Assembly: GCA_951406725.2 (NCBI GenBank) | Contig: OX597830.1 | Coordinates: 45,012,001 to 45,076,000, forward strand | Length of the DNA: 64,000 nucleotides | Origin: Octopus vulgaris | Taxonomy: Eukaryota | Direction: 5' to 3' | Shown here: piece after piece, positions 1 through 64,000 of the stretch | How positions within the stretch are numbered: the stretch's first letter is position 1 | Layout: each line of letters opens with the position of its first letter | The notes under the pieces: generated by a model | Told to the model about the DNA's origin: nothing | The model's input: only the letters and a program-made list of their open reading frames with translations | Database searches by the model: none | Made by a program: the position numbers and the translations under genes

Positions 1-163
1 TTTTATGTAAGTAAGGGTGGGATAAATTTGTGCTTGCCCTGCTCCCTAGAATTGTGCCATGATTAATAGTTTTGTATATATTTCTACTGGGTCCTTTATC
101 TGGAGGAGTAACCATTTCTTTTTCTTTCTCACCTATTTTATTTAACCCGAGTTTTTTACACTT

Positions 164-420
164 GTGCATAAACTTATCATGAAGTGCATTGAGGCAAATA
201 TTCGTACTGGTTGTGGTAAAGGTGAGACTGTTTTCATTCCTCACATACCAGTTATACCATATAATGTCCCATTCCAATTTAAGTGGTTACAGTTTCCTAT
301 CCAAGTTTCTTTTGCCATGAGCATTAATAAAAGTCAGGGCCAAATACTAAAACTTGCTGGATTGCAACTTGAACAACCATGCTTTTCACAAGGTCAACTT
401 TATGCACTCCAAAATAAAAT
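164..420 (+). mobile_element. Helitron PIF1-like helicase C-terminal fragment
   Basis: Translation TGCGKGETVFIPHIPVIP..FQFKWLQFPIQVSFAMSINKSQGQ matches the Helitron helicase C-terminal motifs. A close paralog lies at 23480-23745. Confidence 0.85.
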
Positions 421-715
421 AAAAAACATTGCTTATAAAAAAATATTCACTCTTAATACAACATGAATACTTCAATAACTTAATTTACCATTGCTATCAT
501 TACATTCAAGAATGAGTGAATTATCTCTTTAAATGAATTGTATTATATATTTGCCATTACTGTATTGATAAATAAAATAACACATACTACTCACTAGTTA
601 TTATCATATAATAAACAAACAGAAGTTCATGTATGAAATTATCTTTTTTCTACTTCACTTATTACATATTTTTCTCTTATAAAAATACACACATACAGGA
701 GGAGTAAATTGTATA

Positions 716-1966
716 CAGGGTCTGTAAGATATTTGAGGACATATCTTTTTGGGGTCATTGCTGCATTTTTTTGCTAAATCTGTATAATCTTTGTTTCAGA
801 AAATAATAATGGCAGACCCTCAGCTTACTCAATAAATGAAGAGGCATGCTGTTATTGTGGTTATAAAGGCTGAGCATAGTGATTTAGAAATATCTCGATT
901 TTTAAAAATTGCCAGATCTTTTGTCTACAAAGTTTGTAAGGAGCTAGAGACTGAAAATGGAAACATATCATCAGCACCAAAGCATAAAAAACATTCTAAA
1001 TGCTCTGAAATCATCAGAACACCTGAACCTACCCAGCAAGTTCAACAGAACTTTGATTACAATCACAGAATGTCCATGAGGTCAGTTGCAAAAGATCTTC
1101 ATGTGCCACAAGGAAAAGTCAGAAATGCTGTCTACGAAGATTTCAGATATAAGTCTTATATGATGAGGAAAGGTCAATTTATCAGAAAAAGCAAAAGAAA
1201 ATCACTACATCAGATCTAAAAGGCTTTTAAACAAACTGAAAAATCCAGCAGATTGGATTTGGTTTTTCTCGAGCGAGAAAAACTTTGACCAAGATCAAAA
1301 AGTTAACAGAATAAATGACAGATGGTTATGTGCAGCTTCTTCTAAAGTTCCAAGTGTTATGCATACAAAATTTCCTGCACCTGTCATGGTTTTAGGAGTT
1401 GTCAGCAATGAAGGACATGTGATGCCTCCTTACTTCTTTCCACAAGGCCTTAGAGTTAACTCTGCCACCTACATTGAGATCCTGGAAAAAAAATTTAAGC
1501 CCTGGATAGACAGTGTATGCATATGTGCTTCAGTAAGACTCTGCACTATCACAGATGACTCTAGTAACACAAAAATGGATGGCTGAAAATTTTCATGATC
1601 ATGTAACCCCTAACATTTGGCCTCCTAATTCCCCAGATCTGAATCCATTTGACTATTACATGTGGAGTGTTGTTGAGAGAGAGGTCAATGAACAGGCCCA
1701 TAACACCAAAGATTCTTTGAAAGCTGCCATAGTCACAGTAATTTCCAAAATGAACCAGGACCACTTGATTCAAGCATGTAGATGATTTAGATTTTATATA
1801 GAAGCAGTTGTTGAAGCTGAAGGTAGCTTTATTGAATAACATTATAGAAAAGGTCTACTTTTATCCTCATAGCATTTTTTGATAAATAAAGTTATCTGTT
1901 ATTATATATATGTTTTTTGTTTTTTTTATAAACATAAATCTGTCCTCAAATATCTTATGCACCCTG
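716..1966 (+). mobile_element. Full-length but decayed Tc1/mariner-superfamily transposon, maT (DD37D) type
   Basis: About 29-bp TIRs (CAGGGTCTGTAAGATATTTGAGGACATAT / CAGGGTGCATAAGATATTTGAGGACAGAT) with TA TSD at 714-715 and 1967-1968. Transposase split over 836-1785 by frameshifts and stops. There are 37 residues between D(SAL..) and the D of WPPNSPDLNPFD. Confidence 0.9.
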
Positions 1967-2372
1967 TATATAATAATACTTTGAATGTGGTAACCGAGAA
2001 ACAGTAAAAGTAATTATCAGATTAACAACAAGTATTACTGCAAGTACATGATAAAGGAAGTTTTAGTCATGGCACGTAACTTCTCTAGTGTCAGGGATGT
2101 CATAAAATGCATTCAGTGCATGAGATAGAAAGGCTAGCAAGAGGAAGGGCAGCTCATCATAGAAAAAAACATAACATGACATACAGAGCATCAATGTGTA
2201 TCAAATGATGAGAAACTACAACAAGGAGAGGGACACTGTACTGGAACAAACCTGCTCAACCATGACAACATTGAGGAAACAAATGTAAAATAAAGGGCAT
2301 CATGAGAAAGAGGGAGAGAGAAAGAGAGAGAGAATCAGATGAAAAATATGATAATATAATATAAAGATTTAC

Positions 2373-2439
2373 CTTCAACCACTGATGTATTTGTATTCTG
2401 CCATCCATACAACCAGGCAGGATCAAATGGGGTGTTTCC
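2373..2439 (-). CDS. SPG11: SPG11 exon 16 (67 nt, phase 0 to 1)
   Basis: TTAAAG acceptor; GNTPFDPAWLYGWQNTNTSVVE; donor AAG|GTAAAT. Confidence 0.9.
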
Positions 2440-5400
2440 CTTTAACAGAACAACAAAGCCACATAATTAGCTCACAATCACATAAATTAATCACTTACTT
2501 TGTTCATCTGCTCATATCACAACTGTTTTTCTATGCTAGCATGGATTAGACAAATATATATTATTGAAGGGAGAACATTCAGTTGTAGAAACCATGCCAA
2601 ATCAGATTGAAACCTGGTGAAGCTCCCCAGCTTACCAGTTTTCAATCAAACCATCCAACCCATGCCAGTATGGAAAACAGATGTTAAGTGATGTTGATGA
2701 TGATGATGATGCATTGTATTGGTCTAACCAATGCTAACACAAGTAAATAAAACAGAAAAGTGAGAGCCTTCCCGTTTGATGTACCAAGTCAAGAAATTTT
2801 AATTCATTAAAATTATTAGTATATATCATTATCTGAATGGCTTTTCTTCAAAAAGGTAAGGAGATTAAGATCTAAGTTTTCCCATATTGTGAAATTCTAT
2901 CAGTGTGGTCAATCTGTCATAGTTCTTTGCACTCTTGTTCAATTGGTCTTTATGTATTTGATGTCTTACTACAATGTCTAGAACCTGGTGTTCTTAAGGC
3001 AGCCTATTTTCTATTTTCCTTTTTCTAGTGTCTACATCACTGCAATCTTTACACACTGAAAGGTTGACCAAAACAAAATCCATTCACCAGGTGAAACCAA
3101 CATACCATCATGATGTTTTGAGAGGCTGAGATTTACATTGCAGGAAGATTTCCTCATTTGTGTTGGTCGAATGTGTCCAGCTTCTTGGTTACTTTTGCTG
3201 CTGTTTCCCATGTTCCACTACCATACAGAACTGCTGGCAATGGAACTGTTGCATTCTATAGCTAGACCTTCATCTCAGTACCCAGATTTGGCAAATGCAC
3301 TGGAATATACTTGCTCATTAGAAAACCTTTGTAAATCAACACCCACAAAAAAGGTATAATTAATAAAGAAATTCCTGGGGAGGAAGGACTGGGTATTAAT
3401 GATTGGTACAAGGGTCAGGGGATACTGAGTACATCAAGGATGATAAAAGGAGGAGAGATGAGTAAGATGGAAATGTCTGAAAGGATATGGCAAGAGTCCA
3501 GCCAACTTTGAGCAGTAGAAACCATTATAATAGTGGAAGGAAACGTTGAGAAAAGAGACAGTATGGAGTGTGAGCCAGAGTCTGGAGTGTGCTGGTGAAT
3601 GACTTTAAACAATTGGTTGATGGCTCTTTTCAAGAAGTGATCAAGGATAAGAGTTGGGAATAAAACCAAATCTTGGAGCATGCTGGAGTTGATAAAATGA
3701 ATGATAGAAATAATTTTATCAACACATGCAGCAACAGTGTGATCTGATGAGAAGCAACCAATTAAAAGACAAAAGATGGGTGGAGCCCATAAGTAGAAAA
3801 TTTCAACAGGAGATTCACAAGTCAGACTTACTTGAAAGTTTTGCTGATAATGACAAAGATAACACAGCTTTCACTAAAATCCTCAAAAGCAAGAAACTAC
3901 TGGTAGATGACAACAGAGAGGCCATCAGTAGATGTAGTTTCATGGAAATTGTGCTAGCACTCATTAAGGGGTGAGAGAGATTCAAGGTGTTGGAGAATAT
4001 CATTATTAACTGTTCTCTCCATTATTTTCAAAATATACATTAGGAACATGGATTCTTCCTTGCCACATATCAGAGTCTATATTTCTATCATTACTGATCA
4101 CAGCCACTTTAAGAGAAATCATCTACAACTTTCACAACCTGCTTTCCATTGAAAATGTACAGTTTTGTGGTGGCATTAATCTGTAACCTTTGCTCTTTTT
4201 ACAAGTAATTCTGAGTCACTTGTTCTTTGAGTTTGGTAGTTAGTTATTGCAGTCAAGCTCATTTCTGCTAGCAGAAGCAAAAGCCAAACTATAAGGTTTT
4301 TCCATTATCCTCCATTGCAGTCTTGCAGAATACTCCAATTGGTTACCCTCTTTTAAGTTATAACCACCACCAAATTTTAATTTATTAAAATTAATTTGGT
4401 ATGCGGTAAAGAATGGCAACTCTAGGCAAGTTATGGTTATATTAGATTTCATAAGCAAAAGATAGTGGAAACATAACTTCTACATCTTAGAGAGAGAGAG
4501 TTTTTTGTAAATAAACATTGAGTGATGTGTGAAAGTGTGTAGCCTAATTGTTAGGGTGAAAGTTTCACATTTATAAGGTCATGAGTTTTGTTCCTAGACG
4601 AGGCAGTATATTGTGTCTATATGGAAAACAATTCATTCCATATTGCTTAGTTGAAGAGAGTACCACTTGGGTGCTAGTACAGCCCTACTTCTCCTAAACT
4701 ATCCCGGAGATTTCCACTAGCTTAAGGATGAGCAAGTCAAAAGTTTCTAAAACAACTTGTAAAAGTATGGTATATGCTACCAAGTCACACTTGCTTGCAA
4801 GTGACAGCAATGTTTTTTTTTTGCTTTCTTTTGTATATTAACTTTTCAGCATGGTAGGAAAAATACTGAGGGATAACTGTGGCACAAAAATATAAAACTG
4901 ATATGTACACTAGCACATTTGATGTAGTAAGCTAGGAAATTTGGATTAACGTGACTCCTTTAATGATGAAAAATTAATCTAAATGATTCACTCTGGTCAA
5001 AAAAAAAAAAGTGGGTAAACTTAAAAAAAATTTGAATTGTATTTTGATTTTAATTAATAAAAAATTTCACACATCACTCAATGTCTTTCATCACATTAAC
5101 TGTCTCTAAGTTTAGAAAGCTTCTACCCCTACTGGTGACAAAGGGTCTCTCGCTCAGAGTGAAAGGTACATTGTACGACACATGTGTGCAAACTGCCATG
5201 CTTCACGGCAGTGAAACATGGGCTGTAACTGCAGAGGACATGCGTAGGCTTGAAAGAAATGAAGCTAGCATGATCCGCTGGATGTGCAATGTCAGTGTGC
5301 ACACATGACAGAGTGTCAGCACCCTGAGAGAAATGCTAGACATAAGAAGCATCGAATGTGGTGTGCAAGAGAGACGTTTGCGCTGGTATGGTCATGTACT

Positions 5401-8400
5401 ATGGATGGATGAGGAGAGATGTGTGAAGAAGTGCCACTCCCAAACAGTTGAAGGAATCCGGGGGGAGAGACCCAGGAAGACATGGGATAAGGTGGTCAAG
5501 CATGACCTTCGAATGTTGGGCCTCACAGAGGCAATAACAAAAGACCGAGATCTCTGGAGATATGCTGTGACTGCAAAGACTCGACAAATAATGTGAGTTC
5601 ATGGCTGTTTTCTGCACCAGTTTTGCATAGCAGCCCCAGCCCATCCAAAGTACCTTGGATTGCAGAATGACCTGCTGTGCTTACCTTGGATTGTAGGGTG
5701 ACCTGCTGTGCTTGAGAAGACCTATTGAGTCAAGTGCATCAACATCAAAATAAATATCAAATGGAAATTGTAGTTGTGATACCTGTGCTGATGGAACGTA
5801 AAAAGCACCAACCGTTTGTGGCCACTGCCAGCTTCCCTGGCACGTAAAAAGCACCCACTACACTCATGGAGTGGTTGGCATTAGGAAGGGCATCCTGCAG
5901 TAGAAACACTGCCAGATCAGACTAGAGCCTGGTGCAGCCTCCTAGTTTCCCAGACCCAGGTTGAACTGTCCAACCCATGCTAGCATGGAAAACGGATGTG
6001 AAATGATGATGATGATGATGATGTAAATAAGATGCATAACAAAAGTGAGTTTACTTGGACTTGTCAACTTAGTATCATCCAACAGTACCCAATCAATAAC
6101 AAATCATCACAAAAAACATAACACTGCACAGTTTCTTGTTACGTATACTTAAAACTCTCAAAGTCTCCAAAACTAACAGAGTTTCAAATATCTAACAACC
6201 ACTCATACCAGTCATGTAGTGTTCACACAGCCAAGCCTTTATTGTATAGAGTAGGTGTTCTTTTCAAAACTGTCAAATAATTTTTATCGGTTGTTGACCT
6301 TTGAATAAATTGAAATCTACCCAACATTAGAAGACTGTCCATGTATACAGAATAAAAGAAGAATACGATCCACATTTTCTATTGTCAACACAAACACACC
6401 TGACAGCATCTATGAGTTGATGCTTGAGATACAACATGTCAGTCCTCACGTGTAAAACTATGGCACAACTTGTTGTGTCCTTCCATCCATTCAAACAGTA
6501 CTGTAGTAGTCTCTTCTCTCAGTTTGTGAATTGTATGTCACTTCCACATAAATCTACTGATGACAATCACCCCTTATTCTATAATTAACATAGTAACTTT
6601 CTACCCATAACTTGACCATCATTCTTATGTAGAACCACATTTCTTTCACAATATTACATTTTCCAAGTTTTTACTTTCAACGATTGACATGTCAATATTG
6701 AAACCTCACCTTGTAATCTCCAACTTTTTGACTATGATTCTGAATGAATACAACAACTCTTTGGTTTAACAAATATGCAAAATATTAGTTCAGTTACTTA
6801 CTTTCATTAATTGGTAAACTGTGATATCATATTGGCAAACTTTCTTCACTGAAGTTGGAAATAAAGCATCATGTAGCCGAGGGTAGTGAAGCAGGCTATC
6901 TTCAAGAAGATTCATGTCGATTCCTTGGAATATATCAGGAACAGTGGAACTGGCAGTCATCTGGAAAATGTTATTATAGAGAACAAAATGTATATAGAAT
7001 TAGATTCCTTTCAACGTATACCCACATGAATGTCATATTTTTATATTACTTTTTTATTTATAAAGTACTATTGTTAAGTAATAAAACATTTCTATTACTT
7101 TCTTCTCTCAAGGATCCATAACTAATTTTATGTGGTATGCACTGTGGACACTTTTAACAGCATTGTAGACACTGAACACAAACCTACATGGGGAAGATGT
7201 GGACTCCAGAAGTCACATCGATGCACCCCATTGCAGAGAACAGTAACTCCATATAAAAACCTGCATGGGGTAGTTATGTAAACTTATCTAAGAGGGCAGT
7301 GATTTTGAATATAAGCCTTGATGAAGATGTGAATCCCGAAACCTGCAATGAAAGCAACCCATCTACAAGAGCAGATATTGTGTAGAAGAGTTACTTTAGT
7401 CTATACAGACAACCTCTCTTTAGTGTTGGTGGTTCAATGAATTGCTTCTAGTCCATGCTGTTAGATAGTTTGTCAAAGGAAGGACAATGAACAAATAAAC
7501 CAATGCCCAAATCATGAAAAACTCTAACAAGACTAACACTGACTATTCTAATACTGCACATAGAAATGGGATAGTTAAGGAACTGCCACAATCAATTTTT
7601 GTACAATGAAAGTTATGTCTGGAGAGATTGTAGAGATGCTAGAGTAGAGGCAAGTATCTCTGTGCTGTGAACAAAAAGCATGATGGAGTGCAACCTTAGC
7701 TAGACTCCTTACAAACAAACACAACACATTTTTCTAGACATGCAGGAAATAATAGTGTGCTAGGTGGAATAAGTATATTGTTGTTAGAGAAAGGGATAGA
7801 TAAAGTAAGCGAGTTAAAGTGTAGGACTGAGAGCAAGGAAGTTGGTGAGGGAGGATCTAGAGATAGGGCAAGATACAGAAGGCTGTCAAAAAGCCCACAA
7901 AACTAAAACTTGCTTGAACAGTAAAAATAATCTTAAACTGATTGTTGTGTAGTCATAAACAACAGTTATCTCTGACATAAGAGCAAAAGGAGAATCTCTA
8001 AGGCTCTCTTGCAGACCATCTCGAACACGAATGGCATCAACCACATTATTACAGATGGTGACTTTAATGGTCATGTTGGCTGTTGCAGCATGATAGCTGT
8101 TGCAGCATTAAATGGAGGCTACGGATGCAGTACATGAAATGTCAATTGATCAAGGCTCTAAGAACTTTTGGTGATGCAAATGATCTAACCTTCTGTAACA
8201 CTAACTTCAGAAAAAAACCAGCCACTCATTTGATCCCCCTTTAATCAGGCAAACATACAAGTCAGATACTTTTCAAAGCCAATAGGAAATGGAGTAGACA
8301 AATGACTGTAACTAGAATGTCTTTCCCCAAGATAAATGTACCATCCCACATGGAATAGTGATTAGTGAGTTCAGAGTAACAGCTCAAAGAGTTCAAAGAC

Positions 8401-10450
8401 ACAAGTCAACTAAGAAGAGGAAAGTGCAGCAACTGAAAGAACCGTTTGATAAGCTTAAGTTCAGAGAGGTCTTGGTGAAACATATGGTAAAGAGAAAGGT
8501 TGGATGGAAACCACTAATATAGAAGACAGCTGGAGATTTCTGCTGGACAACCTACTGCAAGCCACAGATTTGCTGTTAGAGCAAAGTACCAGTCAACTGT
8601 AAGACGACAAAGTGATGGAATGGAATAGTAGAATTCATAAAAGCTAAGAGACAAAATTGGATGAAAGCAAAGAATTGGGAACATTATCAGATGGTCAAAA
8701 GAGAAGTTAAAGGTCAGGTATAGAGAGAATGAAAAATAGTTGAAAGTAAAAAATCTGCCAAAGTTTCACAACAAGAAGACCAGAGACACGAGGTACTGTA
8801 GGGTGTTGTTTGTTTTCAAATGACAGCAGTGCACTAATCATCACCAATCTTGAAAAAGGTTAAGAAATGTTACTACAAGGAGTTATTGAACAAAAAGAAT
8901 GTATGAGTGAAAAAAGGACAATAAAAAATAGATCCAACAGAGAAACCAGTTATTGAAGTTGACAGTTATATAGTGAAAAGTTCAATTGCAGACTTGAAAA
9001 CAGGGAAAGCAGCAAGATCATCGGATACGTTAATGAGATGCTGGAATTATTTGGTGAAGTAAGGCTCAAGCTTGTGACTCACATAGTCAACTAGGGAGTA
9101 CAGAGAGGTGTTAAATCCAATGATTGCTAAAAAAAAGGCTAAGAAAGGAGCAATTACGAAAGTAACAAAAAGAATTTTAGTACAACTGATTAAGAAGAGA
9201 TTTAGCTTAGATGAGATGTAGTTTGGATTTGTGCCATAGCAGGTACCACTGATGCCCTCTTTTTAGTGAAACAACAACAAAAAGTTCTTAGTAATGAGTA
9301 AGATTATATATCATCATCATCATCGTTTAACGTCCACTTTCAATGCTAGCATGGGTTGGACGATTTGACTGAGGATTGGCGAACTAGATGGCTGCACCAG
9401 GCCCCATCTTGATCTGGCAGAGTTTCTACAGCTGGATGCCCTTCCTAATGCCAACCACTCTGAGAGTGTAGTGGGTGCTTTTACATGCCACCAGCATGAG
9501 GGCTAGTCAGGCAGTACTGGCAACAGCCATGCTCAGATGGTGCTTTTTATGTGTCACCTGCACAGGAGCCAGTTCAGCGACACTGGTAATGACCTCACTC
9601 AGATGTTTTTTCATGTGCCACAGGCACATGTGACAGTAAGGCGTGCTGGTAACGATCACGCTCGAATGGTGTTTTTTACATGCCACTGGCACAGAAGCCA
9701 GTTTGTTGCTCTGGCAATGATCACACTCGGATGGTGCTCTCAGCACTCCACTAGCACGGATGCCAAGTCATCAAATTTGATTTCGATTTCACTTGCCTCA
9801 ACAAGCAGAGTTTAGTGTCCAATGAAGGAAAGGTACGCATAAGTGGGCTGGTTACACCCCTGGCATAGGCCACGAGGTTATGGTCTCATTTGGCTTGCCG
9901 GGTCTTCTCAAGCACGGCATATTTCCAAAAGTCTCGGTCACTAGTCATTGCCTTGGTGAGGCCTAATGCTCAAAGGTCGTGCTTCACCACTTCATCCCAG
10001 GTCTTCCTGGGTCTACCTCTTCCACAGGTTCCCTCAACTGCAAGGGTGTGGCACGTTTTCACACAGCTATACCCATCCATTCTTGCCACATGACCATACC
10101 AGCACATCCAGCAGATTATACTGGCTTCATTCCTTGTAAGCTTACGCATGTCCTCAGCAGTCACGTCCCATGTTTCACTGTCATGTAGCATGGCTGTTCA
10201 TACACATGTGTCATACAGTCTGCCTTTTACTCTGAGCGAGAGGCCCTTTGTCACCAGCAGAGGTAAGAGCTCTCTGAACTTTGCCAAGGCTATTCTTATT
10301 CTAGCAGCTACACTTTCAGCACACCCTTCCCTGCTACTGACTTGGTCACCTAGGTAAAGGAAGCTATCAATTACTTCTAGTTTTTCTTCCTGGAATGTGG
10401 TGGAAGTTGTTCTCTGCACATTTTCAGTGTTTATTGCTCCTGAGCATCTT

Positions 10451-10493
<43 letters not shown>

Positions 10494-13400
10494 GCATCCA
10501 TTGACATGCTTTCACACTTTGTAATCTGATGACCAAGAAAACTAGGTGTTGATGAATGACTTGTGAAAGTTGTGCAAGCCATGGACAGAGATGCCATTAT
10601 CAAAGTGAGAATGACCAATAAGTTCAGTTATAAAGTTAGCATGCAGGTCCATCAAGATTCAGTAGTAATCTCTTCCTTGCTTATAATAGTTATATGGGGC
10701 ATATTAGAGCAATTTAATATTGACTGTTGGTAGGAACTCCCTATATACCAATGACCTATTGCTCATAGCTGAATTTATCAGACTTAGAAAACAAATTACA
10801 AAAGCTAAAATCAAGAAACTTCAATGTTAACCTAGTAGAGGTTAAAGTTTTAGCAGAAAAGAAGAGGCAAATATACAGATGATGATAGTTGGATAAAGGA
10901 TTGCTATGAAATACATGTGGAAGCAAACTGTTTAAAAGGAAGACCGAAAAATATTTGGGCAGAAATGATGAAAGCTGATTTCAAGAAGCCTCATCTCCCA
11001 AACAATATGATAAGAATGTGACAGGTATTGAGATTTCATGTTGGAGAAGACCAATACAACTCATGCAAGTAAGGAAAAAATTAAGGTTAAAAGAATGATG
11101 CTGCTGGTGATATACAAACACACAGAAATATAAAGATACAGACAAATATAAATATACATAAAAAAAATATTATGGAAATAGTATGTTGTGTGTCAAGTGT
11201 TAGAACCTACAGCAAAATACTGAAAATAGGACACTATTTAATGTCCATGCTCTATGTTGGCACAAGTGAGATGGTTTGAGAGGATCTGTTGTGTCTGAGA
11301 ATTGCATCATACTCCAAGGTCTACTTTCACATAATTTCTATGGCTGAATGCCCTTCCTAATGCCAACCACTTTACAAAGTGTACCAGGTACTTTTTACAT
11401 GGCATCAGTGAAATCAACATTTAGCTTGCAAGACTAAGATCTCTTTCAACTGAGTGGAGAAGCTTTATGCTAGGAAATAAACTTAAAGAAAGACCGAGCC
11501 ATAACAAGAATAGGTTTCTTGCTGAAAAGAAGCTACAGAAACTCATACTAAATTCATCACTGAAATTGTGACCTCTTACTCTACTTACTACATCACTGTA
11601 CACATCAGTATGGCCCCCAAAGGCCATTTCTCAACACCTGGTTTCCTTAGTGGCAATCAAATAACTGAACATGGAATCCTGTTAAATACCTTTTCCACAG
11701 TCAACAGTAAGGCCCAATGTTTGAAGGTCGTGCTTCACCACCTCATCCTAGGTTTTCCTGGGTCTACTTCTACAGGTTCCCTCTACTGCTAGGGCGTGAC
11801 ACTTTTGCACACAGCTGTCCTCATTCATTTGCAACACATGACCATACCAGTGCATTTATCTCTCTTGCACACCACATCCAATGCTTCTTACATCCAACTT
11901 TTCTCTCAGGGTGCTTCCACTCTATCATGTATGCACACTGACATTACACATCCAGCGGAGCATACTGGCTTCATTCCTTGTAAGCTTATGCATATCCTCA
12001 ACAGTTACGGCCCATGTTTCACTGCGATGTAGCATTGCTGTTCGCACACATTCATCATACAGTCTACCTTTTACTCTGAGCGAGAGGCCTTTTGTCATCA
12101 GCAGAGGTAGGAGCTCTCTGAACTTTGCCCAGGATATTCTTATTCTAACAGCCACACTTTCAGATAATTCCCCGAGGTAACAGAAACTAAAACAATGTGA
12201 AGCACAGCAAACTATCACAAAAAGACTTCCAAAAGTTATGCTTTCAATTTGGTAAGATTAAGTGTTGCTTTATATGAGCTTTTTTTCCCATGAATAGGAA
12301 CATCAATTCAGATGTGTACTGTGACCAGCTGGACAAATTAAATGCACTGATCTACCAGAAGTATCCAGAACTTGCTAATTATTGGCAACAATCATGCTAT
12401 GATCATTGCCAATTTGTTTCTTATTGGCAGAAACAAGAAGCATCATCACCTCCAAACTACTCACTTTGACTGGAACAAAGCAGATTGGAACTGTTACTGT
12501 GCTGAGTTTTAATGCCCAAACTGGTTTGAATTTTATGATTCTGGAGATGTCAATACTTCACTTTAGAACACCCTCAGTTCAATCTGGGCTGCATGCGAAG
12601 CATCAGTATCACACAAATGCTTAAAGCATCCTTAAAGAGCAATTTGAGAGACTGCAGCAGTTCATCTTGCTAGGAAAGAACATCATGCTGTTGAACAGGA
12701 CTACATAGAACAAAGGAGAATAAAAGGGGCAGTAGATCGTCCAACCATCTCAAGCAAGAAACTAACTTTGAGAGTGAAGTGTTCTGGAAATAAATGTATT
12801 CGAAGCAGAGACCTCTCCAGTTGGCCCTCATTGCAATCCCTATGCAAGTCAAATTACTGATGATCACAAAGAAGGAGCAGAGTTTATTGCTGAATGCTAT
12901 GTTGGCATTTTTACTGTTGAAAATCTAACTGTACCATCTTCACTACCTCTGACATCAAGTTCTATAACATCTGTGAAATTTACAACTGCAGTATTGCAAT
13001 GCCATCTCAAGAACAAGACAACTATGTCTCTCCTGATCTTGATGGTGTTACTTAACTGTTTCTCACACATGGCAGGTTCTTTCTATCACACCAACTTTCA
13101 TTCTTCTTCCAATTCTACCTTAACAACTGTGTCACTCCAGATCAGTGGAAAATTACCAGTGTCATTCTCCTATTCAAAAAATGATTGTACATCACCTATC
13201 AACTACCATCCAGTCAGTCTAACTAGCTGCATCACCAAACTGATGGAATCCTGTGTCAGAGAAACACTCTGAAACTTCTGGAGCTCTCAGAGCCTTATTT
13301 AGCCCTCACAATTTGGATTCAGCCCCAACTCCAGCTGTTGTAGACAACTCATCAAGTTTCTTGAGTACATCACCTGAATCACAGATGGTAGCTCACAAGT

Positions 13401-16400
13401 GGAAGTTATCTATCTTGACTTTGCTAAAGCCTTCAATTCTGTGCCACAGAAACGACTCATAGCAAAACTCTCTGCAATGGTTGTGAAAGTTGATCTTTGT
13501 AACTAGTTAAGTCCTTCATTCTCAGTCGAAAAGAGGTAATCACAGTTCTAAAACATCAATCTTCACCCTATGAGATGACATCTGGTGTACTACAGGAGTC
13601 CTTTTTTGGACCCCTGTTGTTTGTTGTATATATTAATGACATAGAACTTGAAATATGTTACAGTGTTCAAATATGCAGACGTTATCACGTTAAAAAGATA
13701 AAAAGAACAAATTTTATCTGCTATAGACCTTTCCTGCAATCAGACCTGGACACAATGCAGCAGTGGATTATTAACTGACAACTCAAGCTAGCTGTTGACA
13801 AGTGCATCATTATGCATTTTGAAAGGAAAATCGCAGCTTTTATATAATCCCTCAACAACACCAATCTTAAGAAGTCAGTTAGTGAATGTGACTTAGGAAT
13901 TACAGTCAACAGTAATCTGTGTTGGACAAACCACATCTTTGAGATTGTCAAGAAGGCTGAAGGTGTCTTAGCATCACTCAGCAAGTCCTTTGTCAGCCAC
14001 TCTTCAGCTATCTATTTGAAGCTGTATATGACTATGGTATATCCACACTTAGTTTGCATCACCAGGGTGGGACGCCTATCTTGCTCAGCATATCAATCTC
14101 CTGGAAACTGTCCAGAAATGTGCAACCAGATGAATACTTGCTGTCAGGCATCTATCATACCCTGAATGTCCTGCTTCTCTGGGCATGGACACATTAAAGC
14201 TCTGACGTTTGGCAACTGACTTGGTAAACTCCCACAAGATTATCCAACATCTTTCCAACAACAACCTTGGGAACCTTTTTGAATTTGTACATGTGTTGTA
14301 TGTATATATATGTATTGTGGTTCTGTGAGGTGTATGTACCTATGGTTATGTATTGCTATGTGTATGTATTTGTAGATGTTTGTGTACTTGTGCGAGTATT
14401 TGCATCTGCATGCTTGCAAAGATCTGAAGGAGAATTAGATAAGAGAGAACAAATACATACGCAAAAGGAAAGAGAAAGAGACAAAGAGAAAATGGGAGGG
14501 GGAGGAGAGATGAAGAGAAAGAGAAGAGGAGGGGTATCTGAAGAGAAGACAGGGTTTTACATCAAACCATCTTGGAATGCTGCAACTCCTTCAGCATCAA
14601 CATTGCTGAACTGACCACTTCATCAGGATGTGCTCCTTCCATCAATAGCTTGATGAGCACCAAACAAGGCATGCTGCAGCTAGATTGTCCCCAACATCTA
14701 TCTCATTGGTTCCCTGTCTCACTTGTGGAAAATTCTGCTGCTTGGCTTTTGGTATCCACTCACATCAGTGTGTTCACCAACTGCATTTGGCATCAACTTG
14801 AAGGAATGTTGTCATCTTCAGGGTGGTAGGATCTTCAAGCTAAGCTATCTCTTCTCTCGCCACTATGACCCTATAATTCTCCTTCAACAACACTATCTAG
14901 ATCCTCATCAACTTCATCTATTTTTGCTTTTACATGTTACCTTTCCTTCACACCTTCTGGTTATACTCACATTTATATTGTGGAATAGCCCACATTAGAT
15001 TTGCTAGAACAGATCTGTTCTCACACATACTGACATATATATACAAATTGAATATAAGTTTATTAATCATGTTAATTGTGTAAAATCCTGAAGAAGACAG
15101 TAGTGCACATATTTCCCTTAAAGATCCATGAAATTTGTATAAAACATTTTTAAGATAATTGATACGGTAAAAAAAATTATATAATAAAGAAAGCCATACT
15201 GAGGTTAATAGGTCATTGCCATAGAGAATAGTTGCTAAGGCAGCCAAAACATGACCTTCTCGAATGAGGTCAGTAACGGATGGTTCTTTCAAGTTCCAAA
15301 CAACTGCAGCATTGGACAAGCTAGCTTCATAGATGGGGCTGGTGTCTGCCAAACAAGAAAAAATCATTAGAATTAGTTAAATGATGATCTACATACAACT
15401 AAAACTAAAACATGTGCATAATAGTGTACCAATATGCATGTCATTTGTTGTGCAGTATAGAAATGGAGATTAATGATTTGGGAAGAAGATAGCTCTAAAA
15501 TATTTATAGCTGGTCCTTCTTACAGCAAACATACATAAACCTCTTGCATTTCCCAAAGCAATTTTGCAACTGTCTGCATACGGTCCTTCAGTATTTCTCT
15601 CCTTTGCAACTGATTTTCCTGTCTACCTAAGAGTGCAATTCAAATTAAGCACAACAGAAATCTTGCTTTCTTTCTATTAGTTATAATCATGTTTCTAACG
15701 TGACATATTTGAAAGAAAAGCTACTCCATATTTATATGCAGTGAGTGCATGTGTGTGATGAGAAATCATTTAAAGCCCTTGTGAAAGACATAAGTGTCAC
15801 AACCTTTTCTATATGATTGATTGATTCTAGTTTCAGCTCATGAGCTGTGGCCATGCTGGGGCACCGTCATTTGGTGAAAGAGTACAGCAGGGATCACCAC
15901 CATCCCTGCCGGAGCCACGTGGAGCTTTTAGCTGTTTTCGCTCAATAAACACTCACAACGCCCAGTCTGGGAATCGAAACCGCGATCCTACGACCGCGAG
16001 TCCGCTGCCCTAACCACTGGGCCATTGCGCCTCCAGAAGAAACATAATATGTCAGAAGAAACATAATATTTAATGCATAAATTATATATTGAAACAATTA
16101 ACTGAACTAATAAGATGTCAATGAACTAAATAGATTTCTGAATTACAGTGTGTAAACATTATCAACAATTAAATTACAGCTATAAATACAATTCAAAATT
16201 TTGTAAGTGCATCAATAATCTATTTGCACTGATGCTCTGCATGAATCTATTATGTTATAAAATCTATCAACTCACCATAAGGGTTTATAGATAAAGCATA
16301 AAAGCTGTTAAACATCTTCATCCACATGTCTTCATTACTCTCAAAGTATTGCAAGGATAATTGCTTGGGGCTAATCCTAGAAGAAAAGAAAATATCAATG

Positions 16401-19400
16401 AGCATTCTAATTTTTTAAAAATTACATTAATAATTTAGGGCACTTTTACAAATTTCAGATATTATTAATATCTTTTGGCAAGATTTTGTAGGTGAGCAAT
16501 ATTGATGGTGCTCAACTTCGCTATATTACTTATTTTTATTGACTTCTGTGAAATGAAAATCAAAGTTGATCTCAAAAGGATTTGATCTTAGTACATTTAA
16601 CTATCAATAGATCCACTATGAAGCTCTCATAAAGAATTTGTGTTCATATAGCATTTATAAAGGAAGTCCTGAGAACAACTCAGTGCTACAAGGGAAGAAA
16701 AATATTTATTTACAGTGCTGCTGCTAATAGCAACGGTGGGTTATTCTTACAATGAAACATAAATTTACAACTGGATAAATTGTAAAATTTGAGTGTCACT
16801 GTCTTCACTGAAGACACTAAGTGTAGCTTTCAAAATACAAAACAGTTCAGATACTTTGTCTTATACATTATCAACTTACTTATCTTCAATGTGAGAATCA
16901 GGTATAATGAAATTAAATTCTCAGATCCATTGCTCCAGATGTATCATGCTCCATGATTATAAAAGGATCATACCGTGTGTGCTCTCAGATAGAACATGTT
17001 TCACTGTATGAGTGCACAGTGTGGCATTTTAAACTTGTTGCACTTTCTTCATCATTCATGCTATTCTATAAGTCTACACAGAATGTAGTAACCTTAGAGA
17101 AAAATGTGAAACAGTGTAACTAAACTCCAACTTTGCAGTAGATGAAGGAAAGGAAGGTGAAAGAAAAATTAAAACTATTTTGTAAAAGTAAACAACAGGC
17201 TGCATACTTATGAATCTGGCAATATTTCCACAGCAGATAACCAAAGTTGTTCTTGGTACAATAAGCAATCATATCTTGGTGGAATTGGCGTAATTCTATA
17301 GAACATGTTTTCACTTCAGTTATTGGAGAAGGAAGTTTTAAAACACCTTTTAAGTGGTTCAACAAATGAAGGAACATTGCAAAATTGCGAGTCAATAATG
17401 AAGGATCCAGAACTCCGTTTCTGAGGAAAGAAAAATTGAAACAAATTATGCATAAAAACAGCAAGTAATACTGAAAAAAGAAATTACAATTATACACTTG
17501 CACACATGTTTTATACTGCTTCAATGAGAGACTCCCAACTTGGTAGATAAGCCTTCTCTTACCATCAGCATGCATAAAAGGGGCAAAGAGAGTGAGATAC
17601 ATCTTAAGAATTGGCTAGTGTTGTGGATCATTGTTTAGTGCAGGGTCACTTCTCAGATTCTGCACTAAACATATTTTTCAAATCTTGCACTAAACATATT
17701 CTCTCACTGAAAACTCCACTTAAACTTTCTGCCAATGTATCTCCTCAATTACTAACTTACTAACTGACAACAATTTAAATAAAGCATCTTTACCAACAGT
17801 GGCTATTGTTGCTCCTTCTCAGAATAGCAATTTGATACTAGACAAAGTATAGACAATCTTAAAAATTCATAAATTAGTCTCTGTGACTGTGGTTTCTCTC
17901 AGTGTTTTCTTGAGCTAATTTAAAGCATGGTGTTAGTCAACAGAACGACTCTCCAAATATGCAATGATTCAGTCTTATTTGTTGGTTGTTTTGGTGACAC
18001 AGTAAAAGAACATCACTTAAAGAATGTTAAGATCTAATATTTCTCACACCATGAACTTTAAAAGTCATATAGGAAACAAAATCAACTCTAGTATAAAGAC
18101 AAAATCTAAAAGTTATTATTACTTTATAGGGTAGTCATTAAAAATAGCATTTAATTCTAAGACCTTTGTACACACGAAAACAATTTTTATAGAGTTTAAT
18201 ACACCTCAATCCAGTTGTTGACAGAGGCAGGCTTCATTGAATGTTTTAACTCAAACAAGAATGGGAAAACATAGTCAATGAAATGATACAAATTAATTTA
18301 ATTCAGTTAATAATTAAATTACTACAGCTTTGATTACATAACAGCACTAGCCCAAAGTGGACTGATTAATAATACTGCTGTTGAACAATTACCTTTGTCG
18401 AGGTTGCCATCATTGTAATCATAAAGAGCGTCAAATGGTATGATATGGTCAAAAATATCATTAGAGCTCTAGAAAATTAATAATCGAGCTTCTTAAAAAC
18501 ATGTTATAGATAATTTTGTTATACACAGATATGATTGACAGAATGAGGTGAACAATAGTCTTCTACATATCTCACTGAATTTTTAACTTTAGAACAATGT
18601 TTTCTTTTTAACTTTTCATACAAAGTGTACTAGCAATTTTTTAAAATCTGATTTCCAGTGAGTCACAATGTCAAAAAATTGAACCACTGATCTAAAATCA
18701 ATGTCTCGAAGCAAATATATTTTCATTTCTAAAGATGATATATTTACAGGATCCTAAACAGTTCATATACTACTACTACTGCTGCTTGTTGTAGTAGTAG
18801 TAGTTGTTGTTTAACATCAAATATTCAAATATTTTGTATCAAAGCAAGTTAGCTAGATCAGTAAAACAGTTTGTCTCTATCAATGTTCATCTACTATATA
18901 TTTGTGTGTAAGAAATAACATTTCAAATACTAGCACACTTCATATAAATTACATCCATGTGCATGTTAATGAGTCAAACTACATACGCTGCTAGTAAAGT
19001 TTGAACCAATTCCTGGAGATAGTTTGTTCCATGAGTCTTTACAATATGAAAAATTTGTTGATAAGAAATATCATCAGGTGGTGTTACTAATTCCTTTTTC
19101 GAACTGATATGTTCAAATAACCAATTTAATGCAGCATCAATCCGGTTGTGGCTGACTAAGTATTCCCACATGACACTGGGAGGAACATTCTGGACAGGAG
19201 CAGCTGCTAGAAATTGAAGAAATAATGTATGCTTATAAATAATATTTATATTTATGAAATTAAGAAGGTACCTTTACAGAATCATTCTGATTTATATAAT
19301 AATAATAATAATGAAATTATTGTATACAGTGCTCAGGTGCACCACAACTTGTCAAGAGTGCGTATAAAGCATATGCATTCATGTACAAATGTCTGGGAAG

Positions 19401-22400
19401 TGAACAGTGTATGAGTAAGATACATGCTTGCGTGTGTATGGAGGGGAGAAAATCAGGTGTAGTGTTGGTGAATCTCAGGAAGCATGGAAGTTTTGAAAGA
19501 TGCAGTGCTCCAACAACAAACAACTGGTGCCGGCAGTTTGTTCCATACTTCAGCAACTCTTAGCGTGAAAAAATGTTTCCGAAAGTCATGCAAGCTGTAC
19601 TGTTTTCTGACTTTGTAAACATGTCAACAGGTGTTAGAGAGATGGAGTTAGAAAAGATGCTCAGAGTTATTGTTTGTACGATGGTTGATAATTTTATGGG
19701 TGTCTGCCAAGTCAGCTGCCAGACGTCGGAGTTTCAATGTATTCATGCCCAGGGAAGTAAGGCGTTCAGAATATGACAAATGCCAGATGGAGGGTATTCT
19801 CTTGGTTGCACGTCACTGAACGGCTTCCAGACGATTAATATCCTGGGCAAGATAGGGGTTCCAGACCGGTGATGCAAATTCCAGGTGAGGTTGCACCATA
19901 GCTATATAAAGCCGCAAATAGATAGCCGGAGAGCGGCTCACAATGGACTTGGTGAGTGATGTCAAGACACTCTCAGCCTTCTTGGCAATTTTAGGCTGAA
20001 ATGCTTTCTTCTATTCCTGTATCTAAGCACCAAATACACGAAAGACACAACCATCTAGTCATCATGGTTGGCCGTCAATTCTTCCAGCCACATACTGAAT
20101 ATTCACCATCATGCAATCTCCTTTAACTATATAGACCCACGATATTGTTGGTCATTCAGGTTTCCTTTTGCCATCAACTTTTTCAGGTTATACCTTAATC
20201 ACTTGCCATCTACATCATTTTTGCTACTACTCACTTAAAACAGGTCAACTTTTACTCTTTGTATAGTATTTGCAGCAGCCTAAGCAAAATAGTAATGGCT
20301 GAATATCATATTAATTATGTGATTGTCATAGTCATTGCTACTATCAACATCTTTACATCTGTTTCCGATACTGACATGATTTCCTAAAGAGATCACTTGT
20401 ACTTTCTTATTTTGGCAAGGTTTCTATAGTTGGATTGTTTTCCTAGCCACAACCATTTAACAAACTGCACTTAATCATTTTATTTTGCTACCAACAGTAG
20501 AGAGATTTTGTTGAGGCCATTTCTACAGATATTCTATAGCCAGCACTGATTTTTGCTACAACGTTTCATATCGAGACGTCAAATGTAAATGAACAATGAG
20601 ATCAAAGATGAAAAATGGGTAATGAGTGTATCTGTCATATTAGTATATTATTATGGTTGCGTAACAAAATACCATGTACCTACAAATCTTTAATATTTAC
20701 ATACCAGCTCCAGGAATGCGTTTAATATGCAAGCGAAATCAAATCAAAATCAAAATCAAAATCACTTCGATGACTGGCATCCGTGCTAGCAGGGTGCAAA
20801 GAGCACCATACAAGTGTGATCGTTGACAAAGCAGCTATTCGAGTATGATCGTCACCAGCATCGCCTTACTGGCACTTATACCTGTGCTAGTAGGGTGCCA
20901 AGAGCACCATCTGAGCATGGTCATTGCCAGAGCAGCCAACTGGCTTCCGTACCCGTGGCACATAAAAGGGCACCATTCGAGCGTGATCGTTACCAACGTC
21001 GCTTCACTGGCACCTGTGTCGGTGGCATGTGTAAAAAGATTCGAGCAAGGACATTGCCAGTACTGCCTGACTTGCCCCCAGTGCAGGTGGCAGGCAAAAT
21101 GCACCCACTACACTCTCGGAGTGGTTGACATTAGGAAGGGCATCCAGCTGTAGAAACTTTGCCAGATCAAGACTGGAGCCTGGTGCAGCCATCTGGTTGC
21201 CAGCCCTCAGTCAAAACCGTCCAACCCATGCTAGCATGGAAAACGGACGTTAAATGATGATGATGATGATGATGTAAATTGGTATATCCAATAACTTAAC
21301 ACTGCTGTATGCAGTGGCTATGAAAGCAATGTGTTCGGAGGGGTGAATGGGTTAGATGGGCGTTGATGGAGGGGCAAGAAGCCCCCACCAAAATATGGCA
21401 TATACCCTCATTACCCATTTTTGTCTTCTATCTCTTTGTTTGTTTACATCGGACGTCTGAATACGAAATGTTGCAGCAAAAATCAGTACTGGCAATAAGT
21501 TCTATAGAATATCTGTAGAAATAAGCTTAACTAAATAATGTAGAAAGCACTGTTAACACAATAGAATGTGGTATTCATCATCATCATCAACATCAAAAAC
21601 ATTTAATGTACTTTATAGTATGTTATGGTTGCATAACAAAATACCACTACCTACAAATCTTTAATAGTAGAGAGATTGTCGTGCCTTCAACCAGACTAAA
21701 GGGTCCTCTCAGTTCAAGATTGCTTCCATTCATTTGCCATCCACTTTATTAGAGTGTACTGGGTGCATTTTATTGTGGCACCAGTATAAGTGTGGTTGCC
21801 TTGTACACCATGAGAACCCTAACTATCCTGTATTTGTGTAAGGCAACATTATTAAGTGCATAAATAGGAGAGAGAGAGAGTGATGTGAAAAGAAGAACTT
21901 GGATGAATGGATGAAAGTAGTCAAAATATAAAAAAAGAAGCAGAGTAAGAGGGAGACGGTGAAGATAGAGACAGTGATGGCAGATAGATATTTGCTTGCA
22001 TAATGGATTATAATAACAGTGGATAAAGTGATGAATGACAAAAAATGAGTGGCCTGGAGAAGAGGGAACAAGAAAGAGTGGTGGTAGAGTCTATTAGTTG
22101 TGAATAGATTGGATGCAAGCCCTCATAAATAGGCATTTTGATGGTAGAGAGTTTGAGTGATAAGGACAGTAGTAGGTGAGACTGAATATGAATGGTGACA
22201 GGTCTGAACAAGCGGAGATAATAGAAAAAGAATCATTCGTTTATTATCTCTCCTATTCAGACCGGTCAACGTAATGGAGCATCTTTTGGTAGAAGCTATC
22301 GCAGTGTTCATGAGTTATTTCATCGAACTTTTCAGATATCAATTGGTGGACCCTACTGAACAAGTTAGATAAGATAGACATGTATTCCCTTACGGCTGGT

Positions 22401-25400
22401 GTAGTTTAACTCTCTTTTTTTTCAAGGCTTGAGCACCAATTGAAAAATTCAAATTTGATTGCAAAGAATTCAAATTTGATTGCAAAGAATCCAAATTTGA
22501 TTGCAAAGAATTCAAATTTGATTGCAAAGAATCCAAACTAGATCGAAAACATCTATATATAACCATAAATATGGATAGGTTTTATGAAATGAAAGTAGAG
22601 AGCAAACAAAATAAACTTAGATTAAAGAGTTCTTCAGATGGCAGATTAAATTTCAAAATATTTAATATAGAAAAATTATCAGAGGAATGAGATGATACAC
22701 ACAAAGATATGTGGTAGATTTGGATAAATCATGCTCACATGGACAAGAGTCATTAAACACTGATGATATTTTGATTAATAAAAGAGTAAGAATGTTGATA
22801 CCTTGACTGGTCATATTGCCATCAAGAATAACCAAATGTCTGGTATCATATGACCAAGACAAAAGCCAATCAAGTTGTACATCACTGTATGGAGAGGTTA
22901 TAGTAGACAAAGATTCCTCAGGTTTGTTAATGCTCACTTCTCCACAGGATGCTTTCATATTAACACATGATGGTGCAATACTCATGCAAGCAGCAATCGG
23001 GTCCACAACTTTCCAGCCACTGTAAGGAAATTGAAATGAGTCATGATATTAATTTTTAAGGAAATCTTTCTCCACACACACACACTCACATATATATATC
23101 ATCATCATCATCATCATCGTTTAGCGTCCGTTTTCCATGCTAGCATGGGTTGGACGGTTCTACTGGGGTCTGTGAAGCCAGAAGGCTTCATCAGGCCCAG
23201 TCAAATCTGGCAGTGTTTCTACGGTTGGATGCCCTTCCTAACGCCAACCACTCCGTGAGTGTAGTGGGTGCTTTTTACGTGCCACCCGCACAGGTGCCAG
23301 ACAGAGCTGGCAAATGGCCACGAACGGATGGTGCTTTTTATGTGCCACCGGCACGAGGACCAGGCGAATCTTCTATATATATAAAAGAGAGATTCTGTCA
23401 GTTTGTGTTTGTCCAAAAAAGTGAAATTAAATTGTTCAAGGGAGGCTATTCTGGAAGCTATTATGTTTTTTCTGTATCCCATATTATGCTGTTGCCTAAT
23501 TTGTCTCAACAAAAATTATGTAGTGGTACAACACTAATTGTGCACAAACCTATGAGGAAGTGCATTGAGGCAAATATTCTCACTGGTTGTGGTAAACGTG
23601 ACAACATCTTCATTCCTCGCATACCAGTTATACCATCTAATGTCCCATTCCAATTTAAGCCCTTACAGTTTCCTATCCCACTTTCTTTTGCCATGAGCAT
23701 TAACAAAACTCAGGGCCAAACACTAAAAGTTGCTGGACTGCACAACTTGAAGAACAAACAGAAGTTCGTATATGAAATCCATTTTTTTTCTACTTCAATT
23801 ATTACAAGTTTTTCCCTTATATAATTCACACATACAGGATGAGTAAACCTAAATCTGTAGTTGTAGTCTCACTCTGGTTAAGATTCGAAGCTGAATCTTT
23901 CAATTCTCCTTGGGCCTATTCAAATGTCAAAAGAAACTGTGACAAATGGGTCTTCCATTTCATCTGTGGCCTTCTCAGTGCATCGCATAGTCACCTGGAT
24001 TCCGTAAAGCTACTCTTTTATATGATATAGCTATTCTTCTAGCTTTATTCACATTCAAACTGAAACTTTCAATTCTCCTTTGGCATACTGTCTGTTCAAA
24101 TGCCAGATTTATTTATAACTTTTACATGTAACCCAAAATGGCCTGAAATAAAAAGGAACTCTTTCTTGATCAACAGGCACACCATAGACATGGTCTCATA
24201 GCATGGGTTTTTCACTTACAATTAAATAAGATGATACACCTCTTTTCAAAGTCATATATCTTTAGGGAAGTTTGCTGTTTCATGTATACAGTGGAATGGC
24301 AGATTACCTCATGCCCATATTTTACTTTGGCTATGCACAAAAATAAACTCGAATCAAATTGATCAACAGAAATTCCTGATCCTGCTACTGATTGGACACT
24401 CTATCACATCGTGGTATTTCATATGGTTCATGGCTCTTGTGGTGCTAAACACCCTCAGTCACCATGCATGAAGGAAGGGAAATGCACAAAAAGAAAAATC
24501 CAAAGAATTTTATTTCTCACACTCAATATGGCAATGATGGATATCCAATGTACAGAAGAAGGAAACCAGAAAATGGAAGACAGTGAGCCAAACCTAGAAA
24601 TCATGAAGTAGACAATCAATGAATAGTTGCTTACTGCCCCATTTCTGTCAAAGACTTTGAATGCTCATATGAATGCAGAGTATTGTAACTCCATCAAGAG
24701 CATAAAGTATGTATGCAAATACATAAATGAAGGCAGTAATGCTGCTTGTCTAGGCTAATGCCGAGTCCAAATGCCTAGCAAGGTGCAAAAATATAAGCCA
24801 TATATACATACACAGAGAGGCAGGCTCATGCACAAATATATTGACAAAAACCATTTGGAAAATACTGTTCATTAAAATTTGATACTTTAAAAATTTCATT
24901 TATAAAAACTATTTCAAATAATAAACAAAACTTACTTTAATGGTAAAATATTTTCTTTAGCCTTTTCATATGAGATACAAGGATAAGTTTGTTGTAATAA
25001 ATGGAAGAAAGTAATTAATTTCTGCTGTTCTTCAGTTGTTTCCGTGAAATAATTAAGAATACAGTCTCTTAACAAGCAATCATTTGTGTAAAGGGCAAAT
25101 TCCCAATATTTTTCTACAGGTTTATAACCCTGGAAAAGCAATAATATTTCCAGTAAATAATTTTAAAAACAAATAGATGTTTATGAAAAATATCTAAGCA
25201 AATTTTAACTTAAAACAGTAAAAATTAAAATTTTAAACTTTTAACCTTACAAGATTTGATATGAGTAGTGATGCTTCATCAAACTTAGCATTCATCAAAT
25301 ATTTAATTCCTTGAAGTAAACCTAAACGAGTAACTTCAGAAAGGCTGGCTAATTCTGGAGAGTTCTGTTGGAGAAGGTAGTATTGGACAATAGGGACAGT

Positions 25401-28400
25401 ATTTTTTCTAATGCTATCTTCAATGGCATCCTGAAATAAAAATAAGAGAAAAATTTAACATGTTGATGGAATATACAACTTGAAAGTATTGAGCATTTAA
25501 GATTGAAGAGTTTAGTGATGACAGTAACTAGCCCAGAAATGGACAGTTTGAAAGTAAAGGGAGGGATCTGTTTTGATTTTCCTATTGCTACAACATTGTC
25601 TGATTTTCTCAATGAACAAGCTATGCACTACCCCTGCACAAACTTATTTGATGTACCAGCTGTTCTCTTTCATCATCCTGCAGTGTTTTATTTCCCAAAT
25701 TCTATAATAAATACTTTTCTCTATCTTTCTACAAATAACTGCAATCTTCTGAACATAAAGTCAGTGTCTGTGAGGGCCTACATAAATGAAATACAATAAT
25801 GAAGAAAATTGAAAATAGATATTTTGAGTATTTCAGAATTGATGTATTGAAATGAAGTGATGCAGACTGATCTCAAAATGTTGCACTACACAAAGGAGAT
25901 GATAAATGAATGTGTTGATTGTTAATATACAGAACTGCAGAAGACTCAACAACTGTGCAAACGTAAACTTGAACATTAAAATGGTGGTAGTGATGGAGGT
26001 TAAGAGGTGTAATATATATGGCATAATATATCTGCTGTTAAGTCCACATCTGTTATCTCTCTCATCTCCTTATCATACATCTCTCTGTGTACTGCATACT
26101 GGCCATGTAATGATGGATGGTTTGGTACCTATTCATAAGGGATTGCATCAGATCTATTTGAACTAAGCATCTCCTACAATCACCCTTTCTCTACTGACAA
26201 TAAGTCATTCATTTTCTTCCAGCTCACTTGTTATTGTTATAGATCACTTAATCCTACCATTGTCTACTTTTTTCTCTCTCCTCCTCATCCCAGTCGCGCT
26301 ATCTCTACCATCATTCTTTTATTCTCCATCATGGCATTAACAAAACGTTGTTGCCATACATGCTGCAAGAGTAAAAAGTCTTCACTCCTCTGAGATGTGG
26401 ACATTCATAAGAGAGATGATAGATGAACCATTCTGGTCCTAGTGCCATGATAAAATGTACCCAGTACAATCTGCTAACTTTTAACAAACCAGTAAAAACT
26501 GATAGCATGGAGAGGACTTTTGGTCTTGATAAGAACATAAAAATCTCACTTGAGCTATCATGATAAAATGCTCCCAGGACACTCTGTAAAATCGTTAGTG
26601 ATGGGAAAAGCATGCAGTAGCAGAACACAAGCCAAAATGCAATATGCATAAAACAAGGTTGAGACAAGTAACTCCTGATAAAATCTTATTGGATCATAAC
26701 AACCAACCCAACTGAAGCCAGCATAGAAAGTGGATGTAAAAAGCACCATCCGTTCGTGTCCGTTGCCAGCCTCGCCTGGCCCCCGTGCCGGTGGCACATA
26801 AAAAGCACCATCCGATCGTGGCCGTTTGCCAGACTCGTCTGGCACCTGTGCAGGTGGCATGTAAAAAGCACCCACTACACTCATGGAGTGGTTGGCATTA
26901 GGAAGGGCATCCAGCCGTAGAAACATTGCCAGATCAAACTGGGCCTGGTGCAGCCTTCTGGCTTCCCAGACCCCAGTTGAACCGTCCAACCCATGCTAGC
27001 ATGGAAAGCGGACTCTAAACGATGATGATGATGATGATGAATGAGGAGGAGAAGGATGGTTTCTCTTGAATAAACTATATTTCATAATCAGATTTCTGAA
27101 GTAAAAGGTCTTACCGTCACATCCATTTCTGACCATTCATTGTACTCAGCTGTGCTGCTCTCTATTGAATTGCAGATTCCTGTTTTAGTATCATCTGTCA
27201 GAGAATTCCGTTTCTTCAAACCAAAAGCATTCATATATGTGCGTACTTTAGCAATATACTGTAGAACAGTTTGGGTCATTGACTCTGTTTCTTGCAAGAC
27301 TTCAAGTGCAATATTGTCTAGTAAAGAATTCTTGAATGCAAGGATATCATTTAGCACAGAATATAAATGATTTAACATTATACCAAGTAGTTGTTGTGCA
27401 AAGAACAAAGACTGTTGTTCAGCCATGTTATCTTCAATACTTTGCAATAACAGTTGGTAAGCTGGTTCTAATGCCTGTAGTTTGGGCAAGCAGCTATTTA
27501 CATTACCATTCTTCTGTTCATTTCCATCAGGTTTTTTCTCATGTGAGAATACTGAAAAATATACATTATACACTCATTAAAAAAGACCTTTTAATTAGTA
27601 ACAAAATCTAAATACTAGCAGAATGTATGTTAAATTTCGGTTATCGTATGAATTGTGTGGTGTAGGCACTTCTGGAAATGTGTGTATTGGGAACTGCTGG
27701 GGCAAGTGTTTTACTTTTCTAATGTATTCTCATCATCATCATTACCATCATTTAATGTCCACTTTCCATATTGGCATGGGTTGGATGGTTTGACTGAAGA
27801 CTGGTAAGCCAGGGTGGGGGTGGGGTTGTTGCACCAGGTTCCAATCTGATTTGGTAAAGATTCTATGGCTGGATGCCCTTCCTAATGCCAACCACTCTGA
27901 GAGTATTGTGAGTGTTTTTTACGTGCCACCGGCAAGGGTGCCATTGACCTGACACCAGCATTGGCCACAACTACGTTCTCACTTGGCTTGGAAGCACGGT
28001 ATATTGTCAAAAGTCTTGGTCACTTCTCACAGCCTACAAGAGGCCCAACACTTGAACCGTGCCTTTTACATGCCACTAGCATGAATGCCAGTCAGATGGC
28101 ACTGGCACTGGCCACGGCTATGATTTCACTTTGACAGGTCTTCACAAGCACAGTATATTGCCGAATGAGTGAAGGGTGCTTTTAACAGGCTAGTTACAAG
28201 ACACTGGCATTGGTCATGACTATAGTCTCACTCGGCTTGATGCCACTGACCCCATAAATAAACTACTTTACAGTTGACAAACAGAATAATGTGCCTTCCT
28301 TAACCCTTTCGTTACTGTATTTATTTTGAGATGCTCTGTGTTTCTTTCAATTACTTTAAATATTACAAAGAATTTAGTAAAATAACTTAATTATCATTCA

Positions 28401-31400
28401 GCTAGCATTAGGAACATAAATTATAACTAAGGTTTGGTGGAAAATTCTAATTAAAAACTTATGAAAACAAGACATTTGTACTACAGAGCCAGAGCCGGTT
28501 TCAGCCGGGTTGGTAACAAAAGGGTTAAGAAGACACAATGCAATGTTAATTTTCAGTTTCAAAGGTCAAAGATAGCATCTTTGTGTTAATTTAATCTTTT
28601 AGGTAGGAAACACTAAGTGGTTTTCTTTCTTCCTGACTTTTTGCCAGTCTGTCTATTTTTGTCTCTCCCTTTTCCTTCTGAATGTGTATTTGTGTAGTTA
28701 ACAAAGTTGTTTGCTTTCTATATAACATTTCTTTCACATTTGGATTTCAAATAGAAAAGCACCATGTTCTACCCCCCCCCCCCAAAAAAAACCATTCAGT
28801 TAAATTAAAATAAAAATTTCAAGCATACATTTCCCTATCTTGAACACCTACATAATTGGATAGGACTGACCTAGAAATATCCATACTCACAATTCTGTCT
28901 AGTCTGCAGGAATATGGTGACAGTGTCAATCTGTCGATATTTTAAGCCAAGTTCCAGAGCCCGTAGGGGTAATGAACAACGCCCCCAATGATTCATCTGG
29001 CACAGTTCATCAGTGAAACGAGCTCCACCATAAGTCATAACCTGAAAAATCAATTCAAATTTAAATTAAACATATTTTTCTTACCCTACCCACACAATGT
29101 AAATATTTTTGAAGATTAACAATTTTTTCACCCCCATCACCTCACCAAACCCAACCTTTGGACCAATTTTGGCTAACTTTTTTTGCACTATGCACTTAAA
29201 AACGACAGGAAGAAGCCTTTTTGATAAAAAGGGAAAAATGTCTTGAAAATATTTTCGAACAAAAAGGTGTGCGATTCAAGGGTAATTTAGCAGTTGTTTC
29301 TAGCACATCCCACAACTACCTGGTACCTTTCTCAATTCCCATTGCATGTAGATCTAGATTAAAAAACAAGAAAAATGTGAAAACTAATCCTCGCTTTAGC
29401 ATGAAAAGCATAAATTAAAAGTCATTAAAAACATTCATAATGTACAGCAAACTCGTTAGTAGGAGAAAAAGGAAAAACACTCAAAAGGAATACGTAAACA
29501 TTACCATACATAATCCAACTGTGTGCAAAATCAGAAAAAAGACACCCAAAAAACATCATACCAGACTTTAATAGTCTATTCATAGCACAACATAGTTGTT
29601 ATTGACAAAATTTGACCAATATTTCCTAAAGAGAAACAAAATTTACATTTATAAGAATATCTGCCAGGTAAAATGTGGACAGCGAGAGAGAATAAACAAC
29701 ATTCTCAATGATTCCATGTTAATTTTGCACTCTAGAAGACTTATGTAGCTCAATTTAGTGTATATTTTTGCAGGAATATATGTTTATTTAGTAATTAGTT
29801 TGTCTGTTTCTTGAAATTCTTGTTCAAACTCAATATTTGAAACCTTGGATTTGTTCAGTTTGGTCTCTCACAGTGCAGGAATACATCAGTTTGACAAGAA
29901 CTATCAGTATACCACCTTCTTTATTGACTTTGCACATTTTCCCCATATTTATAGTCAGAGTCAGAATGTTATGTAAGTGTTTGATTTTGATCAAAACAAT
30001 ACAAGATAATAGTTCACATTCAGAACTTTCAAATGAGATATAATTTTCAATGGCAAAATGTATCTTGACATGAAAATGAACAAGCAAAAAGTATGTTTTT
30101 GCATGATCAAATTGTGCTTGTCTTCCTTCTATGGCACTGTATAATGATATTTAATCAAAAGTGATATGTGCAACACACCAATTCTGTATGAATCACATTA
30201 AGCATGAGAAAGCTACAAACAGTACTTCTCAGACAATAATAAGACGGATGAAATACATTTTGATATCCAAGTTTACAATATATACAAATAAATAAACAAC
30301 AAACCTTATCCACAAATTCCTCTTGGTGAAGCTCATCAACTATTGCAAATATTCCAGTTTCTTTTAGGATAAGAGGTGGGTGACATTTTTCCATACCCAG
30401 TACAAGGAGACCAGTCTCTTTTTTAAAACTGAATATCAAATGACAATATAATAAGATTATGAAAATATACATACTTAAGCATGCACAGAAAATACATACA
30501 CACAAATATACATGTGCATACACACACACATATATATATATAAACACAAACACACTTGCACGCCCACATGGATATGCATACATACACACATACATACATT
30601 TATATACATATATTTAGTGGAAAATTAAGATAATCACAAGTATAAATTATAAGGTCCTACATATACTTCACCACTGCAGTTATTTGGATCACAGCACGGA
30701 TGCCTACCCATTGCAGTTAGGCATTCAAATGCGCTTTGAACACCGAATGCTGAATTCCAAATAACTGCAATGGTGAAACATCCATAGGAACCAATAATTT
30801 GTAATTGTGTTTATTTTAATTTTCCTCTACATATACTCTGTATATCATAACTATTAACACTTATGTACAGAGGTCGACAAACCACTATACTGAAAGAAGT
30901 GACTCAATAATGATATATCAAATGGTATTTGTATTAACACTAACCCAGTTAACCTTTATATATTTATCGGTATTTGTACTTACACTGCTGTACTAATGGT
31001 GGTGTAGCACTCACATCCAACAGCAGTAGCAAGTGTAACACAAATGATGGTGGATTGAATGTGAGGACAACTGCCATGTCATGTCCGTTGGCAAATGCTC
31101 ATTACAACCTTCTTTTCAGATGCCGAGGGCTGCAGTTCTCCCTCCCCTTCAGAGTTGGCACTGTCAATGTAGGCAACATTGAAAGGTAGGTCAAGTAAGA
31201 TTGTTGAGATGCTTGAAAGGAGATGTGTTGATGTGTGCTGCATCCAGGAAGTTCAGTGAAGAGGATCTTGAACCAGGTTCTTCACTGGCAAAAGGCATAG
31301 GTATAAATTCTTCTGGTAGTGCAACAGTGATGGAGTAGGTGTTGGCATACTTCTAGCAGAGAAATGGGTACATAAGGTGATTGATGTAGTCAGAGTATGT

Positions 31401-34400
31401 GATAGGGTACTTAAGCTCAGAGTAGTTTTGCAGAATAGCACAGCTACAATCATCTCTGCCTATGCATTCCAAGCAGACCTGCCAAATGAACAAAAGGACT
31501 GCTTTTATGACACTCTTTTGTAGGCCACTTCCAAGATAAATGACAGTGACTTATCTTTGTGGCTAGTAATTTCAATGAACATCCTTATATTTCTAGTTCT
31601 CTCAACAACTTATGGTATAAAATTAAAGGAGTGAATTAAATTTGCATGTACCCCATACATTCTCCCTATACTCCTCACAAGCCATTTAGTGACAATATCT
31701 ATCATCCACTCTCACTATTACCCACCACTAGCTATCCACCATCTCAACTCTATTTTCTCTAGTGTTGGTGTCACAATAAAATGCACTCAATATACACTAT
31801 TAAGTGTAGAGTTGAGAGAACCCTTTATTCTTGTCAAAGATGCAACAGCCTTTCTAGTATTGGCACCATGATAATGCTCCCAATTCATTCTGTAAAGTGG
31901 TTGAGATTAGGAAGGGAAATGGGACATAGAGAGAGACAAAGTGAGATGTGGTCTCATGATCCATCTAGCTGATTGGCGATGACCAGCATGGACACTGAAA
32001 GAAAACGACAATGATGAAATTTTTTGATAACATAAATCTAATTTCTTAAAAAAAATCAATAAATAAAAAATCAAAAGATATCAGGTGTATTGGTAAGAAA
32101 TTTCTTCTATTTTCAATGTAAAAACCCAACTCACCGTTTTAACTTGACATTGCCTGTTGTAAAGTCACAGAGCCACAGAATTGAAAGATCTATGTTATCT
32201 CTCTTGGAGAACAGCACTTTTGCTAATGTTGTTGACAAAGCAATCTCTTTGACACTATGTTGCTCTAGGAATTCTGGAAGCTGTACTACTTTAATTTTGT
32301 CATCCAGAGTTACTGATGAAAGACATTTTTTCAATCCAGATACTCTTCTTTTAACAACTTTTCCAAGACACGATACATTAGAAAACTGGCCTCTTTGGAT
32401 CACTGGCAAACAATAACCATATTTATGAATGCGTATCCACTTTTTGTATTCTCTGTCTTGTGAAAGGTTATCCGATGGAAAAAAGAATTTGCAGTCTGCT
32501 GGACATAAAGTGTATAAATCCTTCAAAGAGAGGCAGATGGCAGAATTTATTTCAGTGATAAGGAAGAGATGTGCAACATCATTTGACATACACCAAAACC
32601 GGGGCATACTGCTACAGAGGTGAACAACAGAGCAAAGATCAACCTGAAGGTAACATACTCCATCACTGCTATCATATAGATCTGGATAAAATTCAGTTAA
32701 GGACTACAAGGAAAATTTTTCCTGTTTTGTAAAACTACAAAAAACTTTAACAAGCTACTTTTTACCTTTTACTTGTTTCAGTCATTTGACTGCAGCCATT
32801 TTTTTTTTCAGTACCAAAACATATTCTTGCAGGAGTTGACTAACTAGTTAAACTTGATTTCTTTGAAGCATGTGACATAATGGTAAATTGTGTTTTGTTT
32901 TGCTGTGTCAGTACATATATTATTGAAGTTTATTATTTTTTAGCAGAAGTTTTGCTTTTACTTCAACTTATGCTTACAAACTTGTAAACTTAAAATTTTG
33001 TTCCTTTCTCTCTCTACTTATCAATCATCCCATCCAGTTCTCCATTTTACACAGGCTTGCTCAAACATTGATCTGCCACTTGAATCTTGACTTTTGTTGA
33101 AAGATATGTAAGTTGACTTACACGTGAGCAGTTTGTGTTGGTTTTACTTCCAATTTTTTTCACCTGCCCACTTCACCATCAATTATTGGAAATCTCTCCT
33201 AGTAACTAAGAGAGCATCAGCCCTCCTTTGAGACAGACATTGTTGACTTAGTACTTACATACACATCATATACCTTGGACTGCTAACATCTACTAGCTGA
33301 AGCAGTACACACAGTAGTAGCAGTAAGTGCAGTTATGGTAATAACTGGTAAAGCTTTGGAATGTGAGCTAATGATAGCAAATCAATTGAAAGGAAGACTA
33401 ATATAACTATGTGTGCAAATTTTGCAACTGTCTGCAAGCTACACAAACTTCCTCCTTTTTTAATGGTGCAGAACTGAAACAGCAGACCAGAAAATTACTA
33501 CCTGAAATTCTCCTCTTCCTGTCAGTTCACAAACCTTAGAGTTGCCATCATCAATGGTGAGATTGTGGAGATGCTGGAGCGAATTCAGGTGAATATGTGC
33601 TACGTACAAGAGGTAAGATGAAATGGATCTAGGGTCAAACTTCTCACGTGCAAGAAACAGTGATAGAAATTCTTCAGAATAATGAATAAAGTAAATGAGG
33701 CAGTGAGAATGTGCAATAGAATAATTAAGCAACAGTATTTATTTTTGTATATACTTCACGATTAGGGTTGGCAGACGACCAGAATAAGCTCTTCTGTGAG
33801 ACTCTTAAACAGATTACCTTAAAGACGATCATCAGCAACTTCACTACAATCAAGAAGGGAAGAAACAGAAAGAAAGAGATCTGAACATGTTCTGTGATGT
33901 GAGGGTGTGAGGTGTTTCAGATTGCAAGACAGTGTGTTAGAGAAAAAGGAATGATAAGTATACACCTGCCATTACTGCTGATGGAAAAGTAGCAAGCATT
34001 ATAATGAGAGGTTGCTGAACGAGGAGATTGCATGAGAAGAAAGTCTACTGCATGCTGACCCATCTGAGAGACAAGCAATTCATCTTGGCAGCAGCAGCAT
34101 GATAGATAGAATGATTAAGGATATGAAGGTAAGGAAAGCTGTTGGCCCATCAAAAATAATGAGCTAAATGCTCAAAATATCTAGTGAAGTAGGATACATA
34201 CAAGTCATCCAAATACTTAAGCAAGTAAACACAGGAAGGTGTTATACCTAATGACTTTCAGCAGTATCATTGAACATGTGCAAAAGAAATGATTTAGATA
34301 CATAAATCTGAGGATATGCAGAGGCTTGAAAGAAATGAAGATAGCATGCTCCATTGGATGGGTAATGTCAGTGTGCATGTATGAGAGGATGTAAGTGATC

Positions 34401-37400
34401 TGAGAGGAAAAACTGAGTATATGGGGCATCAGATGTAGTGTGCAAGAGAGAAGACTGTGCTGGTTTGGTCATGTAATGCATATGAACGGAGACAGTTGCA
34501 TCAAGAGGTGCTGATCTCTGATTGTAGAGGGAACATGTAGAAAGGGTAGACTCAGGAAGATATGGAACAAAGTGGTGAGAAATGATCTACAGACGTTGGG
34601 ACTCACAGAGGGGATGACAAGGACTGAGCTTCTAGGGGGTTTGCTGTGCTTGAAAAGATATGTCAAGTTAAGTAAAAGCATGGCTGCCCTTGCATACAGA
34701 TTGCATCCCTGCATCCCCTCAAGAGCTGAGAATTCCTAATCTTGTGGGCTCATAGGTGCTGGTGCCATGTAAAAAGCACCCATACCAGTGTCACGTAAAC
34801 ACACCCATGCCAGTGCTGTGTCAAAGCACCCAGTCCACACTCTGTAAAGTGGTTGGCATTAGGAATGGCATCCAGCCAAAATAGACACAGAGACTGGGCA
34901 GTGCAATTCAGCTGGCCAGCTCCTGTCAAATCCTCCAACCCATGCCAGCATGGAAAACAGATGTTAAATGATGATGATGATACACACACACACACACACA
35001 ATGGCTGGTGCAGCAATGACATTGTAAACTAATACAAGAGCAAAGGAGTAGCAGCAGAGAAAGGAAACTACAGAGGCATCAAACTGTTGAACCAGGTTAT
35101 GTAAGTTACAGAAAGGATGATTGCAAAATTGATCAAGGACAGGATGAGTTTGAATGAGATTATTTTTGGTTTTTGTACCCAATACACTCTCAGTTCACCA
35201 AACCTGTATTGCCAGCCATCACTCTCAGTTCACTCCAGGGTCACCCATCACCTACTCATTTTGTCCACCTCTGCTATCACCTGTCGAACTTCCCCTATCA
35301 TCACCCCAATCCTTCTGTCTCTACCACCATACTCTTACTCCTTTCACACATCCATATTAATCATTCTTTTTTATTGCTCTCTTTGCTGTTCCCCTCCTTG
35401 GACACATTACTTTGAGTAAATGTACACATCTTCGGATGCTGAATGCTCTCTATATTTCTATATTTACAAGACAAGCCCTTGTAGTAGTCTGTAGCTAAAA
35501 TAGTTGAATGATCTATCTTACATGAAGTTTTATAGAGTAATCTCCCTTTAATAAGTTTCCCGGAAGATTCTACTTCACAAGAGGTAATTCTTAATTATTC
35601 AAGAAGCTTCGCGTTTCTCTTGGAAGTTTCTAGGATGTCTAGCATCCCATTAATAAAGCTTACTTACCACATGACTGAAAACCACCACTTCTACATTTCT
35701 GAACTTCCTTGCATAGATTACTTCATTCAACTAGATTCTACATTTTGATTATATTTCATCAACAACCAATGAATAAAAAATGTTTTTATGTAGTAAATAT
35801 ATAGTTCCTAAATTTATTCTTCTTCTTTGTAAGAATTCTTCTAATAATATACATGCTGCCATTTCAATACTTGATACTGAACATATATTCTACACTACAC
35901 CCTCCTATGCCAGAGCCATAAGAGGCTCCCCTTTGAAACATTCTCCTGACTGATAAGGTAAGTAAGTAAAGATTAACCCTTTCATTACCAACCCAGCTGA
36001 AACCGGCTCTGGCTTTGAGTACAAATGTCTTGTTTTCATAAGTTTTGAATTAAAATCTTCCACCAAACTTAAGTCACAATTTATGTTCCTAACAGTAGCT
36101 TAATGATAACTAAGTTATTTCACTGAATTATTTGTTATATTTAAAGTAATTGAAAGAGACACAGAGCATCTCTACAGAAATACAGTATCGAAAGGGTTAA
36201 GATTGAGAATTCTCTTTAGTCCTGCACATAGCCACAAGACAACCTCTCTAGTGTTGTTGCCACAAAAAAACAATGCATGCAGTATACACTGTAATGGGGT
36301 TGGCAAACAAACAAAGAAAACATTAGGTTAAGAGAACTCTTTAGTGTTGCGTTGTCAAAGATATATGACAACTTTTCTAGTCCTGGTGCTAGCTTTATTA
36401 CTCTATAGGAGGATATAAGTTCAAATTGAATGTGGCAACATTTAAATACCAAACAATGAGTAACTGAATTAGGAAAAAAAAATGGAAGTATACAATATAG
36501 TATTTTAGTGTCTGAACTGTTTCCACTGACTTTTGAAGTAAATACTGACTAATGCAGTGATTGAATACAAAGCAATAGCATAGAAATATCAATTATGAAA
36601 TAGCATAAACCTCAGATTTAAAACAACTCGAAAGATATTTACTTTGAAAAGGATACAAAGTGTGTGTTGTGGCCAGTCTAGAACAGATATAGTTGACTCA
36701 TAAAGTTGAACAGATGGCACAATATGATCCTCTTCAAATTGGTCTGATAATACAATAGTGTACTGACAGCAGGGTTTCTGTGATGCTTCACTGGTAAAAT
36801 ACACACAAGCTATGGTAAGAGTAGTAGTAGTAGTAGTGATGACATCAGAACTAGCTTGGCAATTAGTTGGCCTTTTCTTGGTAAGTAAAATAACTGAAGA
36901 GTGTGCATAACCAAGTAAATAAGGTGCAGTAGATTTAAATAGTTCAAGACCTGTTTAAAAAGTAACAACATACAAAAGTCAATGTAGATTTAAGATGCCA
37001 AGCCACAAAATAATTTAGAATGACAATCAGTAAAATGAGAAACAAGTTGAAGGAGACTTTCTAGAATGTTTTACAGATGCTTTTCATTAATTTGATGATT
37101 GCGTTAATTCAAACATTAGTGAAATTATTAGCGGTGTCTTTTTATAAACTATTGAATATGAAGTGGAAGTCATGGCTATATATAGCAAGATAATCTGATA
37201 TAAGACATAATGGAAGCACGTATTCAGTGGCACAAAACCACACTACTCGGAGGCATTCTACAATAGTAGGTCAGTGCCAATAAGTGAAAATACTTACCTT
37301 CTTTACATAACACTAGAGCCAATACAGATTCCTCACAAGTAAAAAGATATCTCAGATCATCCTCCAAGGAGAAAGCTGACAATTTACCATCTATGTGGTG

Positions 37401-37457
37401 CATACACAATGTAGTTTCATGATGTTCATTGCTGTCATAATGAATTGATCTATAGAA

Positions 37458-37488
<31 letters not shown>

Positions 37489-39737
37489 AAGAAAAGAATT
37501 AGTGACATTTTATGTTTATTAGTAAACATAATTTACTACCTTAAGTAGTTTCAAAATAAAAAGTACCAGTTTGTTGCTAGTAGCTTTTCCTGACCAACAA
37601 AATGCTCATTAGTGTTGTTGCTGTTGTATGAGTAAGAGCTAGGTGGATAAAATTAGTATGGCTATAACATATGGACCAGGGAGAAATAGATGTGAGTTGT
37701 GCATAGAAGATATGAGCCAATTACTTAACAGTAGACTAGAACAGGCCTTGAGATGTTGATACCTGCATGGAAAAACCTTTAAGCATTTTCATGAAGGAGG
37801 TCAGGTAGGATGATATCCTATACACAAAGGGCTGCTGAATGAGAGAGAGGTATATATTAGGATATTATCTGGCCTAACTTTCAACTAAATATCATTATTA
37901 TCACTAGCATGAAATATCTTCTGGGTTTTTCACAGCAACACATACATATATGGAAACTGAATAACCTTAAAGTGCACCATCATAAAAATATATTGATAAA
38001 ACCCCCATCAATGTAACTTAGTTTAATTCTATTCAATCTCCTTTTATCCATAGAAAAAACAAAAAAAAACATATAAGAACATTCAGGTATACTTAAGCCT
38101 AATTTCAAATATATTAAACTCCCAATTTCCACTCTGGCACTGGTGTTAAGTTGAGGTTGTCCTAAAAATAAACTTTATAGCCATATTGGATTTTAATACA
38201 TCCTTCATCACTTCCCTTTGTGTCTTAAACTAGCCACAAACAGATAAATCAACTCAGTTCGTTTTGAACCATGCTTGCTGACGGACCCTGAATGAAGGTG
38301 CCTGGGACATTATGCTGGGTTGCGTGTACAACTGCACATATTCTGTGCAGTGGAATCTTGCCCAAGGCTCACTAACAACATGCTGTATAAAAAAAAAAGA
38401 CAAAACGAGCAAAACAGATTATATTTAATGAGATATGCTGTGCTTGAGAAGGCCTATGAAGCCAAGTGAGACCATAGCCCATGGCCTATGCCAGTGGGTG
38501 TAACCAGCCCATTTATGAATACCCCTCATTCACTGGACAATAAACCATGCTTGTGAAGACCTACTAAGACAAGTGAAATCAAATCAAAATCAAAATTGCT
38601 GACATGCCAATGACAGTACCGCCTGATTGGCACTCGAGCCAGTAGAACATTAAAAGCACATCTGAAAATGGGGTGTAACCGGCCCACTTATGAGTACCCC
38701 TCATTTGTTGGACAATGAACTTTGCTTGCGAAGATCTTTTGAGGCAAGTGTAAACAAATCAAATTTGCTGATGTGGCCAATGACAATACTGCCTGATTGG
38801 CACTTGTGCTAGTGGAATGTTAAAAGCACATCTGAGCGTGATCGTTGCCAGGGCCACGGATTGGCTCTTGTGCCGGTGACATGTGAAAAGCATCATTCAA
38901 GTGTCGCCTTAGCAGCGCATATGCTGGTGGCAGGTGAAAAACAACATTTGAGAGTGGTTGTTGCCAGTGCCACCAGACTGGCTCATGTGCAAGTAGCATG
39001 TAAAAACACCTTTTGAGCATGGTCATTGCTAGAACCACCTGATAGGCCCTCGTACCGGTGGTACATAAAAGCACCCACTACACTCTTGGAGTGGTTGGCA
39101 TTAGGAAGGGCATCCAGCTGTAGAAACTTTGCCAGATCAGATTGAGCCTGGTGCAGCCTCAAGCTCACCAGTCCGCAGTCAAACTGTCCAACCCATGCCA
39201 GCATGGAAAGCAGACGTTAAATGATGATAATGATGATGATGATTATGATGAGACACCCCTTGTAAAATCACCTGACAAAACACTTCTGCACAGAGGGATG
39301 CACCATGACCAGTTGTACAGTATCCCACCCATGAGGGATTGAAGCAAGATGGGTTGAAACGATTGTTGCGAACAATAAAGTTTCTTGTATATTGCATTTT
39401 CTATCTCTGTCATTTGTTATATCTATATACCTATATATATATATATATATATATATCATCATTTAAGTGTTGGACAGTTTGAGAAGTCAGAGAAGTACAT
39501 CAAGCTCCAAAATCCAGAGTGTAGTAGTACTTGCAGCACCAGTACTATTGAGGACACCAGGTAACACAAAAGACTATAAACATCCCACTCAGCTGAGAGA
39601 TAGCTTTGTGGAGAGGAAGGTGGCCTTCTGCAAAGTGTTGAGAGGCTAGAGTATGACAGAAGGAACAAGATTAGATATGATGTTGTAAAGGAGATACAAG
39701 GCTAGTCTGCATTACGTAACTGTGCATGGAGCTGGAA

Positions 39738-39780
<43 letters not shown>

Positions 39781-42700
39781 AACCCTCAAAGTACATAAAG
39801 GAGAATAAAAGTGAGTGTGAAGACAGAGCAGGAAGAATGGGTGGGTAAAGGTCACATGCATGGAAAGATAGCGAAAGATGGTTGGAGATGGGTGAAGAGA
39901 TGTATGCAGTGAATGTTGGACAAAGATGAAGGGGTGATCAATGGTAAATATGAGTTGGGTGAAGGTGATAATAATGAAGGATGGGATTCAATAGAAATAG
40001 CTCAGTGTGACAGAACAGAAAGGGTTTAAGAGCAGCTAAATAGTAATGAAGCTATGGACAGGGAACGGATGAGAGATGGGGAAGATGCAAGAGTTGAAGA
40101 GTGGGGTGAGAGACATAGGGCTGAGCATGGAGGAGGAGATCAGAAGAAGTATGGAAGTGTAAACATAGCAAATGGTGAACAAAGGTGCAGCAAGGGATAA
40201 ATAACAGATATGAGATGGTGTTAAGAATGAGGTAGAGATATCAATAGTATATAGTTCAGAGAGGAAGTAACTAACTAATGGCAAAGAAAGAATGATCAAT
40301 GGAAGACATGGATGGGGAGAGAGACAATATTAAGACAATGAGGGAGTGACATCAAAAGGAAGTGGTTCCAGAGAAAAGAGATAACTTTTAGTAGAGAAAG
40401 ACATAAGATATTACAGATATATTACAACAGTACAATAATGCAGTAAGCAGAGTGATGGAGGGATGAACTAGGAAAAGTTTCACAAGGACATATTGACAAG
40501 GGGTTCAGTTAGGTGTATACCCATAATGCTTCTAGAACCTCTGTTTGGCCATGATGGACAGATATTCTCATGAAGGTACTGTTGGTCCTTTCACATTGGC
40601 CATTGCCTTGAGGTCGATAGAAAGATGTTCTAGTTTTTATTATCCCATTAACGTGAAAGAAGTCCTGAAATTGGGTTCCTCTGTCAGATTGGATACAACT
40701 TGATGATCCAAACGATGAAAAGAAGTGGAGCAGGTGGGAAATGACTGTTTTGGTACTCATGTCTTTACAAGGGTACCTCAAGTACTCAATGACTACTACC
40801 AATAAGTGGTGGTATTGTGTGATTGATGGCAGGGGACCAACAAAGTCGGAGAGGTGCTCCCAAGGTCTCGATACCTGTATTAATTGACGTCATTTTGCAG
40901 ATTTCATTGAGGGAGAACAGCAAGTTTTGTACTTTGCAGTAGTGAAGTAGATGGGTCACTCCTGGGTGGCATAGTTGTTTGTGAAAGGTTATTAGTGTTG
41001 TAGTGTCTCTTGTTGCTGCACATCTTGATAGCATGTCTGCTGCTTTGTTTTGAGTTCCTGGTCTATAAGAGATTGTGTAATTTGTGTCTGAGAGGTCCAA
41101 GCACCAGCATATAAGTTTTTCATTTTTGATTTTTGAAGTCACTTGCTTATTGAAGATCATTGCCACTGAGCATTGATCAGTGACGATGTTGCAGTTTGAG
41201 AAAACATGTATTAGGTAGCACCATTTGTGGAAATATTCTATGATTGCACAGGCTTCTCTCTTGACAATGGATTGGTGTTTTTCTGATTTTGAAAGTGACC
41301 TTGAATAGAAGGCCACTGGCCTTCCTTGTTGTGATAGCATACATCCCAAGGCTAGGTCAGGAGCATCTGTTTCGATAGGAAGTGGTATTCCAGTGGCATT
41401 TACCAATGCAGTCTTGAAAGATGTGATTGCTGTTTTTGCTTCTTTTGGCAGTCCTGCTTTGTTGATATTCTCTCTGGCTCTTGTAAGTGGAATGGTGAGT
41501 CCGGAACACTTAGGTATCCACTTTGCATAATATGCAAAAATTCCTATTATTCGATTTAATTCTCTCAATATTCTTGGTTCTGACATATCTAGCAGAGCTT
41601 GATACCTTTTAGGGTCAGGTTTTATTGTTGAATTTCCAATAATATGTCCAAGGAAGCTGATTTGCTTCTGAGAGAATTGACTTTTGCTCTTATTGATGGT
41701 CATGCCAGATGCTTCAGTTGCCTGGATAAATCTCCTGAGGTTATCGTCATGTTCATGATGATTTTGCCAGCTATGATGATGTCATCTAGATTGGAAAAGG
41801 CTTTCTGGAGATTGTTTCTTTTTATGAATTCATCCCTGAGACACTGAGAAATTGCTGCGGCATTGGTGCAACCAAATGGGAGGCATTTAAACTCATACAA
41901 TCTCCCCCCTGCTTCGAATGCTGTCAGTTTATAGTCTTTGGGTAGGAGTTCCACCTGGTGATATGCAGCTGTCATATTGATGTTGCTGAAAACCTTGTTT
42001 GCTGCTACTTCATTTAGAAGCTCATTGATCTGTGGGGTAGGGTAGGCATCCAGTTGTGTGTAGATATTTATAGTATTCAAGTGGTTGATCACCAGTCTTT
42101 CCTCTCCATTAGATGTCACAAAGCATTGAGCTCACCAAGGACTACAGCTTTCCTGAATTATGTCCTCTGAAAGTAACTTGTCTATTTTTGTTTAATAAAC
42201 TTTGCGTCTTGAAGTTGTAATTGGTCTGAGCTTAGAGGTCTCAATGCCAGGAAGTAGTTTATATGCAGAACATGTTAGGCTTGACATGGACAGGCAGAAT
42301 GACACAGGTTTGAGTGTGTCCTGAAGTCAATTGCAACTGCTGAGTGTTGACTGAAGATATTGATTCTGATTATGACTGGAGCTACAAGGAAATTAGTGTT
42401 ACATGTGTTATTTCCCAGTTGTAGTTTACTACTGAATTTGCATTTAATCTCCAGTATTGTGTTGTTGGTCAAGTTAACTTTTTCTGGCCAGGTACGATCA
42501 TAGTGTAATCCCCAGACCTCAAGATAATTCGCTTTTATAAATGTCCTGTCGAAAATGGCTTGTATATTGTTGTACTTAATTTCAATGGGTACCAGCCATC
42601 CTGTACTGTTTGTTACTGCTAAAGTGATGGATGATAAGGTCCCACCACTGTCTGAGTCACTCTTGGGCTCTGTGATAGCTGCTGTTTTAGGGAAGTTACA

Positions 42701-45532
42701 GTTGTTTCTTGGTGGTTTTTTTGAGAGGCAGACTTTCTCCCAGTGGCCATTCTTCTGACACCTTTTGCAAGTGAGGTTTCTCGCCTGGCATAAATTGTTT
42801 TTATGGATGTCTCCACCGCACCAAAAGCATGCTGATTTAGTGGTTGTGAGATGGGGTGGTTGATCGATACCAGCTGAGCCTTGCAATAGGTTGCGAGTGT
42901 CTTCAATGGCCACCTCCATGGTTTGAGCAAGCTTATAGAGTGTTTCTAAGCTGTCGTTTGATTACTTGAGAAGCCTTTGTTTGATTGATGGTAATTGAAG
43001 TCCAGCTACAAAGGCATCACCAATTAGAATTTCTCAGGAACGGTCTGCCATTAGGGCTGGGATTTTACACTTCTTGACCAGCACCTGAAGGCTTGACATA
43101 AATTCTTCTATAGACACATTTTCCTTTTGTTTTCAAGTTCGTAGCTTACGGTGCATCATTATATTTGAACTTTTCTTTATGAACTTTGAGTCCAGGTGTT
43201 CTACTGTTACCTCGATGGTTTCGAATTCTTCCACGATGGGGTAGATCCTTGCTCTGCAAAGGACTAAGGGTACCTCCAATAATCTTCCTTAGTCAGGTCG
43301 CTTGGTAGGGTCCTCTCAAACACTTTAGCATCCATTTATAATAAAGTTTGGGAAAGACCTTGAATAAAATTTGTCATTAGCTAGTTCAAGGGAGGCTTTT
43401 ATTCAAACTTTATATCTGCTCAACGTCTAATCCGTTAATCACAGCTGTCCAACAATTAAGATGTATTGTTTCATATTAGGTGAAGACAGTATCCATCTAT
43501 CAACGTCATTCAACACTATGCCACATTCTTGTACTCAATACAAAATAAAATAACTATATTTTTATCTATTATTTACTATTGTGCAAAGGAATTAATGATA
43601 GAATTTTATAATTCATAACAAGCACGCGACATCTGATCCCTCGAAGCATGCAAGTCACTAAGGGGGTGCACTGAACAGCACTGCTCTCTTGGTGTACCCT
43701 CAGATTTACAGTGATACACTTATTTCAAAACTTCACTTTAGCATTATTACAAATTAATGCCCACTCAGAATATTCTGAAGCTGCCCCACGCACCAAAGTC
43801 TGACGACAGGCCTGCTTCCGGAGCTTAGTTTCTGCACACATTTCTGTCATTCAACAACACAACGCACTGCCTGGCCCAGGGATTGAAACCATGATCATAC
43901 AATCGGGATCAAAACCCTAATCACTAGGATACACCGCTAGAAAACATCCCATTTTCCGTAGCGGTGTCGTATGAAATTGTCACTCATAATTATAACCCTA
44001 GTATTGATCTATTGCATTTCAATCTATTTTAGATTTAGGGTTAGAGTTAGGGTTAGGGGTGGGGGAAGGGTATCTTTTTTTCTTCGCAAATGTAAATAAA
44101 CCCAATCTGTTTCTTAAACGAGGGACATATTCATACAGCACGGAATGTTTTCACCCCAAATGGAGGTCAGCGATTGGTTAAAATTGCCGAAATGCTTGAA
44201 ATTAAAGTGGAAATATGTTACAACATATAGAATTTTCTCAATAAAGCCAAGAAAAAAATGCTGTTTTATAAACACATTCTACCAGTATACGAAGTTTAAA
44301 AGTGTTTAGTTAACTAGAAATCGTGTTGACATGTGCCGTTCAAAAGGAAAAGATCCGTTAACACCCCCCAGGCTGGTTAATTTTTGTTTTTGTTCCCGGC
44401 TGAGGATCTTTATATTGACATAAATATTTATATTCTCTATATTGGTAGTATATTTACTGATCACTATCTGGAACGTTTACACCTTCCCGTAACTTTTAAA
44501 ACCAACATACAGTAATCATCGTTGAAATATTTACGATCAAAACTGCAAAAGCTAAATACAATGTTATGGATGAAAACAAACATTTTGTAACACCAATTAT
44601 ATATGAATATACTTCTATTACATTTCAATTTGCATCTAAGATAAAGAAGGGCGAGTCCTTAGCCCTTACCGTTAGCAGTGTTCGGTGGGAGGTGGTGGTT
44701 CACAGTAGTTTACAGTTTATAGGAATAAGAAGGTTTTATTTACATACTACTCCTGTTGTTGTTTATGAATGTAGCATATAATATTAGATAAATGTCTAGC
44801 ATGCAAGCGATTAAAGAACGAATATGTAGTGTGTCTCTTAATTTAATGTTTCTGAACGAATCGTTGTTGGCTTTAGTATTAGAATTTCGAGTACAGGAGA
44901 ACCTCGGTTTTCGAACCACTCTGATCACGAATAAATCGTGGGTGTGTGTGTGTGTGTGTGTACATATCTATAAAGTACGATTTATTCGTGATTAGAGGCG
45001 TTCGTAAACTGAGGTACTACTGTATCCAAATTTGTACAAGAAAACATCGTTGCATTGCTATTTAGTATTTACGAATTAATTCAATATAGGATCGCAATAA
45101 AAACAGACAACTCAGAGCTCCTGTTGAAACATTTGTTGTGTCCTGAGAAATGTTTGATGTCCAGTGGGCAGAAAGAGCGATGGTTTGGATGTCTGGAATT
45201 CTTGTAACCAGAATAAGAACTAGGAAGAGTGAAATTAAGACGTTCATAGGTTCTGTCAAGTGGAATAATCTACATTAAGTGAAGAAGGAAAAACTTGCAA
45301 CATAGCTACGACGATTAAAGTCCACTCACCTGACGTTGGGGACAGCTTTCAGTCGTTGTCGGGTCTCCGATGCCCGGACAACATGTAAATTGCCATCGTC
45401 ATACAGAATGACAAGGATGTGGTAGCGAGGACATAGCAGAATGTTTTTAATTCCATCCAGAGACAACTCATCTTGGAAAGCGCAGAGTTTGTATTCCAAA
45501 AAGTCGGCATCGCTTTCTCCATCGTCTGCCAT
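2373..45532 (-). CDS. SPG11: Spatacsin (SPG11) gene, first 16 coding exons; the gene continues beyond the left edge of the window
   Basis: The 16 exons join with compatible phases into 3406 nt with no stop. Diagnostic blocks: QEEFVDKVMTYGGARFTDELCQMNHWGRCSLPLRALELGLKYRQIDTV, IYEASLSNAAVVWNLKEPSVTDLIREGHVLAALATILYG, YPRLHDALFP..DITVYQLM and PFDPAWLYGWQNTN. These resemble vertebrate spatacsin as recalled (e.g. WGRCSIPIHALEAG, LLEGHTLLALATTMY, PFDPSRLFGWQSAN). Confidence 0.93.
2575..2711 (+). mobile_element. RTE-family 3' tail fragment with (GAT)n
   Basis: ...ccaacccatgccagtatggaaaacagatgttaagtgatgttgatgatgatg, the same tail as the other RTE copies. Confidence 0.7.
5105..6023 (+). mobile_element. 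5'-truncated RTE-clade LINE (ORF C-terminus, 3' UTR and (GAT)n tail)
   Basis: KFRKLLPLLVTKGLSLRVKG..MLHGSETWA..ERRLRWYGHV..GERPRKTW are RTE C-terminal motifs; tail gatgatgatgat. Confidence 0.88.
6802..6960 (-). CDS. SPG11: SPG11 exon 15 (159 nt, phase 0 to 0)
   Basis: TTTTCCAG acceptor; MTASSTVPDIFQGIDMNLLEDSLLHYPRLHDALFPTSVKKVCQYDITVYQLMK; donor GTAAGT. Confidence 0.92.
7980..9300 (+). mobile_element. Highly decayed RTE LINE (EN to RT region), resuming at about 10500-11105
   Basis: GDFNGHVG-like segment near 8058 and QFGFVP.GTTDA-like segment near 9220. It continues after the inverted RTE insertion. Confidence 0.65.
9310..10452 (-). mobile_element. 5'-truncated RTE LINE with repeat-expanded 3' UTR
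   Basis: FLYLGDQV..ARIRIALAKFRELLPLL..GRGRPRKTW on the minus strand; (CAT)n tail at 9310. Confidence 0.88.
11640..12185 (-). mobile_element. RTE LINE C-terminal fragment
   Basis: RIRISWAKFRELLPLLMTKGLSLRVKGRLY..SETWA. Confidence 0.85.
12400..14290 (+). mobile_element. Decayed CR1-like LINE reverse transcriptase region
   Basis: INYHPVSLTSCITKLMES, YLDFAKAFNSVP, SGVLQESFFGPLLFVVYIND..KYAD motifs with frameshifts. Confidence 0.8.
15200..15345 (-). CDS. SPG11: SPG11 exon 14 (146 nt, phase 1 to 0)
   Basis: GGCAG acceptor; DTSPIYEASLSNAAVVWNLKEPSVTDLIREGHVLAALATILYGNDLLTS; donor GTATGG. Confidence 0.92.
15875..16035 (-). mobile_element. tRNA-derived SINE, 5' part
   Basis: Minus strand GGAGGCGCAATGGCCCAGTGGTTAGGGCAGCGGACTCGCGGTCGTAGGATCGCGGTTTCGATTCCC with A/B boxes; nearly identical to the head at 51331. 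Confidence 0.85.
16276..16376 (-). CDS. SPG11: SPG11 exon 13 (101 nt, phase 2 to 1)
   Basis: TTTTCTTCTAG acceptor; KISPKQLSLQYFESNEDMWMKMFNSFYALSINPY; donor G|GTGAGT. Confidence 0.87.
17208..17420 (-). CDS. SPG11: SPG11 exon 12 (213 nt, phase 2 to 2)
   Basis: TTTCCTCAG acceptor; NGVLDPSLL...FHQDMIAYCTKNNFGYLLWKYCQIH; donor AA|GTATGC. Confidence 0.9.
18987..19206 (-). CDS. SPG11: SPG11 exon 11 (220 nt, phase 1 to 2)
   Basis: TTTCTAG acceptor (tandem TAGCAG); PPSVMWEYLVSHNRIDAALNW...LVQTLLA; donor GC|GTATGT. Confidence 0.88.
19296..20000 (-). mobile_element. CR1-like LINE 3' end with (TTA)n tail
   Basis: PHLEFASPVWNPYL..RATKRIP..HDFRKHFFT-like coding end; related to 13900-14290, 52485-52660 and 62278-62600. 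Confidence 0.8.
20519..21522. repeat. About 120-bp inverted repeat pair (old MITE or DNA transposon ends) enclosing an RTE tail insertion
   Basis: 20519-20640 is the reverse complement of 21394-21522 (atttctacagatattctatag...aaaaatgggtaatgag). Confidence 0.7.
20745..21273 (+). mobile_element. RTE 3' UTR and tail copy
   Basis: Internal repeats of about 55-60 bp, gtggttg.cattaggaagggcatccagc core and (GAT)n tail. Confidence 0.85.
22446..22537 (+). repeat. 21-bp minisatellite, about 4.4 copies
   Basis: AATYCAAATTTGATTGCAAAG repeated in tandem. Confidence 0.9.
22802..23019 (-). CDS. SPG11: SPG11 exon 10 (218 nt, phase 2 to 1)
   Basis: TTTCCTTACAG acceptor; ...SCGEVS...VQLDWLLSWSYDTRHLVILD; donor AAG|GTATCA. 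Confidence 0.85.
23099..23367 (-). mobile_element. RTE 3' tail copy
   Basis: (CAT)n tail at left; closely matches the reverse complement of 26760-27039. Confidence 0.85.
23369..24780 (+). mobile_element. Rearranged non-autonomous Helitron
   Basis: TC(T)TCTATATATATAAAA 5' end. Helicase C-terminus at 23480-23745. Rep motifs PDLFITFTCNPKWPEI (about 24102), LPHAHILLW (HUH, about 24304) and IKYVCKYIN (Y2, about 24702). Confidence 0.82.
24936..25129 (-). CDS. SPG11: SPG11 exon 9 (194 nt, phase 0 to 2)
   Basis: TTTTCCAG acceptor; GYKPVEKYWEFALYTNDCLLRD...; donor AA|GTAAGT. Confidence 0.9.
25251..25430 (-). CDS. SPG11: SPG11 exon 8 (180 nt, phase 0 to 0)
   Basis: TTTATTTCAG acceptor; DAIEDSIRKNTVPIVQYYL...FDEASLLISNL; donor GTAAGG. 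Not listed in the ORF track. Confidence 0.88.
26736..27039 (+). mobile_element. RTE 3' tail copy
   Basis: Core and (GAT)n tail ending about 76 nt from the exon 7 donor. Confidence 0.85.
27115..27551 (-). CDS. SPG11: SPG11 exon 7 (437 nt, phase 1 to 0)
   Basis: TTTTTCAG acceptor; ...EQQSLFFAQQLL...YIAKVRTYM...WSEMDVT; donor ACG|GTAAGA. Confidence 0.9.
27730..28240 (-). mobile_element. RTE 3' UTR and tail copy
   Basis: (CAT)n tail at left and ggatgcccttcctaatgccaaccact core. Confidence 0.8.
28304..28524 (+). mobile_element. piggyBac-type MITE (221 bp)
   Basis: TTAA TSDs; TIRs CCCTTTCGTTAC / CCCTTTTGTTAC; second copy at 35977-36196. Confidence 0.85.
28891..29041 (-). CDS. SPG11: SPG11 exon 6 (151 nt, phase 0 to 1)
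   Basis: TTTTTCAG acceptor; VMTYGGARFTDELCQMNHWGRCSLPLRALELGLKYRQIDTVTIFLQTRQN; donor GTGAGT. Confidence 0.93.
30305..30428 (-). CDS. SPG11: SPG11 exon 5 (124 nt, phase 2 to 0)
   Basis: TTCAG acceptor; FKKETGLLVLG...LHQEEFVDK; donor AAG|GTTTGT. Confidence 0.88.
30615..30829. mobile_element. Palindromic MITE-like element with about 80-bp arms
   Basis: 30615-30696 is an imperfect reverse complement of 30748-30829; TA-rich flanks. Confidence 0.7.
31080..31580 (+). mobile_element. RTE LINE N-terminal AP-endonuclease fragment
   Basis: RVGTVNVG..GRSSKIVEMLERRCVDVCCIQEV..GVGVGILLAEKWV. Confidence 0.8.
32135..32681 (-). CDS. SPG11: SPG11 exon 4 (547 nt, phase 1 to 2)
   Basis: YLYDSSDGVCYLQVDL...CDFTTGNVKLKR, similar to recalled human YIFDVVDGTYVAHVDL; donor CG|GTGAGT. 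Confidence 0.88.
32682..32703 (-). promoter_or_regulatory. U12-type branch point (TCCTTAAC) and 3' splice site
   Basis: TCCTTAAC at 32703-32696 with the branch A about 16 nt from CCAG| and only a short pyrimidine run in between. Confidence 0.85.
34100..34982 (+). mobile_element. Decayed RTE LINE 3' portion with (GAT)n tail
   Basis: EDMQRLERNEDSMLHWMGNVSV..ERRLCWFGHV; tail at 34968-34981. Confidence 0.78.
35977..36196 (-). mobile_element. piggyBac-type MITE, inverted relative to the 28304 copy
   Basis: TTAA TSDs at 35973-35976 and 36197-36200; CCCTTTC..AAAGGG termini; internal sequence is the reverse complement of the 28304 copy. Confidence 0.85.
36647..36656 (-). promoter_or_regulatory. U12-type 5' splice site (GTATCCTTT)
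   Basis: Exact match to the minor-spliceosome donor consensus, in a phase that fits exon 4. Confidence 0.85.
36657..36950 (-). CDS. SPG11: SPG11 exon 3 (294 nt, phase 1 to 1), ending at a U12 donor
   Basis: TTTTTAAACAG acceptor; open frame GLELFKSTAPYLLG...TTTTTT...DWPQHTL; donor T|GTATCCTTTT. Confidence 0.8.
37298..37449 (-). CDS. SPG11: SPG11 exon 2 (152 nt, phase 2 to 1)
   Basis: (CT)n tract then TAG acceptor; RSIHYDSNEHH...LVLCKE; donor AAG|GTAAGT. Confidence 0.85.
38430..39250 (+). mobile_element. RTE 3' UTR copy with internal duplications and (GAT)n tail
   Basis: Duplicated block (about 38496-38665 and 38671-38835), several aaaagcac repeats and the standard tail. Confidence 0.82.
40500..43542 (-). 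mobile_element. Decayed Ty3/gypsy LTR retrotransposon (Mag-like), truncated within integrase
   Basis: Gag with two CCHC knuckles (CFWCGGDIHKNNLC, CKRCQKNGHWEKVC), RT (LPFGCTNA..NLDDI), RNase H (ETDA..RPVAFYSRSL) and integrase (SDRGTQF..YRPQGNGQCER) in gypsy order. Candidate 81-bp LTR at 43462-43542. Confidence 0.9.
43790..43935 (-). mobile_element. Diverged tRNA-derived SINE head
   Basis: Minus strand tagtgattaggg..atcatggtttcaatccctggg resembles the 51331 SINE head. Confidence 0.5.
44035..44070 (+). repeat. Interstitial TTAGGG-like, G-quadruplex-forming tract
   Basis: TTAGGGTTAGAGTTAGGGTTAGGGGTGGGGGAAGGG. Confidence 0.7.
44894..45022. mobile_element. 129-bp pogo/Tigger-type MITE
   Basis: TA TSDs; about 46-bp TIRs (CAGGAGAACCTCGG..CACGAATAAATCGT / CAGTAGTACCTCAG..CACGAATAAATCGT) around a (GT)n core. 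Confidence 0.75.
45330..45532 (-). CDS. SPG11: SPG11 exon 1 (203 nt coding, exit phase 2)
   Basis: GCCAAG-ATG-G start; MADDGESDADFLEYKLCAFQ...PNV; donor CAG|GTGAGT. Confidence 0.8.
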
Positions 45533-45541
45533 CTTGGCTAT

Positions 45542-45551
45542 GTCACATGAC
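45542..45551. promoter_or_regulatory. CLEAR/M-box-like E-box (GTCACATGAC) next to the SPG11 start
   Basis: 9/10 match to CLEAR GTCACGTGAC; contains the MiT/TFE core TCATGTGA; 10 nt upstream of the ATG. Confidence 0.5.
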
Positions 45552-45758
45552 TACTGGCAGGGAGCGGTCTGTGGCGGAGAGAGGATTTATATGAGGGAGC
45601 AGTCTGTAATGGTTATTAGATTCAAGAAGCTGTCGTTAACTACAAAAAATAAGTTTTAAAAGTGCCTGTCATACAAACCCACTCACGCACATATACAGTT
45701 GTGTGTGTGTATTCTAAGAATTCTATTGACGCACGAATGGATCTATCTATCTGTCTGT

Positions 45759-45880
45759 CTATGTATGTATGTATGTATGTATGTATGTATGTATGTATGT
45801 ATGTATGTATGTATGTATGTATGTATGTATGTATGTTTGTATGTATGTATGTATGTATGTATGTATGTATGTATGTATGT
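45759..45880 (+). repeat. (TATG)n microsatellite upstream of SPG11
   Basis: About 30 TATG units, followed by an RTE tail remnant at 45881-46040. Confidence 0.95.
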
Positions 45881-46334
45881 CATCATCATCATCCTCATCA
45901 CCATATAACGTCTATTTTCCATACTAGCATGAATTTGACGGGTTGACAGGAGTTGGCGTGCCAGAGGACTGCAACAAATTCAGTTGTCTGTTTTGGCATG
46001 GTTCCTAAGGATGTATGCCCTTCATAACGCCAACCACTTTAGAAAGTGTTCCTGGTACCCCTCAATCAAGTGAGAAGCTCTATTCAGGTAGGTAACTTTG
46101 TGCCAGTTGGTGAGAGTTTAGAGTATGACCGAGGGACAGAAACAACTGCCTTGCTATAGAGGTTTTTCTGTTGGGAATGGGAGAGAGACAGATAGACAGT
46201 CAGAGAAGATAGTGGTGAAGATGTGTTGTGACATACCCACAAGGTACAAGGGGGCGAATATAAGTGAAGTGCTACAGAGGACTGGACAGGGTGAGTGTGC
46301 AGGAAGTTCCTGGGCAGTTTTATCACCAAATAAA

Positions 46335-48838
46335 TAATGTAGAAGAAACTATTGAAGATGAGAAGCCGAATGCAAAAGAAGCTAGAAAGTTCTGGAGTTA
46401 CAGTTGGAAAAAGCTAGTTGATTATACTGGTTACAGAAAGTAAGGGAAGAAGCAGTTAGTGAGAAGCAGTCAGATCTAAAACTAACTAGTGCAAATGCCA
46501 AATTGGAAGGATCTGGGATCAGATTTAGTTCAAGAGTACTGGTTAAAGAAATTTAGTAGTTTACATGGGAGGCTGCAGGAACAACTTCAGGATTGCTGAA
46601 AGGAAGAGTAGAGAGAAAACAGTTCTCCTTGTGGAAGATGAAAGCAAGGGCAATATAGCTAGTAATTATAGTAGATCAATCACTTGCTTACTATTCTGTG
46701 GAAACTATTCACAGTAATGCTCTCTGAAAGCATTTATGAGCACTGTGACAGCCAGGGTTTATTTTGAGAAGAATGGAAAAGTTGCAGGAAGAAGGCTAGA
46801 AGAATGTATGATCTACTACACATAGACAAAGCAGTCCTAAAGAAGTGAAATTTAGAAAGAAAAATTTAATAATAGCATGGATAGATTATAAGGAAGTCTA
46901 AACCTAATCCCACACTCATGGTTAAGCAAATGTTTGAGAATATTCAGAATAGCAGACAACATAAGTGAATTAATTAGCGATAGCATGAAGAAATGGAAAG
47001 CAGATCTCTACTCAAGCGATACAGCCTTAGGGAAAGTGAATATCAAGAGAAGAATTTTCCAAGGAGACTCATTATTCTCTTGAATATTTATGTTATGTTT
47101 ATTTTTATTCCCCCACAGTTTAGTATTAAGAAAGGCAAAGGAGGCAGGATATCAGTTTAAAGGAAAAATCAACAATTTGCTCTACATTGATTATCTGAAA
47201 CGTTTTAGTAAGAATATTAAAAAAAAACAGATAGATTTTTTGATACAAACTGCAAGGCTCTTCTGCAAATATATAGGTATGGAATTTGGCAGAGATAAGT
47301 GCACAGTAATACTCATAAGAAAAGGACAGGTAGTCAGTAGTGAAGGCATTCAATTACCAGATGGCCAGACATTAAAATCACTGAAAGGAGAAAGTTATAA
47401 GTATCTTTTAATATTAGAAACTGTCAGAGTACTAACTGTAGAAATGAATGTAGAAATTGAGGAGTACATTAGGTGGGTGAAGAAGTTAATAAAGTCGTAG
47501 CTGAATGGTCTGAATCTAACGAAGGTTGTAAACATCTGGGTACTATCGTTATTTAGATATTCAGCAGCTTTTCTGAATTAGCAAATCTAGACAGAAGGAC
47601 CAGATAGGAATTCAATATGAATAGAGGATTTCATCCAAGAGCAGGAGTAACAAGACTATATTTACATAGAAAAGCAGGTCTTACAGGTTTAATATCAGTA
47701 GAAGACTGTGTGGAGTTAGCTAGAGTAAATATATCATCCTATGTATGTAATAGTGAGGAAATTTTATTAAGAGCTGCTAGAGTAACAGTAGGAGATAGGG
47801 AAACCCAAAAGCCAAATGAGATTAAGAAACAGAAAAAAGAAGTAAGATTATCTGGTAGGAAAGAGATGGTTTTATATGACAGATTTCCAAAGAGAGTGGC
47901 AGAAAATAGTAATAGTGAGACATGGTTGTGGTTGCAGAAAGGATGGCTGAAAAGGCAGACAAAAAGTTCGTTAGTGGTAGCATAAAATCAAGCATTGAGG
48001 ACTAATTGGATAAAGTTGAAATAGACAAAAATTAGGTAGAGTTTCAATGTTGTTTGTTCGTTCCTTCTTAAGCCATGCCTAGCTCATAAGGGCCAGTTTC
48101 CTGATTTCATTAGCATATAGGTTCCCCACCTGGGCAGGATGCAGGTGAGCTGCTAGATGCAGGAGGAGAGAGTGAGAGAAACTTGTGGCAAAAGAGTTAG
48201 CAGAAGTTTACCATTACCTTCTGCTGGAGCTGTGTGGAGCTTAGGTAGTTCACTCATAAGCACACACACGGCCCGGTCTGAAATTCGAACCCGTGATCAC
48301 TCGACCATGAGTCCACTGCTCTAACCACTAGGCCATGTAGGTAATGTAAATCAAAAGAGGAGTGTTACTCATATAAGTTAGTAAATGTATTATGTAGGCA
48401 CAGAAAGAATACAAAAGACATGACAATCCAGGGGGAATAATCCATTGTGAATTATGTAGAAAACTAGTATTTCATCATGTTAAGTGATATGAACATGACC
48501 CTATTAGTGTTAGAAAATAAGAAATATAAGATGTGGAATTTTAACATTCAAACTGACAGAGTAATAAAAGCTAGAAGGTCTGATTTAGTAGCAGTAGACA
48601 AAGAAAATAGAAAGCACCAGGTAAATGGCTTTACAGTCCCAAATGATAAGAAAGTCAATATGAGAGTTATAGAGAAAATAGTATCAAAACCTAGCCATTG
48701 AATGACAGAAGTTATGGAAAGCGTAGGTAAAAATGTATCCCTGTAGTTATAGGTGCATTAGGAACTGTCCCTATATATTTGAACAGATTGATAGAAGAAA
48801 TAGTAGTTTTTGCTTAGTAGTAGTAGTAGTAGTAGTAG
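46335..48838 (+). mobile_element. Decayed R4/Dong-like non-LTR retrotransposon (RT plus restriction-like endonuclease)
   Basis: NLIIAWIDY..IPHSWL, RRIFQGDSL, INNLLYIDYLK, RLYLHRKAG..GL, QTDRVIKARRSDLVAVDK (RPD-type RLE) and VVIGALG; followed by (TAG)n. Confidence 0.82.
48055..48337 (-). mobile_element. tRNA-derived SINE inserted in the R4/Dong element
   Basis: Minus strand atggcctagtggttagagcagtggactcatggtcgagtgatcacgggttcgaatttcagaccggg. Confidence 0.75.
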
Positions 48839-49059
48839 GCATCTGTCAGTTTCGTGAGACTATGGATCTGGCCCTGAAGAAATTGTGTCAGCTGCTGACA
48901 CATGCTTTGTATGTCTATTATTTTCATATGACATTTTTTTGTTTGAATGAGAAAAAAGAAAAAGAGATTCTCATTAGTTTTGTGATGAAGTGAAGTTTTT
49001 CTCAATTTCAAAGCAGTGAGTTTAACTCAGTTTTTGTGTTTAAGTGCTTATTGTTTAAG

Positions 49060-51050
49060 ATTAACAATGTATGCAGACAGGGAAAGCCCCCAGCCCATCA
49101 GGAATCACTGCTGAGATGCTTAAAATATCAGGTGGTGTGGGTTATGGTCTAGCCATTTGTATGGTTAATCAGGTTGTACACGAGGGAGTCATACCCAATA
49201 ACTGGTGTAGCAGCACCATAGTCAACAGCTACAAAAGTAAAGGTGATGCCTTTAACAGAAATAATTAGAGAGGTAGCAAACTGTTGGAGAAGGTGATGAA
49301 AGTTACAGAGTGGTTCATGGCTCAACTAATTAGGAAGAGACATGGAGAAAACCTTTGACAGGGACCCAGCTCCCTTATTTAGTAGTCAATGTGGAAGCTA
49401 GTAATAGATGGGTGGTTGGTAAGAGCTGTCCAGGCCTTGTACCAGGATGCTGTCAGTAAGGTGAGGATTGGCAACAAGTATAGCAATGAATTCAGTGTAC
49501 AGGTAGGAGTTCACCAAGGATAGGTTTTCAGTCCCCTCTTGTTCATCACAGTCCTCCAGGCTATAACAGAGGTATTTAAGGCAGGCTGTCCTTGGGAATT
49601 CCTCAATACTGATGACCAGCTGAATCACTACTAGAACTAGAGAAGAAATTTCAGATGTAGAGGCCAGGTCTGGAGTCAGAGGACCTTAGAGTCAATTTGG
49701 CAAAGACCAAAGTCTCAGTAAGTAGGAAAACAGACAAATCACAAATCCTTTCAGGGAGATGGCCCTGTCTGATATGTAGAAAATTTGTTCAGATTCCGTT
49801 TAAAGATTATGGGATCCTTTTCCTCTTTGATCTGTTTCGGGACAACGTTAAATAATGCCTGTTGAGGAAAATAAATTCTGTTGCAGTGTATTTATGCGTT
49901 GTGATCCTGAATTGGGTAGGGGGATGTATGGCCTGTGGTCCTAGCCTTGGATGAATCTTGAAGCTAATGTTGAGGTCAGTTGGGCAATGCTGGCGTTACA
50001 TTCTCCACATCGTGCAAATGATGTACCCCTCGCGGCGGCGCAGGAGAGAGTAGAGTTTTTAAGTTTTAAGACAGTCCCAGTAATCGAGATCAGTCATGCC
50101 CTTAACTCGTTTAGTGAATGCCCTATGGTGTGATTCAATTTTCGAGATGTTTTGTTTTGTATGGGGAGACCACAGGAGGCAGCAGTATTCGAGGTGTGGC
50201 TGTGCAAAGGAGGAGAAAAGTAGTATGATGACACCTTGTTCTCTGGACCAGAAGGTTCTTAAGATCCAGAAGCTCATCCTACGAGCTATATCGGCCTTAT
50301 TTTTGATGTGGGACTCCGACTGAGATTGCTCTCAGCAATTACTCCTAGGTCTCTGATATTATTAGATGCTGGGAGTGGTTGCCCTGAAGGAAGACAGTAT
50401 GGCTCTTTTAGCATAGCCTTTTTCCAAAATGCATCAAATTTTCCATCGTTTAGTTGCATTTTGTTTTTGTCTGCCCATTGACACACCATATGTCAATTAG
50501 ACTGGAGTTGAGTTCGGTTTTCTTCTTCATTGATAATTTTCTGAAGCTTAGAGTCATAAGCAAATATTTTCATTTTGCGGTGTTTTATGATGCTGGAAAG
50601 GTCATTTATATGGATTATAAAGAGGAGCAGGCCCAATACAGTCCCCTGAGGGACACCACAGGTGACTTTTGCAAATAGGTACAATACATGCTAGAAATGT
50701 ACAGAAAATAGATGCCATCATATACCAGGGATAATACAGAGAAATAGTTGATAACTTCCATTACTTAGGTGACCAAGTCAGCATTGGAGGTAGGTGCTCT
50801 GAGAGCATAGCTGCTAGAATAAGAATAGGCTGGGCAAAGTTCAGAAAGCTTCTATCTTTGTTGGTAAGAAAAGGGCTTCTCCCTCAGAGTGAAATCCAGA
50901 CTGCATGATGCCTCTGTGCAAACAGCCATGCTACATGGCAGTGAAACACAGGCTGCGACTGCAAGGGATATGTGAAAGTATGAAAGAAATGAAATTAGCA
51001 TGCTGCACTGAATGTGCAATGTCAGTGTGCACATATGACAATGTGTAAAT
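49060..51050 (+). mobile_element. Decayed RTE LINE interrupted by a CR1-like fragment
   Basis: MQTGKAPSPSGITAEMLK..GVHQG..SPLLF (49071-49785), resuming with FHYLGDQV..RIRIGWAKFRKL (about 50750-51050). Confidence 0.8.
49790..50670 (-). mobile_element. CR1/L2-group LINE RT fragment
   Basis: VTCGVPQGTVLGLLLFIIHINDL..FAYDSKL, IRDLGVI, PHLEYCCLLWSPH. Confidence 0.8.
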
Positions 51051-51052
51051 GC

Positions 51053-51225
51053 TCTGAGTTCAAATTCCGCTGAGGTCAACTTTGCCTTTCATCCTTTCGG
51101 GGGTCGATAAATTAAGTACCAGTTACACACTGGGGTCGATGTAATCGACTTAATCCTTTTCTCTGTCCTTGTTTGTCCCCTCTATGTTTAGCCCCTTGTG
51201 GGCAATAAAAAAATAAGAAATAAGA
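51053..51225 (+). mobile_element. 5'-truncated Meta-domain-like SINE
   Basis: Matches 56767-56926 (gcctttcatcctttcggggtcgataaattaagtacc core and tail). Confidence 0.82.
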
Positions 51226-51327
51226 AACGTGAAAAACAGATGGTAAATGATAAAGAAGAAGAAGGAGGAGGAGGAGGAGGAGATGATGATGATACCTGCC
51301 ACTTTACCTTATGCTTCAGGATAAAGT

Positions 51328-51718
51328 AGTGGAGGCGCAATGGCCCAGTGGTTAGGGCAGCGGACTCGCGGTCGTAGGATCGCGGTTTCGATTCCCAGAC
51401 CGGGCATTGTGAGTGTTTATTGAGCGAAAACACTTAAAGCTTCACAAGGCTCCTGCAGGGGGTGGTGGTGAACCCTGCTGTACTCTTTCACCACAACTTT
51501 CTCTCACTCTTTCTTCCTGTTTCTCTTGTACCTGTATTTCAAAGGGCCAGCCTTGTCACACTCTGTGTCACACTGAATCTCCCCGAGAACTACGCTAAGG
51601 GGACACGTTTTTGTGGAATGCTCAGCCACTTGCACGTTAATTCCACGAGCAAGCTGTTCCGTTGATGGTATCAGCTGGGACTCTCATCGTCATAACCGAC
51701 GGAGTGCTCCTAAAAATA
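51328..51718 (+). mobile_element. Full-length tRNA-derived SINE with 10-bp TSD
   Basis: tRNA-like head with A/B boxes; TSD AGGATAAAGT at 51318-51327 and 51719-51728. Confidence 0.88.
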
Positions 51719-52484
51719 AGGATAAAGTGCATTTCACTGTTATTTATCTCCATTTTGGTAAGATTAAATGCTATTGTTCATGTAATAGAAATACAATGAA
51801 ACAATTGTTTGTTTACACCTCTTCCTACTTTGATTTTTATACTTTGTGTGTTTCTGGAGCTGTTCACCTTTAGATTTTAGAATATTTTAGTCAAGAACAG
51901 CAATTTTAAACTGTTTACGATCCATAGCACATTAGAATAAAACACAATGGGTTATGATACATCATCATTTTTATAAATTATATTAGTGTGTGTCTGAGAG
52001 AGAGAGAGAGAGAGAGAGTGCGTGCATGCGTGTATGTGAGTGTATCTTAACAAAACAAGCATTAAAATTGGTTTGAAACTCAAGACAAGCAGTGCACTTC
52101 ACTAATAAAGGATAAACATGTACCAGGGCAAGGTGCTAAAATCACTCAAATTTTCTAATTAACCTTCTATAATGCGACTCGCTTCAAAAGAACATACATT
52201 GTACACAAGTGTGCCATTGCATGCATCTACTTTATAAAGAGGAAATTTCTTCCCCGGGGATTTTAATGTGAGTTAGGGTTAGTAACTCTTTAGATGATAT
52301 TCTGAGTTATTTCCCTTGAAAGCTAATCTCTTGATTATTTCGTTTAATTTCTAATTTTAATTTTATACTTCTACCTTCTGAAATTAAAACCTAGAACCAT
52401 CATGTGCATGTCGGCTCCAGTAACTTTATTTGTAGTCCACTTCTTGATCAGTTGACTTTATTTTGAACTTCATTCATGTTTAAC

Positions 52485-52660
52485 GCCTTACTTCCCTGGG
52501 CATGGACACATTGAAACTCCGACGTCTGGCAGCTGGCTTGGCAGACACCCATAAAATTATCAACCATCGTACAAACAATAACTCTGAGCACTCCACCCAT
52601 CTAACACCCGTGGACATATTTACAAAGTAAGAAAATAGCACAGCTCCCATGACTTCAGGA
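52485..52660 (+). mobile_element. CR1-like 3' fragment
   Basis: LTSLGMDTLKLRRLAAGLADTHKIIN..NTRGHIYKVRK. Confidence 0.75.
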
Positions 52661-55478
52661 TTTCTTTATTGCCCGCACAGAAGGAGCCAACAGAGAAGGG
52701 ACAAACACAAGACATGTGGGGTCATATATATATAAATATTTATTCTAATTTAAATTAATTCTATGTAATTATGCAGCTGAGGATTGCTCTGCATTTAAAT
52801 TGATGTAATGGTTGCATTGTTCAATTAAATGGAGTTGCATGAAATGATCGTACTGCATTACAATAAAAAAAAAATGAATGCGGGGTCAGTGTAACGAATG
52901 TGATCACACAAAAATGAAGTTAAAAATCTGTGAATATAATCAATGAAAGGACAGACAATAAAAGAGTATAATGGAATGGAGAGACGGTTACCACCCCGCA
53001 AGACACGTTCCTCCACTGATCCTTTTTATAAACATTTCATGGATGCACTCACGTCGGACCTTTCATTCCCAACATGCGAACCACTTGCATCCATCTTTTA
53101 TCGTACATGTCCGATGACAGTTACTTCCTTTCTAGCCTTATCTTCCTTCTACGAAGGAAGATACAAAAAGTTGACCAAACCTAGGCCAGAAAAGAAAGTA
53201 CCTGTCACCAATCCTTTCGTCCTTGCTTTCCATATCGCCTCCTTCTCTATAGCGACCACAATAAGGAAACAAACCTAACCTTCTCTGTTCAATGAGGGAG
53301 GTGGAACAATTTTTATAACAGATTCGGACGACAGCTTTTCTCTTCCAAGCCGTGACAGCAGTCGTTCGACGTAAACCCACGAAATCGTCGCACACTGCCA
53401 AATTACGAGCGGAACAGTTTCATTGTCCAGTCCACATTTTGGGCAGGTGGGTGAGCACGATGCACCATGCCTTGAGAGCTTATCGTAAATTGGTAAGGCT
53501 CCTCGGTAACATTGCCAGGTGAGGGGCCTCTGGAAGTTGTCCAGAGGTCCCGGCCCGATCGTCCTTTGAAACAGGCTGCCCAGGATTTCCCCCAACGCTT
53601 CATCACACTTGGCCTCTACTAACCCTCTATAGAACGACGAGGTGGAACTACGCTATTAGAATTGCACATGCGACAGAAGAGTGCGAGTACCTTGTGACAC
53701 TCGGTCTGCCAAGCACCCAACTTTTGTCTACGTTTGATCTATGGTTCTAGCTCACCAAAACTAGTGAACCTATGAAGCAACAGTTTGACGAACGGAGACC
53801 ACCCCCTTTCACCATCCAGGTAAAGCCAAAGATGCCTTAGTCTCAGCGTGCGCTTGTGCATCCTCAGCCACGATATCCCTAGCCCATCCTTAAGCGGTTG
53901 TTGGCAAGAGATAGAGCGCCTTACAAGAGGTCCGCTGCCCTCCCACAAAAAGCAGAAGGATAATCGTTCCATCTTGCTTAGCCACGAATCGGGGCAAGGC
54001 ACGATGGTCAGACGGTAGGTGACCACAGATGCGATAAACGCATTTGCAACCTCCGCCCTTCCTTTCAGGGATAGCCATCGTCCAGACCAGGTCTGGGTTA
54101 GATGGGCCACCCTGCTCGTAACCTCGCTCCAAATTTTCTCTAACTGGAGGTCTGGCCCGAACCAGATCCCGAGCATTTCACTTTGTTAGACGGCATCGAC
54201 TTGCCTCTCCAGGTACCGAGCTGTAAGCCGACCGAATTTTCTCGGTTGATTTTTGCTACTGCCACCGCCTCGTATTCTTTAACGGCTTCACCTACCCACT
54301 GTAGGTGTCTCGCCTCAGATACGATGATGGTGATGTCAGCTGCGTAAGCCGATACTGATCTTCCACTACCTAGATCTCGCGGGACGCCACTCATACCCTC
54401 AGACTTTTGCAGTAAAGGCTCAAGAGCCAGCATATATAGCAGAAGGGAGAGCGGACATCATTGACAAACTGAGCGCTTGATAGAGAACGGCTCCGAAAAG
54501 AAACCGTTCACCTGAACGATCGAGTCGATGTTGCTGTATAAGGATATGATTCAACCGCGAAAGATTGGGCCCAGCCCAACTGCCGCGAGGACCGTCACCA
54601 GATACCGATGGTCCACCCTATAGAAAGCTTTAGCCTGGCCTAAATGTACCTGCGCCCCGCCCTTGCCAGATACCTTATTAACCCGCTCTAAAGTATAGCG
54701 TATAAGATGGAGATTGTTGTGTATGAACCGGCCTAGGACGGCACAGGTTTGTGCCTCCCCAACCAGTCCACCCACAACCTGCGCCAATCTTTTTGCGAGT
54801 ACCTTGGCCAAAATCTTCAGCTCTGCAGTAAGCAGAGTGATGGACCGACAATTATCTATAATGTCCCCCTTTTTTGGGTCCTTTCTAAGCAGTGTCACAA
54901 CTCCCCGACTCTCAGATCTGGGAATGAACCCATTCTGTTACCAGCTTGTAAAAACACATGCCAGTAAGTGTCCAAACAAGTCTGACATACCGTAATAAAC
55001 TTCGTAGGAAAGACCATCTAGTCCCGGCGACCTGTCCCCACGGCGATCCGACAAGACGTCCTCTACTTCCGCAACTGTGATCGGTCTTTCACAGCATTCC
55101 GCTTCCTGTCCCGAGAGACGCGGCAAACCGTTGAGGAAGTCCGTAGGGTTTACCTTGCGCTCCGGTTCATCGCCCCTCCCGAAAAGCCGGCTGAAATACT
55201 CGTAAAAACCTTACACGATTGTTTGTCATAGATCTTATTCTGGCATCGTTGCCATGTTGGGCTTCTGTCACACGGGCCTATCTCACAGTGTTGATCCCTT
55301 CTCGATCCCTTGTACGAACCTTAGCCCTCGTGCTTAGCTTCGAGGTGTTGGTTGAGCGCCAATCTCGCGGCCGACACTTGGGGTGCACTGCCACTCTCCA
55401 ATGCCTCTTCTAGGGCCTTAACTGAGTAGATCCTTCTTAGCTACTAATTCCTTGCTAAATCTAATTGACTCAATTTTG
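52661..55478 (-). mobile_element. 5'-truncated Tx1-clade (L1 group) LINE: ORF2 RT, zf-RVT and 3' UTR
   Basis: RSPGLDGLSYEVY, RSITLLTAELKILAKVLAKRL, GQAKAFYRVDHRYL, SAYAADITI, LSLKGRAEVAN and CPKC..ET; AATAAA tail at about 52665. Confidence 0.9.
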
Positions 55479-56088
55479 AAGAAACAGCGACACTAACCAA
55501 AATGGAGGAAGAGAAAGACAGAGAGAAGGCTCCAAGAGAGGAACAAGGGAAAGGCAAACAAGAGAGAAGGCCGAGAAAGTACAGATGAAATTTCGTTACA
55601 TATGCTAAGAGCACAGCAACTGAAAGAATGATAACGAAGTTTAAAACCGTTATATGGGTTAAGTTGCCTACAGATACGTACAGAGAAAATGTGGAAGCCA
55701 TTGTAATTGATAAAGACAGATACAACAGGTTGAAGGAAATGTGTAACATTGGTCTGCCGGGATTTGCAGTGGAGTTTGACGTACTGTCGCCAATAGTGGA
55801 ATTAAGAGAACTAGAACCATTCAGAAGATATTAAAAAAAAGTAAAATTGTTCTAAAACATAGAAAGAGAGAACGGAACGATGCTAGAGGAGAAAGGACAA
55901 GAAAAAGAGAGATTGTAAACTACAAGTAAAAACGTTCAAATGGTACTGCATGAGAGTGGGGCTCATGCAGTCATTTCATTTTTCATTCGTTTTGTTTTTG
56001 TCCCCACTGAGGTGTTCTGTTTATCTTTGTGCTGTTACCTCTGTGTTTGACCCTTGTGGTCGTAATAAAAATAAAAAATTAAAAAATT
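55479..56088 (+). mobile_element. 5'-truncated ORF1-only (HAL1-like) element
   Basis: FVTYAKSTATERMITKFKTVIWVKLP..IDKDRYNRLKE is homologous to the C-terminus of the 56112-58436 ORF. Stop at 55834, then about 230 nt of UTR, AATAAA at 56064 and an A-rich tail. Confidence 0.75.
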
Positions 56089-56445
56089 ATATAATGTTAA
56101 GTTAAACATGCTTCTTTATTTTGGCACTACAGGGGGGACCGCACAAGGACAGTCAGAACACCAAAGTGGGGACAAAAAACATAAAACGAATGAACATGAA
56201 AAAAATGTATAGTGAAATCGATGATGATGGAATGACTGCATTGAACCCCACTTTCAAGCAGTACCATTTAACTGCTAATTTAGACAATTATTGAAAACTT
56301 TTCTTTTTATCTTTTTGCATATTTTTTCCCCATTTTTTACAAAGTCTGTTTCCTTCTTTTTTTCCTTTCTCTTTTCTTTTTTTAATTTTTTTCCTTTCTA
56401 AAGGATTCCCTTATTACCAGTCATTAAAGTTAACGCCTCGTTTTA

Positions 56446-56676
56446 GGCGACGAGCTGGCAGAATCGTTAGCACGCCGGTCGGAATGCTTAGCGGTATTTC
56501 GGCTGCCGCTATGTTTTGAGTTCAAATTCCGCCGAGGTCGACTTTACCTTTCATCCCTTCGAGATCGATAAATTAAGTACCAGTTACGCACTGGGGTCGA
56601 TATAATCGACTTAATCCGTTTGTCTGTCCTTGTTTGTCCTCTCTATGTTTAGCTCCTTGTGGATAGTAAAGAAATA
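56446..56676 (+). mobile_element. Meta-domain-like SINE, copy 1 of tandem pair
   Basis: GGCGACGAGCTGGCAGAA head, GAGTTCAAATTCC B-box and cctttcatcccttcgagatcgataaattaagtacc core. Confidence 0.85.
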
Positions 56677-56696
56677 GGTATTAAACTCCTCGTTAA

Positions 56697-56926
56697 GGCG
56701 GCGAGCTGGCAGAAACATTAGCACGCCGGGCGAAATGCGTAGCCGTATTTCGTCTGCCGCTACGTTCTGAGTTCAAATTCCGCCGAGGTCGACTTTGCCT
56801 TTCATCTTTTCGGGGTCGATAAATTAAGTACCAGTTACGCACTGGGGTCGATGTAATCGACTTAATCCGTTTGTCTGTCCTTGTTTGTCCCCTCTATGTT
56901 TAGCCCCTTGTGGGTAATAAAGAAAC
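56697..56926 (+). mobile_element. Meta-domain-like SINE, copy 2 of tandem pair
   Basis: Same family as copy 1; flanked by gtatta(a)actcctcgt duplications. Confidence 0.85.
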
Positions 56927-58440
56927 GAGTATTAACTCCTCGTATTCAACTACTTTTGGTAGTCCCTCAAATTCAATTTCTTCCCCATAAGTGTTCACAT
57001 CTTCTCCAAATAGTTCTTGCAACCTTCTGTACCTTTCTTTATCAATCATCATACCCTTGGTGTGTTCCGGGCAACTCTCTACTGGGATTTTAATTCTTAT
57101 AGTACCTTTGAATTTCGTTATTTTCCGCTCTATGATGGTACTTTTCACATATGTGACCACATGCCACTTTTTCTTATTCGCATGTATTTGTTTATGCTCC
57201 GGAACTGGGCTGTCCATGCTATTCGTTTCCCTTAGTTCCTCCATCTGTACACAACCATAATCGTCCACTCTATGTTGTGATACTACTGCTGCTATATCTG
57301 ACCAGTTCCTCTGTACCTCCTCTATTTTCTCCTCTACTTCCTTCATTCGTTTTTGGTTCTCTGTCGGAGAGCTCACCCGCCATTTCCTCTTTCGCCTATT
57401 TACGACCGTAAACGTCTCCTCTTTGTTTTCCTTATTTCTGGCCCCTCCTCTTCGGCGGGCTGTTCTTCGCGTTGTTGTTCCTCTACTGAACTTTCCTGCT
57501 GGGGGCACCTTGCTCTCAGGTGCCCTTTTTGTCTACATAGATAACATGTTGGAGGTCTTCCCTCCACCACCACTATTAGCGTGGTAAAAGAATATCTTCT
57601 TCTGGTAGAAGAATCTCTTCTCCAATTCCGCGTAGTTCTTTTAACCCAACTTGAATCGCCATCTCTAGGCCGTAGCCCCACAATTAACTTTCTTCGTTCT
57701 AGTTACTTTTAGGATCTTTGCATCTTCCTCCATTCCATGCATGACTGCTGCCACCAGCCATGTGTCTCTTCAATCTCGAAGGGCACTCTGCCGACTCTCA
57801 CTCTGGCAACACGTTTGTCACAATACATCGGCAGCAGCATCCACTCTTGTGTCCTTATCGGCTCAATGGAGTGGTTAATAGCGTCCTCCTCGCTGAAGAA
57901 TCTAATCTCCACTGTGCCGTGTATAGAAGGTGGTTAGTCTTTTCCCGTCTCCTAAACACTCCTCTATTGCCTCTATTGGGGCAATCTCTATTTTTTGGTA
58001 GCGGTTGATAACGTCCTGTACACAACCGTTCTTCTTGCTACATTCTTCGTCACTTCTGGTGGGGTCAGCTTTAAGCTGGCCCCTTCCTTTTGTAACAATT
58101 CATTTCCTTCTTTCCATTTTTTCTCCTCTATTTCTATTTCGCAAACTTCAAGGGTGTTGGCCGTAATACCTTGTGTAGTTGCGGCTGCATAGCTTGTACC
58201 ACGCTCCATTTCTCCTCTTCTCACTACTTCACCCATAACTGGGGAAGAAACAACTTCCGAAACAGGCAAAACAACGACAGAAATTCAACAATTTAACAAT
58301 TTAACGAATCTTGGTTAACCCGCACGGGGAGACCTACAACAATATATAATAATAGTGTGTAACAATAACAGTGTGTAACAATTTTAACTCACGTTTAAAG
58401 AAACCAACACCCCAAAATTGCGATCCGACAATGTTATAAT

Positions 58441-61400
58441 TTTTTATTTCCCAGAAGGGAGCAGCAAATCTGATATGGGGTCAAATTAACGAATGATTTT
58501 ACACAATTATGAATTTTAAAATTTACAAGAATGTTAATAGTTCGAATGATAAGACATACTGAAAGACATTACAGATGGAGTGAGGAGGCGGGTTAAATTC
58601 GGACCCCATGAGACCCGCCTCACCACTGATGTCTGAGACTCATTCTGCGTCGCATTCATGACGCAACATTCGTGCAACATTCTTCCATCGATTGTTGAAC
58701 ATTTTCGCAGACATGCATTTTCTGTCTAGACTTATTTTCCTTTTCAAGTGAAAGGCGAAGAAATTCACCAAATCAGGGCCAGAGATGAAGATGCCTGCCT
58801 TTAACCCTTTCACTCTCGTCTTCCAAATCACCTCTCTCACAATTGTTACTACGACGAGAAAACAATTCTTACCTTCTTTCGATAGGAAATCCGGCGGGTC
58901 AATTTTTACTATTGACTCAGTCGATAGCTGTACTCTTCCTGTACTTGACAACAGTTGTTCAGCATAAATCCACACGTCTGACACATCCGAACACTGAACA
59001 ACAGCGTGTAGGACGGTTTCCCTATCCCGCTCACATCTTGGACAGGTCGGTGGGTCAGGGCCACCATGCCTTGTGAGCTTGTCCCAAACAGGTAAGGCTC
59101 CCCAGTAACACTGCCATGCCACAGACTTGAGAAAGTTGTCCAGGGTCTTCGGCCCGAATGTAAGTTGGAACAGACTGGCCAGCTGATTATCATCGAGACC
59201 TAGGGCTTCCCCTAAGGTATCGTCACATTCCGCCTCTACCAACCCTCTATAAAAGAATGCGGTAGAGCCACTTCCACAGGCAATGCCTGAGTGACGGAAT
59301 AGCAGGAGAGCCTAGCGACATTCCGTAGACCATGTACCCAACTTTAATCTACGATAGAACCAGGTTTCCCGTCTATCGAATCTTTTGAACCTGAGAAAAA
59401 TCCGTTTCGCCAGCGGGGACTACACCCGTTCACCATCTAGATAGAACCACAGATGTATCAACCTCAGCGCATGTCTGCACATCATTAGCAAAGGCATCCC
59501 TAGCCCACCCTTTAACGGTTGTTGGCAGCAAATAGAGCGTCTCACAAGTGGTCTCGAGCTCTTCCACAAGAAGTGGAAGAGCTTCCTCCCCAGCTTGATC
59601 AACCACGAATCAGGGAAAGGAACGACGGTTAGGCGGTAGGTGATGACCGATGCGATGAACACATTGGTCACCTCCGCTCTCCCTTTCAGGGATAGCCACC
59701 ACCAAGACAAGGTTTGACTGTGTGGGCTACCCTGCTCGATACCTCGGCCAAATTCTTCTCTATTTGGAGGTTTGGCCCAAACCAGACTCTTAGCAACTTA
59801 ATCGGACCCTCTGTCCAACGTCCCTCGATGCTGTCAGGAGGCATCGACTTACCTCTCCAGGTGCCGAGCTGCAAGCTAACTGACTTTTCACGATTAATCT
59901 TTGCTCCTGCCACCGTCTCATATTTCTCAATGGCTTTGCCTACCCTCTGTGTGTGATCCATTTCAGTTACGATGATGGTGATGTCATCTGCGTACGCTAA
60001 AACCGACTTTTCACAACCTGGATGTCTCGGGATGCCGCTCAATTTTTGCAGCAATGGCTCAAGAGCCATCACATACAAAAGCAGAAGAGCGGACACCCAT
60101 GACGAACCGAGCTTAGATAAAAAGCCGTTCACCCGAATTACCGAGTCCATGTTGTCATAAATTTCAAGAAACCACCTGAGGGAGCCAAAACCCAGGCCGA
60201 ACGGTGCCAAAACAGACACCAGGTAATTATGGTCAGCCCTATGAAAAGCCTTTGATTGGTCTAAATGGACCACTACTCTTCCCTTGTCAGAATCGTTATT
60301 AAACTCCTCTACAGTGTACCATAGAAGATGGAGATTATCCTGAATGGTTCTGCCGGGAATGACACATGTCTATGCCTCCCCGATCAAACCATCCGCGATA
60401 CACGCCAATCTTTTCGATAACATTTTGGCCAAAATCTTCAACTCTGCGTTTAGCAGCGTGATGAGCCGAACATTGTTAATGGAATCCCCCTTGTCCGGGT
60501 CCTTTCTGACGGCATCACCACTCCCCGGCGCACAGATCTAGGAATAAAACCATTCTGCTGCTAGTTCGCGTAGATATTCGCCAGCAGGGGCCCGAACAAG
60601 TCTGGCATACTCTTATACAGCTCATAGGGTAGACCATCCAGTCCCGGCACCTTACCCGCTCCGCAGTCTGCCATAGCCTCAATTACCTTTACTACACTCT
60701 GCATCCCACCCCGAGATGCGCGGCAGCCCGGCGAGGAAGTCCGTTAGGTCCCTCCTACCATCCGATCCGCCGACCCCCGAAAAGCTGGGCGAAGTGCTCC
60801 TGAAAGGCCTCACATATCTCCTCGGGTTCGTTTATCAACTTACCTCGCTGGTTCGTCAAAGACCGAATTGTGCCATCGTTACCACGTCGGGATTCCCCCA
60901 CTCGGGCCCAGCCTGCGACTTGATTCCTTTACAACCCACTGCATGAAGCATAGCCCTGGCAATGCAACCCATATGTTGGGGATCGAGGTGCTGGTTTAAC
61001 GCCAGTCTCTTGGTCGTCACCTGAGCCGCAGAACCAGTTTCCATTGCTTCCTCTAAGTCCTTAGCTAATGCTAATACCCTCCTAGTTTCTCAAGTCGCTA
61101 AACCTATGCTATATCTAATAGACTCAAATTTAATGTTTCGCTTGAGGGCATACCACCATTTGTTATTAATAACGGATCCGGTTAATATCCTCTGAATCAA
61201 TAACTTAATCCGGTCTGTGTACTCCTTAATCGCTAAAAGAGACGTATTAAGTTTCCAGTAGCCGGACCCTCTATTATATAGCTTATCTATGTCGAGCTTA
61301 CAGGTGACCATATTGTGATCACTGTAGTTGACCGGGTAAAACTATGGCCACTTAGCTATATTTCTATCTGCTTTTCTAATTAATACTCTATCTAGGTACG

Positions 61401-63993
61401 ACCTGGAAGATCCGTCGCTGCTTGACCATGTTCACAATGGAGCGTTCGGAAATTCCAACCTATATGTATCTGCTAGCTCAAAGCGACTCAGCAGATCCTG
61501 GAAGCAAGGAACACTTTTTCTATCAGAACGCGAGCCAACATAATCTACGCGTGCTACGCAGATTGTGTTATAGTCTCCTAGCACAACTAGAGAATGTGAT
61601 GTACCAAGAAACTTCTCCAGGTTCCGAAAATACTCACTTTGCCCTTTTCTTGTGGGTGTATAAATTGCAACCAGTCTGATAATCTTACCACGGCTGAGCG
61701 TCAAGTCCATGACGACCAGCCTACCTTCTGGGTCTGAAACAAATTAACTTTTTCTCAGAAACCCGGTTTTTTTTACAGGACCAACACCCCGCTCCCGCCT
61801 ATAGGACAGCCCGGAGAGGAAAAACTCTTGTAACCATCTAAAAGCGGGAGCAGTTCTCTTGGCCCCGTTAACTGGGTTTCCGTAGCAACAATAACATCCA
61901 AATTGTGCGACCTGATGTCATTAAGGAAGCGACTTTGCTTCCAGCTTGACACCAGGCTATGCACATTTATACAACCTACGTGAATGCTAACCATTACTTA
62001 CTTCATTCTCCTCTTTTTCCTTTTCTCGGGCTCGTGGGATATTTTGACATAGGCCCTCGTACATGGACTTGCTGAAGTCCAGCCTTGGAGGGTCCATGTC
62101 TGTGGAGTGGTAAGCCTTCAACATTTGAAGGTTACGCGAGTCAATAGTATAAATTGCAATACATTCCGGAAGCTTTACATAATGTTTTTTGTATTTCTCC
62201 GCTGTCGGAATGGTTTTAAGTCGTGTCGTTAATTTTTAATTTTTTGCGTTAATCGCCACTAAGTAAAGTTTGTTTTATAATAATAATAATTGTGTACAGT
62301 GCTCAGGTGCACTACAACTCATCTAAAGTGTATATATAATCAGGTGTAGTTTCGGCGGATTTCGGAAAGCATGAGGGCCTTAAAAGATGCAGTGTCATGG
62401 CAGTCAACAACTGACGCAGGCAGTTTATTCCATGCTTCAGCAACTCTGAGCGTGAAAAAATGTTTCCGAAAGTCATGGGAGCTGTATTGTTTTCTGACTT
62501 TGTAGGCATGTCCACGTGTGTTAGACACATGGAGATCAAAAAGGTGTTCAGTGTTGTTGTTGGTGAGGTGGTTGATAACTTTGTGGGTGATAACTTTTCT
62601 GTCGCCATGTTTTGGGACTCTTTCTTAGGACTAGAAGGGAGGGATGATTTTCTGGGGCTGGGAGGAGGGGATATCCGGGGGCTGGAGCGGGGATATCAGT
62701 GCTGAAAGGAGGGGATATCATCATTTTTTAGGTGAGTAGTGGATAGAAGGGGCAGTCTGTACTCCGTGTGTGTCTGCGTAGGGGAATTTTTTTGTTTGTG
62801 CTGAGAGTTGAGGGGATGGGATTGGGATTCTTTCTTTTTGGGACCTTTCTACTTTTTACAACTGACCATTCGTATGCTGTTCCCTCACTCCTGGCTGGTT
62901 GAATATTTTCACTTCTGGGAGTTTTGTGAGTTGACCTCCTGCCTCTCTGCCTTTTCTGTATTATTTTTTGTTGTCGTCTCCACCTTACGGGTAGGGCAAT
63001 TTGCCCGAATGTGGCCCTTTTCCACACACTCGTAGCAACGGGGTCTTCTCCCCTCTACCATTACCCGCATGATGGTTTCTTCTCCCAAGTAAATGTTCTT
63101 CGCAATCTCTTGCAGCGTTTGTGGGGGCCACTTGAATAATTACTTCTAGGCCCTGTCCCTTCCAGTTTTGCTGGTTGATCTTCGAGGCCTCCAGCACAAT
63201 AATTTTGTCTTCAAGCCCCATTATAAGGGCTGCCTATAACCAGGTAATATCTATTTCTGGCGGGATCTCGTCGACTGTTATGCGTGACGTGTGTCTGCTT
63301 AAATAAGTTGGCAGCAACACGATATCTGCTGTTTTTAATGGTTTTACTGAATGTATCCTTGCTTTCTCTTCGCTTTTGAAGTAGACCACAATGGTCGCGA
63401 ATCTTTTTCCCCTGGTCAGATTGGTTGGAAGCATTTCTCCAGATCCTCTTTTGACGCCTTACCGACTTTTTCCCTTTATAGTAAGGCTTTTAAACACTAT
63501 AATTTTTTTTGCAGTGTTTTCAATAATTTCACAAGGGAGGGTGTCTTTTGCATCATTTCCCTCCCCGGCAAAAATATTTTGGTGTTGCATTAGCGCTTCA
63601 GGTTCAATATTTAGCCTTTCTTTCTGAATGCCAGCCGCCGCTGCAAAATTAATTTTCTTAGGTTGTGCCATCAACTCTTCTGTCGTAGGCGCTTAAGATT
63701 TTCGAACTTTCAGATTCTTCAGCTTTCTTCCCGACACTGGGCATTTTTCTGCACTTTTCCATTTTATCCTCTTCAGAGGAAGTATTCATATTTTTTTGGG
63801 GAAAAAAAGAAACCAGATAATTAGTTAATTCTCCCCTCACAGAGTGGAATCAAGTCCACTACGTCTGCGAAACGCAGAACGTAATTGATATAAGAGAACA
63901 ACACAAGAAGAAAAGAGCTCAACAGTACCAGTAACGACAGCAGTTTCACCAAGCACACCAACAAAAATTCAATAATGCGATCCGGCAATATTA
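58441..63993 (-). mobile_element. Near full-length decayed Tx1-clade LINE (ORF1 CCHC; ORF2 APE-RT-zf)
   Basis: ORF1 about 63840-62000 (FAAAA, VMVEGRRPRCYECVEKGHIRANCP). ORF2 61994-58640 (GCINVHSL..ATET, VLGDYN, SRYLDRVL, DHNMV, GYWKLN, DQSKAF, AYADDITI, CPRC..ETVLHAVVQC). Tail aaataaaaa at 58441. Confidence 0.92.
62278..62600 (-). mobile_element. CR1-like 3' end inserted into Tx1 ORF1
   Basis: SNTRGHAYKVRKQYSSHDFRKHFFTLRVAEAWNKLP; gtgcacctgagcactgtacacaattattatt tail, the same as 19296-19345. Confidence 0.85.
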
Positions 63994-64000
63994 AAGTTAA

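Follow-up and report, generated by a model that had tools for sequence, protein, structure and literature searches.

A covarying loop-to-downstream pairing ahead of a shared terminal tail in octopus L1/Tx1-group retroelements

Background

Animal L1-group elements are the textbook "relaxed" LINEs that read poly(A). The locus considered here, a window of 64,000 nt from Octopus vulgaris (OX597830.1, positions 45,012,001 to 45,076,000), raises the question whether a lineage of this group carries a structured 3' end, and what such a structure could serve. An earlier note on this DNA had pointed to four divergent elements in which a hairpin downstream of the last stop codon bears a GGGG loop word complementary to a CCCC word 30-110 nt further 3'.

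Elements of the window

All quoted stems, loop words and partners were found at their positions and strands in the four elements (E1-E4, Table 1), with hairpin-to-partner spacers of 30, 63, 90, and 102 nt, respectively. E1-E4 are L1/Tx1-group LINEs and ORF1-only derivatives of one lineage in the 2.8-Gb octopus genome. Four elements are indeed present, but they are not independent: E1 and E2 represent sister ORF1-only families, their loop and partner being identical, and E3 and E4 represent two LINE families that are sisters as well. The copies in the window have decayed. Alignment with relatives shows that the terminal tail is missing from E3, and the tails of E4 and E2 carry deletions (in E4, of the hinge). 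E1 is a mere ~600-bp fragment whose sole remaining coding part is the C-terminal extra domain (55574-55822), and two SINE copies interrupt E2. Of the fifth 3' end (52664-52723) a single further copy was found, which is truncated too. The hairpins of E1 and E4 are more stable than shuffled sequences (z -4.0 and -3.0, respectively); those of E2 and E3, taken alone, are not (z -1.4 and -0.8). The weak hairpin around the E4 partner corresponds to UCUGA/UCAGA in relatives.

Table 1. Features of the retroelement cluster (window coordinates)
Feature	Position	Strand	Details
Fifth 3' end, 5'-truncated	52664..52723	-	partner-type word GACCCCAC and variant tail; no hairpin left
E3, 5'-truncated broken L1/Tx1-group LINE	52860..55480	-	tblastn with intact ORF2; alignment to relatives
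E3 partner word	52879..52887	-	GACCCCGCA, 3' strand of helix S2
E3 hairpin S1	52972..53018	-	outer AGUGG/CCAUU, inner GGAAC arm
E3 loop word	52993-53000	-	UGCGGGGU
E3 ORF2 remnant	53052-55422	-	tblastn with intact ORF2
E1, 5'-truncated copy of ORF1-only element	55480..56085	+	
E1 hairpin S1	55938..55976	+	loop AGUGGGG at 55955-55961
E1 partner	56002..56008	+	CCCCACU
E1 shared tail	56033..56069	+	pyrimidine hinge, small hairpin (56049-56061), AAUAAA
E2, ORF1-only element, broken	56114..58430	-	zinc-knuckle ORF1 and extra C-terminal domain
E2 partner	56165..56171	-	CCCCACU
E2 hairpin S1	56229..56269	-	loop AGUGGGG at 56246-56252
Two head-to-tail copies of ~250-bp SINE	56430..56943	+	
Tail of second SINE copy	56886-56922	+	matches LINE tail
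E4, near full-length broken L1/Tx1-group LINE	58440..63900	-	5' end approximate
E4 terminal hairpin and A-rich end	58440..58460	-	UCCC-UUCU-GGGA
E4 weak hairpin with partner	58469..58485	-	GACCCCAU at 58475-58482
E4 hairpin S1	58577..58628	-	loop word AUGGGGUC at 58602-58609
E4 ORF2	58655-61985	-	
E4 ORF1 remnant	62978-63458	-	

Loop and partner words across families

In eight families, the loop of a 3'-UTR hairpin (S1) is complementary to a word just upstream of a common ~45-nt tail (helix S2), at ORF2 identities of 52-76% between the autonomous families. Loop and partner change together: the pairs are AGUGGGG/CCCCACU, AGCGGGA/UCCCGC, GCGGGGUC/GACCCCGC, GUGGGGUC/GACCCCAC, AGGGUUUU/AAAACCCU, and GCUUUUCUUU/AAAGAAAAGC (the modal words of family F7 were read from an alignment). 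The GGGG/CCCC word had been taken for the common feature; it is not the conserved one, since one lineage pairs U/A-rich words instead. Such joint changes of loop and partner between families make a long-range pseudoknot in the RNA likely. The parts follow the order stop codon, S1, U-rich spacer of 30-190 nt, partner, 9-24 nt, pyrimidine hinge, 3-4-bp terminal hairpin, and AAUAAA or A-rich end. The partner-hinge distance is steady (9-24 nt), whereas the spacer varies about sixfold; the hairpin follows the stop codon at very variable distances, ranging from tens to hundreds of nt.

Family G10, found through protein search alone, has a different stem and a compensated loop and partner (p = 0.036). 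Young families with intact ORF2 retain the pairing, the modal form being present in 26/29 copies of F5 and 21/23 of F6. Six copies with decayed pairing have long flanks in common and seem to have been carried along within a larger unit.

Statistical support for the pairing

In a blind test, the strongest local hairpin was chosen, the downstream UTR was shuffled 1000 times (dinucleotide shuffling) and the loop-partner duplex was scored. Single p-values of E1-E4 are modest (0.016, 0.029, 0.048, and 0.025, respectively) because G4 and C4 words are common; a relative of E3 (L052) reached p = 0.001. Nine of 13 representatives gave p<=0.05, the test missing F5, L051, and two F7 copies. The same threshold was passed by 4/54 random window segments (2/54 if the partner had to lie 40-80 nt before the end) and by none of the 13 testable 3' UTRs of distant L1/Tx1 elements. 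This distant set comprises 18 tested loci of 25 listed (80 in all), five of the 18 having too little sequence past the hairpin, and lies outside the closer 36-44% group (P0003-P0031). Fisher tests of the representatives against random segments and distant UTRs gave 9e-6 and 5e-4, respectively. A general Tx1/L1 feature was rejected on the 0/13 result in testable distant UTRs.

When loops and partners of six lineages were swapped, the true matching ranked first of 720 permutations in both representative sets. The words are not strictly family-specific, as the loops of E1, F5, and F9 pair equally well or better with the partner of another family.

Alignments point the same way, with the reservation that their rows were picked by stem-word patterns and an intact S1 is therefore favoured. 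In the ORF1-only alignment (39 rows), 92.1% of cells are paired versus 87.2+/-0.5 in shuffled and 37-48% in slid alignments, and S2 contains U-A to C-G and G-C to A-U changes. The E3+E4 alignment (30 rows) has 95.4% paired cells versus 89.4+/-0.8 in shuffles, with one S2 pair read as U-A in 19 and C-G in 7 rows. Counts of pairs with two-sided changes do not exceed the shuffles in either the ORF1-only alignment (9 vs 6.5, reached by 51/500) or the E3+E4 alignment (4 vs 3.3, 153/500), and one or two family-level events account for most of the two-sided cells. The G-C to A-U swap singled out earlier in the E2 stem occurs in 1/39 rows; the next pair is better supported (A-U 19, G-C 12). The wider claim that pairing is kept while sequences differ is borne out by blind test, swap test, and alignments. 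As in H-type pseudoknots, the loop can pair with a segment further 3' and both helices are conserved and covary, the independent events being few.

Terminal tail and SINE

The ~45-nt tail was overlooked in the earlier note. It is common to LINEs, ORF1-only families, and an abundant tRNA-type SINE (with A/B-box-like words, labelled by eye), which has this tail only (hinge, small hairpin, and AAUAAA), without the pseudoknot. The SINE tail is identical to that of a young LINE at 33/36 nt. The tail hairpin is 95% paired in the E3+E4 alignment, with C-G in 13 and G-C in 7 rows through one family-level event. As in stringent LINEs, the tail is thus common to the non-autonomous partners (SINE and ORF1-only), and its terminal stem-loop is conserved with compensatory change. 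Loop-partner pairing in the SINE gave a blind p of 0.38, and a GGGGUC/GACCCC pseudoknot considered for it was discarded, GACCCC lying downstream of GGGGTC in 0/56 copies. A three-way junction predicted for the SINE ends at about the position of the pseudoknot.

Because the SINE has the tail without the pseudoknot, the tail is the better candidate for an ORF2p recognition site. Great abundance of a SINE that is free of this pseudoknot implies that the pseudoknot is not needed for trans mobilisation, if these LINEs mobilise the SINE; its partner may instead be another LINE bearing the same tail.

Possible third strand in the U-rich lineage

In the U-rich-loop lineage (F5, F6, F7, and F9), a single A-rich tract lies opposite two pyrimidine tracts in mirror order, as in the telomerase pseudoknot triple helix and MALAT1/ENE elements (PMC7583470). 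The U-run in the 5' part of the loop and the A-run in the partner are of equal length (F5 4/4, F6 4/4, F9 6/6, and F7 5/5). Parallel third-strand matches amount to 7/8, 8/8, 7/9, and 4/5, versus 6, 6, 6, and 4 in antiparallel orientation; the register alone is not significant, being reached by 7/56, 4/8, 48/72, and 3/5 reorderings. The U-rich loop could add a telomerase-like third strand, its 5' half lying in the S2 major groove as U.A-U/C.G-C triples, with weak statistics for this model. The G-rich lineage, and hence each of E1-E4, has no third strand. The arrangement departs from the ENE/MALAT1 type: the loop is terminal rather than internal and the A-tract internal, E1-E4 do not have it, and Rfam gave no hit of this kind. 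The triples themselves are predictions.

Function of the pseudoknot

By analogy, the best reading is a stringent-type 3' recognition module with an avian-R2-like series of pseudoknot, hinge, and stem, the tail being the core signal. S1 and S2 would form simultaneously, the resulting long-range pseudoknot would steady and present the ~45-nt tail, and the ORF2 reverse transcriptase, as in UnaL2/ZfL2 and R2, would recognise the tail to start copying; we give this mechanism about an even chance. The pseudoknot would be read by shape, not sequence, and would be needed by the protein-coding members, not by the SINE. Selection of the template through the pseudoknot, with a telomerase-like U.A-U/C.G-C triple helix in one lineage and the same LINEs driving the octopus SINE via the common tail, is a more doubtful extension.

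We infer a function in recognition for the pseudoknot itself, to which a role in RNA stability is a serious rival. The pseudoknot might be real and act, independently of ORF2p, as a stability, 3'-end, or export element of Pol II mRNAs (ENE/MALAT1-like in the U-rich lineage), the tail alone being the copying signal. Its presence in all protein-coding families examined and absence from the SINE suit this explanation. So do the equal U- and A-runs of F5, F6, F9, and F7 and the resemblance of a U-rich loop and a genomically encoded A-rich tract broken by G/C to the MALAT1-type element; triple-helix stability elements are described in plant and fungal transposons (PMC7583470). However, the G-rich lineage, with all four window elements, lacks a third strand, and the third-strand register test is weak. 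Moreover, ENEs combine a U-rich internal loop with a terminal A-tract; in the octopus elements the loop is a terminal one, and the partner is followed by another 40-60 nt of RNA. A stability element is possible but less probable than the recognition module.

S1 and S2 might also be alternative folds of a switch, or form a loop-loop kiss in E4, rather than a simultaneous H-type pseudoknot. Such a two-state switch is suggested by the minimum-energy fold of E2, which is a nested long-range helix instead of the hairpin (the folding programs used do not model pseudoknots), by the 7-nt loops, in which every base would be paired if the top pair of S1 stayed closed, and by the weak hairpin of the E4 partner, which competes for two S2 bases. 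Both helices are nevertheless retained and compensated together, neither E3 nor the ORF1-only families have a partner hairpin, and an S2 of 6-7 bp with a crossing loop of 1-2 nt is ordinary pseudoknot geometry; the switch is unlikely. An effect on translation of the last ORF (termination, readthrough, or escape from nonsense-mediated decay) would agree with a structure 3' of the last stop codon in LINEs and ORF1-only elements that is absent from the non-coding SINE. We consider such an effect, readthrough included, very improbable: the hairpin lies at varying distances from the stop codon, whereas the partner-to-tail distance is nearly fixed. Chance complementarity between low-complexity words (G/C or U/A), passed down from one ancestor with no selection, could be argued from the modest single p-values (0.016-0.048), several TGTCCC-like words in the tail, and the relatedness of the families. 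It is very improbable and largely refuted already by the swap test, the controls, the G/C-rich to U/A-rich switch on both sides, and the blind G10 case.

Relation to known systems

In A-clade (avian/testudine) R2, the 3' end follows the order pseudoknot, short hinge, and terminal stem, the structure outlasts sequence divergence, and this 3'-UTR module is bound by protein, compensatory mutants restoring activity (PMC12180492). R2 belongs to the RLE-endonuclease clade, and N-terminal zinc fingers bind its module, which is compact at ~65 nt (PMC12180492), whereas the octopus elements have APE-RT-zf-RVT and a pseudoknot across a 30-190-nt spacer; the likeness is one of layout. The recognition module reading proposed above also resembles UnaL2 and ZfL2-1/2, which have a small terminal stem-loop in a tail common to LINE and SINE (PMC4176376, PMC3747384) but belong to a different clade (L2). 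The account of stringent tails in PMC3747384, in the part considered here, does not mention a pseudoknot. Poly(A) dependence as a property of L1-group elements, assumed by the earlier note, is too strong: stringent L1-clade cases are recorded in maize/sorghum and Chlamydomonas, the only L1-clade partners in the 2013 SINE/LINE pair table, which has none in animals (PMC3747384). If true, an animal SINE with an L1/Tx1-group tail would be of a kind absent from that list. HAL1, HeT-A, and Ag-Sponge likewise consist of one ORF1-like gene with a LINE-type 3' end behind it, without ORF2 (PMC5786205); the octopus ORF1-only elements differ in their extra ~85-aa C-terminal domain and their own version of the pseudoknot.

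The octopus families thus represent an animal L1/Tx1-group lineage with a structured, covarying 3' module and two non-autonomous classes that keep different parts of it, the tail, which the SINE and the ORF1-only elements retain, being separable from the pseudoknot, which is found in protein-coding members only. New here are the SINE with the terminal tail alone and the U-rich lineage with a possible third strand. The lineage as a whole matters for the question whether the L1 group had stringent recognition from the start, and for tools of RNA-templated gene insertion, in which the analogous R2 module is indispensable. Naturally intact ORF2 copies are numerous, which makes template selection in a target-preferring APE-type LINE amenable to direct tests.

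Classification and insertion sites

An intact 1132-aa relative matches Exo_endo_phos, RVT_1, and zf-RVT, with no match to RNase H; zf-CCHC was detected at cut-off in the L381 ORF1, whose atlas neighbours are ZCCHC3-like. APE, RT, and a C-terminal zinc motif in ORF2 and a CCHC zinc knuckle in ORF1 place the lineage in the L1/Tx1 group. The ORF1-only protein is homologous to autonomous ORF1 at 30-43%; its ~85-aa extra domain was not found in two autonomous ORF1s. Rfam scans (E<=1; window 50000-64000 and four loci) for a ribozyme or known RNA family gave miRNA-family noise only, and retrotransposon self-cleaving ribozymes (HDV-like, twister, pistol, and hammerhead) were rejected as no family model matched. 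A FastTree tree of the C-terminal region separates the lineage from a U2-inserted metagenomic element, which we take to be Keno-like; deep support is weak, in a tree without named Tx1, Keno, Kibi, or Koshi references.

Kibi, Koshi, Keno, and Tx1-Mar of the Tx1 clade share the APE+RT+zf-RVT ORF2, the zinc-knuckle ORF1, and family-specific targets including microsatellites and other repeats; unlike here, no 3' structure is mentioned for them in the part of that description considered (PMC4494074). Family-specific target preference, as in the strict Tx1 clade, was observed in the octopus families: F5 lies before (ATT)n in 27/29 copies (some being array copies), F6 before TCTA-type repeats in 20/21, and F9 in 25/27, while 6/30 relatives of E4 are inserted at one SINE site.

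Anatomy of the 3' UTR

These elements display a common 3'-UTR anatomy, loop and partner words that change together, a common tail and target preferences. In all families the stop codon is followed, 5' to 3', by a hairpin (S1), a U-rich spacer, the partner of the S1 loop, a hinge, a small hairpin and an AAUAAA/A-rich end. The spacer separates S1 from the partner word by about 30-190 nt, the partner word lies 9-24 nt from the pyrimidine hinge (UGUCCCCUCU-like), and the terminal hairpin has 3-4 bp. The window elements E3, E1, E2 and E4 are adjacent, and every stem, loop and partner word assigned to them in the earlier note is present where it had been placed. In the G-rich lineage (the E1-E4 families) each spacer holds one or two copies of a CAU(U/A/C)CG word, which is absent from F5-F9 (LINE families with U-rich loops) and from the SINE described below. 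Spacers of the U-rich lineage (L264, L291-L350, L401-L430) carry a recurrent CGAUC-N6-GAUCG hairpin, sometimes two, between S1 and the partner.

Loop and partner words (G10, ORF1-only family outside the window)
Family	Loop	Partner
E1/E2	AGUGGGG	CCCCACU
G10	AGCGGGA	UCCCGC
E3	UGCGGGGUC	GACCCCGCA
E4, young	GUGGGGUC	GACCCCAC
E4, window copy	AUGGGGUC	GACCCCAU
F5	AGGGUUUU	AAAACCCU
F6	GUAG-GCUUUUCUUU	AAAGAAAAGCUCUAC
F7 and F9	GUAGGUUUUUCUUU	AAAGAAAAA(A)UUCUAC

Elements and additional features (window positions unless a locus or contig is named)
Feature	Position	Strand	Remark
E3, truncated LINE		minus	
E1, fragment of ORF1-only element		plus	
E2, ORF1-only element		minus	two SINE copies inside
E4, near full-length broken LINE		minus	
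Truncated 5' ends of E3 and E1	~55480		back to back
3' ends of E1 and E2	~56085-56114		abut tail to tail
E4-to-E2 junction	~58430		same-strand related neighbour
~85-aa C-terminal domain	55574-55822, 56933-57220		also L381, L382
Two C-terminal fragments of another LINE, presumably CR1/L2-like	~62290-62560, ~52480-52660		one inside E4, between ORF1 and ORF2
LTR-retrotransposon-type RT and RNase H-like domains	40786-41781	minus	
5'-truncated copy of a further family	L400:1456-1605	minus	different word at partner position; target-site duplication; inserted in ORF1-like gene
LINE array L151-L152	G000:C30:10436000-10455999		

Relatives and families

Searches of the same genome (2.8 Gb, 227 contigs) yielded about 350 loci related to the window elements. 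The LINE relatives form two lineages, E3/E4 and F5/F6/F9, with ORF2 C-terminal parts 52-62% identical in the better-preserved copies; F7 was placed with the latter on its UTR. Young LINE families retain many intact ORF2 frames (1132, 1145 and 1149 aa) with APE, RT and zf-RVT domains, and the named protein nearest to the ORF2 is from Argonauta hians (58%). Thirteen recently active 'L1-Tx1' families are reported for a 2.8-Gb Octopus vulgaris assembly (PMC13282606).

Relatives of E1 and E2 are devoid of ORF2: the E2-type C-terminal domain lies directly upstream of the UTR in 47 of 60, and ORF2 pieces occur in three, adjoining in none. Their surviving open frames (394 and 396 aa) have an N-terminal half homologous to autonomous ORF1. 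The ~85-aa domain closing the ORF1-only proteins has no Pfam match, is absent from two autonomous ORF1s and gives at least 150 matches in the genome.

Loop-partner pairing

In a blind test, the strongest local hairpin was picked unseen, the downstream UTR shuffled and the loop-partner duplex scored. The window copies gave p = 0.016 (E1), 0.029 (E2), 0.048 (E3) and 0.025 (E4); the combined p = 0.0014 for E1, E3 and E4 overstates independence, as the three are related. Since the window copies are decayed, the test was moved to relatives. Of 11 representatives, 8 were positive. Of two added copies, G10 (recovered with a protein query, RNA not considered) was positive and a second F7 copy negative, giving 9/13. 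As controls, 70 random segments of the window were drawn, of which 54 were testable and 4 positive; among distant L1/Tx1 UTRs none of the 13 testable ones was positive. Among the 720 ways of assigning six loops to six partner windows, the true one came first in two sets, although for E1, F5 and F9 the partner of another family pairs with the loop at least as well.

Structure-blind alignments comprised 35 of 41 pattern-selected ORF1-only rows plus four G10 rows, and 28 of 34 selected E3 and E4 rows plus two window copies. In the ORF1-only alignment 92.1% were paired versus 87.2% after shuffling, with a covariation score of 0.239 versus 0.150, reached by 0/500 shuffles; the E3+E4 values were 95.4% and 89.4% (0/500). 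Pointing the other way, the number of pairs changed on both sides does not exceed shuffles in either alignment (51/500 for ORF1-only, 153/500 for E3+E4), and the tool cautions that kinship among sequences can by itself outdo shuffles. The real support for the pairing is a few family-level events, chiefly the two-sided switch from G/C-rich to U/A-rich words. Six E3 relatives with decayed pairing have at least 2 kb in common spanning the 3' end; they appear to have been carried along as part of a larger unit and count as a single event. The loop-partner pairing is very probably real and selected.

Possible third strand

The F5, F6, F7 and F9 loops, unlike those of E1-E4 in the window, have a second pyrimidine tract on the 5' side of the pairing strand, its order mirrored. 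The U-run of this tract equals the partner A-run in each (4/4, 4/4, 5/5 and 6/6, respectively), and one position is C/G/C in F6 and U/A/U in F9 across all three strands. The geometry resembles that of the telomerase pseudoknot triple helix described in PMC7583470. Parallel matching of the tracts is at least as good as antiparallel in all four families; because reorderings of the tracts often do as well (7/56, 4/8, 48/72, 3/5), a third strand is a lead only.

Common tail and putative recognition

The last ~45 nt of the LINEs and ORF1-only elements also end the ~250-bp SINE present in two copies within E2, which matches the young E4 tail at 33/36 nt and the E1 tail in 45/59 columns, as read from the alignment. 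In one unrelated run, depth was 38,000-49,000 on the tail versus at most 2,200 on the remaining LINE stretch, and the loose ends at the tail match the SINE. Loop-partner pairing is absent from the SINE (blind test p 0.38; 0/56 copies), the predicted fold of which includes a three-way junction closing shortly 5' of the hinge. The octopod L1/Tx1-group lineage combines the long-range pairing, very probably real and selected, with a common terminal tail.

SINEs, as a rule, carry the tail of the LINE by which they are copied (PMC3747384, PMC4824008), which makes the tail the likely ORF2p signal. Of 360 tail matches, 345 fell to known families or the SINE; because the loci were sampled around these families, a LINE of another clade may also carry the tail. 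In the proposed mechanism, S1 and the loop-partner helix (S2) would fold simultaneously, ORF2p would bind the tail, and the pseudoknot might serve as a scaffold. The scaffold role is suggested by the fixed hinge distance and by analogy with A-clade R2, for which PMC12180492 describes a bound pseudoknot-hinge-stem and insertion rescued by compensatory mutants; we give it even chances. A separate stability role of the pseudoknot is a less likely but serious alternative. The octopod module may work in the manner of the stringent L2 and R2 3' modules.

The structure belongs to no listed RNA family, and no account of it was found in the literature covered. Repbase reports, Ohshima and Okada 1994, reportedly on octopus SINEs, subscription journals or the supplements to the octopus repeat study may describe these families or the SINE.

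Arrangement of copies

In 6 of 30 loci (L005, L008, L009, L014, L020, L029), copies of an E4 subfamily occupy a single insertion site within the tail-sharing SINE. On the 3' side, 12/30 ORF1-only loci (L091-L120) and 7/30 E3 copies (L031-L060) have a related element as same-strand neighbour. Young full-length LINEs with intact ORF2 form head-to-tail arrays (L151-L152; also contigs C50, C47 and C22 of G000). One period is ~5276 bp, the repeats being 99.7% identical; another is ~5870 bp, with at least nine consecutive ORF2 matches on C50. The junction position in the next copy's 5' UTR varies. In the metagenome contig L159, an L1/Tx1-type element, which we take to be Keno-like, is followed by an apparent U2 snRNA sequence.

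What the first reader, a model, noticed from the sequence alone, without database searches (positions are those of the whole stretch)
55479..58436. ORF1-only (HAL1-like) retroelement family derived from a Tx1-clade LINE
Seen: two distinct, diverged copies lie tail-to-tail about 25 bp apart. Each goes from the stop of a gag-like ORF1 directly into the same 230-280 nt 3' UTR and AATAAA tail with no ORF2 remnant. The ORF aligns by eye with ORF1 of the neighbouring autonomous-type LINE (SYAAA/NFAAA; VEIRFFSEEDA..LLPMY / IVVYFKSEEKA..LLPTY; VEGRPPTCYLCRQKGH / VEGRRPRCYECVEKGH). Both ORF1-only copies share a C-terminal domain (VTY.KST..ER.ITKFK..IDK.RY.RL.E). Established: HAL1 elements, which encode ORF1p only, are known mainly from vertebrates. 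Inference: two divergent copies with the same architecture indicate a long-lived non-autonomous family that keeps its own RNA chaperone and borrows ORF2p, rather than a one-off deletion.
Basis: partly seen in the sequence, partly recalled or inferred. Interest (0 to 1): 0.7.

Follow-up and report, generated by a model that had tools for sequence, protein, structure and literature searches.

The report
Octopus half-LINEs landing on transcription starts
These are two broken copies of an old octopus jumping-gene family that carries only a predicted RNA-binding protein and no copying enzyme, and most copies that could be mapped sit about 30 bases behind a TATA box, mostly that of another transposon, whose promoter they likely take over.

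Summary
The ORF1-only family is real and genome-wide. Of 101 distinct C-terminal-domain ends, 75 run into the tail and none into ORF2. ORF1 shows purifying selection between three subfamilies (pN/pS 0.10-0.42).

Copy A is a 5'-truncated stub. The neighbouring LINE is a distant relative (about 36% ORF1 identity, no C-terminal domain), not the parent.

Main new result: insertion is positional. The target-site duplication starts 24-33 nt after a TATA box in 10 of 14 unrelated target sequences (control 5%). A held-out set gave 5 of 10. Targets include several Gypsy-type LTR families and a Penelope-like repeat; autonomous relatives hit TATA+30 of a mariner. Both LTRs of one element carry different family members at that site. 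Promoter borrowing, trans-mobilisation and tethering to the transcription machinery are inferred. The window's own copy B has no TATA there.

ORF1-only LINEs and Tx1 insertion into other transposons are known; I found no paper on TATA+30 targeting. This scan's unchecked notes describe similar elements elsewhere in this genome and a TATA-homing Tx1 in other genomes.

The parts
55479..56087 (+). Copy A: 5'-truncated ORF1-only element (A-type subfamily): end of linker, C-terminal domain, 3' UTR, A-rich tail
55589..55834 (+). C-terminal domain of copy A and stop codon (TAA 55832-55834)
55835..56069 (+). 3' UTR (229 nt) and AATAAA of copy A
56093..56108 (-). 3' copy of copy B's probable target-site duplication; the 5' copy lies at 63987-64000 and just beyond the window, pushed away by the inserted LINE
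   Evidence: read from the sequence
56110..58436 (-). Copy B: full-length but decayed ORF1-only element (B subfamily)
56115..56397 (-). 3' UTR (277 nt) and AATAAA of copy B; stop TAG at 56400-56398
56430..56943 (+). Two tandem SINE copies inserted in the last codons of copy B's ORF1, with a 12-nt repeat at 56430, 56682 and 56932
56945..57184 (-). C-terminal domain of copy B (predicted beta-alpha-beta-beta-alpha-beta fold)
57505..57546 (-). CCHC zinc knuckle of copy B
   Evidence: Pfam zf-CCHC in a relative
57560..58209 (-). N-terminal part of copy B's ORF1 (ATG at 58209); predicted as tandem RRM-like domains from a relative
58210..58436 (-). 5' UTR of copy B, with a retained GTGAGT...TAG motif pair (58392-58334)
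   Evidence: read from the sequence
58445..63985 (-). Autonomous-type L1/Tx1-group LINE (decayed) inserted at the 5' junction of copy B, with a duplication of about 20 nt at 58419-58439 and 63976-63995
52680..55477 (-). 5'-truncated ORF2 fragment of a second autonomous family (68% identical to the first), head-to-head with copy A, with its own tail

Best explanation
The two copies belong to an old family of ORF1-only, non-autonomous LINEs that likely borrow ORF2p from an autonomous L1/Tx1-group relative; most mappable copies are inserted in sense about 30 nt downstream of a TATA box, at the predicted transcription start of another transposon, and are likely transcribed from that promoter. Shown: the architecture is 5' UTR, ORF1 (predicted RRM-RRM, CCHC knuckle, charged linker, extra domain of about 80 aa), 3' UTR, AATAAA tail. 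There are target-site duplications of 8-26 nt, purifying selection on both ORF1 parts, a fixed distance to TATA in unrelated targets, and head-to-tail stacking at the 5' end of earlier copies. Inferred: target-primed reverse transcription nicks the template strand at the start site. This leaves TATA and start site in front of the new copy and puts the copy's poly(A) signal ahead of the host's remaining sequence, so the element gains a promoter and a 5' LTR would be disabled. The site is most likely picked by contact with the Pol II pre-initiation or open complex (about 0.5), helped by similarity between the element's head and its usual target.
For: Architecture: 75 of 101 distinct domain ends reach the tail and 0 reach ORF2. 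Of 16 tail-plus-LTR-start pattern hits, 15 carry a family-like tail and none has ORF2 upstream. Selection: pN/pS 0.10-0.26 (N-terminal part) and 0.10-0.42 (C-terminal domain) between subfamilies; changes shared by copies 0.12-0.40 against private changes 0.45-0.73. Targeting: TATA 22-36 nt before the duplication in 13 of 18 copies against 8.3% of control sites; 5 of 10 in copies chosen by 3' UTR alone, at 30-32 nt; 10 of 14 unrelated target clusters with a strict TATA pattern against 5%. 8 of 30 copies of one LTR family are filled at the same site, 4 of them new to that search, and 22 are empty. Both LTRs of one element hold different family members there. Autonomous relatives: 5 of 46 3' flanks lie in a mariner whose empty copies have TATA 29-35 nt upstream in 21 of 29, at exactly 30 nt in 19. 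Promoter use: copy L045 begins with 23 nt copied from the start region of a different LTR family, 3 nt from that family's insertion point (score 17, null at most 8). The terminal 50 nt or so resemble those of the autonomous LINEs and the SINE, by eye.
Against: The window's own copy B has no TATA 30 nt upstream. 4 of 14 target clusters lack a strict TATA. One common target takes insertions about 50 nt after a TATA-like run. The TATA pattern and the distance windows were chosen after seeing the data. In 5'-truncated copies no duplication or TATA could be resolved. Only 1 of 25 heads clearly comes from a foreign promoter. No autonomous element with an A/B-like ORF1 or the C-terminal domain was found: every ORF1 followed by ORF2 was at most 44% identical. 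The sampled autonomous families use other targets, so the partner is unidentified. No transcription start was mapped. One autonomous subfamily targets a SINE at a site with no TATA.
Confidence: 0.72

Rival explanations
1. The family is ORF1-only, but site choice comes from a sequence-reading endonuclease plus homology between the element's head and its target, as in classical Tx1 elements. The TATA distance is a by-product of cutting at initiator-like sequence, with no contact to the transcription machinery.
For: Subfamilies favour particular LTR families (B with one, A2 with another). Many duplications contain CAGT or GAGT near their start. Tx1 families that prefer particular transposons, including LTR elements, are described and the endonuclease is said to decide (PMC4494074, passages). 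Tandem stacking fits sequence mimicry.
Against: The 14 target clusters share no alignable sequence and some duplications begin with unrelated letters. A four-letter motif cannot give 8 of 30 filled sites at one position. Single subfamilies use more than one target cluster. The distance is kept in LTR, Penelope-like and mariner targets.
Confidence: 0.33
2. The elements land at transcription starts but carry their own downstream promoter (the conserved 5' UTR motifs), so the host TATA is not needed for expression.
For: The 5' UTR is conserved, with a GTRAGY motif 29-78 nt before a conserved AG motif in 49 of 85 5' ends. Copies in tandem or at TATA-less sites exist. An unchecked scan note proposes a DPE-like motif for a related element.
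Against: The L045 head begins at another LTR's predicted start. Heads vary with the target. No internal promoter was tested.
Confidence: 0.25
3. The LTR-plus-element unit was amplified as a composite by the LTR retrotransposon, or the upstream TATA region is part of the element.
For: Many B copies share about 100 nt of upstream sequence.
Against: 22 of 30 LTR copies are empty. The LTR continues after the tail behind a duplication. The two LTRs of one element hold different inserts. Upstream sequences fall into 14 unrelated clusters.
Confidence: 0.03
4. The two copies are local deletion products of an ordinary LINE.
For: Internally deleted copies of the neighbouring family do exist (5 of 30 loci).
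Against: 0 of 101 domain ends lead to ORF2. Subfamilies diverged under selection. The neighbouring family lacks the domain.
Confidence: 0.02

Closest known systems
ORF1-present non-autonomous LINEs: HAL1 (L1 clade), HeT-A (Jockey), Ag-Sponge (CR1) (PMC5786205 and PMC5753468, passages)
   Same: One ORF1 protein, no RT or endonuclease, a LINE-type tail, several subfamilies; presumed mobilisation in trans.
   Different: Mollusc host. CCHC-type ORF1 with an extra C-terminal domain not found in the sampled autonomous relatives. Insertion at a fixed distance from TATA. The passage read lists no Tx1-derived case.
Target-preferring Tx1 LINEs: Tx1L in Tx1D, Tx1-Mar and SINEU in Mariner-N4_AMi, Tx1-8_Crp and Tx1-4_AMi in LTR retrotransposons (PMC4494074, passages)
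   Same: Insertion into other transposons, tandem stacking around a duplication, a non-autonomous passenger, and suggested transcription from the flank.
   Different: Those are described as preferring one target family. Here many unrelated promoters are hit at one distance from TATA, and the passenger encodes its own ORF1.
Dictyostelium TRE5-A and TRE5-A.2 (PMC3159450, passages)
   Same: Non-LTR element placed at a fixed distance from a promoter complex; an ORF1-only derivative is mobilised in trans; ORF1p binds TFIIIB subunits in vitro.
   Different: Pol III tRNA genes, about 50 nt upstream of the gene; here Pol II-type TATA promoters, at the predicted start itself and in sense.
Yeast Ty3 (PMC6673722, search listing only)
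   Same: Integration next to transcription start sites.
   Different: LTR element with an integrase, Pol III genes.

Membership tests
ORF1-present non-autonomous LINE (HAL1-like) | ORF1 followed by 3' UTR and tail with no ORF2, across copies | tested here: met
   75 of 101 domain ends reach the tail, 25 have no tail found, 1 too short, 0 reach ORF2
ORF1-present non-autonomous LINE (HAL1-like) | Dispersed copies made by retrotransposition (duplications, A-rich tail, 5' truncations) | tested here: met
ORF1-present non-autonomous LINE (HAL1-like) | ORF1 kept under selection in the active lineages | tested here: met
   pN/pS 0.10-0.42 between subfamilies. CCHC and C-terminal domain lie in one predicted protein in O. 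bimaculoides records. In this genome majority sequences have a frame break in the A-rich linker.
ORF1-present non-autonomous LINE (HAL1-like) | An identified autonomous parent or partner sharing its ends | tested here: inconclusive
   Terminal 50 nt or so similar by eye; ORF1 about 36% identical; no closer autonomous element among 431 loci
ORF1-present non-autonomous LINE (HAL1-like) | Mobilised in trans by ORF2p | not testable with these tools
   needs a retrotransposition assay
HAL1 in the strict sense | Derived from mammalian L1, with L1-type ORF1p | tested here: not met
   Octopus element with CCHC knuckle and predicted tandem RRM-like domains; the make-up of L1 ORF1p is recalled
Tx1 clade | Partner ORF2 of APE-RT-zinc type in the L1 group | tested here: met
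   Pfam RVT_1 and zf-RVT, weak Exo_endo_phos; a full-length relative matches human L1 ORF2p best among solved structures
Tx1 clade | RT groups with named Tx1 elements rather than L1 in a tree | tested here: inconclusive
   No hit named Tx1; no reference sequence was available for a tree
Tx1 clade | Target preference, often for other repeats | tested here: met
TRE5-like promoter-complex targeting | Fixed distance to a core promoter element in unrelated targets | tested here: met
   10 of 14 clusters; 5 of 10 held-out copies
TRE5-like promoter-complex targeting | Element protein binds the TBP-containing complex | not testable with these tools
   no host TBP sequence was fetched; needs a binding assay
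TRE5-like promoter-complex targeting | Targets are Pol III tRNA genes, insertion upstream | tested here: not met
   targets are LTR, Penelope-like and other TATA promoters

The most novel reading that the evidence does not exclude
This octopus LINE group finds RNA polymerase II start sites as such, by docking on the pre-initiation or open complex, and nicks at TATA+30 whatever the sequence. The ORF1-only members use their own ORF1p to steer a borrowed ORF2p to LTR and Penelope promoters, which the sampled autonomous families do not use. They thereby live without a promoter or enzyme of their own and switch off the transposons they land on.
Probability: 0.4. Interest if true: 0.82.

Novelty: new variant of a known kind. 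Interest (0 to 1): 0.6.

Why it matters
ORF1-only LINEs raise the question of why a passenger keeps ORF1. Here the ORF1-only members and the sampled autonomous families occupy different targets, which makes the idea that ORF1p chooses the site testable. A LINE that cuts at a fixed distance from TATA in unrelated promoters would be a Pol II counterpart of TRE5 and Ty3 targeting, which I did not find described. It would also be a parasite of other transposons that could block LTR elements, a dense record of past germ-line start sites, and a lead for promoter-directed integration.

Tried and rejected
C-terminal domain identity: no Pfam family; no Foldseek match at E 0.001 or better; best VIA Z 5.8, generic ferredoxin-like and KH-like folds; atlas hits under 0.9.

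Expression: no RNA holder listed. The contigs laid cannot show a start or splicing and are not used for or against.

Programmed frameshift between knuckle and C-terminal domain: all three majority sequences shift frame in the linker. However, 7 of 16 scorable copies are in frame, the B break is a variable single-A loss, and O. bimaculoides records are continuous. Judged slippage, not excluded.

Candidate partners: L232 is a truncated copy followed by unrelated DNA. L336 is an ORF2 cut mid-way and joined to a truncated A copy, with no duplication found around the whole. L308 is a LINE tail followed by a stub.

Copy A plus the inverted ORF2 fragment as one twin-primed insertion: no shared duplication was seen by eye. 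A tree of 56 copies timed out, so subfamilies rest on identity clustering. The anchor rule failed on the held-out set and was replaced by an anchor-free search, whose null reached score 9 or more in 17 of 150 trials. Pfam did not confirm the Penelope-like target; that label rests on recalled motifs. No complex prediction was run.

Literature: ten searches showed no paper on ORF1-only Tx1 elements or on a LINE inserting at TATA+30. Bao and Jurka 2010 is not held, Repbase and Dfam were not available, and no supplements were read, so a prior description there is possible.

Full report
Observation. Two things were missed. Copy B carries two tandem SINEs in the last codons of ORF1. Copy A is a 5'-truncated stub of 117 codons joined head-to-head to an inverted ORF2 fragment, and its front half is not in the window. 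Homologous proteins with a name come from Octopus bimaculoides (9 of 10 looked up), so the host is taken to be an octopus.

A family, not a deletion. Searches of the own genome gave 382, 338 and 515 candidates for A, B and the UTR. Only 40 are scored per search, so these are not copy numbers. Across 431 loci, 101 distinct C-terminal-domain ends were found: 75 lead to a tail (64 within 206-361 nt), 25 had no tail by my pattern, 1 was too short, and none leads to ORF2. 56 near-full copies cluster into subfamilies A1, A2, B and smaller groups. Copies differ from their subfamily majority by 5.5-22%, and I saw no intact copy among the loci read. Between subfamilies synonymous sites are near saturation while pN/pS is 0.10-0.26 for the N-terminal 231 codons and 0.10-0.42 for the 78-codon C-terminal domain. 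Changes private to one copy give 0.45-0.73. The family therefore replicated for a long time with a working ORF1.

The protein. A model of a 404-aa O. bimaculoides relative has a folded N-terminal region whose best matches are tandem RRM proteins (E about 5e-4), a knuckle, a disordered linker and a folded C-terminal domain. The domain alone models at pLDDT 83 as beta-alpha-beta-beta-alpha-beta with only generic matches. A profile finds 34 proteins among 1.84 billion, mostly with the domain at the C terminus. An RNA-binding role is a guess from the fold. The domain is absent from the ORF1 of the neighbouring LINE family, whose ORF1 is only about 36% identical. No ORF1 more than 44% identical to A/B was followed by ORF2. 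The ORF2 is of the L1 group; Tx1 is plausible but not shown.

Insertion site. Dispersed B copies shared upstream sequence that began with TG and held a TATA box. A search with it returned an LTR of 178-229 nt ending in CAACA, in several copies followed by a primer-site-like sequence. 22 of 30 copies were empty and 8 were filled at one site, 4 of which were already in my set. In one locus both LTRs of an RT-bearing element hold different family members at that site, one in the 5' LTR and two in the 3' LTR, which shows independent targeting. Of 85 distinct 5' ends, 18 directly follow another element's tail and 27 of the other 67 carry an LTR-start-plus-TATA signature, against 1% of control sites. 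Among copies with a duplication, TATA lies 22-36 nt upstream in 13 of 18 against 8.3% (rows scoring under 8 and tandem rows were dropped, and the pattern was widened after seeing data). Copies picked by 3' UTR alone gave 5 of 10 with the same pattern, at 30-32 nt. Two of the failures are doubtful duplications, and three lie in a repeat hit about 50 nt after a TATA-like run. Collapsing 25 sites (three doubtful or tandem rows left out) into 14 unrelated clusters, 10 have a strict TATA 24-33 nt upstream in at least one member, against 5% per control site. Targets are several short-LTR families, a longer LTR and some unidentified sequences; copies without a mapped duplication also follow a TATA in a Penelope-like terminal repeat. 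Two pattern searches for any tail joined to an LTR start gave 16 hits: 15 with a family-like tail and none with ORF2 in the 1.5 kb upstream.

The autonomous relatives. Their 3' flanks cluster on other targets. One is a fixed site in the abundant SINE. Another is the promoter of a mariner, recognised from its translated transposase, where 21 of 29 empty copies have TATA 29-35 nt upstream of the insertion point, 19 of them at exactly 30. Among 75 ORF1-only flank entries (a few counted twice) and 46 autonomous flanks, the only shared cluster is the 5' end of a B copy. So TATA+30 insertion does not need the C-terminal domain. The different target sets mean either that ORF1p or the RNA ends steer the choice, or that the true partner was not sampled.

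The window itself. Copy B inserted first. The LINE at 58445-63985 then inserted at B's 5' junction, duplicating about 20 nt, and B's own duplication is split between 56093-56108 and the far end of the LINE. No TATA lies 30 nt upstream here, so this copy is one of the exceptions. The order of the remaining events (A, the SINEs, the second ORF2 fragment) is not resolved.

Mechanism. By the standard model of target-primed reverse transcription (recalled), the left edge of the duplication marks the first nick, on the strand that Pol II would read, at about the position where TATA-dependent transcription starts (recalled). The new copy keeps TATA and start site in front of it, and its own start is a target again, which explains the tandem arrays. 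Direct sign of promoter use is limited to one clear case among 25: L045 begins with 23 nt from the start region of a different LTR family. I favour recognition of the transcription complex over pure sequence recognition because the targets do not align, but the subfamily-target pairing and a frequent CAGT or GAGT keep the sequence rival alive.

What is known. HeT-A, HAL1 and Ag-Sponge are named as ORF1-present non-autonomous LINEs of the Jockey, L1 and CR1 clades (PMC5786205, passages; PMC5753468, passages). Crocodilian Tx1 families prefer a Mariner or particular LTR elements, and transcription from the flank is suggested (PMC4494074, passages). TRE5-A.2 is an ORF1-only derivative mobilised in trans, and TRE5-A ORF1p binds TFIIIB subunits (PMC3159450, passages). 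L1-Tx1 is listed among expanded coleoid repeats without further detail (PMC8967140, passages). Ten searches showed no report of TATA+30 targeting by a LINE; Repbase, Dfam, Bao and Jurka 2010 and supplements were not seen. After my reading was formed, the scan's unchecked notes showed similar ORF1-only elements in this genome and a TATA-homing Tx1 in other genomes. They are not counted as support.

Verdict. A real, old ORF1-only LINE family: a known lifestyle in a new lineage. The positional targeting of unrelated TATA promoters is the part worth following. New variant of a known kind, interest 0.6.

Noticed in passing
L123-L137 5' ends; L065, L066, L071, L076 3' flanks: A subfamily of the neighbouring autonomous LINE inserts at one fixed site inside the abundant SINE of about 235 nt, and the SINE ends in nearly the same tail as the LINE.
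   Followed up: partly
L402-L431; L072, L077, L078, L083, L312: Both autonomous families insert 30 nt after the TATA box of an abundant mariner; L321 and L327 lie shortly before what looks like another mariner transposase start.
   Followed up: partly
window 58334-58392 and 49 of 85 5' ends: A conserved GTRAGY...AG pair, mostly 29-45 nt apart, is retained in the 5' UTR of genomic copies. It looks like a tiny unspliced intron or a U1-binding site near the start.
   Followed up: partly
L124, L125, L128, L138, L139: Internally deleted copies of the autonomous LINE (ORF1 plus the end of ORF2 or the tail); L128 and L138 resume at the same ORF2 position, which is also where the L336 chimera breaks.
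   Followed up: partly
L057:2378-3150, L046, L124, L213: A further subfamily with a divergent C-terminal domain and another 3' UTR; L057 and L046 join a B-type front to it, suggesting module swapping.
   Followed up: partly
L342, L344, L347, L353, L360, L374, L377, L382: An unidentified repeat ending before microsatellites takes insertions at two positions, about 30 and 50 nt after a TTTAAAA run.
   Followed up: partly
window 62310-62590 and 52500-52655: Fragments of another LINE-like repeat (also at 19450-19750) interrupt the LINE's ORF1 and flank the second ORF2 fragment.
   Followed up: no
window 40500-42960 (-): Decayed LTR-retrotransposon-like gag, RT and integrase frames.
   Followed up: no
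window 146-466, 23144-23824; 836-1586: Helicase-like fragments typical of Helitrons and a Tc1/mariner transposase remnant (labels recalled from motifs).
   Followed up: no
L041-L043, L054 (C1, 21.1-22.4 Mb); L284-L286 (C28): Near-identical copies with shared flanks, which point to segmental duplication rather than new insertions.
   Followed up: no
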